Assembly: GCA_050732875.1 (NCBI GenBank)
Contig: JBOHRQ010000003.1
Location: forward strand, 2,821 to 66,820
Reading direction: 5' to 3'
Length of the DNA stretch: 64,000 bases
Source of the DNA: Gemmatimonadota bacterium
GTDB taxonomy: Bacteria; Gemmatimonadota; Gemmatimonadetes; JACCXV01; JAHWKZ01
The notes under the pieces were generated by a model. That model did not search any database. It was not told the DNA's origin and saw nothing but the letters and a program-made list of their open reading frames with translations. How positions within the stretch are numbered: the first letter of the stretch is position 1; the number at the start of each line of letters is the position of its first letter. The position numbers and the translations under genes are program-made. Shown here piece by piece: positions 1 to 64,000 of the stretch.

Positions 1-73
1 GACCCTCGCGGATGGCGTCCTTCGTCTGCCTTACGCCGATCACGATCCGTCCGGCGCGCCGCGCCTGATGCAC
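1..73 (-). CDS. Partial CDS running off the left edge. The 24-codon fragment resembles a YlxQ/L7Ae-family protein of the kind found in nusA-infB operons.
   Basis: Minus-strand frame beginning at a GTG (top strand 71-73) translates to VHQARRAGRIVIGVRQTKDAIREG, which resembles the L7Ae/YlxQ motif (RAGKLV.G..Q..KA...G). It lies 40 bp downstream of the nusA stop, as ylxQ does in some rimP-nusA-infB operons. Confidence 0.25.
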   Translation of the reverse strand, partial: MHQARRAGRIVIGVRQTKDAIREG

Positions 74-113
74 GAGACCCGCGGCGCGGGAGCGGAACTC
101 GATGTCATTCCGC

Positions 114-1955
114 TCACCGGGACTCCTCCGACTCATGCGACTCCTCCTCTTCGGACGAGCGCTTCTCCGACTCGACTACCGCGGGCTCGTCGATCGACGC
201 CTCGATCTCCGGCTCCGCCTCCACGTCCTCGTCGGCCGACTCGGTCTCCGAGGCGTTCGAGATCGACCCGGAGGCCTCTTCCGCGGCCGGCGCCGGGGTC
301 TCGCCCGAATCCTGCGAGGCCACGAAGCTCCCCTCCTCTTCGTCCCACTCCTCGTCGACCTCCACCGTCAGCTCATCGATCAGCTGGACCAGCCGGGTGG
401 CCGTCTCGGGCGTGATTCCGGGGATCGCCGAAAGCTCCTCGAAATCCAGATTGATGATGTCGTCGAAGGACCTGTATCCCCTCGTCGCCAGGGCCGCGGC
501 GGTCTGGGCGTCGATGCCCGGGATGTCGGCCAGCGCGAACTCCTCCGCCGTCTCGGGCGAAGCCACGACGGTCTCCTGACGACGCCCGAAGAGCACCGCC
601 TCCTCCTGCGCCAGGTAGTCGGCCTTGCTCACCAGATCGATGCGATAGCCGGTGAGCTTGGAAGCCAGCCGGACGTTCTGGCCGGATCGGCCGATCGCCA
701 GCGAGAGCTGATCTTCCGCGCAGACCACCGTCGCCCTCTTCTCGGGAGGTTCGGGGGGTGCGGGCGGCTCGACGGCTTCGGGCCCCTCGGCGATCTCCGT
801 CTCCTCCGGTGCGACGGCCTCTTCTTCGGCCGCCTGGCTGGCCCGCCGGGCCGCCTCCTCACGCGAGACCTTGGCCGCCTTCAGCGCCGCCGCCGTCTCC
901 TCCGGGCTCGCCGGCTGGAACGGGGCGGGCGCCGCGGTCGGACCCCGGAAACGCTGGCGCGCCTTCACCGACGCGGCCGCGAACGACTCCGAGAACAGCC
1001 CGCTCTCGTCGGCCCCTCCCGGCTCCTGCAGCTTGATCTTGTAGACCTGGGCCGGCGACAGCGCCTGAGCGATGAACTCCCGCGGCTCGTCCGTCCATGG
1101 CACGATGTCGATCCGCTCACCGCCGAGCTCCGAGACCACGGCCTGAACCCGGCTTCCCTTCAGGCCCACGCAGGCGCCGACCGGATCCACGTGGGGATCA
1201 CGCGACCAGACCGCGATCTTCGAGCGGCTGCCCGGCTCCCGGGCGATGGCCCGGATCTCTACGATTCCCTGGTACACCTCCGGCACCTCGAGAGCGAACA
1301 AAGCCTTCACGAAATCGGGGTGCGTACGGCTCAGCACGAGCTGCGGTCCCTTGTTCGTCTCGCGAATGTCGAGCAGAAGCGTACGGATCGACTCTCCCTG
1401 ACGCAGATATTCGCGTCGCACCTGTTCCCGCGCCGGGAGCAGGGCCTCGGTCCGACGGTCGAGGAACACGAGCGCGTTTCCGCGATCGACCTGCTGGACG
1501 GTTCCCGATACCAGCTGTCCCACCTTGTCGGCGTACTCGGCCCGGATCCGGTTGCGCTCCTCTTCGCGGACCTTCTGGATGATCATCTGCTTGGCGGCCT
1601 GGATGGCGTTGCGGCCGAAGTCGGATACCTCGAGCGGGATCTCGGCCACCTGTCCCGGCTGCGGCTCGCCGTCGCCCCACGGCTCGTTCACGAACGGGAG
1701 CTCCTTGGCCTCGTCGACGGTCATCTGCCGAGAGGCGTCCTCGAGGCTCGCCGCGTCGCTGACCACCTCCTTCAACAGGTAGATCCCGATCTTGCCGGTC
1801 GCCGGATCTATGACGATGTCGGCGTTGGCCTCCGCCCCATACTTGCGACGAACGGCGGCCAGCATGCCCGCCTTGACGAGATCCACGACCTCGGTCCGGT
1901 CGAGCGCCTTCTCTCGGGTGAGCTGGCTGAAGGCATCGAGTATCTCGGTTGCCAT
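114..1955 (-). CDS. nusA: Transcription termination/antitermination factor NusA. It carries a long acidic, low-complexity C-terminal tail.
   Basis: The ORF translation starting MATEILDAF has the NusA N-terminal domain followed by S1 and KH regions. ATG at 1953-1955 is preceded by a GAAGGAGAG Shine-Dalgarno sequence. The C-terminus is a ~100-aa E/D/S-rich tail. Confidence 0.9.
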   Translation of the reverse strand: MATEILDAFSQLTREKALDRTEVVDLVKAGMLAAVRRKYGAEANADIVIDPATGKIGIYLLKEVVSDAASLEDASRQMTVDEAKELPFVNEPWGDGEPQPGQVAEIPLEVSDFGRNAIQAAKQMIIQKVREEERNRIRAEYADKVGQLVSGTVQQVDRGNALVFLDRRTEALLPAREQVRREYLRQGESIRTLLLDIRETNKGPQLVLSRTHPDFVKALFALEVPEVYQGIVEIRAIAREPGSRSKIAVWSRDPHVDPVGACVGLKGSRVQAVVSELGGERIDIVPWTDEPREFIAQALSPAQVYKIKLQEPGGADESGLFSESFAAASVKARQRFRGPTAAPAPFQPASPEETAAALKAAKVSREEAARRASQAAEEEAVAPEETEIAEGPEAVEPPAPPEPPEKRATVVCAEDQLSLAIGRSGQNVRLASKLTGYRIDLVSKADYLAQEEAVLFGRRQETVVASPETAEEFALADIPGIDAQTAAALATRGYRSFDDIINLDFEELSAIPGITPETATRLVQLIDELTVEVDEEWDEEEGSFVASQDSGETPAPAAEEASGSISNASETESADEDVEAEPEIEASIDEPAVVESEKRSSEEEESHESEESR

Positions 1956-2067
1956 ATTTCTCTCCTTCGAGCGCTGAAGACGATCCGTTCCGTCGTTGCC
2001 CTGCCTCGAGCCTGGGGTCTCGAGCACCTCTATCGTTTCTCCGACGACCTCCCGGCGGACTCCGACG

Positions 2068-2538
2068 CTACCAGGACCAGTGGAGTCGGGCGCGGTCGAT
2101 CTCGTCTTCCGCGAACATCCAGCGGGCGCCCTCGGGCTCGACCACCGCGATCACGAACGACCCGTCGGCGGCGTCCGTCACCGCTTCCAGCGTCCCGACG
2201 ATCCGTCGACGCCCGCCGCGCGGAGCGGACAGCCGCACCTCGATGTCGCGGCCGAGATATCGCTCGTAGTGGCTGCGCTCCCGGAGCGGGCGATCGATGC
2301 CCGGACTGGAAACCTCGAGGACGTAGATCTCGGGGACCGCTCCGGCGGTCTCCAGCTCGGTCTCGAGGAGCCGGGAGAGCCGCGCACAGTCGTCCACGCC
2401 GACGCCCTCCGGGCGATCCACGAATACCCTCACCACGGGCCGCCGCCGCGAGCCGGCTATCTGCAGGTCGACGAGCTCGGCACCCTCCCGGGCGACAAGG
2501 GGCTGGATGAGACTCGACAGCCGCTTGGCGTCAGGCAT
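2068..2538 (-). CDS. rimP: Ribosome maturation factor RimP
   Basis: The RimP-like sequence (MPDAKRLSSLIQPLVAREGAELVDLQ...) lies immediately upstream of nusA, which is the canonical rimP-nusA arrangement. Confidence 0.85.
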   Translation of the reverse strand: MPDAKRLSSLIQPLVAREGAELVDLQIAGSRRRPVVRVFVDRPEGVGVDDCARLSRLLETELETAGAVPEIYVLEVSSPGIDRPLRERSHYERYLGRDIEVRLSAPRGGRRRIVGTLEAVTDAADGSFVIAVVEPEGARWMFAEDEIDRARLHWSW

Positions 2539-2572
2539 CGACCTGTCCCGTGGATGCCGGTCGAGGGCGAAA

Positions 2573-2598
2573 GAAAAAAAGTGGGGAGGCCGCCCCAC
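2573..2598 (-). terminator. Rho-independent terminator on the minus strand, between pgeF and the rimP-nusA operon.
   Basis: The minus strand reads GTGGGGCGGCCTCCCCAC followed by a run of 7-8 T: a GC-rich hairpin plus U-tract. This is top strand 2573-2580 (A-run) and 2581-2598 (stem). Confidence 0.7.
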
Positions 2599-2754
2599 TT
2601 CCGCGATGGAATATAGGCCAAAACGCCGCCCCGACAACCTGTTGCGACGGGCGGTGGGGGTCGGTTCGAAACAGACCCGCTGGCCGGCGGGCCGGCTCAA
2701 ACGGGCGGAAGCGGGTGGATCTCAACGCGCCCGGCGGCGCGACCCTGGAAATGG

Positions 2755-3543
2755 TTACGCCTTCTCCGACAGCGGGATTCCGGCAAAGGCGAGCATCCGG
2801 TCCCGGGATCGCTCGCGGCGGTGGCTGAAGAAGAGCTCGGCCGAACACGAAGTGCAGTACGAGGATACGCTGATCGAGGAGCGCGGCACGCCCCGCGCCT
2901 CGGCCTGGCGGGACAGCGCCGCCCGGAGATCCACCCGCGGACCTTCCGGCGTGCGGTGGACCCAGCCGTCAACCGCCGGGCCGGCGCCGCTCGACCGGAT
3001 GGCTTCGACGACCTCTTCGCCCACCGGATAGCAACACGGCGCCACCGCCGGTCCCCACCACGCGAGGACGGTCTCGGACCGGATCCCGAGCCGCTCCATC
3101 AGGGCCAGGGCCGCCGGCATGATCCCGGCCGCGATCCCCCGCCACCCCGCATGGAGGAGGGCGACTGCCTCTTCCCCGGGGGCGTAGAGGAGAGCCGGCA
3201 CGCAGTCGGCCACGCCGACGGTCAGGAGCGTCCCCGGCCGGCGCGTCAGAAAGCCGTCGTAGCCGGTCAGGCGCAGCAGGTAGGGACCCTCGCGGGGGGT
3301 CGATTCCGGAACCCGGACGCCGTCGGTCTCGTAGATGCGCGAGCCGTGCGTCTGGGTGCCGCCCACCAGGCCGTCGAAGCGCCGGGCCGCCCAGGAGCGC
3401 AGTCCCTCCAGCGCCGGGTCGCGGCGGCCGTCGGAAACAGCGGCGGCGGCCCGCAGGGTGATCCCCGCCCGCAGGGCTCGGCCGGGCCAGGCCAGATCGA
3501 GACGGGGAAGGCCCTCCCCGAGAGACTCCACGGCGCGGTTCAC
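2755..3543 (-). CDS. pgeF: Purine nucleoside phosphorylase / laccase-domain protein of the YfiH/PgeF (DUF152) family.
   Basis: The sequence matches the YfiH/PgeF family over its full length, including the conserved His/Cys region (HAGWRG...CCY...CTSC). Its GTG start overlaps the stop of the upstream MscS gene as GTGA. Confidence 0.8.
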   Translation of the reverse strand: MNRAVESLGEGLPRLDLAWPGRALRAGITLRAAAAVSDGRRDPALEGLRSWAARRFDGLVGGTQTHGSRIYETDGVRVPESTPREGPYLLRLTGYDGFLTRRPGTLLTVGVADCVPALLYAPGEEAVALLHAGWRGIAAGIMPAALALMERLGIRSETVLAWWGPAVAPCCYPVGEEVVEAIRSSGAGPAVDGWVHRTPEGPRVDLRAALSRQAEARGVPRSSISVSSYCTSCSAELFFSHRRERSRDRMLAFAGIPLSEKA

Positions 3544-4562
3544 GGGGCCGCGTTTCCGGGACCCGCTTCCTGTGCGGCGTCGCCGCCGGAAGCGGGGGGG
3601 CTGGCGTCCTCAGCCGGCAGACGCTCGACGAACAGCGACACATGAGGGTAGGGGATCTCGATTCCCGCCTCGTCGAGCGCCTTCTTGATCCGCTCGGTGT
3701 ACTCGTACTCGATGGGGACCTCCTCGTGCGGGTTCTTCAGCCAGAAGCGGAGCCGGAAGTTGACCGCGGACTCGGCCATCTCCGTCACCACGACATCGGG
3801 CGCGGGCCGCGTCCGGAGGCGTTCGTCGCCCGCCGTCAGGCCGAGGATCGCCGCACGCGCGGCATCGATGTCCGCCTCGTAGGCGATCCCGAACGGGACG
3901 TCGATGCGCGTCGCGGCCTGCATGGTATGATTGATGATCTTGTTGTTGACGACGCTCTGGTTGGGGATGATGATCACGATGTTCTGGTTCGTGTGGATAC
4001 GCGTCGAGCGCAGCGTGATGCGTTTCACCTGCCCGAACTCGCCGTCGATCTCGACCCGGTCGCCGACGCGAAACGGACGATCCCAGAGAATGGTCATTCC
4101 GGCGATGAAGTTCGCCAGCGTATCCTTCGCCGCGAAGCCCAGCGCGAGCCCGGCCACGCCCAGACCCGCGAGCAGACCCGTGATGTTGAGCCCGAGCTGG
4201 CCCAGGGCGAGGAGGATCCCGAAACCGAGAACAACGTAGCGCAGGACCACGATCAGGAGCTGGCTGGCATCCTCGCCCAGGCGCCCGCGATCGAGGACCG
4301 GCTTCAGGGCCCGCGCCATCAGCCAGTAGATCCCGACGAAGACGAGGACCACCAGGAGCGCCACGACCAGCTTGCCGGCGAACTTCAGCAGCTCCACCTG
4401 GAACTCGCCGGCCAGCGCCCAGACATCCGCCATCGAGCGGATCTCCGTCACCCGATCGACCGTTCGTTCGAGGTCTTCCAGGATGCGCGTCGTGTCGGCC
4501 GGCAGCGAATCGGCCGGTGGCGATTGCATCCCGGGGAGCGGCGGTGAGACGTCCTGGGCCAT
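3540..4562 (-). CDS. Mechanosensitive ion channel of the MscS family.
   Basis: N-terminal TM helices are followed by the MscS beta-domain motif (GDRVEIDGEFGQVKRITLRSTRIHTNQNIVIIPN). Confidence 0.8.
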   Translation of the reverse strand: MAQDVSPPLPGMQSPPADSLPADTTRILEDLERTVDRVTEIRSMADVWALAGEFQVELLKFAGKLVVALLVVLVFVGIYWLMARALKPVLDRGRLGEDASQLLIVVLRYVVLGFGILLALGQLGLNITGLLAGLGVAGLALGFAAKDTLANFIAGMTILWDRPFRVGDRVEIDGEFGQVKRITLRSTRIHTNQNIVIIIPNQSVVNNKIINHTMQAATRIDVPFGIAYEADIDAARAAILGLTAGDERLRTRPAPDVVVTEMAESAVNFRLRFWLKNPHEEVPIEYEYTERIKKALDEAGIEIPYPHVSLFVERLPAEDASPPASGGDAAQEAGPGNAAP

Positions 4563-5302
4563 CAGTCCGCGATCCGGAAGCGGACGATGTGCCAGATGGC
4601 GGCCACCCCGTCGCGCCAGGTGATCTTCTTCCCCGCCCCGTAGTCCCGGCCGTGATAGGTGATCGGCGTCTCATAGATGCGGTATCCACGGCGCGCCACC
4701 TTGGCCGTCAGCTCCGGCTCGATCCCGAAGCGGCTCGACCGGAGGGTCGGCCCGATGGCCTCGATCACCTCGCGCCGGAAGACTTTGTAGCAGGTCTCCA
4801 TGTCGGTGAGGTTGAGGTTGGTGAAGAGGTTGGAGAGCAGTGTCACGAGGCGGTTGCCAACGTAATGCCAGAACAGGTGGACACGCTGCGGACCGCCCAG
4901 AAAGCGCGACCCGAACACGACGTCCGCCTCTCCTTGTAGGATGGGCTCCAGGAGGCTCGGATAGTCCCGCGGGTCGTACTCCAGGTCGGCGTCCTGGATC
5001 AGGACGATGTCGCCCCGCACTTCGGCGAACCCGCGCTTGAGGGCGGCTCCCTTGCCGCGGTTCCCGGGCTGGTAGAGCACGCGCACGGGGACCGGCCGGC
5101 CGTCGGGTCCCGGGAACGTCGCCTCGCCCCGCTGGACCCGCTCCAGGAATGCGCGCGTCCCGTCCGTCGAGCCGTCGTCGACGACGACGATCTCCTTCGA
5201 GAACGGGACCGCCGCGATGCGCTCGAGGATCCTGGCGATCGTCGACCCCTCGTTGTAGGCCGGCACCACCACCGACAGGATGGGACGTCCCGGCTCATCC
5301 AC
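4562..5302 (-). CDS. Family 2 glycosyltransferase, similar to dolichyl-phosphate / polyprenyl-phosphate sugar transferases.
   Basis: It has the GT-A motifs ILSVVVPAYNEG, VVVDDGSTDGT and DADLEY (the DxD motif). Confidence 0.8.
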   Translation of the reverse strand: MDEPGRPILSVVVPAYNEGSTIARILERIAAVPFSKEIVVVDDGSTDGTRAFLERVQRGEATFPGPDGRPVPVRVLYQPGNRGKGAALKRGFAEVRGDIVLIQDADLEYDPRDYPSLLEPILQGEADVVFGSRFLGGPQRVHLFWHYVGNRLVTLLSNLFTNLNLTDMETCYKVFRREVIEAIGPTLRSSRFGIEPELTAKVARRGYRIYETPITYHGRDYGAGKKITWRDGVAAIWHIVRFRIAD

Positions 5303-5303
5303 G

Positions 5304-6578
5304 TCAGAGGTCGCCCATGCCCGGGTGGACCGGTGCCCCCTTGTCGACCGGAGCGCCAGCGTCCACCCCGCCTCGTGGCCCGCGCTCGAAGAGGATCTTC
5401 AGGAAGGGCGGCGTGATGAGAGTCGTCGCCATCACCATGATCAGCAGGGCCGAGAAGACGTCCCGGGTCAGCACCCCTCCGAGGAGCCCGATCTGGGCAA
5501 AGATGAGCCCGACCTCTCCCCGCGGGATCATCCCCACTCCGATGGCCAGCCGGTGGAGGTCCTTGCGCCACGGGATGGCGAACCCGGCGGCCACTTTCCC
5601 CAGCACGGCGATCACGAACAGCCCGGCCGCGACGATCAGGATCTCCTGGTTCTCGGGAACGCGGGGATCGAGGATCGTCACGTCCACGGCCGCCCCGATC
5701 GAGACGAAGAAGATCGGGGTGAACACATGGGCCACCGGCTTGATCTGCTCCACGATCGTGTCGAACTGGTTGGTCCGCGAGAGGATCAGGCCCGCCGCGA
5801 AGGAACCCACGATGGGCGCCAACCCGACTCCATCGGCCAGGAACGCGAGCATCAGGGCGAATACCAGCGCGAAGGTCACCAGCACGCCCCGCACCCGCAT
5901 GCGGTTGACCAGCTCGAAGATCCAGGGCGCGGTATAGAGACCGATGGCCATCGCCACGGCGAGGAACCCGACCGCGAGGCCGAAGAGCCGGGCCACGCCG
6001 AGCACGGAAACGGACCCGGTCGCGGCCAGCCCCTCCACGACCGCCAGGATGAGCAGCCCCAGGATATCGTCGATGACCGCGGCGCCGATGATGATCCGTG
6101 CTTCCGAGGTGTTGATCTTTCCGAGATCGGTCAGCACGCGCGCCGTGATCCCGACCGAGGTCGCCGTGAGGGTCGCCCCCACGAAGATCGCCGTCAGGCT
6201 CGCTCCGCCTTCGTAGTAGTGCCAGAACAGGTAGCCGAAGAGAAACGGCAGCACGACGCCGACGACCGCGACGGTGAGGGCCGCCGAGCCCACCTGGAAC
6301 ATCTCGCGCAGGTCCGTCTCCAACCCGATCTCGAAGAGAAGGATCACCACCCCGATCTCGGCCAGCACGTGGACCATCGCCCCGTAGGGGTCGGCGGGGT
6401 CCACCGGAACCAGGCCCAGCACACTCGCCCCGACGAGCACCCCGGCGACCAGCTCGCCGAGCACCGCGGGCTGCCCGATCCGCTCGAAGAGCTCGCCGGT
6501 CAGCTTGGCGGCCAGGAGGATGACGATGATGATGAAGAAGAAGTGTCCGACTTCGACGAGGTGGGCGGCTTCTTCCAA
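5304..6578 (-). CDS. Cation:proton antiporter, Na+/H+ exchanger of the CPA family.
   Basis: It is a polytopic membrane protein with sodium/hydrogen exchanger family motifs (GELVAGVLVG..., ATSVGITARVL, IDDILGLLILAV). Confidence 0.8.
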   Translation of the reverse strand: MEEAAHLVEVGHFFFIIIVILLAAKLTGELFERIGQPAVLGELVAGVLVGASVLGLVPVDPADPYGAMVHVLAEIGVVILLFEIGLETDLREMFQVGSAALTVAVVGVVLPFLFGYLFWHYYEGGASLTAIFVGATLTATSVGITARVLTDLGKINTSEARIIIGAAVIDDILGLLILAVVEGLAATGSVSVLGVARLFGLAVGFLAVAMAIGLYTAPWIFELVNRMRVRGVLVTFALVFALMLAFLADGVGLAPIVGSFAAGLILSRTNQFDTIVEQIKPVAHVFTPIFFVSIGAAVDVTILDPRVPENQEILIVAAGLFVIAVLGKVAAGFAIPWRKDLHRLAIGVGMIPRGEVGLIFAQIGLLGGVLTRDVFSALLIMVMATTLITPPFLKILFERGPRGGVDAGAPVDKGAPVHPGMGDL

Positions 6579-6621
6579 TCAGCCTCCGATAGCGGGCCGC
6601 AGCGGACGTGCCCGGCGGGAC

Positions 6622-7134
6622 TCAGTCAAGAAAGAGGTAGGGTCGCCAGCGTTTGTCCGGGATCGGAGTGTAGAACGTGATCTGCATGTACCGGAGCGGG
6701 GCGCGCGGGGGCCGGGTCAGCCCCATTTCGGCCTGGTCCGGTGTGCGCTTGCCCTTGCGGTTGTTGCAGCGAATGCAGGCGCAGACGAGGTTGCTCCACG
6801 AATCCCGTCCTCCCAGCGCGCGCGGAACCACGTGGTCGGTGGTCATGGGTCCCCGCCGCGACCCGCAGTACTGACAGCGATAGCCATCCCGCTTCAGCAC
6901 GTTCCGGCGCGTGAGCGCGATTCGCTTGCGGGGGGTCTGGATGTACACCTGCAGACGGACCACCGACGGCAGCGGTACGACCCGCGACACCGAGCGCACG
7001 ACCGCATCATAGCGCTCGATGATCTCGGCCTTCCCCAGCACCACCATCACGATGGCTCGCTGGGCGTGACAGACCGCCAGCGGCTCGTAGTTCTGGTTGA
7101 GGACCAGGACCTTCTTCTGGAGGAGCGGACTCAT
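6622..7134 (-). CDS. Stand-alone HNH endonuclease
   Basis: The HNH motif is present (CQYCG...TDHVVPRALGG...NLVCACIRCNNRKG), and the likely start is MSPLLQKKVLVL. Confidence 0.7.
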   Translation of the reverse strand: MSPLLQKKVLVLNQNYEPLAVCHAQRAIVMVVLGKAEIIERYDAVVRSVSRVVPLPSVVRLQVYIQTPRKRIALTRRNVLKRDGYRCQYCGSRRGPMTTDHVVPRALGGRDSWSNLVCACIRCNNRKGKRTPDQAEMGLTRPPRAPLRYMQITFYTPIPDKRWRPYLFLD

Positions 7135-7242
7135 CGCGGGCGCGAATGTAGGAGAGGCCTGCGGCACCGGCCACGAATGCGCGCCCCCAAGCGACGACGG
7201 CGGCCTCCGGCCGCCGGGACGGGGCGTGACGCGCTGACCACG

Positions 7243-7797
7243 CTAGAACTCCTCCAGGACGTGACGGAGGATCTCGTCCGAGATCTTGTCGATGGCGCGA
7301 TCGATCCCCACCAGCCGGTCCTCGTTCGCCTCTTCGTTGAACTCTCCCCATTCGGTGAGGTTCGGATTCTCCCACATCGTGCGCTCCTCCACGCGATCCT
7401 CGAGCGTCAGGTCGACCGTCAGCAGGACCCGCCTCGAGAACACGTCCGGGTTCGCCTCCTGCCGGGGATCGTACGACAGCGCCTCCTCCTGGTAGTCGGT
7501 GATCCTCCCGCGCACCACCAGATCGGCATCCTCCTCGTCGCTCACGAGGCGCAGCCTGGACTCGCTGAGGAACTCGTTGATCACGCTCTCGGTGACCTGC
7601 TGCGTGAGCTGGAACTCGCGGGTCTCGTTCTCGAAGGTGGGTACGTATACGGTGTTGAGATGGGCCGGGACGGGAGAGCGGAACGAATAGCCGCATGCCG
7701 CCGCAATGAGCGCCAACGCGGGTGCCAGTCGTAGCAGGGGCGGGCGAGCCGCAACCGGCTCAGACCCCCGTAACCTCCTCGTGCTCTCGAGTGACAT
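7243..7797 (-). CDS. Acidic periplasmic lipoprotein, possibly LptE-like; product uncertain.
   Basis: A signal peptide with a lipobox-like LIAAAC motif is followed by an acidic, E/D-rich mature region. Similarity to LptE is loose. Confidence 0.4.
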   Translation of the reverse strand: MSLESTRRLRGSEPVAARPPLLRLAPALALIAAACGYSFRSPVPAHLNTVYVPTFENETREFQLTQQVTESVINEFLSESRLRLVSDEEDADLVVRGRITDYQEEALSYDPRQEANPDVFSRRVLLTVDLTLEDRVEERTMWENPNLTEWGEFNEEANEDRLVGIDRAIDKISDEILRHVLEEF

Positions 7798-8560
7798 CGA
7801 TGACCAGCCGTCGCTCCTTCACGAAATCGCGTAACACGATGTGCCGCGGGCTCTCGCGGCCCGCGATCGGTTGAAAATCGTCGAACTGGACGCGATATAC
7901 CAGCCTCCCGTCCCGGGCCTGCCGATATTCCACCAGATGCTCCCCGGGCGCCTGCAGCGTAAGGGCGTGGAGCGTGTCGTCCCGCCGGACGTAGAGCGTC
8001 CGCCGGTCTCGGTCGGCGGCCGCCGCCGTGGCGTCCGCTCCCCGGACGAGCGCGCGCACGTCGTAGGCTCCGACCAGCGCGCCCAGGATCTCCGGGCTCA
8101 CCAGCGCCCGCTCTCCGGTCAGCTCGGCGAAACGCGGGTCCCCGACCTCGCCGGTCAGGACCTCGCCCTCGCGCGGCAGCCGGACGGTGAGCCGGTCCCC
8201 CTCCAGGCGCACCGAGAGCACGTGCGTGTCGTGAGGGCCGAACACCTCGGCGTCCAGCCGGCGCGGCTCGCCACGGTACTCGACCGCACCGGCTCCCGAG
8301 AAACGCCGCCCGCCCTCCAGAAGGGTGACGTCGAAGATGCGCTTGGTCGCCCCGATGGCCTCGTGCTGAGCCGCCAGAGTCTCGATCAGGGGGGCCGGAT
8401 CGATGCCCCCCTGCGCCGCTTCCCGCGCCTCCTGCTCGAGGGTCGTCACGCATCCCGAGGCGAGGGTCACGAAGGCCATCCCGAGGGCTACCCACCAAGT
8501 CGCGCTCCCTGGCACCCGTGGCCGTCGAACCCGATCTTCCGCCGTCGTGCACACGACCAT
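7760..8560 (-). CDS. Hypothetical lipoprotein
   Basis: There is a lipoprotein signal peptide (RRPRVPGSATWWVALGMAFVTLASGC). The start could instead be at 8479. The upstream part of the ORF-track ORF looks non-coding. Confidence 0.4.
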   Translation of the reverse strand: MVVCTTAEDRVRRPRVPGSATWWVALGMAFVTLASGCVTTLEQEAREAAQGGIDPAPLIETLAAQHEAIGATKRIFDVTLLEGGRRFSGAGAVEYRGEPRRLDAEVFGPHDTHVLSVRLEGDRLTVRLPREGEVLTGEVGDPRFAELTGERALVSPEILGALVGAYDVRALVRGADATAAAADRDRRTLYVRRDDTLHALTLQAPGEHLVEYRQARDGRLVYRVQFDDFQPIAGRESPRHIVLRDFVKERRLVIDVTREHEEVTGV

Positions 8561-8864
8561 CTCCCTCCTGGCGCTCGTCGGCGTCCTCGCCACCTGCGGG
8601 CGGGGCGCCCCGCAGGAACCCTCTCCGACCACGATCGATCCGGCCACCTTCGCGGCCGTGCTGGGCGAGCTCGCCGTGGCCCGGATCGAGGCCCTGCCCG
8701 ACACCACTCTGTACCGGCAGCGGCGATCGGAGATCCTGGAACGGGCCGGTGTGACCGAACAGGACCTGCGCGAGTTCGCGGCCGCCCGCGGGGGGGATCC
8801 CGATGTCATGAGCGAGGTCTACGAGCGGGTAGGGGCGAGCATCGACTCCCATGCCCAGCGTTGA
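8547..8864 (+). CDS. Small hypothetical lipoprotein
   Basis: A GTG start gives MHTTISLLALVGVLATCG, a lipobox signal peptide. The protein is about 105 aa and is one of very few plus-strand genes. Confidence 0.35.
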   Translation: MHTTISLLALVGVLATCGRGAPQEPSPTTIDPATFAAVLGELAVARIEALPDTTLYRQRRSEILERAGVTEQDLREFAAARGGDPDVMSEVYERVGASIDSHAQR

Positions 8865-8879
8865 GGAGGCCGCCCCTCC

Positions 8880-10457
8880 TTATTCCCATTCGATCGTGGC
8901 CGGGGGTTTGCTCGAAACGTCGTACACCACCCGGTTCACCCCCCGCACCTCGTTGATGATCCGGTTGGAGACGCGGGCCAGGAAGTCGGGCGGGAACGGA
9001 AACCAGTCGGCGGTCATCCCGTCCCGCGAGGTCACCGCCCGCAGCGCGACCACGCTCTCGTAGGTCCGGAAGTCTCCCATCACGCCGACGGCCTTGACCG
9101 GCAGCAGCACCGCGAATGCCTGCCAGATCCGGTCGTACAGGTCGGCCGCCAGAATCTCCTGGAGGAAGAGGGCGTCGACTTCCTGCAGGAGCGCCACACG
9201 GCCGGCGGTCACCTCGCCCAGGATGCGGACCGCCAGGCCCGGGCCCGGGAAGGGGTGCCGGCCGAGGATGTCCTCCGGGAGCCCCAGCTCCCGGCCCACC
9301 TGCCGGACCTCGTCCTTGAACAGTTCGCGCAGCGGCTCCACGACCTGGAGGCGCATCCGCTCCGGCAATCCCCCCACGTTGTGGTGGGTCTTGATGGTCG
9401 CCGACGGCCCGCGGACGGACATCGATTCAATCACGTCCGGGTAGAGCGTCCCCTGAACCAGGAAGCCCGCGCCCTCGATCTCGTCGGCGGCTTCCTCGAA
9501 GACCTCGATGAACCGATGACCGATCCGGCGCCGCTTCTCCTCCGGATCCTCGATTCCCGCGAGGTCGGCCAGGAAGCGCCCGCCGGCGTCCACCGTTTCG
9601 AGGCGGTAGTGGAGGTGCTCCCGGAAGGTCCGCTCCACCTGGTGGCGCTCGTCCTTCCGCAGGAGACCCGTGTCCACGAAGATGCAGGTCAGCCGGTCGC
9701 CGATCGCGCGATGGACGAGCGCCGCCGCCACCGCCGAGTCGACTCCGCCCGAGAGCCCGCAGATGGCCCGGCCGGCCCCGATCCGCTCACGGATCCCGGC
9801 CACCGCCGTATCGATGAACGACTGCATCGTCCAGTCCGGAGCGCAGCCCGCGATCTCGAACACGAAGTTGGCCAGCAGCTCCTCCCCGCCCTCGGTGTGA
9901 GCGACCTCGGGGTGGAACTGGACCCCGAAGCGGCGGGTCTCGGGATTCCCGAACGCGGCGATCACGTTCTCTCCCGACACCGCGTAGGCCGCGTATCGAT
10001 GGGGCACGGCTTCGACCCGGTCGCCATGGCTCATCCAGACGTCCAGCGCCTGGTCGTCCTCGAACCCGCCGAAGAGGCCGACCGGGTTGGTGACCGTCAG
10101 CCGTGCGCGGCCGTACTCGCGGACCCGGGCGGGCTCCACGACGCCGCCCTCGGAGCGGGCCAGCAGATGCATCCCGTAGCAGATCCCGAGGATCGGGACC
10201 GGCAGCTCCAGCAGCCCCTCCCGGGGATGGGGCGCGTCCTCGTCGTAGACGCTGGAGGGCCCGCCGGAGAGGATGATCCCGGCCGGCGCCCACGTGCGAA
10301 TGGTCTCGGGATCGAGCGAGAACGGGTGGATCTCGCAGTACACCCTGAGCTCCCGGATCCGCCGCGCGATGAGCTGGGTGTACTGGCTTCCGAAGTCGAG
10401 AATCAGGATCCAGGCCCCTGGACGGCGATGGCCACCCGGCCGTGAGTCAGAACTCAT
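8880..10457 (-). CDS. guaA: GMP synthase (glutamine-hydrolysing)
   Basis: The GATase domain ([26 protein letters not shown]) is followed by the ATP-pyrophosphatase SGGVDS motif and a C-terminal dimerisation domain. The exact start is uncertain. Confidence 0.9.
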
Positions 10458-10935
10458 GGAACTCGACCTCCCCGCTGGCGGTGTCGTAGACGGCGAAGGA
10501 GGGGACGCCTCCCAGCCACCCGCAGAGCTCGCCCGGGTTGACGATGCGGGTTCGACCGACGGTGCGCTCGTCCCGCTCGTGCGTGTGGCCGTACAGGACC
10601 AGGTCGTAGTCCCCCGTCATGGCGACGGCGTCCACGCCTCGAGGCTCGTGCATCATCAGAATCCGCCGCCGATCGATCCGGGTCTCCCACCACTGCCACT
10701 CCATTCGCGCTCCGATCTCGGCGAACGCCTGCGTCAGCCGATAGACGTCGCCGTCGTTGTTTCCCCAGATCCCGTGCAGCGGGGCCTCGAGACGACCCAG
10801 CTCCTTGACCGCGAACGGTGAGCAATAGTCGCCCGCGTGCAGGACGACGTCGACCGCGAAGCGGTTGAGGAGGCTGACCGCCTCCCGGATCCGCGGGACG
10901 TGGTCGTGCGAGTCGCTGACCAGGCCCACCCTCAC
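10447..10935 (-). CDS. Metallophosphoesterase of the YfcE/MJ0936 family.
   Basis: Calcineurin-like phosphoesterase motifs are present ([26 protein letters not shown]). The GTG start overlaps the hisS stop as GTGA. The upstream part of the ORF-track ORF is a read-through artefact. Confidence 0.75.
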
Positions 10936-12236
10936 CGCGCCGAACCATCGCAGAGCCGCGCGATCGCCTCCTCGATGCCCAGCACGGACTCCTCTCCGGT
11001 AGAGAGATCCCGCACGGTCAGCCGTTCGGCCGCGCGCTCCCGCTCGCCGATCACGACCGCCACCCGGGCTCCCGCCTTGGCCGCGCTCTTGAGCCCGCGG
11101 CCGAGCGAGGTGTCGCGGAGCGCCATGTCGGTCCGCACCCCGGCCCCGCGCAGGCGCGTGGCCACGCCGAGCGCGTACAGGCGCTCTCCGGCAGAGACGG
11201 GAATCACGTAGGCCTCGCAGCGTCCCCTGGTCAGGGGGGCACGGTCGATCCTCTCCAGCAGCTCGGTCAGGACCGCCTCTCCGAGCCCGAACCCCACGGC
11301 CGGAAGCCGCTCGCCCCCGAGGCCCGCCAGGAGGTCGTCGTACCGTCCTCCTCCGCAGATCGCCCGCAGCTCGCCGGCCCGGTCGTGCATCTCGAAGACG
11401 ATGCCCGTGTAGTACGCGAGGCCGCGCACGATGGCGGCGTCGAAGGCGCAGTACTCCGCCATGCCGTAGGCGCCGAGCTGGGCCTCGAGCTCGTCCAGCG
11501 CCGCCGACTCGGCGGCCAGGTCGACGCCCGCCTCGGCGAGCGCGGCCTCGAAGCCCTGACGCTCGCGGCGCCCGACCGCCTCCATCAGGATCATCGCGGC
11601 GCGCTCCTCCACTCCGGCCCGGGCCAGCGCCTCGCGCGTCTCGTCCGGTCCGCCCCGCGTCATCTTGTCGAGCGCCACGAAGGCGGCTGGCCAGCGCCCG
11701 GTCGGAACCTGCAGCCGCGCGAGCGCGCGATCGAGAAGCCGGCGGTCGCTGTAGCGGACGACGAAGTCCCCGGCCCCCAGACCGCAGGCCTTGAGGGAAT
11801 CCACCCCCGCCGCGATGATCTCGGCGTCGGCCTCGACCCCCGGGACCCCGAGGATGTCGAGGTTGAGCTGCCAGAACTCGCGGAAGCGGCCTCGCTGGGG
11901 ACGCTCGTAGCGGAACAGGCGCGGGATCGAAAACCATTTGATGGGCCTGGCGAGGCCCTGGCTGCGGGCGGCGACCATGCGCGCCAGGGACGGCGTCATC
12001 TCCGGCCGCAGGGCCACCTTCCGGCCGCCGCGATCCTCGAAGGCGTAGAGCTGTCCTACGATCTCCTCGCCCGATTTGACCGTGAACAGCTCGAGCGGCT
12101 CGATCGCCGGCGCGTCGTACTCCTCGAACCCGTAGAGGAGCGCGACCTCGCGCCAACGCTCCTCGATCCAGCGGCGGACCCGCATCGCCTCGGGGTAGAA
12201 GTCGCGGGTCCCCGGTACGCGTTCGAATCGCGTCAC
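10932..12236 (-). CDS. hisS: Histidine--tRNA ligase
   Basis: Class II aaRS HisS motifs are present (VTRFERVPGTRDFYPEA..., FRYERPQRGRFREFWQ) along with the anticodon-binding C-terminus. The GTG start overlaps the folC stop. Confidence 0.9.
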   Translation of the reverse strand: MTRFERVPGTRDFYPEAMRVRRWIEERWREVALLYGFEEYDAPAIEPLELFTVKSGEEIVGQLYAFEDRGGRKVALRPEMTPSLARMVAARSQGLARPIKWFSIPRLFRYERPQRGRFREFWQLNLDILGVPGVEADAEIIAAGVDSLKACGLGAGDFVVRYSDRRLLDRALARLQVPTGRWPAAFVALDKMTRGGPDETREALARAGVEERAAMILMEAVGRRERQGFEAALAEAGVDLAAESAALDELEAQLGAYGMAEYCAFDAAIVRGLAYYTGIVFEMHDRAGELRAICGGGRYDDLLAGLGGERLPAVGFGLGEAVLTELLERIDRAPLTRGRCEAYVIPVSAGERLYALGVATRLRGAGVRTDMALRDTSLGRGLKSAAKAGARVAVVIGERERAAERLTVRDLSTGEESVLGIEEAIARLCDGSAR

Positions 12237-13540
12237 CGGGCGGCCTCCGCCGCCGGAGACCGGTACAGGAAGCCCGGGCCGGAGCGACCGAGGGCCCGCA
12301 TGGCCTCGCCCACCGTGTGGAAGGACCCGGTGACGAGGATCCGGGCCGCCCGGCCGGCCGCCGCCCGGCGCGCCTCGGCCAGCCCCTCGGCCACGTTGTC
12401 GGCCCATCGCAGCCAGGGCCAGCGCCCGAGGTCCCAAGGCCGCGCGAGCCGCCGATCGTTCGGGGCGTCGGGGAGCCCGCACAGCCATCCGCGCCCGGCC
12501 AGGGTGGACAGGCCCTCGAGCATCCCGATCCAGTCCTTGTCGGCCAGGAAGCCGGCCACGAGGAGCGTCTCGCCATCGGCGAGGCTCTCCGTCAGCCGTC
12601 CGATCGCGGCCGGATTGTGGGCCACGTCGAAGACAATCTCGATCCCGTCGACGGTCCAGCGCTCGGCCCGGCCCACCGGGCGAACGCCGGCGAGCGCTTC
12701 GCGCACGCACGACGCGGCCAGAGGACGAACCCGCGCCCGTTCCCAGGCCCGCACAGCGAGCGCCGCGTTGCGGGCGAAATGAGCGCCCCGGATCGGCAGC
12801 GCCAGATCCGAGCCCCGCCAGTCGGGACCGGCATAGTCGAACCGGGTTCCATCCTCGGCGAGCCGTACTTCCAGCCGGACGTCGGCCTCGAGAAAGTCGA
12901 TCGGCGCCCCCGCCTCGCGGGCCGTTTCGACGAGCGCCTCCCGCACCTCGGGAGCCCCCGCCTCGCCGACCAGCGCCGGGATGTCCGCCTTGAAGATGCC
13001 CGCCTTCTCGCGCGCGATCGTGGCGAGGTCGCTTCCCAGCTGGGGCTCGTGGTCGCGCGCCACGTTCGTCACCACCGCGATCTCTGGCCGGACCACGTTG
13101 GTCGCGTCGAGCCGGCCGCCCAGGCCGACCTCGACGACCGCCAGCTCCGCCCCGGTGGCCGCGAAGTGCTCGAAGGCCATCAGCGTGGTGGCTTCGAAGT
13201 AGGTCAGCCCCCGTTCGCGGCTCCAGCCGGCCACCCGCTTCCAGGCGTCCACGACCGCCTCGCGGCCGATCGGCTCACCGTCGATGCGGATGCGCTCGCG
13301 GAAGTCCAGCACGTGGGGCGAGGTATAGCACCCGGTCCTGAGGCCGTGGGCCGTGCCGATGGCAGCCAGGCAGGCCGCGGTCGTCCCCTTGCCGTTGGTG
13401 CCGGCCACATGGAGCGTGGGACAGGCGAGCTCGGGATGGCCGGCCGCCTCGCAATAGGCGCGCACCTCCGCGAGGCCGAGCCGGATCCCGAACCTCTCGA
13501 GGCGATGGAGGGCGGCGAGCGCCTTCCGGTACTCGCTCAC
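12233..13540 (-). CDS. folC: Bifunctional folylpolyglutamate synthase / dihydrofolate synthase
   Basis: It has the Mur ligase-family P-loop (VAGTNGKGTT) and a FolC-like sequence throughout. The GTG start overlaps the accD stop as GTGA. Confidence 0.85.
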   Translation of the reverse strand: MSEYRKALAALHRLERFGIRLGLAEVRAYCEAAGHPELACPTLHVAGTNGKGTTAACLAAIGTAHGLRTGCYTSPHVLDFRERIRIDGEPIGREAVVDAWKRVAGWSRERGLTYFEATTLMAFEHFAATGAELAVVEVGLGGRLDATNVVRPEIAVVTNVARDHEPQLGSDLATIAREKAGIFKADIPALVGEAGAPEVREALVETAREAGAPIDFLEADVRLEVRLAEDGTRFDYAGPDWRGSDLALPIRGAHFARNAALAVRAWERARVRPLAASCVREALAGVRPVGRAERWTVDGIEIVFDVAHNPAAIGRLTESLADGETLLVAGFLADKDWIGMLEGLSTLAGRGWLCGLPDAPNDRRLARPWDLGRWPWLRWADNVAEGLAEARRAAAGRAARILVTGSFHTVGEAMRALGRSGPGFLYRSPAAEAAR

Positions 13541-14403
13541 GTCTCCTCGGCGGGAGCCTCGCGACCCGTCATCCAGCGCAACGTTCGCGAGATCGTCCGC
13601 TTCAAGCGTTCGCGCGGCACGACCGCGTCGACGAAGCCGTGGTCGAGAAGGAACTCGGCGGTCTGGAACTCCTCGGGCAGATCCTGGCCTATCGTCTGCT
13701 TGATGACCCGCGGACCGGCAAACCCGATCTGGGCTCCCGGCTCGGCGAAGATCACGTCGCCCAGCATGGCGTACGAGGCGGTCACGCCTCCGGTGGTGGG
13801 GTCGGTGTCGACGGCGACGAACGGCAGGCCCTGCCGGTCGAACTCGGCCAGCAGCGCGCTGGTCTTGGCCATCTGCATGAGCGACAGCACGCCTTCCTGC
13901 ATGCGCGCCCCGCCGCTGGCCGAGACGATCACCAGCGGGATCTGACGCTCGATCGCCCGCTCGATGGCGCGCGCCACTTTCTCTCCGACGACCGATCCCA
14001 TGCTCCCCCCCATGAAGCCGAAGTCCATGACGGCCACGGAGACCTCGAGCCCGTCGAGCGCTCCGATACCGCACACGATCGCGTCGGCGCGTTGTGTGCG
14101 GGCGCGGTACTCCTCCAGGCGTTGCGGATACGGCTTGGAGTCCACGAAGTCGAGGGGATCGACGCTCGCCAGATCGGCGTCGTGCTCCTCGAAGGTGCCA
14201 CCGTCGAGGAGGGTCTCCAGATATTCCTGCACGCCGACCCGGAAGTGATGCCCGCAATCCAAGCACACCCAGATGCGGCCGGCGAGATCCTTGCGATAGA
14301 GGATGTTCCCGCAGGATGGACACTTCTGCCAGAGCTCGCCCGGAAGCTCCTTCCGGGCAGTCGTCTCCTCGATCTTTCGTTTGTCGCGCTTGAACCAGCT
14401 CAT
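13537..14403 (-). CDS. accD: Acetyl-CoA carboxylase carboxyltransferase beta subunit
   Basis: The N-terminus MSWFKRDK is followed by a Cys4 zinc ribbon (CPSCGNILYRKDL...CLDCGHH) and the carboxyltransferase domain. Confidence 0.9.
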   Translation of the reverse strand: MSWFKRDKRKIEETTARKELPGELWQKCPSCGNILYRKDLAGRIWVCLDCGHHFRVGVQEYLETLLDGGTFEEHDADLASVDPLDFVDSKPYPQRLEEYRARTQRADAIVCGIGALDGLEVSVAVMDFGFMGGSMGSVVGEKVARAIERAIERQIPLVIVSASGGARMQEGVLSLMQMAKTSALLAEFDRQGLPFVAVDTDPTTGGVTASYAMLGDVIFAEPGAQIGFAGPRVIKQTIGQDLPEEFQTAEFLLDHGFVDAVVPRERLKRTISRTLRWMTGREAPAEET

Positions 14404-14467
14404 GGGGTCACCCACGGTCGGCAGGGGCTAGTACACGCGGTCATCCATAGGGTGACGTTTGTCAAGC

Positions 14468-14941
14468 CTACGTCTCGCCTCCGGCGAGGTCAACAGCCAT
14501 GGTGACGGCGTCCTCCCGAGGGTGGCGGTAGTAGTCGCGACGCCGGCCCGTGGCGGCGAAACCGTGCCGGAGGTAGAAGGAACGGGCCGCCGCATTGGAG
14601 ACACGCACCTCGAGGTACATGCGGCCGGCTCCCCGCTCGCGCGCGACCTCGCACATGGCGTCCAGCAGTCGTCCTCCGACTCCACGCCGGCGCTGGACTC
14701 GGGCCACCGCGAGGTTGGCCAGCTCGGCCTCGTCGCCGGCGATCCAGCCGAGCGCGTAGCCTGCCAGCGACCCGTCGGACAGGATCGCCGCCCGGCCGAT
14801 CGCCCCTGGCAGATCCATGATCCGCGCGAAGTGCTCCGCAGGCCAGGGCGAAGGATAAACGCTCTGCTCCAGCGCCACGACGGCGGGGAGGTCGGCAGGC
14901 TCGAGCCGCCGGACCTGAAGCCCGGGAAGGACGACGCTCAT
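14468..14941 (-). CDS. rimI: Ribosomal-protein-alanine N-acetyltransferase (GNAT family)
   Basis: It is RimI-like with GNAT motifs and lies directly downstream of tsaB, where its ATG overlaps the tsaB stop as ATGA. Confidence 0.8.
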   Translation of the reverse strand: MSVVLPGLQVRRLEPADLPAVVALEQSVYPSPWPAEHFARIMDLPGAIGRAAILSDGSLAGYALGWIAGDEAELANLAVARVQRRRGVGGRLLDAMCEVARERGAGRMYLEVRVSNAAARSFYLRHGFAATGRRRDYYRHPREDAVTMAVDLAGGET

Positions 14942-15552
14942 CGACCGCTGGCCTCCGTGGGCGGACGGGCATAGGCGATGCGCAGCGCTCCTGGCGCCGA
15001 CAGCCGATAGGCATCGGGCGCGCGAGCCACGAGCGCGGCCAGCGCGACCGCCGGAGAGGATCCATCCAGCCGCTTCTCGAGCTGCACGTGGGGAACCCCG
15101 TCCGCCCACGCCCCGACGCGATCGGCATCGATGTCGACGGGCCCCCGAACAGTGACCCATGCCTTCCCCTTCCGCTCCAGCAGGGCCACGTAGCGTCGTC
15201 CCCGGCGGGCGTCCAGGCTGGCGCACACCGGGGTCGTCTCCGGTCGCGCACAGGCCTCGGCCACGACCACCAGCGTAGAGGGGGCGAAGAGGGGCAGCTC
15301 CCGGAGCTCCGCGATCGCCAGCACCAACGCGGCTCCTATGCGGAGACCCGTGAACGAGCCGGGGCCAGCCGGCACCGCGAGACCGTCCAGGTCGGACCAT
15401 CCCAGCCCGGCCTCGTCGAGCAGGGCCTCCACCGCCGGGGCGCACTCGCGGAACGCCGAACGCCACGCGAGCCGGCGCTCCAGGACGCGCTCATCCAGGC
15501 AGAGCGCCACGCCGGCCTCGAAGGTGGCCGTGTCGATGGCCAGGATTCTCAT
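14938..15552 (-). CDS. tsaB: tRNA threonylcarbamoyladenosine biosynthesis protein TsaB (YeaZ)
   Basis: The N-terminus MRILAIDTAT matches the YeaZ/Kae1 family, and the gene sits in a tsaE-tsaB-rimI arrangement. Confidence 0.85.
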   Translation of the reverse strand: MRILAIDTATFEAGVALCLDERVLERRLAWRSAFRECAPAVEALLDEAGLGWSDLDGLAVPAGPGSFTGLRIGAALVLAIAELRELPLFAPSTLVVVAEACARPETTPVCASLDARRGRRYVALLERKGKAWVTVRGPVDIDADRVGAWADGVPHVQLEKRLDGSSPAVALAALVARAPDAYRLSAPGALRIAYARPPTEASGR

Positions 15553-16043
15553 CCGCGACTACCCAGGGCCTGGGCGAGGGTCGACCAGCCCCCGCCGACC
15601 AGCCTTCCCACCAGATACCGTCCACCCGCCTCGTGCGCGAGCGCGATCACGGCATAGGGAGCTCGCACCAGGTCCGCCACGAGCTCCGGCCATTCCACGC
15701 ACGCCAGTCCGCGGGGAGAGAGCATCTCGTCGAGGTCCAGGCTCTCGAGCTGGGACGGGTCCTGCAGCCGGTAGAGATCGGCATGGACGAACGGGCGTCG
15801 GCCTTCGTAATGCAGCACGAGGTTGTAGGTCGGGCTGGTCACCGCGCCCGCCACGCCGCAGCCGGCGGCGACTCCCTGGGCGAACGTGGTCTTCCCCGCG
15901 CCCAGCGGCCCTTCCAGAAGGATCACCGCGCCGTCCGGGCCGAGCTCGCCGAACCGCCATCCCAGGCGCTTCGTGTCGTCGGGAGTCGGGACCAGCCGCT
16001 CGAACGCGAAGACCTCCGGCTCGACTCGGTCCTCGCGCACCAC
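15549..16043 (-). CDS. tsaE: tRNA threonylcarbamoyladenosine biosynthesis ATPase TsaE (YjeE)
   Basis: It has the P-loop GPLGAGKTTF and is YjeE-like in size and sequence. Confidence 0.85.
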   Translation of the reverse strand: MVREDRVEPEVFAFERLVPTPDDTKRLGWRFGELGPDGAVILLEGPLGAGKTTFAQGVAAGCGVAGAVTSPTYNLVLHYEGRRPFVHADLYRLQDPSQLESLDLDEMLSPRGLACVEWPELVADLVRAPYAVIALAHEAGGRYLVGRLVGGGWSTLAQALGSRG

Positions 16044-16105
16044 CTAGTGCCTCGGTGCGGGAATCCGCCTCAGCATCGAGAGGGCGGCACTAGTGTCGTG
16101 TCGCA

Positions 16106-18142
16106 CTAGAGGCCGATCCGCTCCCGCAGCGTGCCCCGACCCTGCGCCCTGGCGGAGGATTTTCCACGGATCTCGAACAGCTCGTCGCGAAGCAGCGCTG
16201 CCGTCTGGAAGTCAAGCCGTTCGGCGGCCGCCTTCATCTCGGCCTCGATCACCCGCGCGAGCTCCTCGCGCTCGAGCTCCCCCTGGAGACCCTTGAGTCG
16301 CTCGTGGACCGCCCGAGGCGAGCCCCCGGCGCGCGTGTCGGCCACCGAGGTCGTGCGCAAGATCTGCTCGCGGGTCTTGAATACCGTCTCGGGTTCGATC
16401 CCGTGTTCCTCGTTGTGGGCGGCCTGGATCTTCCGCCGCCGCTCGGTTTCGTCCATCATCCGCCGCATCGCCTCGGTGATCCGGTCGGCGTAAAGGATCA
16501 CCGTGCCGTTGAGGTTCCGGGCCGCCCGGCCGGCTGTCTGGATGAGGGCCGTCTCGGAGCGCAGGAATCCCTCCTTGTCGGCGTCCAGAACCGCTACCAG
16601 CGATACCTCCGGGAGATCGAGCCCCTCCCGCAGAAGATTGATCCCCACCAGGACGTCGAACTCGTCGATACGGAGGCCGCGGATGATCTCCATGCGCTCG
16701 AGAGCATTGATGTCGGAGTGCATGTAGCGAACGCGCACACCGGACTCGTTCAGATAATCGGCCAGGTCCTCGGCCATGCGCTTGGTGAGCGTGGTCACGA
16801 GCACCTTCTCTCCGACCGCCTCGCGGCGCCGGATCTCTTCCATGAGGTTGTCGACCTGACCGCGAACCGGACGCACTTCGACCCGCGGATCGAGCAGCCC
16901 GGTCGGCCGGATGATCTGCTCCACGACCACACCGTCCGACTTCTCCAGCTCGAAGTCGGCGGGCGTGGCCGAGACGAAGATCGTCCGCTGCATGAAGCGC
17001 TGGAACTCTTCGAACCGGAGAGGCCGGTTGTCGAGCGCCGACGGGAGCCGGTAGCCGTGCTCCACCAGCGTCTCCTTCCGCGACCGGTCCCCGGCGTACA
17101 TCCCGCCGATCTGGGGCACCGTGACGTGGGACTCGTCGAGTACGAGCAGGAAGTCGTCCGGGAAGTAGTCGAGCAGGCACGACGGCCGCTCGCCCTGCGC
17201 CCGGCCCGAGAGGTGGCGCGAGTAGTTCTCGATCCCCGCGCAGTATCCCATCTCCTCCATCATCTCGATATCGAAGCGGGTCCGCGTTTCGAGCTTGTGG
17301 GCCTCCAGCATGCGACCGTTCTCGCGCATCACGGCGAGCCGCTCGACGAGCTCGGCGCGAATCGCCAGCGTGGCCTCCTCGAGCTGGGGACGCGTCGTCA
17401 CGAAGTGCTTGGCCGGATAGATGGCCGCCCGGTCCAGCGTCGCGATCGTCGTGCCCCGCAGGGGATCGATCTTGGAGATACGCTCGACCTCGTCGCCCCA
17501 GAGCTCGATCCGGACCGCCTGCTCCTCGTACGCCGGGAAGATCTCGATCACGTCTCCGCGCACGCGGAAGCGACCGGGCTCGAAGTCGTAGTCGCCGCGC
17601 CTGTACTGGATCCGGACCAGCTCCTCGAGGATCCGGTCGCGCGCGATCTCCTGCCCCGTCTCGAGCACGACCATGAGCGAGCGGTACTCGCGCGGGCTCC
17701 CCAGCCCGTAGATCGCCGACACCGATGCTACCACGATCACGTCGCTCCGCTCGATCAGCGACGAGGTCGTCCTGAGCCGCAGGCGGTCGATGTCTTCATT
17801 GATCGAGGCGTCCTTTTCGATGTACGTGTCGGTGGCCGGGATGTAGGCCTCCGGCTGGTAGTAGTCGTAGTATGAGATGAAGTACTCGACGGCGTTGTGC
17901 GGGAAAAGCTGCTTGAGCTCGCCGTAGAGCTGGGCGGCGAGCGTCTTGTTGTGGGACATGACCAGGGTTGGGCGGCCATACGCGGCGATAACGTGGCCGA
18001 TCGTGAAGGTCTTCCCCGTGCCGGTCGCGCCCAGCAGCGTCTGGTAGCGGCGCCCCTCGGCGAGCCCCTCGCTCAGCTCCGCGATGGCCTTCGGCTGGTC
18101 CCCCCTGGGGACGAGGTCGGTGACGAGCTCGAACTTCGGCAT
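16106..18142 (-). CDS. uvrB: Excinuclease ABC subunit B
   Basis: It shows strong full-length UvrB similarity, including the helicase motifs (GATGTGKTF) and the C-terminal UvrC-interaction domain. Confidence 0.95.
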
Positions 18143-18214
18143 GGCGTCAAATGTACCGCTCAAAGCAAGCGGACCGCCCACGAGGCGTCGTGCAGATCGA
18201 CCCCGGCGCCCGGC

Positions 18215-18892
18215 TCAGGAGTCGAAGATCTCTACGCCCTCCGGCGGCTCGAACTCGAAGGCGCTTCCCGACAGGGGCGCGTTGGGCTCCAGCCGCACGA
18301 ACGTGTAGGTGGTGGCGACGCCCTCGTCGGTGCGCGTCCGGACCTGGCGCGGAAATCCAGTCTCCCGGTCGACCCACACTTCCAGCAGCATGAAAGGCGC
18401 CCGAGGGCCCGCCGGCGTGAGGACCAGGCGATCGGTCGCGCGGCCGGCCACCGTCTGCGTGCCTCCCGACACCGCCACGTAGTCGTCCCGCAGGTCGCGC
18501 AGGTAGGTGAGGGGGTTCCGGACGTCGCTCCGGGCGGCCGGCTGGCGGATCACCTGGCCCGGCTGGCTGCTCGGCAGGTAGATCCAGACCCGCTCCCCGT
18601 CGTTGACGACGACATCGCCCGCGGGGTCGCTGTAGGCGATCCTGAAGAGCTCCGGCGAGCGGTAGGTGAGCGTGCCATGGCCCGTCGTCGTCCGCTCGAG
18701 GACGGGGTTGTAGACCTGCTGGTCGAACTCCGCCCGCAGGGTCTCCAGGCGATCCAGCGCCCGATCCGCACGCTGGAGAACCTGTTCGGGGTCGCTCGGA
18801 TTCTGATAGCCGAGCCCCGCCGTCGGCTGGACGAGCGCCAGGGCCAGCAGCCCCGCGCTCAGGCGGCTCATCATGCACTTCATGGTCATGTT
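18215..18892 (-). CDS. lolA: Outer-membrane lipoprotein carrier protein LolA-like
   Basis: It has a signal peptide and LolA-like beta-barrel sequence; the exact start is uncertain. Confidence 0.65.
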   Translation of the reverse strand, partial: NMTMKCMMSRLSAGLLALALVQPTAGLGYQNPSDPEQVLQRADRALDRLETLRAEFDQQVYNPVLERTTTGHGTLTYRSPELFRIAYSDPAGDVVVNDGERVWIYLPSSQPGQVIRQPAARSDVRNPLTYLRDLRDDYVAVSGGTQTVAGRATDRLVLTPAGPRAPFMLLEVWVDRETGFPRQVRTRTDEGVATTYTFVRLEPNAPLSGSAFEFEPPEGVEIFDS

Positions 18893-18985
18893 GGACCCCG
18901 CGCCGCGCCCCGGTGTTCCGGTCACGGGGCTGGCATGACGGTCGGCCCGACCCCATCATGCGACCGCCTCGTCCTCAACGACCCG

Positions 18986-19152
18986 CTAGTGTGCTGAGTC
19001 AGAAGTCCGGTGAAGCACCGAGAGCCCCGCTGCGCCCCGCGGGCGAGGCGCGACGAGGAGGAATGGCAGCGCCATTCCGCACGAGTCGCAACGAAGCCCC
19101 CGGGGATGCAGCGGGGCTCGAATGCCAACGGACTTCTGACTCAGCACACTAG
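18986..19152. mobile_element. MITE copy A. This 167-bp palindromic element is Correia/IS630-like, with ~19-bp terminal inverted repeats and TA flanks at a CTAG site.
   Basis: It is near-identical to 55780-55945. The TIRs are gtgtgctgagtcagaagtc ... gacttctgactcagcacac, and nested inner inverted repeats occur (gagccccgctgc/gcagcggggctc and ggaatggc/gccattcc). Confidence 0.8.
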
Positions 19153-21326
19153 GCGCCGACGACGCGTCCGGGCTCGCGCATGTGATGCGCCCCGAAGTAC
19201 TCCTTCCGCTCCACCTCCAGAATCCCGTCGATGGACTTCATCGACTCGATCACGCGGTTGAGGTGCTCCAGGTCGGTGACCTCGACCACGAACGTCCCCT
19301 CGATCCCGCTCTCGGTGGCGCTCAGGTCGGCGCTCTTGATGTCGGTCGAGGTGCGGGAGACGGCGCCCGCCACGTCGGCGAACAGGCCGCGGCGGTCGGT
19401 GCCGGTCACGACGAGCCGCACGATGAAAGTCTGGGCCCCGCCGGTATCCCACTCGACCTCGATCTTGCGGTCGGGCTCGTCGGTCATGTTCAGGATGTTC
19501 GGGCAGTCGGTCCGATGGATGGAGACGCCGCGCCCGCGGGTCACGTAGCCCATGATCTCGTCGCCTGGAATCGGCTGGCAGCATTGGCTGAAGCGCACCA
19601 TCATGTTGTCGAAGCCCTGGATCCGGACGCCTCCGGGCCGCCCTTTGATCTTCTCGACCAGCCGTTCGAACGCCGACGCCGGCTTCCGCTCGGCCGTCCT
19701 CTCCTCGGGAAAAAGGACGTTCCACACCTGAGAGATCGTCAGCTCCCCATGGCCCAGCGCCGCGTACAGGTCCTCGGCTTCGCCTACGCTGAAGTGCCTG
19801 GCGGTCTCCTCGAGCCGGTCGTCGTCGGGCTTCCGGACGCGGTTCCGACGGTATTCCTTCTCGAGCATGTCCTTGCCCAGCGTCACCGAACCGGCGTGCT
19901 CCTCCTCGCGGAGGGTCCGCCGGATGATCGACCGCGCCTTCGAGGTCTTGACGAAATGGAGCCAGTCCCGCGATGGACGCTGGGAAGCGCTGGTGAGGAC
20001 CTCGACCGTGTCACCCGAGCGCAGCTGGCGATGGAGGGGCACCATGCGGCCGTTCACCATCGCCCCCGAGCACCGCATCCCGACCTCGGTGTGCACCTGG
20101 AAGGCAAAGTCGATGGGCGTCGAGCCGGCCGGGAGCTGGACGACGTCCCCGCGCGGGGTGAAGACGAAGATCTCGTCCTTGTAGAGGTCGATCTGGAGGT
20201 ACTCCATGAACTCCTCCGGATCCGTCATGTCCTGCTGCCACTCCAGGATCTGGCGGAACCATGCGAGCTGCTCGTCGATCTCCGTGCCTTCGGTCCCCTC
20301 CTTGTACTTCCAGTGGGCCGCGATGCCGACCTCGGCCGTGCGATGCATCTCCCCGGTGCGGATCTGGATCTCGTAGAGCGTCCCCGCGGGGCCGAACACG
20401 GTCGTGTGAAGGGACTGGTACATGTTCGACTTCGGAGTCGCGATGTAATCCTTGAAGCGCTCGTGGACGGGCGTCCAGAGCGTGTGGATGATCCCCAGCC
20501 CGTGATAGCAGTCACGAACGGTCTCGGTCAGGACACGGATGGCCAGAAGATCGTAGATCTCGCCGTAGGGCTTCCCCCGGCCGACCATCTTCTTGTGGAT
20601 CGACCACAGATGCTTGGGACGGCCGGCGATCTCGGACTTGATGCCGGCCTCCATCAGCGCCCCTTCGAGCGGTGCCGCGATCGCTGCGATCATCCGCTCG
20701 CGCTCGCGCCGCTTCGACTTGACCTGCTTCGCAAGCGCCCGGTACGCCTCGGGCTCGAGGAACTTGAACGACAGATCCTCGAGCTCCCACCGGATCGTGG
20801 CCATACCGAACCGATGCGCCAGCGGGGCATAGATGTCGCGGGTCTCCCGGGCGATCCGGCGACGCTTGGTGTCGGGCAGATACTCCAACGTCCGCATATT
20901 GTGCAGCCGATCCGCCAGCTTGATCATGATGATGCGGATGTCCTGGGCCATCGAGAGCAGCAGCTTGCGGTAGTTTTCGACCTGGCGCTCCTCGCGCGAT
21001 TGGAACCGCAGATGACCGATCTTGGTGAGGCCGTCCACGAGCCGCGCCACTTCGGGGCCGAAGTCCTCCTCGACCAGCTCGAGCGAGGTCTCCGTGTCCT
21101 CCACGACGTCGTGCAGAAGGGCCGCCGCGATCGTATTGGTATCCACGAGGTTCAGCTCCAGCAGAATCCCCGCGATCTCGGCGGCGTGGGAGACGAACGG
21201 CTCGCCGGAGAGGCGCTTCTGCCCCGCGTGCGCGCGCTCGCTGAAGGCATACGCCCGCTCGATCCGCTCAAGATCGACACGGTCGGCGTAGGGCGTCAGC
21301 GCCTCGAGGAGTGCCTTTCTATCCAT
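19149..21326 (-). CDS. Bifunctional (p)ppGpp synthetase/hydrolase RelA/SpoT
   Basis: The HD hydrolase, RelA/SpoT synthetase, TGS and ACT domains are all present. Its TAG stop (19149-19151) lies inside the CTAG at the edge of the MITE. Confidence 0.9.
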   Translation of the reverse strand: MDRKALLEALTPYADRVDLERIERAYAFSERAHAGQKRLSGEPFVSHAAEIAGILLELNLVDTNTIAAALLHDVVEDTETSLELVEEDFGPEVARLVDGLTKIGHLRFQSREERQVENYRKLLLSMAQDIRIIMIKLADRLHNMRTLEYLPDTKRRRIARETRDIYAPLAHRFGMATIRWELEDLSFKFLEPEAYRALAKQVKSKRRERERMIAAIAAPLEGALMEAGIKSEIAGRPKHLWSIHKKMVGRGKPYGEIYDLLAIRVLTETVRDCYHGLGIIHTLWTPVHERFKDYIATPKSNMYQSLHTTVFGPAGTLYEIQIRTGEMHRTAEVGIAAHWKYKEGTEGTEIDEQLAWFRQILEWQQDMTDPEEFMEYLQIDLYKDEIFVFTPRGDVVQLPAGSTPIDFAFQVHTEVGMRCSGAMVNGRMVPLHRQLRSGDTVEVLTSASQRPSRDWLHFVKTSKARSIIRRTLREEEHAGSVTLGKDMLEKEYRRNRVRKPDDDRLEETARHFSVGEAEDLYAALGHGELTISQVWNVLFPEERTAERKPASAFERLVEKIKGRPGGVRIQGFDNMMVRFSQCCQPIPGDEIMGYVTRGRGVSIHRTDCPNILNMTDEPDRKIEVEWDTGGAQTFIVRLVVTGTDRRGLFADVAGAVSRTSTDIKSADLSATESGIEGTFVVEVTDLEHLNRVIESMKSIDGILEVERKEYFGAHHMREPGRVVGA

Positions 21327-21481
21327 GATTTCGAACTTACGGGCCGGACCACCGAATTACCACGAACCCCAGCCTGTCCGGAAACCGCCAGGCGACGCTC
21401 GTAGGTCGGCCCCGGCGGACGGGATCCCGGAACTCGAGGGCACCCGGGATCCCCGCCCGATCGATCGGCCGGGCCGAACGG

Positions 21482-21835
21482 CTACTTCACCGCGAACTCG
21501 ACCACCTTCTGCCGGGCGTTCCACCTGGCCTCGAAACCACGGGACTTCTGGTGGGAGACGCCATAATGATCCAGGAACTGCCCGCTGCTCACGTAGTAGC
21601 GCTGTCCACCCTGGGGGGATTCCCGCAGCTTGTAGGTCGTACGGTCGGCTTTCCTCCGCGGCCGTAGCCCGACCTTCCTGGCCTTCGGATCGTAGAGCAA
21701 CTCCACGTTCCTGGCTCCCCCGAACCATTGATCGTAGACGCCCGGGCTGATCGAAAGATCCCCGCTCTTGAGGATGCGAATCGTCGATTTGCTCGAAGCT
21801 CGTCCCCGCTGAGGGACATAGGTCTCGAAAGCCAT
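21482..21835 (-). CDS. Hypothetical protein of 117 aa, with GC content visibly lower than its neighbours.
   Basis: The ORF has an AGGAG Shine-Dalgarno sequence 6 nt upstream of ATG. I recognise no family. It is followed upstream by an unusually AT-rich 120-bp spacer. Confidence 0.5.
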   Translation of the reverse strand: MAFETYVPQRGRASSKSTIRILKSGDLSISPGVYDQWFGGARNVELLYDPKARKVGLRPRRKADRTTYKLRESPQGGQRYYVSSGQFLDHYGVSHQKSRGFEARWNARQKVVEFAVK

Positions 21836-21951
21836 TATCGTCTCCTGAGACAAAGCATTCACAGTCGGGTGTGAGGCTGACCCGACTTTCGAAGTTTGAT
21901 CGATCCTGATGTTCCGACCCAATTTAATGCCTACCCTGTTGCGTGCCAGGA

Positions 21952-22641
21952 TTACAACAGTCCGCCATCTCGAAACGAGTAATAGGAATCGGCACCGATG
22001 ATGACATGGTCGTGGAGGGGTATGTCGAGCAGATGCCCCGCCTCCGAAAGGGCCCGCGTAACCTCGTGGTCTTCGCGGCTCGGGCTGGGGTCCCCCGACG
22101 GGTGGTTGTGGGCGATGACGATGGCCGCCGCCGAGCACGACAGGGCCGGTTTGTAGACCTCCCGCGGATGAACGATGCTGGCATTGAGCGAGCCCATCGA
22201 AACAACGACTTCGCGGACGAGCTCGTTTCGCGTATTGAGACACAGCGCGAGGAATCGCTCCCGATCGCGGTCCCGCAGCTCGAGCGAGAGGTGCCGCCAC
22301 ACGGCGCGCGGCGAGGAGAGGACCGCGCGGCGCTCGCGGCGTTCCCGCTGGAGGCGTCCGCCGAGCTCGCAGGCGGCCGCGAGCCGGGCCGCGTTGGCCG
22401 CCCCTATCCCCGGCACCGACCGGATCTCGGCGAGCGAACTCGAAGCCAGGTCGCGGAGCGAGGGATGGGCAGCGACGAGCCGGCGGGCCAGCAGATCGGC
22501 CGATGCCCCGGGTCCGCCGGACCCGATGAGAATCGTCAGCAGCTCGACGGTCGAGAGCGCCGCCGTGCCGAGCCTCTCCAGTCTCTCCCGCGGCCGCTCG
22601 CAGGCCGGACAGTCCTTGATCGAAAGGGGGACCCGCTCCAC
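21952..22641 (-). CDS. radC: RadC-like JAB/MPN domain protein (UPF0758)
   Basis: The C-terminal JAMM motif is present (HNHPSGDPSPSREDHEVT) after an N-terminal HhH region. The start is uncertain. Confidence 0.8.
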   Translation of the reverse strand: MERVPLSIKDCPACERPRERLERLGTAALSTVELLTILIGSGGPGASADLLARRLVAAHPSLRDLASSSLAEIRSVPGIGAANAARLAAACELGGRLQRERRERRAVLSSPRAVWRHLSLELRDRDRERFLALCLNTRNELVREVVVSMGSLNASIVHPREVYKPALSCSAAAIVIAHNHPSGDPSPSREDHEVTRALSEAGHLLDIPLHDHVIIGADSYYSFRDGGLL

Positions 22642-22713
22642 GCGCGCCGAAAAGGCAAGCCTCGGGCCGCCGCTTTCAGGGCAAACCACCGAGCATGTGC
22701 AAGGCGATCGGCA

Positions 22714-22845
22714 GGGCCTCCGGGGGCCGGTTCCCGGAGCGCTCAAAAATCAGCTCATTGGCAGAAATGCCGTCCGGCCTGCTGCACCAGGACGACCGCT
22801 CTCGCAGAGACGCCACGCGCTCCGGGAACCGGCCCCCGGAGGCCC
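22714..22845. repeat. Perfect 29-bp inverted repeat with a 74-nt spacer, lying between rho and radC.
   Basis: Arm 1 (22714-22742) is gggcctccgggggccggttcccggagcgc, and arm 2 (22817-22845) is its exact reverse complement. Confidence 0.8.
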
Positions 22846-22852
22846 GAACGAC

Positions 22853-23995
22853 CTACTTCGACATGCTGGCCAGCAGATCCTCGTTCGACTTCGACCGATT
22901 GATCTTCTCGATCAGGAATTCGGCGGCATCGGTCGTCCGCATCTCGGAGAGGAAGCGGCGCAACAGCTGCAGCCGCTCGAGGTGCTCTTCGGGATACAGC
23001 AGCTCCTCGCGGCGCGTCCCGCTGGCCGTCACGTCGATGGCGGGCCAGATCCGCTGTTCGGCGAGCTCGCGGCTGAGCACGATCTCGGCGTTGCCCGTTC
23101 CCTTGAACTCCTCGAAGATCACCTCGTCGGCACGGCTGCCGGTGTCCACGAGCGCCGTGGCGACGATGGTCAGGCTGCCCTCGCCGTCGCCCACGACCTT
23201 TCGGGCGGAGCCGAAGAAGCGCTTGGGAGCCTCAAGAGCGCCCGCCTCGATCCCGCCCGACATCGTCCGTCCGCTGGACCGCTCGATGGCGTTGTAGGCG
23301 CGCGCCAAGCGTGTTATCGAGTCCAGGACCAGCACCACGTCCTTGCCCGACTCCACCAGCCGGCGCGATCGCTCGAGGGCCATCTCCGCCACCTGTACGT
23401 GCCGCTCCGGCGGGAAGTCGAAGGAAGAGGCGATCGTCTCGCCGCGCCCGAGGCTCTCCACCATCCGCTCCATCTCGGTGACTTCCTCGGGGCGCTCGTC
23501 GACCAGCAGCACGATGAGCTCCGCGTCCGGATAATTCATGGCGACGCCCCTCATCACCGCCTGCAGGAGCATCGTTTTGCCGGCTTTGGCGGGAGCCACG
23601 ATCAGCGCACGCTGCCCCTTCCCCAACGGGACCACGAGATCGATGATGCGGTTGGTGACCTGGGCTCCATCCCGAAGCGCGGGCGAGAGGTCCGCCCCCA
23701 GCTCGAGGCGGAGGCGCTCGTCGGGGTGGGTGGCCCTGAGCTTGTCGAATTGCGGCCGATGGCGCGCCTCCTCCGGAGCGCCGCCGTTCACGGATGTGAC
23801 GGTCTTCAGCGGCGGGAGCTTGCCCTTTCCGGGCGGCTCGCCCACCTCACCGTCCACCGCGTCGCCCTTTCTCAGCCCATAGGACTCGATGAGTCGCGCG
23901 GGGACGTACACATCGTCCTCGCCGGGCAGATAGGCGTTCCCGAAGCGGCGCAGAACTCCGGCGCCGCCCGAGATCCGGTCAAGAATACCGATCAT
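22853..23995 (-). CDS. rho: Transcription termination factor Rho. This is a short form that appears to lack the N-terminal helical subdomain.
   Basis: The CSD-like RNA-binding region begins at the start codon (MIGILDRISGGAGVLRRFGNAYL). The Walker A motif (PAKAGKT), Q-loop and R-loop are present. In-frame upstream sequence is low-complexity and does not resemble Rho. Confidence 0.9.
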   Translation of the reverse strand: MIGILDRISGGAGVLRRFGNAYLPGEDDVYVPARLIESYGLRKGDAVDGEVGEPPGKGKLPPLKTVTSVNGGAPEEARHRPQFDKLRATHPDERLRLELGADLSPALRDGAQVTNRIIDLVVPLGKGQRALIVAPAKAGKTMLLQAVMRGVAMNYPDAELIVLLVDERPEEVTEMERMVESLGRGETIASSFDFPPERHVQVAEMALERSRRLVESGKDVVLVLDSITRLARAYNAIERSSGRTMSGGIEAGALEAPKRFFGSARKVVGDGEGSLTIVATALVDTGSRADEVIFEEFKGTGNAEIVLSRELAEQRIWPAIDVTASGTRREELLYPEEHLERLQLLRRFLSEMRTTDAAEFLIEKINRSKSNEDLLASMSK

Positions 23996-24050
23996 GAGAT
24001 TTCCTCCGACTGGATATCGTTTCCGACCCGGGCGTGGCCAGGGGTCTGGC

Positions 24051-27000
24051 TCACGCGCCGTGGCACTTCTTGAACTTCTTGCCGCTTCCACATGGGCAGG
24101 GATCGTTCCGCCCGACCTTGTCGTGCTCCCGGACGAAAGTCTGGGCCGGCGCCATCCCGGATCCCTCCCCGGCCGGCTGCGGCTGCCGATCGCCAGCGGC
24201 GACCCCGGCCGTTGCGGCCGGCGCATGGAGCGCGACCTGCTGGCGCTGGATCCGCTCCCGACGACGCCGGTCTTCGGCCGACATGTGACCGGGCTCGACG
24301 ATCCGGATCCGATACAGGACCGAGGCCGCCGTGCCCCTCAGATCGTCCATCATCGAGACGAACATCTCGAAGGCTTCCTTCTTGTATTCGATCAGGGGGT
24401 CGCGCTGTCCCCACGCGCGATATTGGATGCCGGTCTTGAGCTGGTCGAGCTCGTACAGGTGGTCGCGCCACTTCTCGTCGATGACACTCAGGAGAACACG
24501 CCGGACCACCATCTCCGCCCGCTCGGGCTCCCATTCCTCGATACGCCGTTCGAACGCGCTCTCGAGCTCCGTCTGCAGGCGGGCGCCGATCTCGTCGGGT
24601 GATCCGGGCAGGCCCTCGTCCCGAACCGGGCCGTCGTCCGACTGGGCCTCGGCCATCCGCTGAAGCCAGTCGAACGGCATGAGGAAGGAGCGCATCATGT
24701 CCTCCCGCAGGCCGGCCAGGTCCCAGTCGTCCGGGTAGCTCTCCGCATCGATGTACTGCGCCACCTTGACCTCGGCGGCCTCGCGAATCAGCTCGCGGGC
24801 CTCCTCGAACACGTCCTCGCGGTCACCCTCGAGGGCCCGCGCGCGCATGTCGTAGATGACCTCGCGCTGCTTGTTCATCACGTCGTCGTACTCGAGCAGC
24901 CGCTTGCGGATCTCGAAGTTGTTGAGCTCGACCTTCTTCTGGGCGCGCTCGATCGAACGGGTGACGAGCGAATGGGTGATGACCTCACCCTCCTCGGCCC
25001 CGAGCTTGTCCATCACCGTGGCGATGCGCTCGGACCCAAAGAGGCGCATGAGGTCGTCCTCCAGGGACAGGAAGAACCGCGACGAGCCGGGGTCCCCCTG
25101 ACGCCCGCTGCGACCGCGTAGCTGGCGATCGATCCGCCGCGACTCGTGACGCTCGGTCCCGACGATGTGCAGACCCCAGGGCATGTCTTCGCTCATCAGC
25201 CGGTCCATATCGCTCGACGACCAGCCCTCGGGAAGCTCGTCCTCGTGCACCTCCGGCCACTCTCGCGGTACGAGTCCCGGTCCCAGCTTGATGTCCGTGC
25301 CGCGGCCGGCCATGTTGGTCGCGATCGTGATGGCGCCAGGCTGTCCCGCCCGGGCCACGATCTCGGCTTCACGCTGGTGATGCTTGGCGTTCAGCACGCT
25401 GTGGGGCAGGTTCCGCCGCTTGAGCAGCCGCGAGAGGGTCTCCGATACCTCCACCGATGTCGTGCCCACCAGCACCGGGCGCTTGCGAGCGTGGTCGCGC
25501 TCGACCTCCTCGATCACCGCGTTGTATTTCTCGCGCCGCGTCCGGTACACGACATCCTCGAAATCCTCGCGACGGACCGGCTCATTGGTGGGGATGACGA
25601 CCACGTCCATCCCATAGATCTCGAAGAACTCGTTCTCCTCCGTTTCGGCGGTGCCGGTCATCCCCGCCAGCTTGTCGTAGAGCCGGTAATAGTTCTGGAT
25701 GGTGATGGTGGCGAAGGTCTGGGTCTCGCCTTCGATCCTGACGCCTTCCTTGGCCTCGATGGCCTGATGCATGCCCTCCGAGTAGCGCCGGCCCGGCATG
25801 AGACGGCCGGTGAACTGATCGACGATCATGACCTTGCCGTCCTGCACGACGTACTCCACGTCCTTCTCGTAGAGCGCGTACGCCTTGAGGAGCTGGGCGA
25901 TGTTGTGGATCGTCTCGCTCCTCTCGGCATAGTCGCGCTCGAGCTTCGTCCGCCGCTCCGTCTTCTCGCTCTCGTCGAGGTCGGGGTCCTCGTCGATCTC
26001 ATGGAGGAGCTGCGAAAGATCCGGGACGATGAACAGCTCGGGATCGTTGGGGGCGATCTTTTCGCGACCCCGGTCGGTGAGATGGGCGTCGTGGCCCTTC
26101 TCGTCCATCGCGAAGAGGAGCGCCTCGTCCAGCTCGTGGACCCGTTTCTCCCTCATGAAGTCGGCCTCGACCTTCTGGACGAGCTTCTTGACCCCGGTCT
26201 CGTTCAGCAGCTTCATGAGGCGCTTGTTCTTGGGCATGCCTCGGCGCGCCTGGAAGAGCTTGATCGCTGCCTCGTAGTCGCCGTCCTGCTCGCCTTCCGC
26301 CTCCACGACCTGTTCGGCCTCGGCCACGAGCTGGTTGACGATTCGCGTCTGTTCGCGGACCAGTCGTTCCACGAGCGGCTTGAGCTCGCCGAATCTGCCC
26401 GAGGTGTCGTGCTGGGTGGGGCCGGAGATGATGAGCGGCGTGCGGGCCTCGTCGATCAGAACCGAGTCGACCTCGTCGATGATCGCGTAGTTATGCACCC
26501 GCTGGACGCGATTCTGCGGTTCCACCGCCATGTTGTCACGCAGGTAGTCGAAGCCGAACTCGTTGTTCGTCCCATAGGTGACATCGCAGGCATAGGCCTC
26601 GCGACGCCTTTCGGGCGGCATGTCGTTCTGGATCACACCCACGGTCAGGCCCAGCCAGCGCAGGATCTCTCCCACCCATTCGGAGTCGCGGCGGGCCAGG
26701 TAGTCGTTCACGGTGACGAGGTGGACGCCCCTACCCTCCAGGGCGTTCAGATACAGCGGCATGACGGCTACCAGCGTCTTGCCCTCGCCGGTGGCCATCT
26801 CGGCGATCTTCCCCTCGTGGAGGACGATCCCGCCGAAGAGCTGGACATCGAACGGCACCATGTCCCAGGTGAAGGCCTGGTCGGTGACCTGCCACTGGCG
26901 GCCCAGATTCCGGCGGCACGCTTCCTTGACCACGGCAAAGGCCTCCGGCAGGAGATCGTCCACCGTCTCGCCCTGCGCGAGACGGTCCCGAAACTCCGCC

Positions 27001-27143
27001 GTCCTGGCCTGGATCTCCTCGTCCGAGAGGGGCTCGCAGGCGCCGGCAATCTCGTTGATTTGCTCGACGACCGGCCACAGCCGCTTACGCTCGCGCCTGT
27101 GCTTGTCGCCCACGAACAGTTTCAGAATCGGTTCCAGAACCAC
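24051..27143 (-). CDS. secA: Preprotein translocase ATPase SecA
   Basis: It is full-length SecA (1030 aa) with DEAD motor motifs and the C-terminal zinc-binding [14 protein letters not shown]. Confidence 0.95.
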
Positions 27144-27316
27144 GCTCTTGCCTCGTTAGCCGATGCAGCGCTCTCCAAGGAGCACGTCCGGTCGCGAGCA
27201 GGCGACCCGCGGGGGCGGGATACGACCGGAGGTTACGGGCGGGTAGTGCCGGTAGAGGACCGTAATTTAGCGCCCTTCGCGTTTCGAATCAACGCCCTCC
27301 GCCGGTCGCTGACACG

Positions 27317-27943
27317 TCAGCTCGACACCCCGCCCGGGGGCACGGCGGCGGGCCTCTTTCCGTACAGCCCGCGCTCCGCGATGTACGCCTCCACGGCGGC
27401 CGGCACCCAGTGCCGGATGGTGCGGCCCTCGGCGACCCGCCGACGGATGGTCGTGGAAGAGATCTCGAGCGTCGGCACGGTGACCCACCGGAGCCGGCCG
27501 GCGAACGGCGTGTCCGGGCCCCCGTCCCCGGCTCCGTCGATCTCGCGCGTCACGACCACGATCTCCGCCATCCCGGGGAGCGCCTCCACCTCGTGCCATT
27601 CATGGAGCTCGGACAGATTGTCCTGCCCCAGGATCAGGTGCCAGGCGGTTCCGGGCTCACGGCTTCGGAGCTCCCTCAGGGTGTCCGTCGTATAGGAGAC
27701 GCCGCCCCGCTCGATCTCCAGCCGGTCCGCAGCGAGACCGCGGTCGCCGGCAACCGCCAGCTCGGTCATGGCCGCCCGGTCCCGGGGGCTCGCTTCGGCC
27801 TCTCCTTTGAAGGCATGACGGTGAGTGGGCACCAGGACGACCTGGTCCAGGGCCAGCTCTTCACGCACGATATGGGCCACAATCAGGTGAGCGATGTGCG
27901 GCGGGTTGAACGTCCCGCCCAGGAGCCCTTTCTGCCCGCTCAC
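27317..27943 (-). CDS. nadD: Nicotinate-nucleotide adenylyltransferase
   Basis: It has the N-terminal motif GLLGGTFNPPHIAH. The start overlaps the bamD stop. Confidence 0.8.
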   Translation of the reverse strand: MSGQKGLLGGTFNPPHIAHLIVAHIVREELALDQVVLVPTHRHAFKGEAEASPRDRAAMTELAVAGDRGLAADRLEIERGGVSYTTDTLRELRSREPGTAWHLILGQDNLSELHEWHEVEALPGMAEIVVVTREIDGAGDGGPDTPFAGRLRWVTVPTLEISSTTIRRRVAEGRTIRHWVPAAVEAYIAERGLYGKRPAAVPPGGVSS

Positions 27944-28728
27944 GGATCCGGCGCCGAGCCCGCCGCCCGCTCTGCCGGTCGCACCGGCAGGCATCGATCC
28001 GGCAACTCGCCCGCGGTCTCCCGCGCGGCTGGGCTGTCCGGGAAGTTCTCGCGCAGCCGGGAGACGACGTCCGCTGCACGCTCGTGGACACCCTGCCGGC
28101 AGAAGGTCTGGGCCAGAAGTGCGTAGGCGGCTGCCAGCCAGTCTGTCTCGGGGTATGCGGAGATGAGATCGGTCAGGTAGATCTCCGCCGCATCGTAATC
28201 CTCGTGGTCGAAGTAGAACTCCGCGTTCAGGTAGACCTTCTCGGCCAGCTTGTTGCGAAGCTCTCGCACGCGCTGGCGCGCCTCCTCCGCGAACTCGGTG
28301 CCGGGGTACTCCAGGACGAGCCGATCGTAGACGTTGATGGCCCGCTCGGTGTCCCGCTGATCCAGCTCGGGGCGCAGGCTCATCTCCTGGTACGCCCGCC
28401 CCGCCTGGTAGATAGCCTCCGCGGCTCGCTCGGCAGTCGGAAAATCCCGCTGGAAGTTCAGAAACTCCTGCGCCGCCGTCGCCCAGTCCTCCGAGCGGTA
28501 GTACGACTCCGCCGCCATCCAGCGTGCGTCGGCCACACGCGGATCCTGAGGGTAATTGAACACGAACCCCTGAAAGGCGGTCACCGCCCGCGTGTAATCC
28601 CCCTCCTCGAAGAGCTCCAGGGCTCGGGCGTACTGATCGTCGGCCGGGAGTATCGTCGTCTCGCTGGTCGACGCGCACCCCGACACGGTCAGCACCACCA
28701 GCAGGGCCAGGACCGGAGCGTGCCTCAC
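27940..28728 (-). CDS. bamD: Outer membrane protein assembly factor BamD (TPR lipoprotein)
   Basis: A lipoprotein signal peptide (LTVSGCAS) is followed by YfiO/BamD-like TPR repeats. Confidence 0.75.
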   Translation of the reverse strand: MRHAPVLALLVVLTVSGCASTSETTILPADDQYARALELFEEGDYTRAVTAFQGFVFNYPQDPRVADARWMAAESYYRSEDWATAAQEFLNFQRDFPTAERAAEAIYQAGRAYQEMSLRPELDQRDTERAINVYDRLVLEYPGTEFAEEARQRVRELRNKLAEKVYLNAEFYFDHEDYDAAEIYLTDLISAYPETDWLAAAYALLAQTFCRQGVHERAADVVSRLRENFPDSPAARETAGELPDRCLPVRPAERAAGSAPDP

Positions 28729-29705
28729 GGGGATTCCGGCGATCCCGCGGAGCTCGGCCTTCGGCGGGGCTCCTCGCGCCCAGCGCCCTCCAGGGAGAAG
28801 CCGAACTCGAGCTGCTTGAGACGCCGGAAGGCCTCCATGGCCACGGCAGACTCCCGATCGTCCTCGCTCTCTATCACGCGACGGTAGTAGTTCATGGCGC
28901 CGTCACGATCTCCCGTGCGCTCCTCCAGCCGGGCCATCATCAGCAAAGCTTCGGGAACGAGGTTCGGGGGATCACCCGACCGCAGGATGGTCTGCAGGTA
29001 TCCGGAGGTAGCCTGGTAGTCCTCGTTGGCGAAAGCCCGCTCGGCCAGCCGATAGGAGCACGAGCCCAGCCGGTACCGGATCTCCTCATCGTCGGCACCC
29101 TGCCCCTGGGTCATCTCCCGGAATCGGCTCAGATACTCGATGGCGGCCGGACAGTCCCGCCGCTGCTCGTAGGCGTCCGCCAGACGGGCGTACACTCCGG
29201 GATCGGCTGCCTCGGGAGCGCGTGCCAGCCCCATCAGGTACGCGGCGATCGCCGCCTCGTAATCGGGCCGCGCGAACGCGGCGTCTCCGAGGGCGTAGTA
29301 CAGCGAGCCTAGACTGGCCGTGCTGTCCCGCGCGCGGATTCCGTCGATCGCCCGCAGCATGGCGAAGGTGTCGCCCTGGGCGGACCAGCGACGCGCGTGC
29401 AGGTAGTACAGGGCACGGACCCGGCCGGCGTAATCCGCATCGCCCTCGATCAGGGCGTCGAACATCCGCTCCGCGGCGTTGAAGTCCTTCGAGAGCAGAG
29501 CCAGCTCGGCGGCCTTGAGGCGCAGCTCGGAGGACGCGTTCTCTCCCGCCGCCTCGAGAGCGATCCCGTACTCGACCGCCGCATCGGCGTACTGTCCGCT
29601 CGCGCTGTACCGATCTCCCCGCGTCTCCGAGGCCCCGCCTTCGGCTCCGCAGCCGGTCATCGTCGCAAGGATAGCGGCCGCCAGAAACCGGACCTCAACC
29701 GGCAT
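28725..29705 (-). CDS. TPR-repeat lipoprotein
   Basis: It has a signal peptide with a lipobox (ILATMTGCG) and multiple TPR-like repeats. Confidence 0.5.
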
Positions 29706-30417
29706 CCACGTCTCCTCGGCCCCGTCGGGCGGCGCGCAGGAAAGGATTCATCTCCGGATCGTTGTACATCTTGAACTGGCGGTAGCGCCTGAACCGGCGC
29801 CGCCCGGCCAGCAGCTCCTGCTGGAGCGAGGCCAGGCATCCGGCCAGGTCGGCTCGCTGCTCTTCGAGAACCAGGGTCCGCTCGCGGCAGCGCGCGCGGT
29901 GGTCGGGGTCCGCATCGGGTCGCGTGGCCTCCTCGTGCATGTGATAGATCTTGAGGGCGAGCACGGACAGCCGGTCGACGATCGCCCCGGGCGTCTCGGA
30001 GTGCAGCGGGGCGGCGGGTTCGGGAGTCCCGCGCCTCTCGAGAGCGGCCAGCAGCTGCTCGTCGATCCTTTCCACGAGGTCGTTCCGCCGCTGGTTGAGG
30101 GCATCGATGCGGCGCTTGGTTTCGGCGATCAGCCGATCCGGCGCGTCCGGACGCCGGGCTAGATCTTCCTCGTGCCAGAGCCGGATGTTCACGAGATGCT
30201 CGGCGCCGATCGCCTCCTCCAGAGCTCCAATCGGCGAGACCTCATCCTCCCCCAGCGTGCGCTCGCCTTCCTCCGGGCTCGCATGCCAGGCACGAACACC
30301 TTCGTCGTGCCAGCACAGCAGCCGTCTTACGGCAAGCGGATCATCGCCGCTCGCCGCGGTTTCTTCTACCCCGGTCGGCGCCCCGCGTTGCACCTTCCCG
30401 GCCTCCTCCCGCTTCAC
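29695..30417 (-). CDS. Conserved hypothetical protein, possibly of the DUF4254 type, with a coiled-coil.
   Basis: The GTG start overlaps the gmd stop as GTGA. Motifs include [28 protein letters not shown] and [10 protein letters not shown] recognise no enzyme motif. Confidence 0.5.
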
Positions 30418-31403
30418 GACTCCGCCCGCTCGGCCGGGCACTCGGACTCGCGGAGGCGCGCCACATCGGCATCCACCATCATCTGGATCAGCTGGTGGAA
30501 TTCCAAGCTGGGGGCCCATCCCAGCTCCGACCGGGCGCGGCTCGCATCCGCCCTCAGGTGATCCACCTCGGCGGGCCGGAGCCGGCTCCGATCGACCACC
30601 ACGTGCTTGCGCCAGTCCAAGCCCACGTGCTGGAAGGCGACCTCGCACACATCGCGGACCGAATGCGTGATGCCCGTGCCCACCACATAGTCCCTCGGCT
30701 CGTCGGCCTGAAGCATGCTCCACATCGCCGCTACGTAGTCCGCCGCGTAGCCCCAGTCGCGCTCGGCGTCCAGATTGCCGATCGGCAGCTTGTCGGTCAG
30801 TCCCAAGGCGACCCGCGCCGCTCCGTGGCTGACGTGACGGGTCACGAACTCGAGGCCGCGGCGCGGGGATTCGTGGTTGAAGAGGATCCCGCTCACCGCG
30901 AACAGGTCGTACGACTCACGGTAATTCACGGTGATGAAGTGGCCGTAGACCTTGGCCACTCCGTACGGGCTACGCGGATGAAACGGCGTCGACTCGTTCT
31001 GGGGCGAGCGCCTGACCTTCCCGAACATCTCGCTGGAGGAAGCCTGGTAGAAACGAACCTCCGGGTCCACCTGGCGGATCGCCTCCAGCACGCGCGTCAC
31101 GCCGAGGGCCGTGAACTCGCCCGTCAGCAGCGGCTGGGACCATGAGGTCGGAACGAAGGACTGCGCCGCGAGGTTGTAGATCTCCTGCGGGCGGACCTCC
31201 GCGAACACGTTGATGAGGGAGAGCTGATCGAGCAGGTCGGCCTGATGCAGCGTGACCCGGTCTTTGATGTGCGCTATCCTGTCGTACTTCTCCGTCGACG
31301 AGCGCCGCACGACGCCGTGGACCTCGTAGTTCTGCTCGAGCAGGAGCTCCGCCAGATACGATCCGTCCTGCCCGGTGATGCCGGTGATCAGGGCGCGCTT
31401 CAA
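30414..31403 (-). CDS. gmd: GDP-mannose 4,6-dehydratase
   Basis: The Rossmann N-terminus ([19 protein letters not shown]) and the Gmd-specific motifs are present. Confidence 0.9.
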
Positions 31404-32029
31404 CGTTCTTCCTCCCCAACCAGCAGCAACCGCACGCGGCTGGCGATCATGTCGATGGCGATCTCGTTCTCTCCCCCTTCGGGGATGATCACGTCAGCAA
31501 ACCTCTTGGACGGCTCCACGAACTCGTCGTGCATGGGGCGAACCGTGCGAAGATACTGCTCACCCACCGACTCGAAGGTCCTGCCGCGCTCACGGATGTC
31601 ACGCTGGATCCGGCGCAGCAGACGGATGTCGGGAGGTGTGTCCACGTAGATTTTCACGTCGAGAAGATCGCGCACGTCCGGGAAATGAAACAGCAGAATG
31701 CCCTCCGCGAGGATTACCTCTCGCGGCTCGATGCGGGACGTCTCCGCCGTCCGCACATGCCGTGAGAAGTCGTAGACCGGCCGCTCCACCGGCCGGCCCT
31801 CCTTCAGGGCCCGCAAGTGGGCCGTGAACAGCTCGATCTCGATCGAGTTCGGGTGGTCGAAGTTCCGGGTTGCCCGCTGCGCCGGGGCCAGATCCACGAG
31901 GTTCCGGTAGTAGGCGTCCTGCTGGAGGACGGTGATCGAATCTAGTGCCAGACGATGGAGCAGATTACGGGCGACAGTCGTCTTCCCGGAGCCCGTGCCG
32001 CCCGCGAGGCCGATCACGAACCGGGTCAC
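31400..32029 (-). CDS. udk: Uridine kinase
   Basis: It has the P-loop [13 protein letters not shown] and is Udk-like throughout. Confidence 0.85.
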
Positions 32030-32042
32030 GACGAGGCGCCGA

Positions 32043-32974
<932 letters not shown>

Positions 32975-32978
<4 letters not shown>

Positions 32979-34333
32979 CCGATCCCCGGAGCGACTCGCA
33001 CCGCCTCGCCATCCGCTGCCCGTGGCGCACGTCCGGGACGGCCGATGGAATGGTATTCGAAGCCGAACTCGGTCATCACCCCCGGATCGTACACGTTCCG
33101 GCCATCGAAGACGATCGCCCGGCCCAGCCCCCGTTTCATGCGCTCGAAATCCGGGAACCGGAACTCGTTCCACTCGGTTACGACGATCAGGCCGTCGGCC
33201 GCATCCAGGGCCTCGTAGGCCTCGGCGGCGTATTCGATCCGATCGCCGAGCACGCCCCGGATGTTCTCCATGGCCTTGGGATCGAAAGCCCGGATCGCCG
33301 CTCCCCGCTCCAGAAGCTCGTCTATGATCACCAGCGACGGCGCCTCGCGGATATCATCCGTCTTGGGCTTGAAGGCGAGCCCCCAGACCGCGAACCGGTG
33401 GCCGCGCAAGTCTTCCCCGAACCGCCCGACGATCCGCTCCACTAGGAGCCGCTTCTGGATCTCGTTGACCCTGTGCACGGCCCGGATGATATCGAAATCG
33501 TAGGCCACCTCATCGGCCAGCCGCTCGAGAGCCTGGACGTCCTTGGGGAAGCACGATCCGCCGAATCCGACACCGGGGAAGAGGAACGAGCTTCCGATCC
33601 GCCGGTCGCTTCCGATGCCGGCCCGCACCGCGTCGACGTCGGCTCCGACGCGATCGCACAGGTTGGCGATCTCGTTCATGAAGGTGATTCGCGTCGCCAG
33701 CATCGCATTGGCGGCGTATTTGGTCATCTCGGCGGATCGGGTGTCCATGAAGAGAACCGGGTTCCCGGTCCTCAGGAACGGGCTGTAGATCGCCCTCAGG
33801 ACCTCGCGACCCTCGTCGTCGTCGGCACCCACGACGATGCGGTCGGGCTTCATGAAGTCGTCGACCGCGGTCCCCTCCTTGAGGAACTCCGGGTTGGACA
33901 CCACGATGCAGGGATGGTCGGTCGCCTCGGCGAGGACCGCCCGGACCCGGTCGGCCGACCCCACGGGAACGGTGCTCTTGTTGACCACGATTCTGGGACC
34001 GTCGGCGTGCCGGCCGATCGTCCTGGCGACCTCCAGGACATAGCGCAGGTCCGCAGATCCGTCCTCGCCCGGCGGCGTGCCGACGGCGATGAAGAGGACG
34101 CGGCTTTCCCGTACCGTCTCGGCTGGATCGGTCGTGAAGCAGAGCCGGCCCTCCTGCATGTTGCTGCGGACGATCTCCTCCAGCCCCGGCTCGTAGATCG
34201 GGACCACGCCCCGGCGCAGCCGCTCCACGCGGTCGGGGTCGATGTCGCAGCAGATGACGTCGTGGCCCATCTCGGCCAGACACGTCGCCGTCACCAGCCC
34301 CACGTACCCCGCCCCGAAGACCCCCAGATTCAA
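32975..34333 (-). CDS. ugd: UDP-glucose 6-dehydrogenase
   Basis: It has the N-terminal motif [20 protein letters not shown] and the catalytic-Cys motif [11 protein letters not shown]. There is no intein here, which contrasts with the gene at 41309-44083. Confidence 0.9.
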
Positions 34334-35790
34334 GCTTCGCCCCCCTGCCCGTCGGCGATCCGCCCGATGATTCCGGTCGTGGACTTGCCTTCCACGAGCT
34401 CGATCAGCTCGACCCTCCCGCCGCGGGCGCGGACGATGTCGGCTCCGACCACCTCATGGGGCTCGTAATCGGCCCCCTTGGTCAGGATGTCCGGCTGGAT
34501 GGTCTCGATCAGCCCGAGCGGCGTGTCCTCGTCGAAGATCACGACGTAGTCGACGAACGACAGGGCCGAGAGGATCTCCGCACGCTCCTTCTGATCCAGG
34601 ATCGGACGATTCGCGCCCTTGAGCCTTCGCACCGAGGCATCGCTGTTCACGCCCACCACCAGGCAATCGCCCAGCGCCCGCGAGGACTTCAGGTACCGGA
34701 TGTGTCCGGCGTGCAGGAGGTCGAAGCAGCCGTTGGTGAAGACCACCGTCTCACCGCGCCGCCGGTGCTCGGCGGCCGCAAACCCGGCGGTGGCCGCGTC
34801 CACGCTTTTTTCCATATGGGGCAGCTCGCGCGCGAGCTCCGACTCGATCTCGGTCCAGGTCACGGTCGCGGTTCCGACCTTTCTCACTTTGATTCCCGCC
34901 GCCACGTTCGCCATCCGCGCGGCGAGATCCGCAGGATGCCCGTCGGCCAGCATGGCGGTGAAGGCGGCCGCGAACGTGTCGCCTGCCCCGGTCACGTCGA
35001 AGACCTCGCGGGCGCGCGCGCCGTGATCCCGCGGAGGGCCACCCGAATAGAGCCTCATGCCGCGCTCCGAGCGCGTCAGCACGAGCGCTTGAAGGTCCAG
35101 TCTCCGGCGCAGCGACTCGGCCAGCGCGTCGTCCCAGGGTTCTCCGGCGAGCTCGCTCAGCTCGCTCTCGTTCGGGACGAGAAAGTCGACCCCACGATAG
35201 CGCTCCGGGTCGCTCCCCTTCGGATCGGCCACGACCGGACGGTCCCCGGCCCGTTCCGACAGCCGCCTCACCCCTTCGGCCGAGACGGTCCCCTTGCGGT
35301 AGTCGCTCACGATCGCCGCGTCGCAGCCCGGAGCGAGCCGATCGATTACCTCCAGCAGCTCCCGCCGGGCTCGCCCGGACGCACCCTCCGGATCCTCGTA
35401 ATCGATCCGGACCAGGGCATGCTGACCGGCATGGACCCGCAGCTTGTGCGGAGTGGGCCGCCGAGGCTCGACCACGAGCCCCTCGTCCGTGAACCCCTCG
35501 GCCACGAGCTTTGCCCGGCACTCGCGGCCGCTCTCGTCGTCGCCCACCAGCGAGATCAGGACCGGCTCGCATCCGAGGGCCGCCAGGTTGCGGGCGACAT
35601 TCCCGGCGCCTCCCGGGTAGAGGTCCCGCCGCTCGAACGTCACCACGGGGACCGGCTTCTCCGGGCTCAGCCGATCCGCCCGCCCGAACAGATACTCATC
35701 GAGCATGAGATCCCCGAAAACGACGATGCGACCGCCGCGAAACCCGCGCACGGCCGCGCGCAGCTCTTCAATGGAGGAAGCCCCCGGCAT
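34330..35790 (-). CDS. hldE: Bifunctional D-beta-D-heptose 7-phosphate kinase / D-beta-D-heptose 1-phosphate adenylyltransferase
   Basis: An N-terminal PfkB-type kinase domain is followed by a C-terminal cytidylyltransferase domain (NGCFDLLHAGHIRYL). Confidence 0.9.
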   Translation of the reverse strand: MPGASSIEELRAAVRGFRGGRIVVFGDLMLDEYLFGRADRLSPEKPVPVVTFERRDLYPGGAGNVARNLAALGCEPVLISLVGDDESGRECRAKLVAEGFTDEGLVVEPRRPTPHKLRVHAGQHALVRIDYEDPEGASGRARRELLEVIDRLAPGCDAAIVSDYRKGTVSAEGVRRLSERAGDRPVVADPKGSDPERYRGVDFLVPNESELSELAGEPWDDALAESLRRRLDLQALVLTRSERGMRLYSGGPPRDHGARAREVFDVTGAGDTFAAAFTAMLADGHPADLAARMANVAAGIKVRKVGTATVTWTEIESELARELPHMEKSVDAATAGFAAAEHRRRGETVVFTNGCFDLLHAGHIRYLKSSRALGDCLVVGVNSDASVRRLKGANRPILDQKERAEILSALSFVDYVVIFDEDTPLGLIETIQPDILTKGADYEPHEVVGADIVRARGGRVELIELVEGKSTTGIIGRIADGQGGEA

Positions 35791-35905
35791 AAGAATCGGG
35801 CTAAGCTATCCTCCGCGCCCGAGCGCTTCAAGACCTTGCCGCCGCTGCATTTGAGCGAAAGCCGTTTGCCCCGTCCAGTGGCCCCATCTAGGTTGGCGCC
35901 AGCCC

Positions 35906-36544
35906 ATGTCGACCCGCGAGGCACTACAGCCTGACCACGCAGCCGACCCTCTGGTCGTGCTCAGCGAGCAGGCGCGGGCCCGGATCCGGGTCGCGCTAGG
36001 CGCGGCCGCCCCTCCCCGGCGCCATCTCCGGGTCCGGGTCACATCGCACGACGGCGGATTCGAGTACCAGCTCCAGGGTCTGAACGAGGAACAGATCCAG
36101 GCCAGTGACATCCGGCTCGAGGAGGAGGGCTTCACGCTCGTGGTCGACGCGGACAGCGCCAACCGGCTTCGAGGCACCCGGATCGATTACCGCGAGACGC
36201 TCGTTGAGAGGGGCTTCCACTTCGACAACCCCAACACCTCCCCGGGGCCGGCGCTCCCCCGTGGCGACCGCCCCGACCTCCAGGGCCCGTTGCCGGACCG
36301 CGTCCGGATGCTCCTCGATTCCGAGATCAACCCGGCGATCGCCGCCCACGGGGGGCACGTCCGCCTGGTGGACGTGCGGGACGATCGCGTCTTTCTGGCC
36401 TTCGGGGGCGGCTGCCACGGCTGCGGCATGGTGGACGTGACCCTCAAGCAGGGCATCGAGCGGCGGATCCGGGAGGCGGTCCCCGAGGTCGCCGAGGTGA
36501 TCGACACGACCGACCACTCGACCGGGGAGAGCCCGTACTTCTAG
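35906..36544 (+). CDS. Fe-S cluster biogenesis protein, NfuA-like: an A-type-carrier-like N-domain fused to an Nfu domain.
   Basis: The C-terminal Nfu motif GGGCHGCGM is present and the N-terminal domain is HesB/IscA-like. It is a plus-strand gene, divergent from hldE. Confidence 0.7.
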   Translation: MSTREALQPDHAADPLVVLSEQARARIRVALGAAAPPRRHLRVRVTSHDGGFEYQLQGLNEEQIQASDIRLEEEGFTLVVDADSANRLRGTRIDYRETLVERGFHFDNPNTSPGPALPRGDRPDLQGPLPDRVRMLLDSEINPAIAAHGGHVRLVDVRDDRVFLAFGGGCHGCGMVDVTLKQGIERRIREAVPEVAEVIDTTDHSTGESPYF

Positions 36545-36585
36545 CCCCCGCGGGCTCGGCTCGCTGCGTGGTAGCTTCCCACACG

Positions 36586-36620
36586 AAAAAACGGGCGACC
36601 TGCGTGGTCGCCCGTTTTTC
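36586..36620. terminator. Bidirectional intrinsic terminator between the convergent nfuA-like gene and the radical SAM gene.
   Basis: The sequence is AAAAAACGGGCGACC-TGCGT-GGTCGCCCGTTTTT: a perfect 10-bp GC-rich stem flanked by an A-run and a T-run. Confidence 0.8.
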
Positions 36621-36664
36621 ATTGGGAGCAGAGGGTTTCCGCTCGGAAACGAGCCCGGTCTGCC

Positions 36665-38848
<2,184 letters not shown>

Positions 38849-38945
38849 TCGTTCCTCCTTCGGCGAGAAGGGTCAGGAACTCAAGAATCCACCGGGATAG
38901 TAGCGGGTTCCAACAACGCTGTAAAGCGATCGGTTCGGAGCGCCT

Positions 38946-40127
38946 TTATCCCGTTCGGGCCTGCTCTCCACCACTCTGCCAGAGCAGGCTCGGCAGGCTG
39001 TTCAGGAAGCCGCGGGGAGTGTACAGGACCTCCACCTCCCCTCGGCAGGAATACCAGCACGCGGTACAGGTGTTCGTTGCGTGCGCGTGGCGCAGCCCCG
39101 CCAGGACCTGCTCCATGGAATCGGTGCGCAGGTTGCCGACCGGTTCGCTGGCGTTGAATTCGACGCACTTGGAGACGACCATCTGGTTGTCGATGTTGAA
39201 CATGGCCTTCCCGGCGATGCAGCCGCCGATCCCGTCATTCGCGGCCTCGTCGAACTTTTCCAGGTACACCCGGTTCGAGTGGACGGTCCCGGGATAGAGC
39301 TCCTTGAGGCCGAGCAGCATCTCCGAAGCGCCCGCCAGGTGCCGCTGGTCCTCGTTGCCCGTCTTCATGACCGAGTAGGGCTGCACCTGCCAGTAGACGC
39401 CCAGATCGCGGGCCAGCCGGCACAGGGCGGGCATCTCCTGGAGGTTATCGTCGGTCAGCACCGAGATGATCTGCACCCGCTGGTACGAGGTGTCGGTCCG
39501 GGCATCCATGAGCTGTTCGATCGCCTTCACCGCGCGCTCGAACGCGAACCTCACGCCACGGTGACGGGAGTGCTTCTCCGGGTCGGCGTAATCGATCGAG
39601 ATCGAGCATCCCCACAGACCGGCCTGCCACAGCTCCCGGGCCCGTCTGGGCGTCATCCCCGAGCCCGACGAGGTGAGGTACGGGAAGTGGTCCTGGGCCA
39701 GGATGCCCACGATGCGGTGGATGTCGCGCCGCAACATCGGCTCCCCGCCGGCCAGGGAGACGATCAGCGAACCCATCTCGGAGAGCTTCCGCGAGCCGGT
39801 CACGAAGTCCTCGAGCGAGTTCTCCTCCTCGGGTTTGAAGTCGTTCTGCCAGTAGGTGCAGAACGAGCAGCCGTAGTTGCAGTTGTAGGTCACCTGCCAG
39901 GTCACCCAGACGGGACGGCCGGTGAGGTACGCTTTCAGGAGCCGCCCCTTCTTCGACCACGTTCCGCGTGGCGCCAGCGCCAGGTAGTCGTCCACCCGGA
40001 CCGGGGGACCGATCGGCAGCTCGATCACCTCGCCTCGCGAACGGCCGCGCTCCGAGCCCGGAACCAGGGACTCATCGGTGGAATTGTGTCCGCTTAGCAG
40101 GGATTCGAGCGGGATGGGCCTGGTCAT
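38946..40127 (-). CDS. Radical SAM enzyme with a SPASM/twitch-like C-terminal domain.
   Basis: The CX3CX2C motif is CNYGCSFC, followed by SLAGGEPM. C-terminal Cys-rich motifs are present (GGCIAGK...SKC...NTCTACWYSC). The true start may lie further in-frame. Confidence 0.8.
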   Translation of the reverse strand: MTRPIPLESLLSGHNSTDESLVPGSERGRSRGEVIELPIGPPVRVDDYLALAPRGTWSKKGRLLKAYLTGRPVWVTWQVTYNCNYGCSFCTYWQNDFKPEEENSLEDFVTGSRKLSEMGSLIVSLAGGEPMLRRDIHRIVGILAQDHFPYLTSSGSGMTPRRARELWQAGLWGCSISIDYADPEKHSRHRGVRFAFERAVKAIEQLMDARTDTSYQRVQIISVLTDDNLQEMPALCRLARDLGVYWQVQPYSVMKTGNEDQRHLAGASEMLLGLKELYPGTVHSNRVYLEKFDEAANDGIGGCIAGKAMFNIDNQMVVSKCVEFNASEPVGNLRTDSMEQVLAGLRHAHATNTCTACWYSCRGEVEVLYTPRGFLNSLPSLLWQSGGEQARTG

Positions 40128-40209
40128 ATCGCTCGCTGGGCTGGAGGTGAGGAAGATCCGTCTTCCGCACAGATGTCGGCGGTAGTCTAACCGGCCCCTT
40201 TTCCCGGTG

Positions 40210-41259
40210 TCAAACTCCGGTCGAGCCTGCCCGGACGGCCTCGAGGAACCACGCCACCGTCTCGTCCAGGCCCCTGTCCAGATCGTGGGTCGGGCGATAG
40301 TCGAGGAGCTGGGCCGCCCGCGAGATGTCGGCCTCGGAGTGGGGCACGTCCCCGGGACGGGAGGCAGCGTGCTCCGGCTTCCGGTCCTCGGCCCCCGGGA
40401 CGGCCCGCGCCACACGCCTCCGGATCTTCTCGAACAGCTCGCCCAGGCTCGTCCGCCTTCCGACCGCCACGTTGATGACGGATCCGACCGCGCCGGGCTC
40501 CCGGGTCAGCGCGGCCAGCAGGTTGGCCTGGACGGCATTGGCCACGTAGCAGAAATCCCGGCTGGACTGCCCATCGCCAAAGATGACGACGGGACGGTCC
40601 TGAAGAAAGGCGTCGATCCAGCGCGGCACCACGGCCGCGTAGGGTCCATCCGGTCGCTGCCGCGGACCGAAGACGTTGAAGTAGCGCAAACCTACGACCT
40701 CGAGCCCATAGGAGCGGGCGTGGGCGGCCGCGGCCAGCTCTCCCGCCACCTTGCTGGCCGCGTAGGGCGAGAGCGGGCGCCCGCGGCGATCCTCCACCTT
40801 GGGCAGCCCCGGATCGTCGCCGTAGACGGAGCTGCTCGACGCGTAGACCACGCGCGGACGGCCTCCGCGGCGCGCCGCCTCCAGTACGTTCACCGTCCCC
40901 AGCACGTTGACCGAATGGGTCTCGAGCGGATTCTCCATGGATCGGGGAACCGAGCCGAGCGCAGCCTGGTGGAGAATGACGTCCACGTCGCGAGCGGCCT
41001 CGCGGGTCGCGTCGAGGGAGCGGATGTCCGCGTGATGGAAGTGGAAGCCTCCCCATCGCTCCTCCCCGACCCGCGCCCGCACGTCCTCGAGGTTGGCCGG
41101 CGAGCCGGTGGACAGGTCGTCCAGCCCCACCACCTCCTGATTGAGCGCCAGGAGGGCCTCCAGAAGGTGCGAGCCGATGAAGCCCGCGACGCCGGTCACG
41201 AGCCAGCGGCGGGGGAGACGCCCCAGTTCGTCGAGCAGGTTCGCTGGAAGGGTTCGCAT
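40210..41259 (-). CDS. NAD-dependent nucleotide-sugar epimerase, resembling WbpP / UDP-GlcNAc 4-epimerase.
   Basis: It has the N-terminal motif WLVTGVAGFIGSHL, the catalytic YAASK, and overall extended-SDR epimerase similarity. Confidence 0.8.
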   Translation of the reverse strand: MRTLPANLLDELGRLPRRWLVTGVAGFIGSHLLEALLALNQEVVGLDDLSTGSPANLEDVRARVGEERWGGFHFHHADIRSLDATREAARDVDVILHQAALGSVPRSMENPLETHSVNVLGTVNVLEAARRGGRPRVVYASSSSVYGDDPGLPKVEDRRGRPLSPYAASKVAGELAAAAHARSYGLEVVGLRYFNVFGPRQRPDGPYAAVVPRWIDAFLQDRPVVIFGDGQSSRDFCYVANAVQANLLAALTREPGAVGSVINVAVGRRTSLGELFEKIRRRVARAVPGAEDRKPEHAASRPGDVPHSEADISRAAQLLDYRPTHDLDRGLDETVAWFLEAVRAGSTGV

Positions 41260-41308
41260 GGCGCTCGGCTCCCCGCCGGACTCATGGCTCGGGACTCGTG
41301 GATCCACG

Positions 41309-44083
41309 CTACGCCTTGAGCAGCTTGCCCGGGGCCACGTCGATCCCCTCCATCGCATTGCGGGTGTCGACGATGCAGCGCGCCCACTCGGCCAGCTCCC
41401 GATAGTCGACCGCCGCGTGCCGGGTCGAGATCACCACCACGTCGAAGGCGGAGATCGTCTGCCGGTCCCAGTCCACCGAGCGGGTTCCCGCCCAGTCGGA
41501 GTGCTCGCGGCTCGGCTGGATGACCGGCACGTGGGGATCGTGGTAGGCGACCTCCGCGCCGCGCTCCCGCAGGCGGTCCATGAGGTGGTAGCTGGGTGAC
41601 TCCCGGTCATCGGAGACGTCGGGCTTGTAGGCCAGGCCGAGAATCAGGACCCGGCTCCCGTTGACGGCCCGGCTCCGCGCGTTGAGCGCCTCGATCACGC
41701 GGGCCACGACGTGCTCCGGCATGCCGGTGTTGATCTCCCCGGCGAGCTCGATGAAGCGGGTGCTCTTGCCGTGCTCGCGGGCCTTCCAGGAGAGGTAGTA
41801 GGGATCGATGGGAATGCAGTTGTGGGAGACGAGTCCGTAGGAGGTCACATAGGTCTCCGTCCCGGGTACCTCGATCGAATACACCCAGCCGCCCTCGCGC
41901 TTGCGCACGCTGCCCGCCCCTACCGACGCGAACCCCGAGTGCCGGCGGGTCTTTCGGGTGGGCGTCGAGACGACCTTGCGATCCAGATAGGTATCCAGCT
42001 TCGCGCCCTTCGCTCCCGCGAGCAGGGGTCGGATCCGCCGCAGCTGCTCTCTGCCGTACAGCCGCATCTCGCGTGAATTCCGCTTGATGGTCGGCGTCAG
42101 CTCCAGACTGTGCATCAGCAGCAGAACCTGCTGAAAGAGCTTCGGACTGGACGTGAAGTAGCTGACTTCAGCGGTATCGAGCCGATGATCATAGGTTCGG
42201 CCACCTTTCCGGTAGACTCGTCGACCCTGGGTCGCGTAGACGCTCCCGTCGCCGTTCAGCAACGCCCCCAGAAGGTTGAGCCGCACCTCTTCGCTGGCAC
42301 CCAACATGATGGCCGGCACGCTCATCTCCTCCGACCGGACTCCGCAGCCGAGCACGTCCTTGAGAAAGATGCCGAACAGGTTGGAGGAAACCTTAATCTG
42401 AACCGCCCGCCAGCGCTTGACGCGATGCATTGACCAGCGCAGGCCCATCCGCGTCAGGATCCCCGTCAGGTCGTCGATCAGCTCACATTCATGGGATCCG
42501 AAGACCCACCGCGTACGCCAGGACCGGTCGCGAGACAGGCACCCCTCACTGAGGTAGTAGCCGATCAGGCGGGCGAACTCGGGATCCAGCGCGATGATGC
42601 AGGGGACGCGGGCCTGGGCCGCCCCGTTGCCGGTGGTCAGGAACAGGTCCTCGCGGCGGAAGGCCACCATCCCGCTGCTCTCGAGCTCCAGAAACGCGGA
42701 CAGGGGGAGGGTGTTCGAGCGCCGGAGGTCCTTACCCTCGAGTCCCGCCCGGCGCGCCACCGTCCGGATGGACGGCCACGAGTCGATCCAGGCCCCTGTC
42801 CGGGGCTTCACCCGGACCTTCGAGCCGGATGCGAGATCGAGGGCGTCGATGAGATCGATCGATCGCAGCGACCCGGACTCGGGCAGGCCCAGCGCCAGGA
42901 TGGGTCGGGCATCCTCGATCGAATCGGCCCGCCGGACATGGAGCTCGCCCCGCTGGCGCACGATCAAGGGGTGCCCGTCCGTCACCGTCAGCGTCCGGCC
43001 CTCCGACGTGCGCAGGGTGACGCGGTCGCCGCACCACCTTCGAAATACGTGCGTTGCTCTGCGGAAGCAGACCTCGCTTCTGTCGAGATCGAAGGAGAGA
43101 ACCTCCATCTCCCGGAGCGCCCGCACCTCTACCTCTCCGATCCTCCGCAGCCTGGCCCCGTCCCCGGCGAGCTCCTTCATGCGGACCGCGTCGATGCCGC
43201 CGTCACGGCGGACGAAGACGAACTCCTCGCCGTCCTGACAGTGCCCGCCCCAGCCAGGGCCGGGATCGAAGCGCATGAATCCGAACGGTTTGGTGTCCGC
43301 GGCCGCCAGGACTTCCCAGATGTCGACCCCCATCCGCTCGTAGATCAGCTTGAGCTCGTTGACGAGCGCGATGTTGACGGCGCGGAAGACGTTCTCGGTG
43401 AGCTTGGTGGCTTCGGCGACCCGGGCCGAGGAGACCCGGACCGTGGAAGGGACGATCCAACGGTAGAGGGCCTCCGCGAGATCGCCCGAGACGGGATCGA
43501 CACCGCCGACCACCTTGGGGACCGTCGTCGTGGTGTGCTGCGCATCCCCCGGGTTCTCGCGTTCGGGCGAAAAAGCCAGGAAGAAGTCGTGGCCGCAGCG
43601 GAGGCCGCCCGACTCGAGCCGCGGCCGGAGGAGCTCCTCCGCGGTACCCGGATACGTGGTCGACTCGAGCACTACGAGCTGTCCCGCTCGGAGCCGGCCG
43701 CGGACCTGATCGGTCGTCTGCTCGATGTATTGCATGTCCGGCTCGCGATGGGCCGTCAGCGGGGTGGGAACGCAGATCAGGATAGCGTCCGGCTCGGACA
43801 GGCGCTCGAAGTCCCCGGTCGCCACCAGCCGGCCGGCCTCGACGACCGCCCGCACGCGCCCTCCATCCAGATGCGCGATGTAGCTCTCGCCACGTGAAAG
43901 GGCCTCGACCTTGGCCGGATCGACATCGAAGCCCAGAACGTCGAAGCCCCGCTCGGCGAAGGCGAGCGAAAGCGGCAGGCCTACGTAGCCCATCCCGACG
44001 ACGCCCACCCGTGTGGCCCCCGAGTCGATCCTCTCCCGGAGAGCCTGCGCGGCGGCGGAGGTGGCGCGCTCTTCGACCGTCAC
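41309..44083 (-). CDS. UDP-N-acetyl-D-glucosamine/mannosamine 6-dehydrogenase (WbpA/WecC-like), interrupted by an intein.
   Basis: The N-extein carries VGVVGMGYVGLPL and GFMRFDPGPGWGGH, and the C-extein begins CIPIDPYYL. Together the exteins make 451 aa of contiguous nucleotide-sugar dehydrogenase. The GTG start overlaps the stop of the upstream epimerase as GTGA. Confidence 0.85.
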   Translation of the reverse strand: MTVEERATSAAAQALRERIDSGATRVGVVGMGYVGLPLSLAFAERGFDVLGFDVDPAKVEALSRGESYIAHLDGGRVRAVVEAGRLVATGDFERLSEPDAILICVPTPLTAHREPDMQYIEQTTDQVRGRLRAGQLVVLESTTYPGTAEELLRPRLESGGLRCGHDFFLAFSPERENPGDAQHTTTTVPKVVGGVDPVSGDLAEALYRWIVPSTVRVSSARVAEATKLTENVFRAVNIALVNELKLIYERMGVDIWEVLAAADTKPFGFMRFDPGPGWGGHCQDGEEFVFVRRDGGIDAVRMKELAGDGARLRRIGEVEVRALREMEVLSFDLDRSEVCFRRATHVFRRWCGDRVTLRTSEGRTLTVTDGHPLIVRQRGELHVRRADSIEDARPILALGLPESGSLRSIDLIDALDLASGSKVRVKPRTGAWIDSWPSIRTVARRAGLEGKDLRRSNTLPLSAFLELESSGMVAFRREDLFLTTGNGAAQARVPCIIALDPEFARLIGYYLSEGCLSRDRSWRTRWVFGSHECELIDDLTGILTRMGLRWSMHRVKRWRAVQIKVSSNLFGIFLKDVLGCGVRSEEMSVPAIMLGASEEVRLNLLGALLNGDGSVYATQGRRVYRKGGRTYDHRLDTAEVSYFTSSPKLFQQVLLLMHSLELTPTIKRNSREMRLYGREQLRRIRPLLAGAKGAKLDTYLDRKVVSTPTRKTRRHSGFASVGAGSVRKREGGWVYSIEVPGTETYVTSYGLVSHNCIPIDPYYLSWKAREHGKSTRFIELAGEINTGMPEHVVARVIEALNARSRAVNGSRVLILGLAYKPDVSDDRESPSYHLMDRLRERGAEVAYHDPHVPVIQPSREHSDWAGTRSVDWDRQTISAFDVVVISTRHAAVDYRELAEWARCIVDTRNAMEGIDVAPGKLLKA
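41819..43240 (-). mobile_element. Intein of 474 aa with a LAGLIDADG-type homing endonuclease domain, inserted at the catalytic Cys of the dehydrogenase.
   Basis: It begins with Cys (CQDGEEFVFV), has block B TDGH, and carries two LAGLIDADG motifs (LIGYYLSEGC and LLGALLNGDGSVY). It ends ...YGLVSHN, followed by the +1 Cys of the CIPID active site. Confidence 0.85.
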
Positions 44084-45063
44084 TCGGCCCCGGCCGACGC
44101 GACCTCGCGGTACCAGCGGACGAACGCCTCGAGACCCTCGTCGAGGCCGGTCCCGGGGTCGTACCCGAGCAGCCTTCGGGCACTCTCGATGTCGGCACAG
44201 GTCCGCTCGACGTCCCCCACCGGAAGCGGAAGACGCTCGATCCGCGCCTGGCGGCCGGTGGTCCGGGAGAGCGCCTCGATCAGATCGTTCAATCGCACCG
44301 GGACCGCTTCCCCCAGGTTGACGACCTCGAAGCCCTCCTCGCTCCGGACCCACCCCACGGACGCCACGACGCCGGCGACGATGTCCGAGAAGTACGTGTA
44401 GTCCCGTTCGCTCGTGCCGTCGCCGTAGACCTGGATCGGCAGCCCGTCCTCCATGAGACGCACGAAGCGGTGGATCGCCATGTCGGGACGCTGGCGAGGC
44501 CCGTAGACGGTGAAGAACCGCAGCGACATGACCGTGAAGCCATGCGCCGAGTGATACACGTGGCAGAGCTCCTCGCCGGCCTTCTTCGTCATCGCGTAGG
44601 GAGAGATGGGCCGATCGACGCGATCGGTTTCCCGGAGGGGCACGTCGGGCCTGTTGCCGTACACCGACGACGAGGAGCCGAACACCAGCCGGTGGCAGCC
44701 CGCTTCGCGCATCGCCTCCATGAGGATCACCGTGCCTTCGAGGTTGGTGCTCACGTATCCACAGGGGTCCTCCAGGGACGGTCGGACGCCGGCGCGCGCG
44801 CCGAGGTGGACGACGGCATCGTACGTCCCATCCGCGAAGAGTCCCGCGACGTCGGTCGGTTCCCGGAGATCCCCCTCCACCAGTCGGAACCGCTCGCTCT
44901 CTCGCAGGGCGGCGAGATTTCGTTCCTTGATTCTCCGGGGGTAGAATGGATCGAAGTTGTCGAAGGCCACCACTTCGTGGCCTTGCTCCACGAGCGACTC
45001 GCAGAGGTGGGACCCGATGAAGCCGGCCCCCCCGGTGACCAGGATCCGCCCTGTGCCGGTCAT
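44080..45063 (-). CDS. NAD-dependent epimerase/dehydratase, resembling UDP-glucuronate 4-epimerase.
   Basis: It has ILVTGGAGFIGSHL and the catalytic YAMTK. Its stop overlaps the start of the dehydrogenase. Confidence 0.8.
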   Translation of the reverse strand: MTGTGRILVTGGAGFIGSHLCESLVEQGHEVVAFDNFDPFYPRRIKERNLAALRESERFRLVEGDLREPTDVAGLFADGTYDAVVHLGARAGVRPSLEDPCGYVSTNLEGTVILMEAMREAGCHRLVFGSSSSVYGNRPDVPLRETDRVDRPISPYAMTKKAGEELCHVYHSAHGFTVMSLRFFTVYGPRQRPDMAIHRFVRLMEDGLPIQVYGDGTSERDYTYFSDIVAGVVASVGWVRSEEGFEVVNLGEAVPVRLNDLIEALSRTTGRQARIERLPLPVGDVERTCADIESARRLLGYDPGTGLDEGLEAFVRWYREVASAGAE

Positions 45064-45078
45064 CCCGCGCACGGCCAT

Positions 45079-47334
45079 TCAGGCGGATCCCCGGCGGGCC
45101 GCCTCGAGCTGCTCCAGCTCCTCGGCGGTGATCAGGACTTCGCGCGGCCTGGTCCCGTCCGGAGGTCCGACCACGTGCGCTCGCTCGAGCTGGTCCAGAA
45201 TCCGGGCGGCCCGCGAGTAGCCGACTTTGAGCCGGCGCTGGAGCAGGCTCGTCGACCCCTGATCGTGCTCCATGACCACGCGCGCGGCCGCGAGGAAGAG
45301 CTCGTCCCGTTCGTCCAGCGCCGCCATCTCCAGCTCCGACACCTCGGCGATGATGTCCACCGGCGGGGCCACCTCCGACGCATTGAGCACCTCGCCCGCC
45401 GCGCGCAGGTAGTCGACTACGCGCACGGTCTCGGCGGTCGAGACATACGCCCCCTGGATCCGCAGCGGCTCCGCCCGATCAGCGGGCATGAAGAGCATGT
45501 CGCCGTTGCCCAGCAGCTGCTCGGCGCCGTTCATGTCGAGGACGGTGCGGCTATCGATCTTCGAGGACACTTGAAACGAGACCCGCGACGGGAAGTTGGC
45601 CTTGATCACGCCGGTGATCACGTTGACCGAGGGCCGCTGCGTGGCAAGCACGAGGTGGATCCCGACGGCCCGGGCCATCTGGGCGAGCCGGGCGAGCGGC
45701 TCCTCGATCTCGTTCTGCACGGTCAGCATGAGGTCGGCCAGCTCGTCGATCAGGACGACGATGAAGGGCAGCGGGCGCGGATCCTCCTCGTCGAGCCAAT
45801 CCAGGTCGCTCCCGGCCCGGTGACGAGCGTTGAAGTCCTCCAGGCTCCGCACGCCGTTGGCCGCCAGAAGCCGGTAGCGCCGCTCCATCTCCGCGACCGT
45901 CCATTTCAGCGCCTTGGCCGCGTGCTTGTGCTCGACCACCACCGGGTGCAGGAGGTGCGGGATGCCATTGTAGGCGATGAGCTCGAGCATCTTCGGATCG
46001 ATCATGATGAGGCGCACGGCCTCGGGGCCGTACCGATAGATCAGGCTCGTCACGAGCGCGTTGATGCAGACGGACTTGCCGGAGCCCGTAGCGCCCGCGA
46101 TCAGCAGATGCGGCATCCTTGCCAGATCGGTCACGATCGGCGCGCCGGCGATCTCGCGCCCGAGCGCGAGCGGGAGCTTGCCGCGGAATCCATTCCACTC
46201 TGCGGCCTCCAGAATCTCGCGGATGGTGACCGTGTGCGGGCGGGTGTTGGGGATCTCGATGCCGACCGCTCCCTTGCCCGGGATCGGGGCCACGATGCGG
46301 ATGCGCTGGGCGCGCATGGCGAGCGCCAGGTCGTCGGCGAGGTTGGCGATCTGGTTCACCTTGACGCCAGGCGCGGGCTTGACCTCGAACTGCGTGAGGA
46401 CGGGACCCGAATGGATCGCCACGATCTCCCCTTCGACATGGAACGAACGCAGCTTCTCGATCAGCACGCCGCCGAGCTGTTCGAGCTCCTCGCGGGTCTG
46501 CCGGCTCCCGGCGGGAGGGGCCGGATCGAGCAGATCGATGGGGGGGATGAATCCGTCGGGCTCGAAAGAAGGCTTCTCCCTCCGGGGGCCGGGTGACGGA
46601 GGGCGCGGCGCGCCTCGCTTCGCGGTCCCCGGGTCAGCCACGGGCGGCTCGGCCTGGGCCGCCGGAGGCGGGCCGCCGTTGACCGTCGCCGCCTCCGGCT
46701 CGGGCGGCGATTCGTCCGCCGCCACTCGACCGGCGCGCCATTCCTGGACCGAGGTGCCCAGCGCCCCCATCCCGTCGCGGGCGCGGCGACCACCGGCCCG
46801 ACCGAGATCCATGCTCGTCCGGACTCCCTCCGCCAGCGAGATCCGGAAGACCACCGCTGCCAGCACGGCGACGAGGACGACGCAGGCGATCAGGGCGCCG
46901 GCCACCCCGATGGCCTCCACGGCCAGACCGGCAAGGGTTTCGCCCAGCCGACCCGCCCGCGCGCCCCAGAGCCCGCCGGCACCGCTCCAGATCGCCACCA
47001 CGCCCATCAGGACCAGCAGCGTCACGCCGGCGACCGCGGCCGCCCCGGAGATCAGGCCCGCCTTGCGCGTGACCTGGTCCAGGAAGACGAGCCCTCCCCA
47101 GACGAGCAGCAGGACCGCCGCGAGGAGGGCCCCGTACCCGAGCGCGGCATACAGATGGTACGCGCTGATGGCCCCCACCACCCCCACCAGATTCAGGGTC
47201 GAAGGGAGCCGCGAGAGGGTCGGGTCGAACGGCCAGAGCGCGAGCAGCAGGAAGATGCCCGTGGCCGCCATGAGCAGCCCGAGGACCTCGTGCCTCAGGC
47301 GGAGATGATCGCGCTTCCTCTTGCGTGGCGGCAT
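45079..47334 (-). CDS. ftsK: DNA translocase FtsK/SpoIIIE
   Basis: N-terminal TM helices and a Pro/Ala-rich linker precede the motor domain (Walker A: GATGSGKS) and the C-terminal gamma winged-helix domain. Confidence 0.9.
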   Translation of the reverse strand: MPPRKRKRDHLRLRHEVLGLLMAATGIFLLLALWPFDPTLSRLPSTLNLVGVVGAISAYHLYAALGYGALLAAVLLLVWGGLVFLDQVTRKAGLISGAAAVAGVTLLVLMGVVAIWSGAGGLWGARAGRLGETLAGLAVEAIGVAGALIACVVLVAVLAAVVFRISLAEGVRTSMDLGRAGGRRARDGMGALGTSVQEWRAGRVAADESPPEPEAATVNGGPPPAAQAEPPVADPGTAKRGAPRPPSPGPRREKPSFEPDGFIPPIDLLDPAPPAGSRQTREELEQLGGVLIEKLRSFHVEGEIVAIHSGPVLTQFEVKPAPGVKVNQIANLADDLALAMRAQRIRIVAPIPGKGAVGIEIPNTRPHTVTIREILEAAEWNGFRGKLPLALGREIAGAPIVTDLARMPHLLIAGATGSGKSVCINALVTSLIYRYGPEAVRLIMIDPKMLELIAYNGIPHLLHPVVVEHKHAAKALKWTVAEMERRYRLLAANGVRSLEDFNARHRAGSDLDWLDEEDPRPLPFIVVLIDELADLMLTVQNEIEEPLARLAQMARAVGIHLVLATQRPSVNVITGVIKANFPSRVSFQVSSKIDSRTVLDMNGAEQLLGNGDMLFMPADRAEPLRIQGAYVSTAETVRVVDYLRAAGEVLNASEVAPPVDIIAEVSELEMAALDERDELFLAAARVVMEHDQGSTSLLQRRLKVGYSRAARILDQLERAHVVGPPDGTRPREVLITAEELEQLEAARRGSA

Positions 47335-47338
47335 GGCG

Positions 47339-48706
<1,368 letters not shown>

Positions 48707-48711
48707 AACGC

Positions 48712-49164
48712 TCAGGCCGTTTCGATCTCGAAGAGGGCCTGCCCGTACTCGACGGGCTGACCGTTCTCGACCAGAATCCTGCGGACGACTCCGCTGACCT
48801 CCGATTCGAGTTCGTTCATCAGCTTCATCGCCTCGAGGATGCAGAGGGTCTGCCCCGGCCGAACGGTGTCTCCCACCTCCACGAACGGAGGAGCCTCCGG
48901 AGCGGGCGCCCGGTAAAAGGTGCCAACCATCGGCGAAGCGACTGCCTGAGTGGGCCTGGAGGCGGCCGCCGGGGCTTCCGCCTCCTCGGACCGACCCCCT
49001 GCCACCGCGCTGGCCGAAGGGACCTCGCCCGTTCCCCCGGACGCCTTCGGATGGCGGCTGTTCTTGACGATGCGCACCGTCCTCCACCAGCGCCGGATCT
49101 CCAGCTCGTCGATCTCGCTCTCCTCGACGAGCTGGATCAGGGTCTTGAGCTCGTCCCGGTTCAC
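48712..49164 (-). CDS. accB: Biotin carboxyl carrier protein
   Basis: It has the C-terminal biotinyl domain with the EAMKLMNE motif. Confidence 0.9.
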
Positions 49165-49721
49165 GAAACCCGCTCGAGATAGGCGCGAGTGCGGGTGTCC
49201 ACGCGGATCGTCTCGCCCTTGTTCACGAACAACGGCACGTGCACGACGGCCCCCGTCTCGATGACGGCCGGCTTGGTTCCCCCGGTAGCCGTGTCCCCAC
49301 GCACACCCGGATCGGTCTCCATGATGCGCGCCTCGATGAAGTTGGGGAGCTCGACCCCGAGGACCGACCCGTCGTGGACGAGGACGTCGCAGATCGTCCC
49401 CTCCTTGAGAAACGCCTTCTGATCGGTCAGCAGGCGTTCGTCGACGGGGTGCTGCTCGTAGGTGTCCATGTCCATGAAATAGGCATGGTGCTCGTCCGCG
49501 TAGAGGAACTGCATCGAGCGGCGTTCCAGGCGCACCTCCTCGACGCGCTCTCCGGCGCGGAAGGTCCGCTCCACGACCTGGCCCGTCTCGACCTTCTTGA
49601 GCTTCGTGCGGACGAACGCGCCGCCTTTGCCTGGCTTGACGTGCTGGAAGTACACGACCTGCCAGAGGTCGCCGTCCATCCGCAGGACCATGCCGTTCCG
49701 AAAGTCTGCCGTCGTCGCCAT
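49161..49721 (-). CDS. efp: Elongation factor P
   Basis: It is full-length EF-P, including the KPGKG loop. Confidence 0.95.
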
Positions 49722-49748
49722 GGGGGTGCCGATGGGGTCCGGTGGAGG

Positions 49749-50831
49749 TTACAGGACGATGAGCTCGTCCGGCGCGGTGCGGGCCAGCGGGCGCGCGCTC
49801 GCGGCCGCTACGACGAAGTCGTCTTCGATTCGGACGCCGCCCAATCCTTCAATATAGATACCGGGTTCCAGCGTCACCACCGCGCCCACCGGAACGGGAC
49901 TGGCGTTCCCCTTCCACAGACGCGGATCTTCGTGGACTTCGAGCCCGATGCCGTGTCCCAGCGAATGGGTGAACGCCAGGCCATGGCCTGCCTCCTCGAT
50001 GAGGTCGCGGGCCAGAGCATCCGCGCGCCGGCCTTCTATGCCTCCGCACAGCCCGTCCATCGCGGCGTACCGGGCGCGGTCGACGACCCGATACGCGTCG
50101 CTCAGGCGAGGGTCCGGAGAACCGCAGGCCACGGTGCGGCTCACGTCGCTGCAGTAGCCGTCCACCACGGCGCCGAAATCGAACAGCGCGACCTCTCCGC
50201 GCGCGAGCGCTCGCCCGCCCGGCTCGGCGTGTGGAAGCGCGGCCCGCTCTCCGAACTGTACGATCGTGTCGAAGGGGAAGCGCTCGCTTCCCCGCTGCCG
50301 CAGCTCATGCTCCAGGCGACTGGCGAGGTGGAGCTCGGTCACGCCGGGTCGAATCTCCGGGAGGACGGCCTCGAACGCGTCCACGGCGATCCCGGCGGCA
50401 CGGGCGATCGCCTCGCGTTCGGGAATCGACTTCACGGTGCGGAGCCCCTCCACCCATCCCGAGACGCCCTCCAGCGGCGGTCCGCCCGCGGATTCCCACG
50501 CCTGGTACTGCGCGACCGACAGACGATCCTGCTCGAACACCACGACTCCCTCGTGGCCGGCCAGGTGCTCGCGCGTGGTCTCGAGGGGGCGCTCCGCGGC
50601 GATCGCGACCGCGACGTCCTCGCCGACCTCCACGCGCGCCTGCGATTCGTTCATCCGCACGATGAAGAGGGTGTCCGGTCCGTCGGCCGCCAGCAGGAGG
50701 GCGCCACCACCTTGAAAGCCGGTCAGGTAGCGGATGTTGGGAGGGTGGACGACGAGCAGGGCCGAGCCTCCGACATCGGCCAGCCGCTCACGCAGGCCGC
50801 CGCGGCGAGCCGCTAGCGGCTCGCCAGCCAC
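49749..50831 (-). CDS. Xaa-Pro aminopeptidase / M24-family peptidase
   Basis: The M24 metal-ligand motifs ([17 protein letters not shown]) are present and the gene is in the classic position upstream of efp. The start is uncertain. Confidence 0.75.
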
Positions 50832-51187
50832 GCCTCGAAGACCTCGTCTCGTGCCTCTTCGTGGGGGGGGCCTGCGTGGCGGATCTCCTCGTCGCGCGCG
50901 CTGTCGCTCTCCATCTGCGCGGGGTCGCTCTCCATCTGCGCGGAAAGGTCGGAGCGCTCGACGACGAGGTCCGGCTCCGCCGCGGAAACCCGGCTGCGGT
51001 CCTGGATGGCCTGCGTCAGCGTTTCGATCCGCTCGGCGATGCGCGGATCGTCCGGCGAGCGCTGCGCGATCCGCTCGTAGATCGCCCGCGCGCGCTCGAG
51101 GAGACCCTGCTGGGCATAGATCTCGGCCAGGGTGGAGGTGGCCAGATCCTGCCCGCCCCGGTCGCGTTCGTCTTCCTGCACGATCAT
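50813..51187 (-). CDS. Hypothetical acidic protein of 124 aa with a TPR-like N-terminus.
   Basis: The ORF translation starts MIVQEDE... It contains a tandem 21-bp coding repeat (SDPAQME twice) and is divergent from ppiD. Confidence 0.4.
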   Translation of the reverse strand: MIVQEDERDRGGQDLATSTLAEIYAQQGLLERARAIYERIAQRSPDDPRIAERIETLTQAIQDRSRVSAAEPDLVVERSDLSAQMESDPAQMESDSARDEEIRHAGPPHEEARDEVFEAWLASR

Positions 51188-51398
51188 CGGCGCCAGTATA
51201 GAGACGGGCCCCCTCCCCGAGCAACGCCGTTTCTCGACGCAACACCGTTTCTCGACGCGATGGCACGGCGGAGCTATCTTCGACGCGTCAGTCCGGCAGC
51301 CTTCCCTATCCTTCGATCGACCGGCCCGTCGAAACGTTCCGCCCCGGCATCGCGAGGATCGAGGGCATCCCGAAACCGCTTCCAGGACCGCACGAACC

Positions 51399-53222
51399 AT
51401 GATGAAGAAGCTCCGCGAATCGACCAAGATCATCATGATCCTGACCTCGATCGCCTTCGTCGGGCTCATGGTCTTCGAATGGGGGATGGACCTGTCCGGG
51501 CGGAGCGCCACCTCGGGCACGCAGACCCGGCTCGGATCGGTAGACGGGGCCGACATCTCGATGGAGGAGTACCAGAACCAGTACCGGATCCTCTACGATC
51601 AGGCCCAGCAGCGGGCCGGCGACGAGGGTCTGACCCCCGAGCAGCTCCGGCAGGTCGAAGATCAGGCGTGGCAGGACGTGGTCAACCTGACCCTCCTGCG
51701 GCACGAGGCGGAGCGCCGGGACATCCGTTTGGCGGACAGCGAGCTGGTGGAGTACATCCGCAACAACCCGCCCCCGGAGGTCGCCCGTCTGCCGGCCTTC
51801 CAAACCGATGGCCAGTTCGACATCCAGAAGTACCGCCAGGCCCTCGGCGATCCGTCGCTGCGGGAAACCTGGGCGGAGTACGAGCGACAGCTTCGCCAGA
51901 CGCTTCCGATACGGAAGCTCGAGGAGCAGATCCTCGCCGGGGTCACCGTGACCGACGCCGAGGTCCTCGACGCCTACCGGGAGCGCCACGAACAGGTCCG
52001 GATCCGCTACGTGTACCTCGACCCCGAGCGGCTCGTTCCCGACGCCCGGACCCAGGTCACGGACACCGAAATCGCGGGATACTACGAGGACCACCGTGAC
52101 GAGTACCGCCGCGAGGCGAGCTCGCGGATCGAGTTCGCGGTCTTCCGTCCGGTAATCACCGGCGCGGATTCCGCGGCCGCACGAGCCCGGGCCGACAGCC
52201 TGGCCCGGCTGGCGCGCGAGCCCGCTACGGAGTTCGCCGATCTGGCCGCCGAGGCCTCGGATGACGAGCTGACGCGCGACGGCGGCGGTCAGCTCGGTTG
52301 GTTCGAGCTGTCGACCATGGATCCGGCGATCGCCTCCGCGCTCTCGGGCCTCGAGCCCGGCGAGGTGTCGGAGCCCGTGCTGACTCCCTTCGGCTGGCAC
52401 GTCCTCGAGCTCGAGGACCGCATGAACCCCGCCCAGGGCGAGGCGCGCTACCAGGCGAGCCACATTCTGGTGACCGTCAAACCGTCGGCGGCAGCCCGGG
52501 ACAGCGCTCGACAGGCCGCCCAGGCGTTCGCCCTCGAGGCCAGCGATTCGACCGCCGCCTTCCGCTGGCTCGCCGAGCCCGGGGCGACGCGCGTCGGAGA
52601 GACGCCGCTGTTCGAGCAGGGCATCGTCGTCCCCGGGATCGGCCCGGCCGCGACGATCTCGGAGTTCGCATTCGCCAACGATCCCGGCGCCGTGAGCGGG
52701 GCTCTGGAACAGGACGGGTCGTTCTACGTCGTCCATGTCCTCGAGCGGTATCCGGCCGGCACCATCGCTCTCGAGCAGGTGGCCGACGAGATCCGGGCAC
52801 GGGTCCGGAGCGACGAGAAACGGGCCATGGTCGCCGAAATGGCGTCCGACTTCCGCGAAGCTGTCCAGCGGGACGGGCTCGAGCCGGCGGCCCGGCAGCT
52901 TGGCCTCGACGTCCGCACGACGGGCTGGTTCAGCCGTCTCAACAACATTCCGGGGATCGGCTCGGGGACCCCCGTCGCGGGCGCCGCCTTCGGTCTCGCG
53001 CAGGGGCGGGTCGCCGGACCGATCGAGGGCCCGGCGGGACTCTACTTCATCCAGGTCCTCGAAAAGCGGGCGTACGATCCGACCGCCTTCGAGCGCGAGC
53101 GGGCGGCATTGAGGGAGCAACTCAAGGTGGAGAAGATGCGGGCGTCGTTCAACGCCTGGTTCGAGGATTTGCGGGACCGGGCCGAGGTCGAGGACCGGCG
53201 GGCCCAGATCCTTGGCACCTGA
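51399..53222 (+). CDS. ppiD: Periplasmic chaperone / peptidyl-prolyl isomerase, PpiD/SurA-like.
   Basis: An N-terminal TM anchor (IIMILTSIAFVGLMVF) is followed by a SurA-like domain and a parvulin PPIase domain. Confidence 0.75.
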   Translation: MMKKLRESTKIIMILTSIAFVGLMVFEWGMDLSGRSATSGTQTRLGSVDGADISMEEYQNQYRILYDQAQQRAGDEGLTPEQLRQVEDQAWQDVVNLTLLRHEAERRDIRLADSELVEYIRNNPPPEVARLPAFQTDGQFDIQKYRQALGDPSLRETWAEYERQLRQTLPIRKLEEQILAGVTVTDAEVLDAYRERHEQVRIRYVYLDPERLVPDARTQVTDTEIAGYYEDHRDEYRREASSRIEFAVFRPVITGADSAAARARADSLARLAREPATEFADLAAEASDDELTRDGGGQLGWFELSTMDPAIASALSGLEPGEVSEPVLTPFGWHVLELEDRMNPAQGEARYQASHILVTVKPSAAARDSARQAAQAFALEASDSTAAFRWLAEPGATRVGETPLFEQGIVVPGIGPAATISEFAFANDPGAVSGALEQDGSFYVVHVLERYPAGTIALEQVADEIRARVRSDEKRAMVAEMASDFREAVQRDGLEPAARQLGLDVRTTGWFSRLNNIPGIGSGTPVAGAAFGLAQGRVAGPIEGPAGLYFIQVLEKRAYDPTAFERERAALREQLKVEKMRASFNAWFEDLRDRAEVEDRRAQILGT

Positions 53223-53267
53223 CCGACCGGGCTGTCACGTCAGGGCGCTCGTTTTCAACGCCCCAGG

Positions 53268-53453
53268 CTATTCCTTTCCAGGCTTGTGCTCTTCCTTGTC
53301 GATGTCTTCCTTGATCTCGTTCAATCCCCGCTTGAACTCGCGAATACCCTTGCCGAGCGACTCGCCGAGCTCGGGAAGGCGCTTGGCCCCGAAGAGCAGC
53401 AAGAGAATGAACAGGACGAGGACGATCTCCTGCATCCCGATCGTTCCGAACAT
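53268..53453 (-). CDS. tatA: Twin-arginine translocase subunit TatA
   Basis: The protein starts MFGTIGMQEIVLVLFILLLLFGAKRLPELGESLGKGIREFK, which is the canonical TatA/E architecture. Confidence 0.85.
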   Translation of the reverse strand: MFGTIGMQEIVLVLFILLLLFGAKRLPELGESLGKGIREFKRGLNEIKEDIDKEEHKPGKE

Positions 53454-53504
53454 GATGCCTCCCTCCGCCTGGCAAGGCGGACAAGACGAGCAGGGACGGG
53501 CAGC

Positions 53505-53771
53505 CTAGAAAAAGGCGCGGTAAAGGTACGCCGCCCCGACGATCCCCACCAGGCTCATGATGTTCACATAGAGCGTCAACGGGCCGAGGGTGAGCGCCAC
53601 GGCCACCAGGTCGATCGAGACCGGGCCGAACGCGCCCGCCACCGACGTGGTGAAGAAATCCCGCGCCACTCCCGCCGGCAGCCACCTGGCCAGCAGCTCT
53701 CCGATCAAGCTACCGACCAGCAGACCCATGGTCAACACTATCGTGTATACCTTGAAGTTCTTGCGGTGCAT
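53505..53771 (-). CDS. Small hypothetical membrane protein of about 88 aa.
   Basis: It has two predicted TM segments and lies between tatA and the polyprenyl synthase. Confidence 0.45.
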   Translation of the reverse strand: MHRKNFKVYTIVLTMGLLVGSLIGELLARWLPAGVARDFFTTSVAGAFGPVSIDLVAVALTLGPLTLYVNIMSLVGIVGAAYLYRAFF

Positions 53772-53837
53772 TAGCTTACCGGAACGCGGGCCGGACCGGA
53801 AATCGGTCGGTGCAGCCAACGGCGGGGCCCTCACCGC

Positions 53838-54848
53838 TCAGCGGTCCCGCCCCAGAACATACTCCACGGCGGACTCCAGCCCCTCGCGGGCTGGGGTCGG
53901 CGGCACGGCTCCCAGCGCTTCTCTCGCGCGCGTCGCGTACTCGCGGGCCACCCGTCGCGTGGCCTCGATTCCTCCCCGGCCACGAACCATGTGAACCACC
54001 TCCTCGACGGCGTCGGCGGCTGGCTTGCCCGCGGTCGGGAACACGGCCTGCACGGCCCGTCGCTCGCGCGAATCGAGGCGCGGGAGGATGGCCAGCAGGG
54101 GGAAGGTCGCCTGCCCCTCGCGGAGGTCCGATCCGGATGGCTTCCCCATCACCGATGGCTCGCCGCCGTAGTCCATCATGTCGTCGATCAGCTGGAACGC
54201 CATCCCAAGCCGCATTCCGTAATCGTGGAGGGGGCGCCGGCAGGCGGGGGCCCCGATCACGGCCCCCATCTCGCACGCAGTGGCGATCAGACTGGCCGTC
54301 TTCTTCTCGATCATGAAGAAGTACTGGGCGGGATCCTCGACCAGCCGCCCGTGATGGGCGATCTCGACCATTTCCCCGACCGTCAGATCGTTGGTGACTC
54401 GGGCCGCCATTCCGATCAGCTCGAGATCACCGATCCGGGTGATCTCCGCCATCGCCCGCGAGTACAGATAGTCCCCCATGATGATCGAGACCTTGTGCCC
54501 CCAGCGATTGTTGAGCGTAGGCAGTCCCCGCCGCAGGCTGGAGTGGTCGATCGAATCGTCGTGGACGAGCGTGGCCAGATGGATGATCTCCACCACCGCG
54601 CCCAGCGGGACCTCGCGCGCGTCCGGCCGCTCCTCCGCTCGGTTGCAGAGGGCCAGGAGCGCCGGCCGGAAGAGCTTCCCGCGCATTTGGTTGAGATGGA
54701 AGGAGACCTCGTTGATGAACGGGACGTCGGTCGCCAGAGCAGCGCCGATCTGGACCAGGACCTCGTCGAGAACCCCGTGCACCAGCCCCTGGATCGTGGC
54801 CAGCGATGGGCGCTCGAGCTGCTCGGGGGCGGCGCTGCGGCTCATCGG
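53838..54848 (-). CDS. Long-chain polyprenyl diphosphate synthase (IspB-like)
   Basis: It has two DDxxD motifs (LVHDDSIDHS and FQLIDDMMD). Confidence 0.85.
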   Translation of the reverse strand, partial: PMSRSAAPEQLERPSLATIQGLVHGVLDEVLVQIGAALATDVPFINEVSFHLNQMRGKLFRPALLALCNRAEERPDAREVPLGAVVEIIHLATLVHDDSIDHSSLRRGLPTLNNRWGHKVSIIMGDYLYSRAMAEITRIGDLELIGMAARVTNDLTVGEMVEIAHHGRLVEDPAQYFFMIEKKTASLIATACEMGAVIGAPACRRPLHDYGMRLGMAFQLIDDMMDYGGEPSVMGKPSGSDLREGQATFPLLAILPRLDSRERRAVQAVFPTAGKPAADAVEEVVHMVRGRGGIEATRRVAREYATRAREALGAVPPTPAREGLESAVEYVLGRDR

Positions 54849-54858
54849 GTGGCCTAGG

Positions 54859-55677
54859 TTAACCTCGCCCCCCGAGCCGGTCAACGAGGTTTTCGGCCCA
54901 TTCCGAGGGGACGCGCGGCAGCCCGATCCGGCTGCGGTGACCGGGCGTGCCGTGAAAGTCGCTGCCCCCCGTCGGCAACAGCCCGAGGTCTCCTGCCAGC
55001 GCCTCGTAATGACGCATCGCGGCGGCGGAATGCTCGGTGTGGCGGACCTCGAGACCGAGCAGCCCCTCCTCGGCCAGGACCGGGATCAGATCGTCGCATC
55101 GAAAGGTTCCCGGATGCGCCAGGACGGGAATGCCGCCCGCGCGGCGCACCGCCCGGAAAGTGCGGCCCGGATCGCGAAGAGGCTTGGCCACGAACCCCGG
55201 CCGCGAGCGTCCGATGAACCGCGAGAAGGCCTCGTCCAGAGTGCGCACGTGACCGCGCTCGACGAGCGCCATGGCCACGTGCGGCCGCGTGATCGTGGCC
55301 CCTGTGGCGATCCGCTCCACGTCGGCGAGCTCGACCTCGATTCCCAGCCGGTTGAGGCGGCCGACCATCTCCCGGGCACGCTCGTGTCGCTGGCCGGCCA
55401 GCTCCTCCAGCTCGCGCCGGAAGACCGGGTCCCCCACGTCGACGCCGTACGCCAGGATGTGCGCCTCGCGGTTTCCGGCGTGGCAGGTCAGCTCGACACC
55501 CGTGATGACCGTCATCCCCGCGGGCGCCGTGGCGACGGCCTCCTCCACCGCGGCCACCGTGTCGTGATCGGTGACCGCCAGGAAGCGGATTCCCCGCTCG
55601 GCCGCTCGCGCCACCAGGTCGGCCGGGGGCAGCGCCCCGTCGGAGGCATTGGTGTGAGTGTGGAGATCGACGCTCAC
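54859..55677 (-). CDS. PHP-domain metal-dependent phosphoesterase (TrpH/YciV-like)
   Basis: The N-terminus VDLHTHTNASDG and the PHP-domain His residues are present. Confidence 0.8.
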   Translation of the reverse strand: MSVDLHTHTNASDGALPPADLVARAAERGIRFLAVTDHDTVAAVEEAVATAPAGMTVITGVELTCHAGNREAHILAYGVDVGDPVFRRELEELAGQRHERAREMVGRLNRLGIEVELADVERIATGATITRPHVAMALVERGHVRTLDEAFSRFIGRSRPGFVAKPLRDPGRTFRAVRRAGGIPVLAHPGTFRCDDLIPVLAEEGLLGLEVRHTEHSAAAMRHYEALAGDLGLLPTGGSDFHGTPGHRSRIGLPRVPSEWAENLVDRLGGRG

Positions 55678-55779
55678 CTGGTTGCTATGCCTCCTCGTCG
55701 CGCCTCGCGCGGGGTACCCAACGCAGGTGGGCGCCGCCGGCCCGATCGGCACACGTCATCGTACTCATGACCGCGTGCA

Positions 55780-55945
55780 CTAGCGTGCTGAGTCAGAAGT
55801 CCGGTGAAGCACCGAGAGCCCCGCTGCGCCCTGCGGGCGAGGCGCGACGAGGAGGAATGGCAGCGCCATTCCGCACGAGTCGCAACGAAGCCCCCGGGGA
55901 TGCAGCGGGGCTCGAATGCCAACGACTTCTGACTCAGCACACTAG
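55780..55945. mobile_element. MITE copy B, 166 bp. It is the same element as 18986-19152 and is inserted at the CTAG stop of the metH-metF fusion gene.
   Basis: It differs from copy A by two substitutions and one 1-bp indel, and has the same TIRs and TA flanks. Confidence 0.8.
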
Positions 55946-57810
55946 CGTGCGATCAGCCCGTCGAGCACCTCGAGCGCCATCTCGTAACGACCGAACGGGG
56001 GCATCACGTAGGCCCCCTGAACGCCAGGCACGCCCCTGACCGCGGCCAACGCTTCGCGCGCGATGTCCACCCCCAGGGCGGCCGCCTCGCGGCCATCCAC
56101 GACCCGCCGCATCCGCTCCCGGACCGCCTCGGGTATGCGCATCCCCGGCACCTCGTTGTGCAGAAACTCCGCGTTGCGGAACGAATACAGCGGCAGGATG
56201 CCTGCCAGGATCGGGATCGGGAGCGGACCCACCTCCGCCACGAAGTCCGCCAGGTCCCCGGCGTCGAAGATCGGCTGCGACATGGCGAAGCGGGCCCCGG
56301 CCTCGATCTTCCGTCGGAAGCGCTCCACCTCGAGCGCGCGGTCCACGGCGCCCGGGTTCACCCCGACCCCGACGTGCAGATCGAGCGGGACACCGGTCTC
56401 CTTTCCGGCGGCATCCAGCCCGAGCGTCAGCCGGCTCGCCACGCGCACGAGCCCGATCGAGTCGACATCGAAGACGGCGGTGGGAACCGCGTACTCCCCC
56501 GCCTTGGGCGGATCCCCGGTGATGATCAGCACGTCGCGGACGTCCAGGGCATGGGCGGCCATCAGGTCGGCCTGCATCCCGTAAAGATTGCGGTCGCGGC
56601 AGCAGTAATGGATGATGGTTTCGACCGGGACGCGATCGCGCAGCACCCGGGCGATCGCCAGCGGAGTCACACGCGGAGAGATGCGGGCGTATTCCGGGAT
56701 GTTGACGGCGTCGACCCCGGTCTCGGCGATGTCCCGGACCGCCGCCACCAGCGACCCGAGATCGGCGCTCGTCGGCGGGGTGAGCTCCACCGAGACGACG
56801 AACCGGCCCTCGGCCAGTCGCCGGGCCAGCTCCGTGGGGCGGACATCGGGCCGTGAAACCGCGGCCCGGACCGGTTCGGCCTCGACCTCTTCGACGACGG
56901 TGACGCGGACCTTCGGAGCATACCTCTGGACGGAGTGGACCATCGTCCGCACGTGCTCCGGGGTGGTCCCGCAGCATCCTCCGAGCAAGCGCACGCCGGC
57001 CTGGACGAAGCGCTTGGCGTACTTGCCGAAATACTCCGGCCCGGCCATGTACATGAGCCGCCCCTCGACCGACTGCGGCAGCCCGGCGTTCGGCATCGCC
57101 GCCAGAAAGGCCCCGTTGCCGCCCTCCATCCGGACCAGACAGTCGAGCATGGGCCGGGGACCCACGCTGCAGTTGGCACCGACGACGTCGGCCCCCGATT
57201 CCGCCAGTCGACGCGCGACCAGCTCCGGCCGGTCTCCCGACTGGGTCAGCCCTTCCTCGGTGAAGCTCATCATGGCGACGACCGGAATAGCGTCGTCGAG
57301 AGCGCGAATCGCCGCGAGGGCCGCGTCCATCTCGACCAGGGACGGGATCGTCTCGACGACCAGCAGGTCCACACCGCCCTCGAGCAGGGCCGCGGCCTGC
57401 TCGGCGAAGATCCCTCGCATGTCATCGACGTTGTATCCGCCGGCGACCTGACCGGTCACGCCGATCGGGCCCATCGATCCGCCCACCCAGGCCCGCTCCC
57501 CCCCCGCCTCGCGGGCGAGCCGGGCTCCGGCCCGGTTGATCTCCGCCACCCGGTCCTCGAGACCGTGCCCAAGCAGCCGGGCGCGGTTCGCCCCGAACGT
57601 GTTGGTCTCCAGCAGCTCGGCCCCGGCGGCCACGTAAGCGGCATGGATCTCCCGGATCATGTCCGGGCTGGACACGCAGAGCTCGTCGAAGCAGCGATTG
57701 ATGAACACCCCTCGCTCGTAGATCTGCGTACCCATCGCGCCATCGGCGACCAGCACGCCCTCGGCGAGGCGCTCGAGAAACCCGTCTCCGCGGTTCGACG
57801 ATCGTGTCAC
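55942..57810 (-). CDS. Bifunctional homocysteine S-methyltransferase / 5,10-methylenetetrahydrofolate reductase (YitJ-like)
   Basis: An N-terminal homocysteine-binding Pterin/Hcy domain (GAMGTQIYERG...GGCCGTTPEH) is fused to a C-terminal MetF domain. The TAG stop lies within the MITE's CTAG. Confidence 0.85.
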   Translation of the reverse strand: MTRSSNRGDGFLERLAEGVLVADGAMGTQIYERGVFINRCFDELCVSSPDMIREIHAAYVAAGAELLETNTFGANRARLLGHGLEDRVAEINRAGARLAREAGGERAWVGGSMGPIGVTGQVAGGYNVDDMRGIFAEQAAALLEGGVDLLVVETIPSLVEMDAALAAIRALDDAIPVVAMMSFTEEGLTQSGDRPELVARRLAESGADVVGANCSVGPRPMLDCLVRMEGGNGAFLAAMPNAGLPQSVEGRLMYMAGPEYFGKYAKRFVQAGVRLLGGCCGTTPEHVRTMVHSVQRYAPKVRVTVVEEVEAEPVRAAVSRPDVRPTELARRLAEGRFVVSVELTPPTSADLGSLVAAVRDIAETGVDAVNIPEYARISPRVTPLAIARVLRDRVPVETIIHYCCRDRNLYGMQADLMAAHALDVRDVLIITGDPPKAGEYAVPTAVFDVDSIGLVRVASRLTLGLDAAGKETGVPLDLHVGVGVNPGAVDRALEVERFRRKIEAGARFAMSQPIFDAGDLADFVAEVGPLPIPILAGILPLYSFRNAEFLHNEVPGMRIPEAVRERMRRVVDGREAAALGVDIAREALAAVRGVPGVQGAYVMPPFGRYEMALEVLDGLIAR

Positions 57811-58862
57811 GACGGTATCCTTCGGCTGTTGTCGATCTGCTGCGCCGGAATGTTCAGGATGGCCAGGGCGGCCTCGCTGCTGGGGTCGATGAGCAACATC
57901 TCCTCGGCCGCCCCCCGGGCCTCGGTCGAGCGGTTTCCATCCAGGTGCCACAGGGCCAGCGCTTCGAGAGACTGGAGGACGGCGGCCGCCCGGCCCGACC
58001 GGCGGGCCGACTCGGTCCACGCGGCGAACTCCTCGAGTCCCGCATCTCCGGCGGTCGCCAGCCGGCGGTAGGCCTCCTCCGCGTCCGCCCACCGTCCGCT
58101 CGAGAAGGCTTCGGCGGCTTCCCGACGGACGACCGCCAGGTGCTCAGGCTCCCCCTGCCCTCGGGTGCCGCCGGGGGGCTCCGGGGCGGACCCCGGGGCG
58201 GGAGCCGTCTCCGGCTCAGGAACCGGCGCCTCGAGCGCCTCGATCCGCGTCCGCGCGTGCTCGGCGCCGGCGGGGTCGCCCGCCTGAAGGCACAGCTCGA
58301 GGGCGGCCCGGTACTCGCGCAGGGCGTCCTCGCGCCGGCCCGCCTCCCGCAGCAGGCGGCCCAGGCGCTCGCGCAGCCGCGCGCTGTCGGGGGCGATCCG
58401 GACGACCTCCTGCATCGCGGTCAGGGCCTCCCCCATCTCTCCGGCCTCGCCACGTCGCTCCGCGATGGCCCCCAGGACCTCGAGCGCCTCCGCCTTCAGC
58501 CCCTTGGCGGCGCAATAGCGGCCCAGCAGCAGCGCCGCACGTGAGTGATCCTCGCTTCTCCTGAGCACTTTGCGACAGCAGGCGATCGCGTTGTCGTAGA
58601 GGCCCTCGGTGGCAAAGGCCTCGGCGGCCTGCAGATGATGCTCGTTGGCCAGCGTCACGTCGCCCAGATCCAGGTACGCGTCGCCGAGCCCGTTGAGGGC
58701 GGCCGGGGGCGGAGCCAGACCCGCCACCTCGGCCCGGCGGATCACCTCCATGTAGCGCGAGAGGGCCGCGTTCGGGTCGAGGTGACGGGATGGCCGGTTC
58801 CCACCGCGATGCCATAGCCCGCTCATGGGTTCAAATCTGCGCCCTCGCGCCGCGGCCATCAA
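57807..58862 (-). CDS. TPR-repeat protein
   Basis: It has multiple TPR-like repeats and a low-complexity middle region. Confidence 0.5.
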   Translation of the reverse strand: MMAAARGRRFEPMSGLWHRGGNRPSRHLDPNAALSRYMEVIRRAEVAGLAPPPAALNGLGDAYLDLGDVTLANEHHLQAAEAFATEGLYDNAIACCRKVLRRSEDHSRAALLLGRYCAAKGLKAEALEVLGAIAERRGEAGEMGEALTAMQEVVRIAPDSARLRERLGRLLREAGRREDALREYRAALELCLQAGDPAGAEHARTRIEALEAPVPEPETAPAPGSAPEPPGGTRGQGEPEHLAVVRREAAEAFSSGRWADAEEAYRRLATAGDAGLEEFAAWTESARRSGRAAAVLQSLEALALWHLDGNRSTEARGAAEEMLLIDPSSEAALAILNIPAQQIDNSRRIPS

Positions 58863-60161
58863 TCACCGGGACTCCGATCGACAGGGCGGGGCGTCGGCCT
58901 TCCCCGCGTCCCGCCAGATCACACGACCGTCCCGGACGGTGGCCCGTCCGTGGCTCGTTCCGTAGTGATAGACGAGCTGCCGATAGTCGTGGACATCGAA
59001 AAGGGCCAGGTCGCCCGCCGAGCCGGGGGCCAGCGACCCCAGGTCCTCGCGGTCCACGGCCAGAGCTCCGCCACGGGTGACCGCGCGCAGCGCTTCGTCG
59101 ATGGTGAGGCCCATCAGGCAGCAGCCGAACGCGGCCATGAGCATCAGGTTCTGGGTCATCGAGGAGCCGGGGTTGAAGTCGGTCGCCAGCGCCACCGTGG
59201 CCCCGGCGTCGACCAGCCGCCGGGCCGGGGCGAAACGCCCCAGCCGCAGGAAGAACGAGGTCCCCGGCAGAAGCGTGGCCACCGTCCGGCTTCCCGCCAG
59301 GGCCTCGATCCCGGCCGCATCCACCGCTACCAGATGGTCGGCGCTCGCCGCCCCCAGCCGCGCCGCCAGCCCCGCTCCGCCCAGGCTGGCGAACTCGTCG
59401 GCGTGGATCTTGAGCCCCAGCCCGAGCTCGGCCGCCCGGGCCAGGATCGTCGCGCTCTCTTCCAGCGTGAAAGCGCCTTCGTCGCAGAACACGTCGCAGA
59501 AGCGGGCGAGGCCCTCTTCGGCCACGGCGGGGAGCATTTCGTCGACCACCAGGCGGATGTAGCCGGCGCGGTCGCCGTCGAACTCCATCGGAAGGGCGTG
59601 GGCGCCGAGGAAGGTGGGCACGACGCGTGGCAGCCCGGGATCCGCCCCCAACCGCCGCGCGACACGGAGCGTGCGGACCTCGTCCTCGACCGTCAGCCCG
59701 TAGCCCGACTTCACCTCCGCCGTCGTCACACCCCAGCGCGCGCACTCAGCCAGCCGGGGGGCGGCGAGGTCCAGCAGCTCGTCCTCGCCGCGGTTCCGCA
59801 GATCGCGGACGCTCCACAGGATCCCCCCGCCCGCCGCCGCGATCTCCTGGTAGGTCGCGCCGGCCAGGCGGCGCTCGAACTCGTGCTCGCGGGTGCCGCC
59901 GAAGACGGCGTGGGTGTGGCTGTCGACCAGGCCCGGCAGGACGACGCCTCCGCCGGCGTCCAGGCGCGGCGCCCGCCCGGCCTCGACCGGAGCGTCCCGG
60001 GCGTAACCGCGGGCCGCGACGCGGCCCCCGCGGATCCACACGAAGGCGTCCTCGACGATCTCGGGCGGCTCCGAGGCGCCGCCCGCCCCGAAGTCGACGA
60101 GCTGACCGATCCCGGTGACCAGCAAGTCCGCGCCCGCGGGCGCCTCGCTCTCCGGCGTCAC
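58863..60161 (-). CDS. hutI: Imidazolonepropionase
   Basis: The amidohydrolase metal-ligand motifs (DSHTH; KIHADE) are present and the sequence is HutI-like. The GTG start overlaps the hutU stop. Confidence 0.85.
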
Positions 60162-61822
60162 TCGAGCATGGGGATCTTCACCCCGTGGTCCCGCGCCGTC
60201 TCGATGGCGCGCGGGTACCCGGCGTCGGCGTGGCGGGCGACACCCAGGCCGGGGTCGTTCGTGAGCACCCGCTCCAGCCGCGCCGCGCCTTCGGGCGTCC
60301 CGTCGGCGACGGTCACCTGTCCGGCGTGAAGGCTGTTGCCGATCCCGACCCCACCGCCGTGATGGAAGGAGACCCACGACGCGCCGCTCGCCGTATTGAG
60401 CAGGGCGTTTAGCGCCGGCCAGTCGGCGATCGCGTCGGACCCGTCCCGCATCCCCTCGGTCTCGCGAAACGGGGACGCCACCGAGCCGGTGTCCAGGTGG
60501 TCGCGGCCGATCACGATCGGCGCCTCCAGGGTGCCATCGGCCACCAGCTCGTGGATGCGCTCGCCGAGACGCCAGCGGTCCCCGTAGCCGAGCCAGCAGA
60601 TCCGGGCCGGCAGGCCCTGGAACGCGACCCGCTCCGAGGCCAGGCGAATCCAGCGCTGGAGCGCCTCGTCCTCGGGAAAGAGCTCGCCGATCGCCCCGTC
60701 GATGGCGGCGATATCGGCCGGGTTTCCGGAGAGAGCCGCCCACCGGAAGGGTCCTTTCCCCTCGCAGAACAGGGGGCGGATGTACTCGGGCACGAACCCC
60801 GGAATGTCGAAGGCGTCCTCGACGCCGGCGTCACGAGCCTGTCCGCGGAGGTTGTTGCCGTAGTCGAAGGCCACGGCGCCCGCCGCCTGGAGATCCAGCA
60901 GCCCCCGGCAATGGATCGCCATCGACTCCATTGACCGGCGCACGTAGTCCTCCGGCCGGGTCCGCCGGAGCTCGAGCGCCTCTTCCAGCGTGAGACCGGC
61001 CGGCACGTAGCCCTCCAGGGCGTCGTGGGCGCTCGTCTGGTCGGTCACCACGTCGGGCACGGCGCCCCGGCGCACCATCTCCGGAACGACCTCGGCGCAG
61101 TTGCCGACCAGCCCCACGGACACCGCCTCTCCGGCGCGCGCGGCTCCCGTCACGCGCTCCAGGGCCGCGTCCAGATCGGCGACGATCTCGTCGAGATAGC
61201 CGGTCTCGCGCCGGCGCTCGAGCCGGCGGCGGTCGACCTCGACGATCAGACACGCGGCTTCGTTCATCGTGGCCGCCAGCGGCTGGGCCCCGCCCATCCC
61301 GCCGCAGCCGCCGGTCAGCACCCAGCGTCCCCGGAGCGAGCCGCCGAAGTGCCGGCGGGCCATCGCCGACAGCGTCTCGTAGGTGCCCTGCACGATCCCC
61401 TGCGTGCCGATGTAGATCCACGACCCGGCGGTCATCTGGCCGTACATCGTGAGGCCGAGCGCCTCGAGCCGGCGGAACTCGTCCGCCGTGGCCCAGCGCG
61501 GCACGAGATGGGCGTTGGCGATCAGGACCCGGGGCGCCCAGGCGTGGGTCCGGAAGACGCCGACCGGCTTGCCGCTCTGGACGCAGAGGGTCTCCTCGTT
61601 CCCCAGCTCGGCGAGGGCCGTTACCAGCGCCTCGAAGCAGGCCCAGTCGCGCGCGGCCTTGCCCGATCCGCCGTAGACGACCAGCCGGTCGGGATCCTCG
61701 GCGACCTCGGGGTCGAGGTTGTTCATGAGCATCCGGAGCGCGGCTTCCTGGTGCCAGCCCCGGCAGCGGAGAGCCTTGCCGCGCGGAGCGCGGACCGGCC
61801 GCGCGACCGTGGTCGTCGTCAT
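60158..61822 (-). CDS. hutU: Urocanate hydratase
   Basis: It shows full-length HutU similarity, including the NAD-binding GGMGGAQ motif. Confidence 0.9.
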
Positions 61823-61865
61823 TGCGTCTCCTCGGTTGACTCGCTCCCGGCCGGGCCGCCGGCCC

Positions 61866-62918
61866 TCAATCCAGGACCAGCGCGGTCCCACCCCGCGGCA
61901 CGACCTCGCCGATCCTCCGGGCGGCCTCGGCGCCCGCGGCGTGCAATCGCTCGACGATCTCCTCGCTTCGCCCCTCCGGCACCGGGAGCAGGAGCCCGCC
62001 GCTCGTCTGCGGGTCGAAGACGACGCGGACGAGAGCTTCGGGAATCGCGTCGCCGATCTCCATGCGCGGCCCGAAGAAATCGCGGTTCAACACCCCGCCG
62101 CCCGGCACATGGCCCTCCTCCGCCATCGCCAGCGCCCGCTCGAAGATCGGGAGCGCGCCGGCGTCGATCCGGAGCGTGACCCCGCTCGCATCCGCGAGCT
62201 GGACGCCGTGCCCGGCGAGGCCGAACCCGGTGACGTCGGTGGCCGCTCGGACGCCGACCTCCAGCGCGATCTCCGCCGCGGGCCCGTTCAGCGCCTTCAT
62301 CGCGTTGATGGCGGGCGCCAGGGCCGCCTCGTCCAGCGCCCGCCGCTTCAGCGCCGTCGTCAGCACACCGGTGCCGAGCGGCTTGGTCAGGACCAGCACG
62401 TCCCCGGGCTTCGCGCCCGCGTTCGTGAGGATGCGGTCGGGATGGGCGGTGCCGGTCACGGCGAGCCCGTACTTGAGCTCCTCGTCCTGGATCGAATGGC
62501 CGCCGACCAACGCGCAGCGTGCCTCGTGCGCCTTGTCCGCACCACCGGCCATGATCGAGCCCAGGATCTCGGGTTCGAGTCCCGACGGGGGCCAGCACAC
62601 GAGCGCCAGGGCCGTGCGCGGCGTCCCGCCCATCGCGTAGACGTCCGAGAGCGCGTTGGCGGCCGCGATCTGCCCGTAGTCGTAGGGATCGTCGACGATC
62701 GGGGTAAAGAAATCGACGGTCTGGATCAGCGCCAGGTCGGCACTCAGGCGGTACACGCCGGCGTCGTCGTAGGACTCGGTGCCCACGAGCACGTTCGGAT
62801 CGGGTTCGTGCCGCGGCATCCTCGCGAGCGCGCGGCGCAGGTCCTCCGGACCCAGCTTCGACGCTCAACCCGCGCAGCGCACCTTCTCGGTCAGCCGCGT
62901 GATCTCCTCGCTCGTCAT
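61866..62918 (-). CDS. selD: Selenide, water dikinase (selenophosphate synthetase). It is a selenoprotein with an in-frame UGA (Sec) at 62865-62867.
   Basis: Translating through the TGA gives [42 protein letters not shown]. The U aligns with the catalytic Cys17 (Sec in selenoprotein SelDs). The ORF-track ORF starts artificially at an internal Met after the TGA. Confidence 0.85.
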
Positions 62919-63010
62919 CTTCACGGGAGGAATATCGCCTTTCCGACCGCGTCCTGTCAGATCGAGGCCATGGCGCCGTGGCCGACGGGCCGCGGCGAGG
63001 CGCCGCGATG

Positions 63011-63394
63011 TCACCCCTCCCGGTACGCCACCGCCTCGATCTCGACCAGCGCGCCCTTCGGAAGCCCGGCCACCTGCACCGTCGACCGCGCCGGCGGCGG
63101 ATCCGCCACCATCTCCGCGTAGACCGCGTTGAAGGCCGCGAAGTCTGCCATGTCCCGCAGGAAGACGGTCGTCTTCACGATCCGATCCATCCCGCAGCCG
63201 GCGGCCTCGAGGACCGCCCGGATGTTCTCCAGCGCGCGGGTGGTCTGGGACTCGATGCTCTCAGCGAGCTCACCGCTCTCCGGATCGAGGCCAACCTGTC
63301 CGGCGGTGAACACCCAGTCTCCCGCCTCGACTCCCTGGCTGTACGGCCCCAGGGCCTCGGGCGCCCCTTCGGTGTGCACTGCACGTCGCGCCAT
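63011..63394 (-). CDS. ridA: RidA/YjgF-family reactive intermediate deaminase
   Basis: It contains APEALGPYSQG and the YjgF family signature. Confidence 0.85.
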   Translation of the reverse strand: MARRAVHTEGAPEALGPYSQGVEAGDWVFTAGQVGLDPESGELAESIESQTTRALENIRAVLEAAGCGMDRIVKTTVFLRDMADFAAFNAVYAEMVADPPPARSTVQVAGLPKGALVEIEAVAYREG

Positions 63395-63421
63395 GCTTCC
63401 TCCCGCGTGAGGGATCAACGA

Positions 63422-64000
63422 TCACCCGAACAACGCCTCCAGAGCGAAGTAGCACAACACCGTGACCCCCGCCGCCGCGGGGATGGTCACCACCCAGCTC
63501 GAAATGATGTTGCGAATCACGCGCAGGTCGAGCGCGGCCATCCCGCGCGCGAAACCGACGCCGACCACGGCCCCTACCAGCGTGTGGGTCGTGGAGATCG
63601 GCAGCCCCAGACGCGACGCGACGAGCACCGTCGTCGCGGTGCCGAACTCCGCCGAGAAGCCGCGCGTGGGGGTCATGGTGGTGATCTTGCGCCCGACCGT
63701 GTCGATCACCTTGTAGCCGTAGGTGCCGAGCCCGGCCACGATCCCGGCGCCGCCGACCAGGAGCAGCCAGAAGGGTACGGGAGCCTCGCCGCTCATCGAG
63801 CCCTGCGAGCGGATCTGGACGATGCCCGCCATGGGGCCGATCGCGTTAGCGACGTCATTGGCGCCGTGGGCAAAGGCGACGAAGCACGCGGTGACGACCT
63901 GGAGCCCGCCGAACAGTCGCTCGACGGCCGGTGCCCCGTGCCCGGCCGGGCGCGGGCGCCGCCGCAGCCAGGTCCGCATTCCCAAACCCACACCGGCGCC
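63422..64000 (-). CDS. Inorganic phosphate transporter of the PiT family (partial: C-terminal half only, the gene continues past the right edge).
   Basis: It has the GANDVANAIGP motif and C-terminal TM helices. Confidence 0.75.
   Translation of the reverse strand, partial: GAGVGLGMRTWLRRRPRPAGHGAPAVERLFGGLQVVTACFVAFAHGANDVANAIGPMAGIVQIRSQGSMSGEAPVPFWLLLVGGAGIVAGLGTYGYKVIDTVGRKITTMTPTRGFSAEFGTATTVLVASRLGLPISTTHTLVGAVVGVGFARGMAALDLRVIRNIISSWVVTIPAAAGVTVLCYFALEALFG

Follow-up and report, generated by a model that had tools for sequence, protein, structure and literature searches.

The closest published precedent for the elements reported here is the bacterial IS630-type MITE pair RUP/IS630-Spn1 (PMC2229807). 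RUP of Streptococcus pneumoniae is small (~107 bp, against 161 bp for the present element) and non-coding, and is thought to be mobilised by IS630-Spn1. As in our case, RUP bears terminal inverted repeats (TIRs) of the IS630 type, inserts at TA, resides mainly between genes and occurs as highly similar copies (PMC2229807). On the other hand, the two systems presumably have no sequence similarity, belong to hosts of different phyla and apparently to different clades of parental IS630, and the present element stands apart from RUP as an almost complete palindrome with a strong CTAG context. The duplication of TA is shared with both IS630 of Shigella sonnei and ISY100 of Synechocystis, which insert into TA and duplicate it (PMC2170065), and the preference for TA within 5'-CTAG-3' is shared with IS630 (Tenzen and Ohtsubo, 1991, as cited in PMC2170065). 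The autonomous IS630-type forms are ~1.15 kb in length and encode a single transposase with HTH and DDE domains, whereas none is encoded by the elements analyzed here; in the clade of their partners, furthermore, the transposase ORF ends at a TAG made of the target duplication and the flank.

Two other systems have to be compared. The Correia elements (CREE/NEMIS) of Neisseria are likewise ~100-160 bp in length, with long inverted repeats and TA flanks; they are co-transcribed with the genes next to them and form RNA hairpins (PMC2229807). They are specific to Neisseria and have a TIR sequence of their own, an IHF site and promoter elements. To our knowledge, no transposase has been assigned to the Correia elements, and we take their TIRs to be different from those of the present element. 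TA flanks and a long hairpin of ~100-160 nt are found in our elements as well, but these are features of many MITEs and are not diagnostic for Correia (CREE/NEMIS). The term "Correia-like" in the preliminary description of this DNA holds as an analogy of architecture and TA duplication, not as membership. MITEPsy1 of Pseudomonas syringae is likewise a small MITE targeting CTAG (PMC3189936), albeit with a 4-nt duplication and an origin in the IS5 family, in contrast to the TA duplication and the IS630 origin of the present family.

We assign the two elements described below to IS630-type MITEs that are moved in trans by a transposase recognising the 21-bp TIR and are cut and pasted into TA within CTAG, and put the probability of this reading at roughly 90%. 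It is carried by the repeat itself, its TIRs, the TA duplication seen against an empty site, the target common to the family and the IS630 class of the partner elements. The MITE/IS630 reading had already been put forward in the preliminary description, and the empty site, the TIRs shared with IS630 elements and the TA/CTAG target bear it out. The element thus works like RUP/IS630-Spn1 and IS630, and IS630-derived MITEs are already well known in kind.

The two copies and their insertion sites

The window, by which we mean the whole stretch of 64 kb that was analyzed (68.5% GC), is from an uncultured Gemmatimonadota bacterium, as judged from its sequence: the RelA and the homocysteine S-methyltransferase/MTHFR fusion (622 aa) encoded in it are each 100% identical to NCBI Gemmatimonadota MAG proteins, P0121 being the match of the fusion over 622 aa. 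It contains two copies of the MITE and one remnant. Copy 1 (161 bp; positions 18989..19149) was delimited by alignment, family HMM and fold, and copy 2 (160 bp; positions 55783..55942) by alignment and family HMM, both limits being given without the duplicated TA. The two copies lie in the same orientation, on the plus strand of the family profile, as the family HMM scored them at 91-134 bits on the plus strand and at 19-30 bits on the minus strand.

These elements had been described as ~98% identical to each other, bounded by TIRs of ~19 bp, able to fold as a whole into one hairpin and flanked by TA within CTAG, and all of these observations were reproduced. The alignment of the two copies contains two substitutions and one 1-bp indel over ~161 bp, and a repeat search of the window recovered, as its longest match by a wide margin, 145 nt at 99% identity. 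Exactly four instances of the 17-mer GTGCTGAGTCAGAAGTC are present in the 64-kb window, at the four element ends and in inverted arrangement, against a mean of 0.14 occurrences in shuffled sequences. The TIRs span 17-21 bp: the left TIR of copy 1, GTGTGCTGAGTCAGAAGTCCG (18989..19009, plus strand), identified by the 17-mer count and by the match at 20 of 21 positions to the TIR of a full-length partner (L119; see below), is a perfect 21-bp repeat of which the right TIR (19129..19149, minus strand) is the perfect inverse, and the TIR of copy 2 is reduced to 17 perfect bases by a substitution on the left and the indel on the right. For both strands of the element, the fold obtained is a single extended hairpin with a dG of about -125 kcal/mol (z = -14 against shuffles). 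Both copies are flanked in the form c-TA-element-TA-g. The unstranded TA flanks are located at 18987..18988 and 19150..19151 for copy 1, where the comparison with the empty site identifies them as the duplicated target and the right one is part of the relA stop, and at 55781..55782 (common to the junction of the older remnant) and 55943..55944 (part of the TAG of the fusion gene) for copy 2.

All of the neighbouring genes are on the minus strand. Copy 1 follows the RelA/SpoT gene (19149..21326; 725 aa; Pfam HD_4, RelA_SpoT, TGS and ACT), of which the next gene downstream is lolA (18215..18925; Pfam LolA, 7.7e-20), and the gene order relA-lolA-uvrB is kept in relatives. A longer ORF considered at the position of lolA gave no family match, and was set aside in favour of the ORF at 18215-18925. 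Copy 2 follows the gene of the bifunctional homocysteine S-methyltransferase/MTHFR (55942..57810; 622 aa by the NCBI call; Pfam S-methyl_trans and MTHFR), beyond which lies a gene for a PHP-domain phosphoesterase (54859..55677; 272 aa; Pfam PHP and the gene call in a sister assembly). The TAG stop of relA consists of the TA at 19150..19151 and the terminal C of the element (C19149), and that of the fusion gene consists of the TA at 55943..55944 and C55942. As each stop is made of the right-hand TA and the last base of the element (C, hence G on the minus strand), both host proteins are left unchanged. The codon coordinates thereby agree with the preliminary description, in which the insertions were placed exactly on the TAG stops of relA and the metH-metF fusion. 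Its further statement that the elements sit immediately upstream of lolA and the PHP gene needs correction at both sites: lolA lies ~60 nt beyond copy 1, and the PHP start (55677) is 103 nt away from copy 2, since an older truncated copy adjoins copy 2.

The relA site is found empty in the MAG GCA_050732895.1, of which the RelA is 96% identical to that of the window. The end of relA in this MAG reads GGCGCC-TAG-CGGGTCGTTGAGGACG (in a longer stretch, ...GTCGTCGGCGCCTAGCGGGTCGTTGAGGACG; with the string upstream of the stop, ...CCCGGACGCGTCGTCGGCGCC-TAG-CGGGTCGTTGAGGACG), which is what remains of the window sequence once the element and one TA are taken out; the identity covers 25 nt on the upstream and 19 nt on the downstream side. 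The site reconstructed in the preliminary description by taking out the element and one TA is the same string as this orthologous empty site. The junction between the fusion and PHP genes is free of the element in GCA_050732895.1 and two other assemblies (fusion protein 93% identical), in all three of which the fusion stop (TAG) and the PHP start (GTG) overlap in the string TAGTG. This overlap of stop and start, seen when 55675-55700 of the window is set against 4010-4030 of locus L161, implies translational coupling of the two genes in the relatives; in the window, the fusion stop and the PHP start are 264 nt apart. In more distant relatives (RelA 89-95% identical), the relA-lolA spacers are 50-53 nt in length and contain no element. 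The latter genomes were rejected as a precise empty site, as they have GTAG instead of CTAG and spacers that are unalignable, and they indicate absence only.

Insertion polymorphism among relatives, proposed earlier as a check of mobility, was observed at both sites, which are filled in the window and in GCA_973786185.1 and empty in GCA_050732895.1. GCA_973786185.1, an independent assembly of the same organism, carries copy 2 in full, and one of its contigs stops 127 nt into copy 1. We attribute this contig break to the repeat, as assemblers break at repeats. Altogether, both insertions arose after the split from GCA_050732895.1, the closest relative sampled, and the 98-99% identity between the copies probably reflects recent movement.

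The 103 nt between copy 2 and the PHP start (55678..55780, minus strand) are absent from the relatives, where the stop and start codons overlap. This segment appears to be what is left of an earlier insertion of the same MITE lineage, truncated and oppositely oriented, judging from a match of 26 of 29 positions to the MITE interior at about 55682-55714 (chance about 1e-9) and from a degenerate TIR-like end (13 of 21 positions as counted by eye, p = 0.002). Copy 2 was apparently inserted into the CTAG regenerated at the junction of this remnant. A GGAGG derived from the remnant precedes the PHP GTG by 12 nt, and the PHP gene may now use it as a ribosome-binding site.

The wider family and its IS630 partners

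A scan of metagenomes with GTGTNCTGAGTCAGAARTYC yielded at least 120 loci, and more than 120 elements in metagenomes have the TIR GTGTSCTGAGTCAGAAGTYCG at their ends. Among the loci listed, TA abuts 110 of the 133 exact TIR ends (83%) and CTA precedes 101 of them (76%), the remaining 17% of the ends being adjacent to TG, CA or other dinucleotides. The absence of a TA/CTAG pattern at other copies had been named in advance as an observation that would speak against the MITE reading; the pattern is present in more than 100 further copies. The paired ends among the loci listed fall into size classes of ~150, ~160-175 and ~265-270 bp.

The paired ends also bear on the length of the target duplication. 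At the two window copies, a 2-bp and a 4-bp model give the identical sequence, because G is the first and C the last base of the element. The same sequence can therefore be read as an IS5-type MITE with the termini TGTGC...GCACA and a 4-bp duplication of CTAG generated by an IS5-family transposase, as in MITEPsy1, whose insertions into CTAG or YTAA are accompanied by the duplication of 4 nt (PMC3189936). Among the loci listed, however, 44 paired elements are flanked by TA on both sides, and five of them reside in contexts other than CTAG (xTTA, CATA, TAAG and TACG), the flank pairs being GTTA...TAGC, CTTA...TAGC, CATA...TAGC, TCTA...TACG and ACTA...TAAG. As TA is kept on both sides while the tetranucleotides differ, the duplicated unit is TA, not CTAG. 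Moreover, the full-length partners sharing the TIRs encode IS630, not IS5, transposases (see below), and we consider an IS5-type origin extremely improbable.

The exact 17-mer of the TIR was also searched for in 185,579 representative genomes, a set from which the source species is absent. It was found as a pair in none of the 185,579 genomes, and the 30 single matches are mostly due to chance. Only four loci (L004, L007, L013 and L029) are true members of the family, in which GTGTGCTGAGTCAGAAGTCC marks the ends of small elements and is preceded by CTAG or CTGG; their hosts belong to Acidobacteriota, Terriglobia, Burkholderiales and another betaproteobacterial MAG. Four candidates (L005, L010, L023 of Verrucomicrobia, and L025) were dismissed as chance 17-mer matches in short tandem CAGAAGTC-like repeats that are unrelated to the MITE.

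The two copies in the window are members of a lineage of ~159-175 bp. Six members of this lineage (L036, L109, L148, L153, L101 and L149) share 65-71% identity with the window copies in the interior, and a profile search added ~16 further members. Elements of this lineage (~160-175 bp) were found in Gemmatimonadota and in a betaproteobacterial MAG, and Terriglobia contain a more weakly related element of 138 bp. No copy with more than 75% identity was found outside the source organism among the metagenomic loci listed, and blastn of the whole element against plasmids gave no match. Position 5 of the TIR varies (C, G or A), yet the two ends of an element almost always match (alignment columns 5 and 191); the pairs CG, GC, AU and GU are seen in 8, 6, 6 and 4 sequences, respectively, so that the ends co-vary within elements or subfamilies. 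A literature search by TIR sequence retrieved no relevant paper. This large MITE family of soil metagenomes thus appears to be unnamed; it is linked to a single, widespread clade of IS630 transposases.

The link is provided by full-length elements. A search for an IS630-family transposase with matching TIRs, suggested along with the preliminary description, led to metagenomic elements of ~1.15 kb: among the loci listed, ~14 elements of 1147-1206 bp carry both TIRs and one ORF each. The proteins of the two that were scanned, L110 (366 aa) and L119 (358 aa), match the NCBIfam model NF033545 "IS630 family transposase" at 275 and 250 bits, respectively (cutoff, 100 bits), as well as Pfam DDE_3 and HTH domains, and the TIR of the 1162-bp L119 is identical to the window TIR at 20 of 21 positions. 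IS630 ends were recovered also from Cupriavidus and Rhodococcus plasmids by a plasmid search with a 30-mer (E <= 10). In Cupriavidus necator and the Rhodococcus plasmids, the terminus TA-GTGTCCTGAGTCAGAAATTCG adjoins the C-terminus of an inward-facing IS630-type transposase, and in pACNA2.1 of Acidovorax carolinensis the element reads cgc-TA-GTGTCCTGAGTT...AACTCAGGACAC-TA-ggtcgc. Members of this transposase clade bear the annotation "IS630 family transposase" in 666 plasmid records from cultured bacteria.

Within the 64-kb window, tblastn with two IS630 transposases gave a best E-value of 0.09, in agreement with the earlier statement that the window holds no transposase. The elements of 160-161 bp are non-autonomous and non-coding, and their similarity to the transposases in tblastn is confined to 9-15 codons of the TIR region. 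When the best-matching transposase was used to look for a partner in Gemmatimonadota, proteins of Gemmataceae and unnamed ones from metagenomes were retrieved, and the nearest transposases found are from other phyla (Gemmataceae, Burkholderiales and Actinomycetota). An IS630-type transposase presumably acts, or acted, in trans in the source organism. No similarity beyond the TIR was detected between the MITE interior and the subterminal regions of the full-length partners, implying that the interior was not derived from the ISs sampled.

Two features of the partners themselves are worth recording. In 9 of the 14 full-length partners, the longest ORF (the transposase frame) crosses the right TIR (...C[EKR]R[IT]SDSGH) with no internal stop, and the TAG of the transposase is composed of the duplicated target TA and the flanking G of CTAG. 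The loci concerned are L110 (249-1349), L119 (1882-2958, minus strand) and L163 (295-1380), and further L067, L083, L085, L090, L111, L112 and L139; a stop supplied by the target is also seen in RefSeq WP_063462293.1 of an Acidovorax plasmid. With a stop supplied by the target, the element may profit from the CTAG (or TA-R) context. Separately, an IS110-family element interrupts the IS630 copy ~320-360 nt from the TIR in two unrelated hosts, namely C. necator p1 (L032, about 2830-3412) and a plasmid of Rhodococcus sp. M8-35 (L033, 2866-3966), and IS110 elements may target the partner IS630 clade in a site-specific manner.

CTAG targets and stop codons

CTAG is scarce in the window: 19 sites are present in 64 kb, whereas base composition predicts 186 and a Markov estimate 38, and 4 of the 19 owe their existence to the two MITEs. 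Of the native sites, some 6-9 are located on the stops of genes judged plausible by codon-position GC. Of the 114 TA-flanked ends among the loci listed, 52 (46%) fall where an open frame of 100 codons or more terminates. ORF-based stop calls in high-GC DNA include false positives, and the unoccupied CTAG sites of the same loci, examined in both reading directions, were therefore used as the control; 18% of these are on stops (Fisher p = 1.6e-9). We ascribe the placement on stop codons to the targeting of CTAG together with the purging of intragenic insertions. In the simplest reading, the landing of the two window copies on two stop codons is expected as a by-product of target choice and survivorship.

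The course of events that we propose is as follows. An IS630-type DDE transposase supplied in trans would bind the ~21-bp TIRs (GTGTGCTGAGTCAGAAGTCCG in copy 1), excise the element and insert it at TA, with a strong preference for TA in CTAG, whereby TA would be duplicated. An element of the form G...C placed in C-TA-G rebuilds CTAG at both junctions and leaves the host TAG intact. In this genome of 68.5% GC, CTAG is rare and TAG stops make up a large share of its sites. Selection would then purge intragenic insertions, and the survivors would be those on stops in short spacers between co-directional genes.

The base composition of the ends has a further consequence. Owing to the terminal G and C of the element, each insertion into CTAG turns one CTAG into two, as seen at all four junctions in the window. 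The doubled CTAG sites are new preferred targets, which favours tandem or nested arrays.

The hairpin and its possible roles

The interior of the element has more order than a decaying selfish repeat would strictly require, and its asymmetric blocks and covarying stems count against reading the copies as IS630-type MITEs. The same holds for the lack of an IS630 transposase in the window, of copies more than 75% identical outside the source organism among the loci listed and of a paired exact 17-mer in the 185,579 genomes, and for the ends adjacent to dinucleotides other than TA. In an alignment of 25 sequences, 92% of the cells pair, as opposed to 80% in column shuffles and ~33% with slid partners. 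Two-sided changes are seen in 19 of the 38 hairpin pairs, a count of covariation that is inflated by the kinship among the sequences. In the lineage of ~159-175 bp, the two asymmetric blocks GGCAAGGCGCGA and GAGCAACGCAGC hardly vary, and both are absent from the other MITE lineages with the same TIR. Their absence elsewhere indicates that the blocks are a trait of the lineage acquired by common descent, not a requirement of transposition. We treat the maintained hairpin as real.

The strong fold, the covarying stems and the conserved interior blocks would also suit a conserved structured RNA, be it a gene or a cis-regulatory element, that is not mobile and merely resembles a transposon, an alternative that had been raised in the preliminary description. 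A search of the window against Rfam 15 found no match at the gathering score, and at the level of E-values only sub-threshold generic hairpins akin to miRNA precursors. The orientation relative to the upstream gene is unbiased among the members with callable orientation (8 sense and 13 antisense, p = 0.38). The structured-RNA alternative is thus left with neither an Rfam family nor an orientation bias. In addition, the orthologous site is filled in one genome and empty in another with TA duplicated, the members reside in unrelated contexts and in both orientations, and the termini are IS630 TIRs. We hold this alternative to be scarcely credible.

More subtle is the possibility that the element arrived by transposition, as an IS630-type MITE would, but has since been domesticated, being kept because its RNA hairpin serves the operons in which it resides. 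The hairpin might stabilise the relA or fusion mRNA from its 3' side, be processed by RNase III, or attenuate the expression of lolA or PHP, comparable to the Correia elements of Neisseria, of which the transcripts (NEMIS) are processed by RNase III (PMC2229807). Both copies lie between closely spaced, co-directional genes and would be co-transcribed if these are operons, and such a role would agree with the stability of the fold (dG -125 kcal/mol, z = -14), the pairing of 92% in the 25 members with two-sided changes at 19 pairs, and the conservation of GGCAAGGCGCGA and GAGCAACGCAGC in the lineage. Nevertheless, a hairpin serving its operons is at odds with the unbiased orientation (8 sense against 13 antisense, p = 0.38), both insertions are young and missing in the closest relative, and the blocks are missing in the other lineages with the same TIR, so that common descent explains them. 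Consensus scans of the element found neither a sigma-70-like promoter nor a U-tract terminator, which speaks against domestication and also leaves the promoter or terminator activity suggested in the preliminary description unsupported. Altogether, we regard domestication as quite unlikely.

The IS630-type MITE reading itself may be extended. We tentatively raise, as an unlikely proposal, that the blocks and the covarying stems constitute a selected structural module of a transposon system adapted to TAG stop codons. An RNA or single-stranded DNA hairpin of this kind would ease insertions at stops within operons through read-through, processing or stabilisation of the mRNA. The proposal draws also on the self-regenerating CTAG and the transposase stop supplied by the target and, if true, the structural module would account for the success of the lineage across phyla.

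The mechanism of MITEs as it is known is left unchanged by these findings. For the uncultured Gemmatimonadota bacterium, they give the correct label to an unannotated repeat in its genome and account for the contig break in the independent assembly of the same organism. For the family, insertion at stop codons is shown quantitatively to follow from the targeting of CTAG in CTAG-poor genomes. The hairpin is presumably co-transcribed between the co-directional genes, and may have an effect on the expression of relA-lolA or fusion-PHP. As one copy resides in the relA-lolA-uvrB cluster and the other splits the formerly overlapping stop and start codons of the fusion and PHP genes, the two insertions may alter the expression of the operons that they entered.

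Follow-up and report, generated by a model that had tools for sequence, protein, structure and literature searches.

Downstream of rho, the DNA described here, from a soil bacterium of the Gemmatimonadota, carries a long perfect palindrome whose arms differ in sequence among related lineages while staying complementary to each other. The explanation that we favour, with roughly even confidence, is that this is a U-less gene-end hairpin that arose by inverted duplication and whose arms have been kept complementary by template switching or arm-to-arm conversion. The palindrome occupies the same position between rho and radC in all carriers, is single-copy in the available sequence (64 kb and 21 kb, see below), contains an inverted copy of the last rho codons, and lies in a gap that diverges much more than the genes on either side of it. 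Positions are those of the window, by which we mean the whole 64-kb stretch of DNA that was analysed.

Anatomy and gene context of the palindrome

The two arms, at positions 22714-22742 and 22817-22845, are exact reverse complements and enclose a spacer of 74 nt at 22743-22816 (a 29-74-29 layout); the arm at 22714-22742 reads GGGCCTCCGGGGGCCGGTTCCCGGAGCGC. The preliminary description had given both the coordinates and the arm sequence exactly, and its characterization of the spacer as AT-richer agrees with a G+C content of 59.5%, compared with 86% in the arms and 68.5% in the window. On the minus-strand transcript the 5' arm corresponds to 22817-22845 and the 3' arm to 22714-22742. Seven bases (GTCGTTC) separate the rho TAG from the first arm, which begins at the eighth base past the stop codon, matching the distance of about 8 nt noted previously. 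The stem is followed by UGCCGAUCGCC, and there is no T-tract after the second arm, as had also been remarked. A perfect stem of 29 bp had been considered very unlikely to occur by chance, and the numbers bear this out: for spacers of at most 200 nt, the number of perfect 29-bp inverted repeats expected in the window is approximately 2e-9, and none of 100 shuffles contained a matching 29-mer, even with up to three mismatches allowed. Within the 64-kb window the rho-radC palindrome is the strongest local inverted repeat. Folding of the region in silico, which had been proposed as a check, gave a minimum free energy of -125 kcal/mol for RNA (z = -7.4) and -62 kcal/mol for DNA (z = -7.6). A 14-nt exact match to part of an arm is present at 46579-46592 (CCTCCGGGGGCCGG); it does not extend further and has no partner arm, and we judge it to be a chance match in GC-rich sequence.

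Imperfect complementarity continues beyond the perfect arms to 51 nt per arm (84%), spanning 22692-22867 and reaching into the last rho codons. The outer 5' part of the stem on the transcript (22846-22867, minus strand) is made of the last four codons of rho, its stop codon and the 7 nt that follow, so that the end codons AGC ATG TCG AAG contribute to the outer stem. Its counterpart on the 3' side (22692-22713, minus strand) repeats the end of rho in inverted form (…CACATGCT). Each arm also has a dyad of its own, CTCCGGG-N8-CCCGGAG, located at 22820-22841 in the 5' arm and at 22718-22739 in the 3' arm.

The gene order on the minus strand is secA, rho, palindrome, radC, a gene encoding 117 aa and relA/spoT; genes called within 10 kb on either side encode BamD-like, nucleotidyltransferase, SecA, Rho, RadC, hypothetical, RelA/SpoT, LolA, UvrB and other proteins. 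The rho gene (22853-23995, minus strand) encodes 380 aa followed by TAG, with Pfam matches to PF07497 (Rho_RNA_bind) and PF00006 (ATP-synt_ab). The protein is 100% identical to P0001, a protein from a Gemmatimonadota metagenome-assembled genome (contig CCZJMN010000109.1, GCA_973786185.1) that is also called at 380 aa. Rho of this lineage starts directly at the cold-shock-like RNA-binding domain, and no Rho_N helix bundle was found by Pfam. The open reading frame of rho extends upstream to 457 codons through an arginine-rich stretch; all close homologues are called at 380 aa.

Downstream of the hairpin, radC (21952-22641, minus strand; 229 aa; PF04002 and PF20582) begins with a GTG at 22641. 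About 13 nt upstream of this start lies a conserved sigma54-like -24/-12 motif, GGC-N7-TTGC (22655-22668, minus strand), outside the palindrome and 40-70 bp downstream of the arms. The motif is invariant in every relative, both in those numbered L002 to L135 and in the outgroups L005, L089, L093, L097, L131 and L132. Since the motif precedes radC whether or not a hairpin is present, a separate promoter for radC is probable. A loose sigma54 pattern is not enriched within the window, so it is the conservation among relatives that carries the promoter reading; this conservation suggests RpoN-dependent, perhaps leaderless transcription of radC.

Other structured or repeated sequences are found nearby. 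Canonical hairpin-plus-U terminators are not enriched in the region (8 vs 5.3 ± 2.5). The gap between the 117-aa gene and relA/spoT contains, at 21327-21481, a second strong GC-rich hairpin that also lacks a U-tract. The same hairpin is present in two relatives (L121, 3998-4120; L123, 3992-4116), where the stem sequence differs between alleles and the pairing is kept; 35 of the 125 positions in this gap differ between the two. U-less gene-end hairpins may be the rule in these genomes. In addition, the window contains two copies of a MITE-like repeat of approximately 167 bp (18986-19152, adjoining the relA/spoT stop codon, and 55780-55947), which are 99% identical over a stretch of 145 nt and have a 27-bp terminal inverted repeat (CTAGTGTGCTGAGTCAGAAGTCCGGTG). 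The rho hairpin is unrelated to this repeat in sequence, as had been stated before.

Distribution, arm co-variation and divergence in relatives

Relatives were identified through contigs encoding close Rho proteins. A long hairpin at the same rho-radC site is found in 13 distinct alleles belonging to five rho lineages: A (the window and L108-L110), B (L002 and L004), C (L111-L120), D (L121-L128) and E (L135). Identity at third codon positions of rho among these carriers goes down to 0.58, and every sampled member of the five lineages keeps the palindrome. In relatives with a Rho identity of 82-87% (L005, L087-L106, L131, L132), which retain the secA-rho-radC order, there is no hairpin and the rho-radC gap measures 34-82 nt. 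A metagenome scan with Rho peptide patterns, which are generic, returned only Rho loci of 50-54% identity (L007-L086). In the comparison of rho 3' regions that the preliminary description had called for, the hairpin is present in five rho lineages and missing at a Rho identity of 87% or less. Because it is missing there in spite of the conserved synteny, the palindrome represents a single gain of approximately 130-150 bp in the ancestor of a narrow group; judged by this distribution, it is a young, lineage-specific addition rather than a conserved attenuator.

The arms of different alleles differ considerably from each other. The left arms of the window and L002 have only 18 of 30 positions in common, yet each matches its own partner at 29 of 29. 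A left arm is complementary to its own right arm at a mean of 27.4 of 30 positions and to the right arms of other alleles at 21.1 of 30; approximately one third of the arm positions change across the 13 alleles while the arms stay complementary. RNAalifold run on a plain MAFFT alignment recovers the stem, and 11 of its 21 pairs are changed on both sides. Counted on the same alignment with RNAalifold's own structure, the covariation score is 0.305 compared with 0.153 in shuffles (reached by none of 500), and slid controls gave 0.02-0.15. Column-wise counting of pairs on an arms-only MAFFT alignment was dropped, since gaps are not mirrored in it; besides the RNAalifold structure, left arms were aligned jointly with reverse-complemented right arms.

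Perfect stems measure 29 bp in the window and in L002, 27 bp in L112, 36 bp in L126 and 39 bp in L121 and L125, where the stem reaches into the rho stop codon; L122 has a perfect stem of 23 bp beside a one-base indel. None of these perfect stems contains a G·U pair. A single-base indel that distinguishes L002 from L004 is mirrored in the opposite arm. Six alleles (L004, L108, L111, L115, L123, L135) have one to four mismatches, so complementarity is not always maintained. The mismatches are of mixed types (G·U, C·A and transversions) and show no bias towards G·U on the sense strand, and hence there is no positive sign of selection on the RNA. The dyad inside the arms takes the general form TCCGGG-N8-13-CCCGG(A/G), with half-sites conserved across alleles and a variable middle, and the centre-to-centre spacing of the arms is 101-104 bp across alleles. 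A reading of this dyad as a loxP-like recombinase core site was rejected, because the distance between its half-sites is not constant, ranging from 8 to 13 bp across alleles.

The spacer has a length of 72-75 nt in all alleles, even though those of the window and L002 can hardly be aligned. Its folding is no stronger than that of shuffled sequence, with z-scores between -0.6 and +1.5. For the spacer of clade C, an alignment with the spacers of B and D is obtained solely when these are reverse-complemented (scores of 20-44 vs -8 to 0), and its orientation is opposite to that in A, B, D and E. Each lineage has a single orientation across contigs (approximately 25 contigs from many samples). Because the match is confined to the reverse complement, the segment between the arms must have been inverted once. 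A smaller change separates L121 from L126. Two of the three differences between them are adjacent substitutions in the spacer, at about positions 45-55 of the element (CCGTTAATCGG to CCGTTCAACGG), by which a stem of 3 bp has been extended to a near-perfect palindrome of 11 nt; the genes on either side are identical over 1.8 kb. This change resembles a template-switch event on a small scale.

Near-identical strains are 8-26% divergent in the stretch from rho to radC, and divergence in this gap exceeds that of the flanking genes 10- to 75-fold. Between L002 and L004 we counted 51 differences in 193 gap positions, compared with 0/760 at the end of secA, 4/1143 in rho and 0/399 in radC. Similarly, L111 and L112 differ at 15/191 gap positions (rho 0/1143, radC 1/690) and L121 and L123 at 46/193 (rho 9/1143, radC 16/690), the end of secA not being separated in these two comparisons; for L121 and L126 the counts are 3/192 in the gap, 0/1143 in rho and 0/690 in radC. 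Other gaps are mostly quiet, with 0/58 between secA and rho and 1/117 and 5/118 between radC and the hypothetical gene.

Between lineages B and D the divergence of the gap is 0.24 vs 0.16 at third codon positions, or about 1.5 times. Divergence of the gap within a clade equals that between clades (L002 vs L004, 0.26; L002 vs L121, 0.24). The gap of L004, which has a rho of lineage B, is closest to that of L123 of lineage D (0.13 vs 0.26 to its clade-mate L002), and the allele tree conflicts with the rho tree, alleles being common to different rho lineages. Uniform hypermutation was rejected as the sole cause of the variability on account of the modest excess between B and D and of the conflict between trees. 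The same modest excess, together with the closeness of L004 and L123, means that exchange of short patches of the gap between lineages must contribute; the equality of divergence within and between clades and the conflicting trees indicate that much of the variability is due to recombination rather than to template switching in place.

Origin, upkeep and possible role

The origin of the palindrome is indicated by its flanks. In all alleles the reverse complement of the right flank reads GCATGTCGAAG…, which corresponds to the end codons of rho. These codons are native to rho, because outgroups without the palindrome end in the same way, and the inclusion of host coding sequence points to an inverted duplication rather than an insertion. 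We therefore favour, at the even confidence stated at the outset, the following course of events. An inverted duplication would have taken in the last rho codons and produced a long palindrome in the rho-radC gap. From then on, one arm would be copied from the opposite arm at the DNA level, either by template switching during replication or by arm-to-arm conversion, and exchange of the whole gap between lineages in short patches would add further variability. Template switching has been reported as a source of perfect stems, multi-base compensatory changes and loop inversions (PMC8794818). Copying at the DNA level would explain why perfect stems of 27-39 bp contain no G·U pairs, why the opposite arm compensates for multi-base changes and for one indel, why the spacer is flipped in one lineage, and why changes cluster in the gap. 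The anatomy, the orthology, the co-variation of the arms, the inversion, the hypervariability of the gap, the single copy in the available sequence and the inverted rho codons are observed directly, whereas we infer this mechanism from the pattern of changes and any role at the RNA level would likewise be inferred.

With respect to function, a stable stem-loop without a U-tract stands at the 3' end of rho, and all alleles fold likewise. The rho transcript would fold into a GC-rich stem of 29-39 bp starting 0-8 nt past the stop codon. Such a gene-end hairpin could block 3'-5' exonucleases, mark or insulate the 3' end of rho and possibly serve as a substrate for RNase III; in that case, radC would have to be expressed from the sigma54-like promoter in front of it. 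Our best guess is that the hairpin stabilizes or delimits the rho mRNA and insulates radC. The preliminary description had offered three readings (a structure regulating read-through from rho into radC, a small MITE and a structured ncRNA), and a structure acting on rho read-through into radC seems the most plausible function among them. In Escherichia coli, transcripts terminated by Rho have their 3' ends marked and protected by stable stem-loops that lack a U-tract, and rut sites lie just downstream (PMC6061677). In the B and C alleles the 21-25 nt past the hairpin are rich in C (0.48-0.54) and poor in G (0.04-0.12); no C-rich tract follows the hairpin in the window allele, by manual count, or in L108. 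Three of the six hairpin-less outgroups (L089, L093 and L097) have C-rich, G-poor tracts of 20-37 nt directly past the rho stop codon (C 0.47-0.55, G 0.05-0.25), which are not found in L005, L131 or L132. These outgroup tracts could be rut-like sites through which Rho acts on its own transcript. Speaking against a gene-end role are the loop of 72-75 nt, far longer than in known terminators or protective stem-loops, and the outgroups without the hairpin, which make it dispensable in the wider family. Both weigh against a strong requirement for the hairpin.

The palindrome might also have no function, being a replication accident, neutral or selfish, that template switching re-perfects and that does little harm between genes. 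We regard this as somewhat unlikely, and of the alternatives it fares best. It agrees with the absence of the hairpin from all relatives with a Rho identity of 87% or less, where it is evidently not needed, with perfect stems free of G·U pairs, with a spacer that has no fold of its own and can be inverted, and with the several alleles that are decaying through one to four mismatches. It accounts less well for the retention of the palindrome in every sampled member of five lineages despite the usual deletion bias of bacteria, for lengths of the arms (29 bp) and spacer (72-75 nt) that are held where the sequence is almost unalignable, and for the conserved dyad half-sites inside the arms.

Unlikely, in our view, is a more elaborate version of events, in which the palindrome is a self-correcting cassette and recombination hot spot whose interchangeable insulator or terminator alleles tune rho read-through to a sigma54-controlled radC-relA gene cluster. 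The hairpin would then itself provoke breaks or template switches, as a result of which the arms would be re-perfected, the loop flipped and the gap replaced by alleles of other lineages.

It is quite improbable that the arms are paired DNA operators, or upstream activator sites, of the sigma54-type radC promoter, that is, dyad-symmetric candidate sites brought together by a DNA loop. The dyad half-sites TCCGGG and CCCGG(A/G) are indeed conserved around a variable middle, the centres are held 101-104 bp apart (about 103 bp being roughly 10 helical turns), the conserved GGC-N7-TTGC lies 40-70 bp downstream, and such a role would be independent of spacer orientation and so fit the inversion. However, a gap between half-sites that varies within 8-13 bp would be unusual if a dimer bound there, two protein sites have no need to match base for base over 29-39 bp, and the sigma54-like motif is kept in outgroups that have no palindrome. 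The loose sigma54 pattern is not enriched in the window.

An inverton also comes to mind, given that a short segment lies between inverted repeats and that both of its orientations are represented among the lineages; a recombinase would flip the 74-bp segment and thereby alter how radC or the rho 3' end is expressed. The size fits, more than 75% of invertons in one PhaseFinder-based study being shorter than 300 bases (PMC11602134). Against this, the segment shows one fixed inversion only, with one orientation per lineage in approximately 25 contigs; its repeats lack the sequence conservation expected of a recombinase site, and no recombinase is found among the called neighbours within 10 kb on either side. 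No promoter is recognised inside it: a promoter scan of 21500-24500, applied to the window allele only, gave no sigma70-like site, reading the spacers of other alleles gave no shared promoter-like motif, and the conserved promoter-like motif of radC lies outside. We consider an inverton very improbable.

Slightly less probable again is the insertion downstream of rho of a mobile element, MITE or REP-like, perhaps on several independent occasions and in different orientations. Several features could be taken for it: perfect terminal inverted repeats on a 132-bp element, an insertion relative to the outgroups, the opposite spacer orientation, which could mimic insertion in the opposite orientation, and the presence of an unrelated MITE-like repeat in the window. 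Nevertheless, comparing the flanks of five perfect alleles gave no direct repeat that would represent a target-site duplication, and the search for further copies of the 29-mer, suggested in the preliminary description together with the MITE reading, found none in the 64 kb of the window or in 21 kb around L135; these two results make a MITE very unlikely. Viral contigs do not contain a 22-mer taken from the arm, nor, except for one chance match in Streptomyces, do 185,579 species genomes of a collection in which the source genome, or its allele, is not represented. A 17-mer across the arm-spacer junction gave nothing in viral contigs, or chance matches in coding-like sequence. Furthermore, all carriers have the palindrome at the same position between homologous flanks, and it extends into native rho codons, present as an inverted copy, so that it is not independent of host sequence.

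Finally, a structured small RNA, whether the 74-nt spacer released from the stalk of the arms or the hairpin as a whole, is the least probable reading and hardly tenable: although the long stem around some 74 nt resembles a processing stalk and is situated in a 3' region that is transcribed, the spacer folds like shuffled sequence, is almost unalignable between A and B and reverse-complemented in C, the window has no Rfam match at gathering thresholds (the relaxed matches are generic miRNA hairpins, the best being MIR918 at 36 bits vs 268), ARAGORN finds no tRNA or tmRNA, and no small ORF on either strand of the gap is conserved, two alleles being without any of at least 18 aa.

Significance and comparison with known systems

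Taken alone, the locus merely adds to the gene-end hairpins of an uncultured lineage of Gemmatimonadota. Its value is in illustrating, by a case from nature, the way in which long perfect stems come about and are retained, here with the last codons of an essential gene swallowed by the palindrome. It provides a usable test case for distinguishing template switching from selection on RNA pairing, for palindrome-centred recombination, and for the marks of transcript 3' ends in high-GC phyla without canonical terminators. It is also a warning that a perfect inverted repeat need not be a MITE or a riboregulator.

Among repeated elements, REP/BIME, ERIC and the Correia elements of Neisseria are multi-copy, the latter with TA duplications. 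The palindrome is similar to them in being a structure of 130-170 bp in a transcribed gap between genes of the same strand, where an RNA duplex could alter stability or cutting by RNase III; it differs in being single-copy in the available sequence, in having no duplication and in including host coding sequence. With intrinsic (Rho-independent) terminators it has in common a GC-rich stem immediately past the stop codon. These terminators, however, have loops of 3-8 nt and a U-tract, whereas the hairpin has a loop of 74 nt and no U-tract, and a scan with the intrinsic-terminator consensus does not report it.

A related process by which hairpins are maintained in bacteria is quasi-palindrome correction. 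The closer parallel is with the template-switch hairpins described by Monttinen and Loytynoja in 2022 (PMC8794818), with which the rho-radC palindrome shares perfect reverse-complement arms, compensated multi-base changes and an inverted loop, as well as a mirrored indel and the extension of an inner palindrome. The published cases are mainly short stems of rRNA and microRNA with loops of about 4 nt, whereas the present one is intergenic with an inverted loop of 74 nt, and part of its variability comes from allele exchange between lineages.

The stem-loops described by Dar and Sorek in 2018 (PMC6061677) are likewise stable and GC-rich, follow the coding region directly and lack a U-tract; some alleles also have the C-rich, G-poor stretch behind the hairpin, and canonical terminators are not enriched in the region. 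Unlike those stem-loops, the rho-radC hairpin has a much larger stem (29-39 bp) and loop (72-75 nt), is confined to a narrow lineage and has no C-rich tract in the window allele. Rather than a new class of element, we see in it a gene-end palindrome of kinds that are already known, if unusually large, fast-changing and self-consistent, and it is best filed under both the U-less 3' stem-loop and the template-switch-maintained hairpin.

Follow-up and report, generated by a model that had tools for sequence, protein, structure and literature searches.

The minus-strand gene at 41309..44083 of the window, by which we mean the whole 64,000-nt stretch of DNA analyzed, encodes a nucleotide-sugar dehydrogenase of a Gemmatimonadota bacterium that is interrupted by an in-frame intein located directly after His281 and before the catalytic cysteine. 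Very probably, the element is a canonical class-1 LAGLIDADG intein that splices and homes as proposed below; we infer both activities, splicing as well as DNA cleavage, from its residues and from the workings of such inteins. The assignment to the class-1 inteins (Hint fold) is based on Cys1, the TxxH motif, the terminal His-Asn followed by Cys, the predicted fold, and an exact empty allele.

Architecture of the interrupted dehydrogenase

The precursor comprises 924 aa (102.8 kDa) according to the open reading frame listing and its translation, and the NCBI gene call for an identical protein from a Gemmatimonadota MAG (P0001) likewise gives 924 aa. Upstream lies an NAD-dependent sugar epimerase/dehydratase gene (44080..45078, minus strand), whose TGA overlaps with the GTG start codon of the dehydrogenase as GTGA; the gene order matches that of the syntenic Gemmatimonadota contig L001 and of L082. 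Downstream lies a TviC/WbpP-like UDP-sugar 4-epimerase gene (40210..41259, minus strand), syntenic in L001, L082, and L083, whose score of 366 bits with the TviC equivalog profile NF011728 falls below the cut-off of 760 bits. The dehydrogenase gene sits in an envelope-sugar gene cluster. Pfam recognizes the N-terminal, central, and C-terminal UDPG_MGDP_dh domains as well as LAGLIDADG_3 within the precursor. The N-extein (43241..44083, minus strand, 281 aa) holds the NAD-binding and central domains (PF03721, PF00984) and ends in FDPGPGWGGH, while the C-extein (41309..41818, minus strand, 169 aa plus stop) begins with CIPIDPYYL, comprises the remaining active-site helix (CIPID) and the UDP-binding domain (PF03720), and aligns to 4r16 and Cap5O. 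Between them, the intein (41819..43240, minus strand, 474 aa, 1422 bp, 53.3 kDa, pI 9.9) runs in frame from CQDGEEF to YGLVSHN and consists of a Hint splicing domain into which a LAGLIDADG endonuclease domain is inserted. The sequence-only reading had placed a 474-aa insert in this minus-strand gene, and its coordinates, exteins, Cys start, and HN end proved exact to the base. According to a regular-expression scan of the 64,000-nt window, this is its only intein.

Removal of the intein in silico leaves a 450-aa nucleotide-sugar dehydrogenase of 49.4 kDa with the motif GGHCIPID. No gap interrupts the junction when the joined exteins are aligned to 4r16 of P. horikoshii (E 1e-66) or to Cap5O of S. 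aureus (E 2e-60); the +1 Cys (TGC codon, 41816..41818, minus strand) pairs with the cysteine of GGHCLPKD in the former and of GGHCLAVD in the latter. Gly-Gly-x-Cys-x-x-x-Asp is invariant in the dehydrogenase family, with the cysteine acting as covalent catalyst (PMC4794789). Together with this motif, the alignments bear out the earlier claim that the +1 Cys, the splice-junction nucleophile, is also the catalytic nucleophile of a WbpA/WecC-like dehydrogenase. Splicing in silico also turns the TIGR03026 hit (cut-off 189.8 bits) from two split stretches of 394 bits into one full-length match of 414 bits and, with GGHCIPID, restores a contiguous active site as had been predicted. The joined exteins miss the equivalog profiles of WecC (265 against 750 bits), the archaeal UDP-ManNAc dehydrogenase (244 against 459 bits), and TviB (211 against 592 bits); all scores being below cut-off, the substrate is left unfixed. 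Intein-free orthologues are named UDP-N-acetyl-D-glucosamine dehydrogenase by JGI, and on sequence grounds the host is assigned, at the family level, as a UDP-N-acetylhexosamine 6-dehydrogenase of the WecC/WbpA/TviB family. A paralogue at 32975..34333 is a UDP-glucose-type dehydrogenase of a different subfamily (GGSCFPKD type), which is also present in the intein-free L001; its active-site motif is unbroken, as had been noted before.

All residues expected of a splicing-competent intein are in place. Block A, CQDGEEFVFVRRD (43202..43240, minus strand), provides Cys1 as the first nucleophile; block B, EGRTLTVTDGHPLI (42962..43003, minus strand), carries the T87-x-x-H90 motif as TDGH (intein aa 87-90); and blocks F and G, GGWVYSIEVPGTETYVT (41819..41893, minus strand), close with SYGLVSHN and the terminal His473-Asn474. 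In an alignment of 12 diverse family members, 32-64% identical to the window intein, C1, T87, H90, E232, D331, H473, and N474 are invariant throughout. Where block F often has Asp, Ser is found here (VYSIEV), a residue common enough there. Blocks A, B, F, and G, on whose presence the first interpretation depended, were thus all recovered. The profile evidence expected alongside them came out mixed: the C-terminal profile TIGR01443 (intein_Cterm; 26.7 against 15.6 bits) and LAGLIDADG_3 exceed their cut-offs, whereas TIGR01445 (intein_Nterm; 22.1 against a curated 24.5 bits) and PF14890 (Intein_splicing; 25.8 against a curated 35.8 bits) fall slightly below theirs, still with significant E values of 2e-4 and 1e-5, respectively. 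The scores of LAGLIDADG_3, of TIGR01443, and, for the joined exteins, of TIGR03026 lie far outside what chance would produce. In the precomputed Pfam annotation, PF14890 is assigned to most homologues. An AlphaFold model of the intein (pLDDT 90.4, pTM 0.89) matches PI-PkoII (E 5e-28), the TliVMA and PhoVMA inteins, PI-PfuI, and PI-SceI, and its predicted Hint fold matches the mini-inteins of Pab PolII, Pho RadA, and TFIIB at an rmsd of 1.4-4 Å over ~120 residues.

The endonuclease domain spans approximately intein aa 211-400 (42041..42610, minus strand), as delimited by Pfam LAGLIDADG_3 (PF14528; 39 bits against a cut-off of 22.5) and by a phmmer match to PI-PkoII residues 267-398. Its first motif (block C), FARLIGYYLSEGC (42539..42577, minus strand), includes LIGYYLSEGC at aa 225-234, with E232 as the presumed metal-binding catalytic residue, and G227, Y228, L230, E232, G233, and C234 are invariant in the alignment. 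The second (block E), LLGALLNGDGSV (42239..42274, minus strand; LLGALLNGDGSVY at intein aa 323-335, with LLGALLNGDG), contains D331 as the presumed second catalytic residue within the invariant G330, D331, and G332. Foldseek matches the domain to PI-PkoII, PI-PfuI, I-Tsp061I, I-OnuI, and I-AniI. The TDGH block and both LAGLIDADG motifs picked out from the sequence at the outset are therefore present, and the insert carries what residues and model identify as a double-motif LAGLIDADG homing endonuclease with both acidic residues kept.

Empty allele and evolutionary history

The contig L001 is 88-89% identical to the window over ~19 kb and lacks exactly the 1422 bp of the intein, the flanks of the insertion site being 88.3% and 88.9% identical, one value per side. 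Its empty site reads TTCGATCCCGGACCCGGCTGGGGCGGGCAC directly followed by TGTATCCCCATCGATCCGTACTACCTCTCC and differs from the joined window flanks at five of 60 positions, all of them synonymous. More generally, the extein homologues closest to the window gene are intein-free at ~90% identity, and on a neighbour-joining tree of the exteins (249 columns, without support values) intein-bearing alleles are polyphyletic and interleaved with intein-free ones. This tree and the ~90% identical, syntenic intein-free allele point to ongoing gain and/or precise loss. Intein and extein identities are also discordant: an Eisenbacteria-like group shares ~52% in the extein and ~60% in the intein, another group ~64% and ~36%, respectively. 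Such presence/absence polymorphism at one site, combined with discordant identities, fits a mobile element under selection. Across the comparisons made, dN/dS amounts to 0.19-0.23 for the intein overall and to 0.08-0.24 for the exteins, with the endonuclease domain (0.11-0.15) showing the lowest values within the intein.

These data bear directly on the alternatives. That the 474 residues are a true domain of the dehydrogenase, inserted and kept for good, has next to no probability: the one point of support, the continuous reading frame, is outweighed by syntenic orthologues without exactly these residues, by the invariant GGxCxxxD catalytic loop that would be split, and by a fold and motifs of intein-endonuclease type. 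The empty-site allele of L001 refutes it, and the concern raised along with the original claim, that homologs might carry the insert as an ordinary domain, was resolved by the L001 orthologue without the 1422 bp. Very improbable as well is a decayed, non-splicing intein in a gene that is functionally a pseudogene, its need being covered by the dehydrogenase at 32975..34333 or by other enzymes. Two general intein profiles under their curated cut-offs and the presence of that UDP-glucose-type paralogue within the same window agree with such decay, but every splicing residue is intact, the 924 codons are open and translationally coupled to the gene upstream, and the exteins are under strong purifying selection (dN/dS 0.08-0.10 against L083, the nearest intein-bearing relative, and 0.16 against L001). 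Since the paralogue belongs to another subfamily and also occurs in intein-free L001, it is no replacement for the interrupted enzyme. The pseudogene reading was rejected on these grounds.

Unlikely, too, is a splicing-competent intein with an inactive endonuclease, that is, a vertically inherited passenger subject to occasional precise deletion or allele replacement. Co-inheritance would explain why, in comparison with L083, the dS of the intein (0.50) is close to that of the exteins (0.32-0.46), and the nearly ameliorated GC3 agrees with it. Derivatives whose endonuclease is dead or lost exist in the family, namely P0009, in which the motif-2 Asp is replaced (NGGGSV), and P0029, a 172-aa mini-intein at the same insertion site; the homologue search also listed proteins of 610-630 aa, whose length would leave room for a mini-intein alone. 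Against an inactive endonuclease stand the two catalytic acidic residues, which are both kept in this intein and do not vary among 12 diverse members, the endonuclease-domain dN/dS as the lowest in the intein, the discordance of intein and extein identities across lineages, and the polyphyly of intein-bearing alleles on the extein tree. We favor the canonical homing intein. Judged by synonymous sites, intein and exteins have diverged to about the same degree since the lineages of the window and L083 separated, which would also be compatible with vertical descent plus precise losses and no recent homing. Co-conversion tracts around the insertion site, sought in 60-nt identity bins against empty and occupied alleles, gave no clear signal; identity beside the junction was 88-96% in every comparison.

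In terms of base composition, the intein has a GC content of 0.662 (exteins 0.689-0.690, endonuclease part 0.619) and a GC3 of 0.848 (exteins 0.861-0.947, endonuclease part 0.805). The match to host GC from which the sequence-only reading had concluded long residence holds roughly, the intein being almost ameliorated, but simple long vertical residence does not follow from it. That the endonuclease part, being lower in GC, is of recent foreign origin was rejected as well, with GC3 still at 0.81 in this part, 0.85 in the whole intein, and 0.86-0.95 in the exteins.

Distribution and relation to known inteins

The window intein very probably belongs to an already known intein type, of which bacterial members were published in 2014. 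Soucy et al. (2014, PMC4071816) list the ‘udp’ intein allele for seven Halobacteria, six other Euryarchaeota, and two Bacteria (Fervidibacteria and Dictyoglomus thermophilum), and name one intein position alone in the UDP-glucose/ManNAc dehydrogenase host. Via this literature, the window intein can be likened to the ‘udp’ allele (InBase Mja UDP GD, Methanocaldococcus jannaschii MJ1054) in host family, full size, homing endonuclease, and cross-domain spread, whereas its host phylum, Gemmatimonadota, is absent from that list. Literature searches for ‘MJ1054’ and for ‘intein’ paired with ‘nucleotide sugar dehydrogenase’ returned nothing; a Campylobacter phage paper containing both terms describes no intein in that enzyme. 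A homologue search seeded with an intein-bearing enzyme of Woesearchaeota retrieved DPANN archaea, Peregrinibacteria, and Omnitrophota, with no Methanocaldococcus among the matches listed. Homologues named ‘UDP-N-acetyl-D-mannosaminuronate dehydrogenase/intein/homing endonuclease’ by JGI share insertion site, length (472-493 aa), and motifs with the window intein.

Among characterized inteins, PI-PkoII (Thermococcus kodakarensis DNA polymerase intein 2, PDB 2cw7), PI-PfuI (1dq3), and PI-SceI (1vde) have the same architecture of a Hint domain and a two-motif LAGLIDADG domain, PI-PkoII being the best match in sequence (E 2e-15) as well as in structure (E 5e-28, TM 0.64). They differ in host protein and insertion site and are only 12-19% identical to the window intein; moreover, they are characterized biochemically, while the latter is known from sequence and model.

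In a scan covering a single genome for each species, relatives of the intein were confirmed in 374 stretches. Bacteria account for most of the best 80 (Eisenbacteria, Chloroflexota, Planctomycetota, Omnitrophota, Acidobacteriota, the cultured Desulfonema magnum, and others), and in nearly all of them the site between GGH and C is occupied. The identical site is also occupied in archaeal genomes of Woesearchaeota and Bathyarchaeia, and three subfamilies of dehydrogenases have an intein at the homologous Cys. These archaeal copies, along with the single position named in PMC4071816, lend indirect support to an insertion point shared with the M. jannaschii, halobacterial, and Dictyoglomus inteins. 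With the full-length protein as query, 926 homologues were found at E <= 1e-5, the best 120 of which are intein-bearing and nearly all 900-970 aa long; the intein profile retrieved 264 clusters (50% identity) at E <= 1e-30. Among the matches listed, Gemmatimonadota contribute few intein-bearing alleles (P0001-P0005 and P0029), and the nearest intein outside this phylum is ~60% identical (Eisenbacteria). The initial view that inteins of this enzyme family are mainly archaeal, and a bacterial copy notable, is contradicted by the 374 relatives with their mostly bacterial best 80, the JGI names, and the bacterial ‘udp’ members in PMC4071816. As a known type present in hundreds of bacterial and archaeal genomes, the intein is an ordinary element.

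Proposed mechanism and implications

By analogy to characterized inteins, the 102.8-kDa precursor would be translated first. Cys1 would then undergo an N-S acyl shift helped by Thr87 and His90 of block B, the +1 Cys would attack the thioester (trans-thioesterification), and cyclization of Asn474 with the help of His473 would free the 53.3-kDa intein. A final S-N shift would create a native peptide bond, so that the 49.4-kDa dehydrogenase emerges with its GGHCIPID active site whole. Since the intein splits the active-site loop and has the catalytic thiol as its +1 residue, the dehydrogenase is expected to be inactive before splicing. The freed basic intein (pI 9.9) would be expected to cut an intein-free allele across the coding sequence of GGH-CIPIDPYY, and repair from an intein-bearing copy would copy the element in. 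Homing of this kind would account for the patchy distribution in close relatives and the spread across phyla. The insertion site would also serve the intein as a safe harbour, since it encodes invariant catalytic residues, so that there is hardly any change in the target DNA and a deletion that is not precise would destroy the enzyme.

Conditional splicing has been reported for other inteins. Given the positions of Cys1 and of the catalytic thiol as +1 nucleophile, splicing here might be blocked, e.g., by oxidation of the thiols or by a disulfide between Cys1 and Cys+1, making the intein a post-translational redox switch on envelope UDP-N-acetylhexosaminuronic acid synthesis. We consider this improbable; if true, it would account for purifying selection beyond selfish homing.

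The element adds little new biology but represents a clean textbook case of an intein on a catalytic residue, and the occupied and empty alleles in otherwise collinear genomes offer a convenient natural pair for homing and splicing tests. Annotation pipelines label the 924-aa protein merely as ‘nucleotide sugar dehydrogenase’; surveys of envelope-sugar genes that go by length or by domains would, with the intein unrecognized, mis-size the enzyme in Gemmatimonadota and in numerous further phyla. For the family, the data indicate that bacterial hosts of the ‘udp’ intein, for which a few archaea are usually cited, are numerous in current genomes derived from metagenomes.

Intein and host enzyme at the dehydrogenase active site

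The minus-strand open reading frame (ORF) ends with its stop at 41309 and most plausibly starts with the GTG at 44083, yielding 924 aa; this GTG overlaps, as GTGA, with the stop codon TGA of the epimerase gene lying upstream (44080..45078). An identical protein from a Gemmatimonadota metagenome-assembled genome (MAG) is deposited at NCBI (P0001), merely named "nucleotide sugar dehydrogenase". The translated ORF contains a 474-aa insert (residues 282-755, window 43240..41819, minus strand) beginning with CQDGEEF and ending with YGLVSHN, being preceded by GPGWGGH and followed by CIPIDPYYL. Translation confirmed all coordinates and motifs assigned to the insert by the sequence-only reading, as well as the uninterrupted [11 protein letters not shown] in the paralogous dehydrogenase (32975..34333).

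Pfam analysis revealed three UDPG_MGDP_dh domains in the ORF, the central one being split in two. Joining the flanks in silico resulted in a 450-aa protein with an end-to-end match to TIGR03026 (nucleotide sugar dehydrogenase; 414 bits, cut-off 189.8 bits). The joined exteins form one contiguous dehydrogenase, aligning gap-free over the junction with both the P. horikoshii UDP-ManNAcA dehydrogenase 4r16 (E 1e-66, ...pgigvGGHClpkDpy...) and S. aureus Cap5O (3ojl; E 2e-60, ...pgpgvGGHClavDpy...). The motif Gly-Gly-x-Cys-x-x-x-Asp is invariant throughout this enzyme family, with the Cys (Cys260 in the S. pyogenes enzyme, Cys258 in Cap5O) acting as covalent catalyst and the Asp as general base (PMC4794789). 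Based on this motif and the gap-free alignments, the dehydrogenase's catalytic thiol is the +1 Cys of the insert, as had been proposed. The joined exteins scored below the equivalog cut-offs for archaeal UDP-ManNAc dehydrogenase (265 vs 750 bits), WecC (244 vs 459 bits), and TviB (211 vs 592 bits); intein-free orthologues carry the JGI label UDP-N-acetyl-D-glucosamine dehydrogenase.

Searches of the insert with LAGLIDADG and splicing-domain models placed LAGLIDADG_3 (39 bits, cut-off 22.5) and TIGR01443, the intein C-terminal region (26.7 bits, cut-off 15.6), above their cut-offs, while TIGR01445 (22.1 vs 24.5 bits) and Pfam Intein_splicing (25.8 vs 35.8 bits) were significant by E-value and below the curated cut-offs. 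Intein portions of the archaeal Tes, DNA polymerase II large subunit, and RpoA'' models matched as well. Aligning 12 family members, 32-64% identical to the window's intein, showed invariant positions that included Cys1, Thr87 and His90 of block B, Glu232 at the end of the first LAGLIDADG motif, Gly330-Asp331-Gly332 in the second, and the terminal His473-Asn474. An AlphaFold model built on this alignment was confident (pLDDT 90.4, pTM 0.89). PI-PkoII (2cw7), the closest solved relative by sequence (E 2e-15), was also matched by the model in Foldseek (E 5e-28), together with the endonuclease-bearing TliVMA and PhoVMA inteins, PI-PfuI, and PI-SceI; mini-inteins matched only its splicing domain, and free LAGLIDADG enzymes only its middle domain. 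Profile matches, invariant residues, and fold thus define a standard bifunctional intein-endonuclease. Taken with the gap-free exteins, they uphold the initial assignment, and we consider it very highly probable that a homing-endonuclease intein interrupts the dehydrogenase at its catalytic cysteine.

Empty site, probable homing, and decay

The homologues nearest to the joined exteins (P0121-P0124) are intein-free and share 88-90% identity by global alignment and 90-91% by BLASTP. P0121 is located on L001, a 97-kb Gemmatimonadota contig with the same gene order as the window: FtsK, epimerase, dehydrogenase, TviC-like epimerase, two radical-SAM genes, and second dehydrogenase. Using blastn, window 52000..43238 corresponded to L001 2098..10843 (88.3% identity) and window 41820..31314 to L001 10839..21347 (88.9%), the 1422-bp intein being the sole break in collinearity. 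Over 60 bp, the empty site shows five differences from the joined flanks, all synonymous. Two other relatives (L082/P0002 and L083/P0003) carry the intein at this locus.

Downstream of the dehydrogenase lies a TviC/WbpP-like gene (40210..41259). Its mechanical ORF starts with an ATG at 41358, overlapping the dehydrogenase by 50 nt (region 41259..41358, minus strand). The L001 counterpart (352 aa) starts 24 nt past the dehydrogenase stop, and this synteny favours the internal ATG at 41259 (MRTLPANLL...). Two radical-SAM genes directly follow the sugar genes (38946..40415 and 36665..38848, both minus strand), one having a Zn-ribbon HMPTM domain by synteny with L001; this arrangement is conserved in L001, L082, and L083.

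In a neighbour-joining tree built from the C-terminal portion of the extein, intein-bearing alleles (P0001 with P0003; P0002; P0004; P0005 with P0029) are interleaved with intein-free ones. Extein and intein identities to the window are discordant between groups, amounting to ~52% and ~60%, respectively, for an Eisenbacteria-like group and ~64% and ~36% for another. Near the Gemmatimonadota clade, the tree also places P0199 (437 aa, "Halobacteriales archaeon" MAG), which lacks the intein and is 65% identical to the window's extein; the sugar gene could have been transferred between domains, or the sequence could have been misbinned.

Nei-Gojobori dN/dS values against L083 and L082 were 0.19 and 0.23 for the whole intein, 0.15 and 0.11 for the endonuclease domain, and 0.08-0.10 and 0.22-0.24 for the exteins (0.16 against L001). 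Compared with L083, dS of the intein (0.50) is similar to that of the exteins (0.32-0.46); the intein therefore predates the split of these two lineages. Its GC content is close to that of the host, at 0.662 vs 0.689 (GC3 0.85 vs 0.86-0.95), the endonuclease part being lower (0.619; GC3 0.81). At the same site, P0029 (633 aa, JGI metagenome; extein 69% identical to the window's) has a mini-intein of 172 aa from which the endonuclease domain is deleted, and the full-length P0009 (936 aa) has lost the catalytic Asp of motif 2 (LLNGGGSV) and shows SERC in motif 1; these two represent two decay stages within the same intein allele. In the usual homing cycle, invasion would be followed by vertical inheritance, with the endonuclease occasionally decaying and the element being lost precisely. 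Empty site, interleaved alleles, discordant identities, and selection together fit this cycle. The intact residues, the fold, the selection, and the pattern across the population lead us to infer that the element splices and homes. That redox-gated conditional splicing acts as a switch on envelope-sugar synthesis appears very improbable.

Distribution, hosts, and the known allele

The expectation that a bacterial copy would be notable did not hold. A full-length protein search returned 926 proteins (E <= 1e-5); each of the 120 top-ranking ones bears the intein, and, with few exceptions 900-970 aa long, they originate from Gemmatimonadota, Eisenbacteria, Omnitrophota, Chloroflexota, Planctomycetota, and Acidobacteriota, many being named [quoted passage not shown] by JGI. 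With the 12-intein profile, 264 clusters (50% identity) were found at E <= 1e-30 among 1.84 billion representatives, most of the top-ranking ones being ~900 aa long and having the intein at residue 260-280. Scanning a single genome for each species verified intein relatives in 374 stretches; among the best 80 are the cultured Desulfonema magnum 4be13, Actinomycetes, Clostridia, Elusimicrobia, and the archaeal Woesearchaeota and Bathyarchaeia; nearly all of these 80 loci share the junctions ...GGH|C...HN|C(I/L)P.DP.... No Gemmatimonadota genome occurred among the best 80 of this species-representative scan, whose search pattern the window's intein would fit. The few Gemmatimonadota carriers (P0001-P0005) come from MAGs that apparently lie outside the species representatives, and the intein seems rarer in this phylum than in Acidobacteriota, Omnitrophota, or Chloroflexota.

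Two other subfamilies of the dehydrogenase superfamily also harbour relatives of this intein at the homologous catalytic-Cys position (L020, Desulfonema magnum NZ_CP061800.1, locus nt 2011-4878; L065; L074, nt 2161-4704): a TviB type (PGLVGGH|C...HN|CIGVDPYY, TviB model 474 bits) and a UDP-glucose type (GSGGS|C...HN|CFPKDV). Apparently, the element has moved between paralogous hosts at this conserved site. A ~30% identical intein resides in PurL (FGAM synthase II; NF002290, 912 bits) of Armatimonadota (L078, Candidatus Fervidibacter, nt 2536-6213; L080; L081) with the junctions ...YGN|C...HN|CIG(I/V)PTV, PurL being another host protein of this intein lineage. The profile search of representatives contained ~1220-aa clusters, which fit this host.

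UDP-glucose dehydrogenase has been listed in InBase as an intein host for many years (PMC2874743). Soucy et al. (2014, PMC4071816) treated "udp" as a single allele, i.e., one insertion position, with seven members from Halobacteria, six from other Euryarchaeota (including M. jannaschii NP_248048.1), and two from Bacteria (a Fervidibacteria genome and Dictyoglomus thermophilum), and remarked on its diversity across domains. We infer that the window's intein shares its insertion point with that of MJ1054; the element adds a Gemmatimonadota member to an intein allele that is already known and very widespread.

Follow-up and report, generated by a model that had tools for sequence, protein, structure and literature searches.

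We have identified, on the minus strand of a 64-kb stretch of Gemmatimonadota DNA (hereafter, the window), a selD gene in which the codon for the catalytic residue is UGA. Judged from the sequence and from its relatives, the region 62918-61866 very probably encodes a full-length SelD of 350 residues, and residue 18, which corresponds to Cys17 of the E. coli enzyme, is very probably a UGA-encoded selenocysteine (Sec). The UGA at the catalytic position of selD is conserved, and selection at the protein level acts on the reading frame both before and behind it. Additionally, a hairpin beginning 10-12 nt downstream of the UGA is subject to selection at the RNA level. Automatic gene calls routinely truncate selD genes of the Sec type, and the gene described here is among those affected.

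The selD gene and its product

Translation of 62918-61866 gave a single frame with one internal stop (Table 1). The original prediction had read selD from an ATG at 62918-62916, through an in-frame TGA, to an internal Met at 62819-62817, and its coordinates and sequences were all correct on the minus strand. Codons 1-17 are ATG ACG AGC GAG GAG ATC ACG CGG CTG ACC GAG AAG GTG CGC TGC GCG GGT. The TGA is followed by GCG TCG AAG CTG GGT CCG GAG GAC CTG CGC CGC GCG CTC GCG AGG and then by the ATG of the internal Met. The same prediction had noted that the list of open reading frames starts SelD at this Met, and we confirmed that the long ORF in the list begins at 62819 and has a length of 317 aa.

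When U was read as C, the 350-residue protein was recognized by both of the NCBIfam equivalog models of SelD, which have curated cutoffs. TIGR00476 scored 383.8 bits (cutoff 125), with residues 8-314 on profile positions 1-307, and NF002098 scored 343.5 bits (cutoff 299). Considering that the equivalog match begins at profile position 1, the SelD profile starts upstream of the UGA. The segment of codons 2-17 matches this start, which is in line with the earlier claim that the reading upstream of the TGA is the N-terminus of SelD. For the public gene call, the Pfam domains AIRS (PF00586) and AIRS_C (PF02769) are on record.

The best match among solved structures was E. coli SelD (PDB 3U0O, E = 3.8e-72, residues 3-348). 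Residues 3-30 aligned to this structure without gaps (CAG-U-ASK against GAG-C-GCK), so that U18 falls opposite Cys17 and Lys21 opposite Lys20. The TGA had been predicted to fall at the catalytic Cys17, and codon 18 indeed lies on that residue in the gapless alignment. In the SelD structures from Aquifex aeolicus, the motif SGCAAKVGPGDL is found at the position equivalent to the loop of U18.

Table 1. Positions of the selD gene and its parts in the window
Feature	Position	Strand	Basis or remark
Full-length selD CDS	61866..62918	-	Translation; 350 codons including putative Sec18, plus stop codon 61868-61866
Predicted selD product: selenide, water dikinase (selenophosphate synthetase)	61866..62918	-	
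Start codon ATG	62916..62918	-	Sequence; start codons of Gemmatimonadota relatives at this position or two codons upstream
N-terminal codons 2-17	62868..62915	-	Part of the catalytic glycine-rich segment upstream of the UGA
In-frame UGA, codon 18, putative Sec codon	62865..62867	-	Position of E. coli Cys17
SECIS-type hairpin	62838..62854	-	Overlaps the codons Leu-Gly-Pro-Glu-Asp-Leu
Hairpin core GGUCC/GGACC	62852-62840	-	
Hairpin apical loop GGA	62845..62847	-	Nucleotides 21-23, counting the U of UGA as 1
Internal Met, codon 34	62817..62819	-	False start of ORF finders and of the public gene call

Conservation of the UGA codon and its reading frame

Relatives were collected by scanning a genome set with a single representative for each species, which gave 80 loci. 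The closest of them are metagenome-assembled genomes of Gemmatimonadota, with identities of 64-92%, which places the window in this phylum. The original prediction had proposed an alignment to Sec-containing SelD sequences; among the relatives the homologous codon is TGA at 69 of the 80 loci and TGC or TGT at the other 11, which agrees with a Sec codon at this position. The loci of the TGA form span at least 12 phyla, including Gemmatimonadota, Calditrichota, Planctomycetota (Brocadiia), Chloroflexota, Actinomycetota, Armatimonadota, Verrucomicrobiota, Nitrospinota, Acidobacteriota and Eisenbacteria, together with others. The 11 Cys forms come from two Gemmatimonadota (L003 and L020) and nine other genomes, mostly Eisenbacteria. 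Sec/Cys pairs are thereby present at the catalytic codon of selD among the relatives, and it is by such an alternation of UGA with Cys at a catalytic position that selenoproteins are defined (PMC9312934).

TGA is one base away from TGC and TGT, and the sequence stems from a metagenome assembly, so a sequencing or assembly error in place of a Cys codon has to be weighed. We regard the probability of such an error as negligible. An independent public contig (CCZJMN010000109.1, GCA_973786185.1) is 100% identical over the 12,135 shared bases, including the TGA codon, and TGA occurs at the same codon in 68 other independent assemblies. An error would also leave the RNA-level constraints described below, which are specific to the TGA forms, without an explanation.

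The codons around the UGA were compared among the 22 Gemmatimonadota sequences with TGA. At codons -13 to -1 the amino acid is invariant at 12 of the 13 positions; the exception is codon -10, where Lys is found in 17 of the 22. Synonymous variation occurs in these sequences at codons -11, -9, -8, -7, -6, -5, -4 and -2, and the third positions of the N-terminal segment are variable (0.57-1.22 bits) at 9 of 14 codons. Since the amino acids are kept while the synonymous sites vary, the block upstream of the UGA bears the mark of a translated region. The codons downstream of the UGA are likewise conserved as protein, with synonymous variation, in the same frame. At the position of the selD start codon, the Gemmatimonadota relatives have ATG, GTG or TTG, or else they have an ATG two codons upstream.

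These comparisons bear on the possibility that the TGA is a genuine stop, in which case selD would be a pseudogene or would encode a 317-aa protein from Met 62819, and the upstream block would be an untranslated remnant. On the one hand, exactly this 317-aa product is what ORF finders and the public annotation give, and no genes of the Sec machinery lie in the accessible sequence (the window and the public contig). On the other hand, purifying selection on the protein, accompanied by synonymous variation, is evident in the 17 upstream codons across 22 relatives, and the TGA itself is conserved in the 69 loci. The internal Met is found in only 6 of the 22 Gemmatimonadota relatives and is absent from 16. 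The original prediction would have been in difficulty if orthologs from close relatives started at this Met and lacked the upstream block, but the block is kept in them. In addition, a truncated product would lack the glycine-rich loop that bears Cys/Sec17 and Lys20. Studies of E. coli SelD mutants established that the glycine-rich loop with Cys17 and Lys20 is required for activity. The part of the gene downstream of the TGA is intact; considering its G+C content of 92% at third positions (the value for selD) and the full-length match to the SelD HMM, it is not decaying. Accordingly, we consider a genuine stop at this codon to be highly improbable.

The hairpin downstream of the UGA

In the numbering in which the U of UGA is 1, the hairpin has the pairs U14-G30, G15-U29, G16-C28, G17-C27, U18-A26, C19-G25 and C20-G24. 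The stem thus consists of five perfect base pairs and two G-U pairs with no bulge, and the hairpin has a total length of 17 nt. There are 10 nt between the UGA and the U14-G30 pair and 12 nt between the UGA and the Watson-Crick core. The original prediction had described GGUCC-GGA-GGACC about 12 nt after the UGA, extendable with G-U pairs. This element is present with exactly 12 nt to its first G, and the G-U pairs extend it to 62854-62838.

RNA folding, which had been proposed as a check, gave a divided result. The hairpin by itself (62854-62838) has a free energy of -8.2 kcal/mol, whereas the surrounding region of 71 nt (62800-62870) folds no better than its shuffles (z = -0.03), and we rejected folding of this region as a test. 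Folding of the single sequence is uninformative at a G+C content of 68.5%, which is that of the window. Of all TGA triplets in the window, about 7% have a Watson-Crick hairpin with 5 bp or more at the same spacing. In this sequence alone, the hairpin therefore stands out from chance only weakly. A search with Rfam found nothing at gathering thresholds in the window, and a permissive Rfam scan of 62760-62930 gave only unrelated matches with E > 1.

The comparison of relatives was far more informative. We tested pairing and covariation in a gap-free alignment of 68 distinct TGA sequences, using as controls the same stems with the 3' partners slid by 1-3 columns. The pairs of the hairpin are formed in 78.4% of the cells, as against 21.8-47.5% in the controls. 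Double-sided changes were found in 35 cells, compared with 11-22 in the controls, and covariation scored 0.261, with no control above 0.109. None of 500 shuffles matched the observed covariation. Pair 16-28 is G-C in 32 cases and A-U in 13 and is never G-U (Fisher p = 1.3e-6). In distant phyla, other stems are formed at the same place, such as GGCC/GGCC, AGCGC/GCGCU, CCAUG/CAUGG and GUCC/GGAC. RNAalifold found no consensus for all 68 distinct TGA sequences from all phyla, because the register of the hairpin is slightly shifted in the distant phyla; for the subset in the same register it recovered only a core of 4 bp.

The loop is also conserved. Position 22 is G in 65 of the 68 distinct Sec-form sequences, although the encoded residue varies among Glu, Ala and Gly, and position 21 is G in 55 of them. 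The loop of the relatives is GGA, GGC or GGU.

As the hairpin lies within the coding sequence, we tested its synonymous sites. Among the 22 Gemmatimonadota sequences, the entropy of the third position is 0 at codons +5 to +8, while further downstream it is approximately 0.7-1.6 bits at the majority of the conserved codons. Codon usage in the hairpin was compared with that in the rest of the same genes. At the hairpin, Ser is encoded by AGU in 18 of 18 cases, as compared with 2.5% of Ser codons elsewhere. GGU encodes Gly in 28 of 31 cases, taking all Sec forms, against a background of 13.6%. For Leu, UUG, which pairs with the A of AGU, is used in 12 of 18 cases with a background of 8.7%.

The Cys forms differ from this pattern. 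Only one of nine has GGU for Gly, and the central pair U18-A26 is broken in 10 of the 11. They do keep a remnant of the stem, with 69% of the pairs. This remnant is forced by the peptide G-P-x-D-L, and a part of the pairing in the hairpin is likewise dictated by this conserved peptide. Remnant SECIS-like structures downstream of Cys codons have been described, and the remnant in the Cys-form selD genes agrees with that description (PMC1794560). We had also compared Sec with Cys forms by the minimum free energy of the region +10 to +42. Folding is stronger in the Cys forms, but solely on account of their higher G+C content; the comparison was dropped as a test and replaced by the pair-by-pair and codon-usage tests.

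Taken over the relatives, the evidence for the UGA and the hairpin lies far beyond chance and is decisive. The claim that selD is a selenoprotein gene is supported by the Sec/Cys pairs across the relatives and by the covariation and synonymous-site constraint in the hairpin.

Selenocysteine machinery and gene neighborhood

No selA, selB, selC (the gene of tRNA-Sec) or selU was found in the 64-kb window or in a further 8.8 kb of the public contig, which encodes SecDF, TatD, a PhoU-like protein, PiT and RidA. The NCBIfam annotation of 30 of the larger ORFs included no selA, selB or selU, and tblastn with E. coli SelA and SelB queries found neither of them in the window. The 64 kb contain no tRNA gene at all. 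Similarly, the flanks of +/-10 kb around 23 Gemmatimonadota loci contain none of selA, selB, selC and selU, and no tRNA-Sec was found in the Gemmatimonadota loci. A search of the literature yielded no report specifically on the use of Sec by Gemmatimonadota.

The neighborhood of selD in Gemmatimonadota has a conserved ridA-selD-hutU-hutI arrangement. In some relatives, an insertion of 2.8 kb between selD and hutU encodes a protein with a PKD domain, which is unrelated to selenium. In other phyla, 17 related loci have a tRNA-Sec gene as the next gene downstream of selD (12 of the Cys form and 5 with TGA), and four TGA-type loci have selA immediately upstream of selD. When all loci were searched by tblastn with the E. 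coli queries, SelA was found only beside selD, at four non-Gemmatimonadota loci. Matches to SelB in Eisenbacteria turned out to be LepA and were rejected.

The window was also scanned for other in-frame TGAs with flanking coding signal. The scan, which is insensitive in that it did not flag the TGA of selD itself, returned only antisense shadows and one ordinary junction of a stop and a start.

UGA is the main stop codon in the window, where it ends 22 of the 33 confident genes. Accordingly, UGA is not reassigned in this organism, and this counts against the idea that the codon in selD is decoded by means other than the Sec pathway, either by near-cognate read-through with Trp or Cys or through a lineage-wide reassignment, with a hairpin that merely slows termination. 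Such decoding would fit with the Sec machinery not being seen locally and with a hairpin that has neither the bulged U nor the loop U specific to E. coli. However, UGA alternates solely with Cys codons at the catalytic Cys/Sec position, and in other phyla TGA-type selD has tRNA-Sec and selA as physical neighbors. We therefore assign only a very small probability to decoding of this kind. Returning to selenocysteine as the residue encoded by the UGA, we infer from the conserved and constrained UGA and hairpin that selA, selB and selC are probably located elsewhere in the genome. A selD of the Sec type in genomes that truly have neither selA nor selB is very unlikely.

Truncation of selD in public annotation

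The gene call on the public contig CCZJMN010000109.1 is the same truncated product of 317 aa. Among the best 120 public homologues, approximately 90, with identities of 63-100%, have lengths of 295-332 aa and are truncated after the UGA. These calls begin at assorted downstream codons and lack the catalytic loop, and several of them start at the UUG in the 3' arm of the hairpin. Some of the truncated homologues are named SelD at NCBI. Within the same best 120, only the Cys forms are full length at identities of at least 63%.

The practical value of our study lies in the correction of annotation, as the close public homologues are nearly all truncated at the N-terminus. Pipelines that use such gene calls to score selenium metabolism or protein completeness will misread the selD of Gemmatimonadota.

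Proposed mechanism and implications

Following the established bacterial mechanism, we propose that the hairpin would act as a SECIS element to which the elongation factor SelB binds. SelB would then bring Sec-tRNA(Sec) to the UGA and compete there with release factor 2, and selA, selB and selC would be supplied from other parts of the genome. In this case, the synthesis of SelD would depend on its own product, selenophosphate, which would give a positive feedback loop. The requirement of SelD for its own product has been considered as a potential autoregulatory loop.

The hairpin sequence at the same time serves as codons for the conserved peptide L-G/S-P-x-D-L. The choice of codons (GGU or AGU, CCG, GAC, and UUG together with AGU) is fixed in a way that keeps the stem paired. 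In a gene whose third positions have such a high G+C content, the rare codons AGU, GGU and UUG are frozen by the pairing of the stem, and the selD locus is a clean example of overlapping constraints on protein and RNA.

The conserved Sec-type selD marks the Gemmatimonadota, which are widespread and mostly uncultured, as probable users of selenocysteine, and it predicts selA, selB, selC and perhaps further selenoproteins in their genomes. The current understanding of Sec decoding is unchanged by this finding. Among bacterial selenoproteins, SelD and FdhA have the widest distribution (PMC1794560, PMC5029168), and the Sec-type selD described here is therefore a known kind of gene.

We also considered a more far-reaching interpretation, which has two parts. 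The Gemmatimonadota of soils and sediments may maintain the Sec apparatus mainly or only for SelD, and the selD hairpin may represent a distinct, minimal class of bacterial SECIS elements. The first part is suggested by a selD that is unlinked to other selenium genes and by the 64 kb, in which there is no other selenoprotein gene. The second part is suggested by a GGN triloop, a stem of 5-7 bp with no bulge, and an occurrence in at least 12 phyla; the class would be common to these phyla because it is formed by the codons of the conserved G/S-P-x-D-L peptide. We consider this interpretation unlikely.

Comparison with known systems

The minimal SECIS element of E. coli is an upper stem-loop of 17 nt located 11 nt after the UGA, at nucleotides 15-31, and the fdhF element has a bulged U17 and the loop nucleotides G23 and U24 (PMC8659212). 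Like the fdhF SECIS, the selD hairpin lies within the coding sequence. Its start is 10-12 nt away from the UGA, and it occupies nucleotides 14-30. In this spacing and in its size of 17 nt it resembles the minimal SECIS of E. coli (PMC8659212), as had been predicted for the spacing. In both hairpins a G of the apical loop is conserved, at 21-22 in selD and at 23 in E. coli. On the other hand, the selD hairpin has neither the bulged U17 nor the loop U24. Its loop consists of the three nucleotides GGN, or of CGGNG when the closing pair is not formed, as compared with GGUC in E. coli, and the conserved G/S-P-x-D-L peptide determines the sequence of the hairpin. Rfam contains no model that matches it. 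Not all known selenoprotein genes conform to the consensus model of the bacterial SECIS (PMC9312934). In position and architecture the selD hairpin is like the E. coli SECIS, but it is not a copy of it.

With E. coli SelD (3U0O), the protein shares the glycine-rich loop, Lys20 and the AIRS/AIRS_C fold family. The E. coli enzyme has Cys (UGC) at position 17, where this selD has UGA, and E. coli SelD accordingly has no SECIS.

A close parallel is with the bacterial Sec-containing SelDs, such as the native enzyme of Aquifex aeolicus, whose solved structures (2YYE and 2ZOD) have Cys at the Sec position. The protein described here belongs to the same family (TIGR00476). It has the same Sec site in an N-terminal G-U/C-x-x-K loop and the same alternation of Sec and Cys among orthologues, and its putative SECIS is likewise inside the coding region, directly 3' of the UGA. 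This selD is not linked to selA or selC. Nothing in it is different in kind from the known Sec-type SelDs, and its host is an uncultured member of the Gemmatimonadota.

Gene calls and bases around the UGA of selD

Of the 120 public SelD proteins that are closest, about 90 (P0001-P0090) are N-terminally truncated calls of 295-332 aa, and these include entries that carry the NCBI name 'selenide, water dikinase SelD'. Calls of 324 aa are frequent among them. As checked in P0007, where the start is the UUG of codon +9, counted from the UGA, these begin at the UUG Leu codon that makes up the SECIS hairpin's 3' arm.

In 22 of 22 Gemmatimonadota sequences, the codon directly before the UGA (codon -1, 62868-62870) is GGU, a rare codon for Gly. 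All 68 of 68 sequences have G directly 3' of the UGA (62864), where a conserved Ala or Gly codon begins. The fixed GGU before the UGA and the fixed G after it may reflect a constraint of the recoding context that extends beyond the hairpin.

Genes neighboring selD in related loci

Among the loci encoding SelD relatives, 17 showed a tRNA-Sec gene (anticodon UCA) directly 3' of selD, at a distance of approximately 30-400 nt (see table). These loci belong mainly to Eisenbacteria, together with Actinomycetota, Armatimonadota, and a few others, and some of them encode SelD with Cys. In the one Eisenbacteria locus examined (L038), the GTPase gene located beyond tRNA-Sec was lepA and not selB; the tblastn matches in the remaining Eisenbacteria loci appear similar. 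Four loci carry selA immediately upstream of selD. In a subset of the Gemmatimonadota relatives, selD is separated from hutU by an insertion of approximately 2.8 kb, which encodes a PKD/Big_9-domain protein in the one locus examined (L016). This insertion is unrelated to selenium metabolism.

Features of the window and of related selD loci
Feature	Window position or loci	Strand	Remark
Nucleotide-sugar dehydrogenase ORF	41309-45478	-	TIGR03026, two separate stretches matched
Radical SAM gene 1	36665-38872	-	adjoins gene 2
Radical SAM gene 2	38946-40505	-	adjoins gene 1
Intergenic element, copy 1	18986-19152		~167 nt
Intergenic element, copy 2	55780-55945		~167 nt
tRNA-Sec downstream of selD	L033, L035, L036, L038, L041, L043, L044, L049, L050, L054, L055, L059, L061, L064, L068, L073, L078
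selA directly upstream of selD	L036, L041, L069, L080
~2.8-kb selD-hutU insertion	L008-L013, L016, L017, L023

Other features of the window

The two copies of the intergenic element share approximately 98% identity; one is situated 3' of relA/spoT, the second between the metH-like and PHP genes. Both are bounded by terminal inverted repeats of approximately 24 nt (CTAGYGTGCTGAGTCAGAAGTCCG ... CGGACTTCTGACTCAGCACACTAG). The window contains four occurrences of the repeat-end motif, where 0.02 would be expected; among the related loci the motif was found only in the source contig itself. The element has the look of either a structured repeat or a mobile element of the miniature inverted-repeat type.

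In the stop-to-stop ORF of the nucleotide-sugar dehydrogenase, residues ~747-1221 show similarity to proteins that contain inteins and to TIGR01443, the C-terminal splicing motif of inteins. An intein appears to split the dehydrogenase.

In radical SAM gene 1, no in-frame TGA was seen. Its product is most similar to the tetraether lipid synthase Tes (NF045702), with a score of 323 bits that does not reach the cutoff of 450. A further similarity, to TrsS, a radical SAM (seleno)protein, scores 224 bits and is again below the cutoff. Gene 1 is a possible homologue of a membrane-spanning-lipid synthase in a Gemmatimonadota genome.
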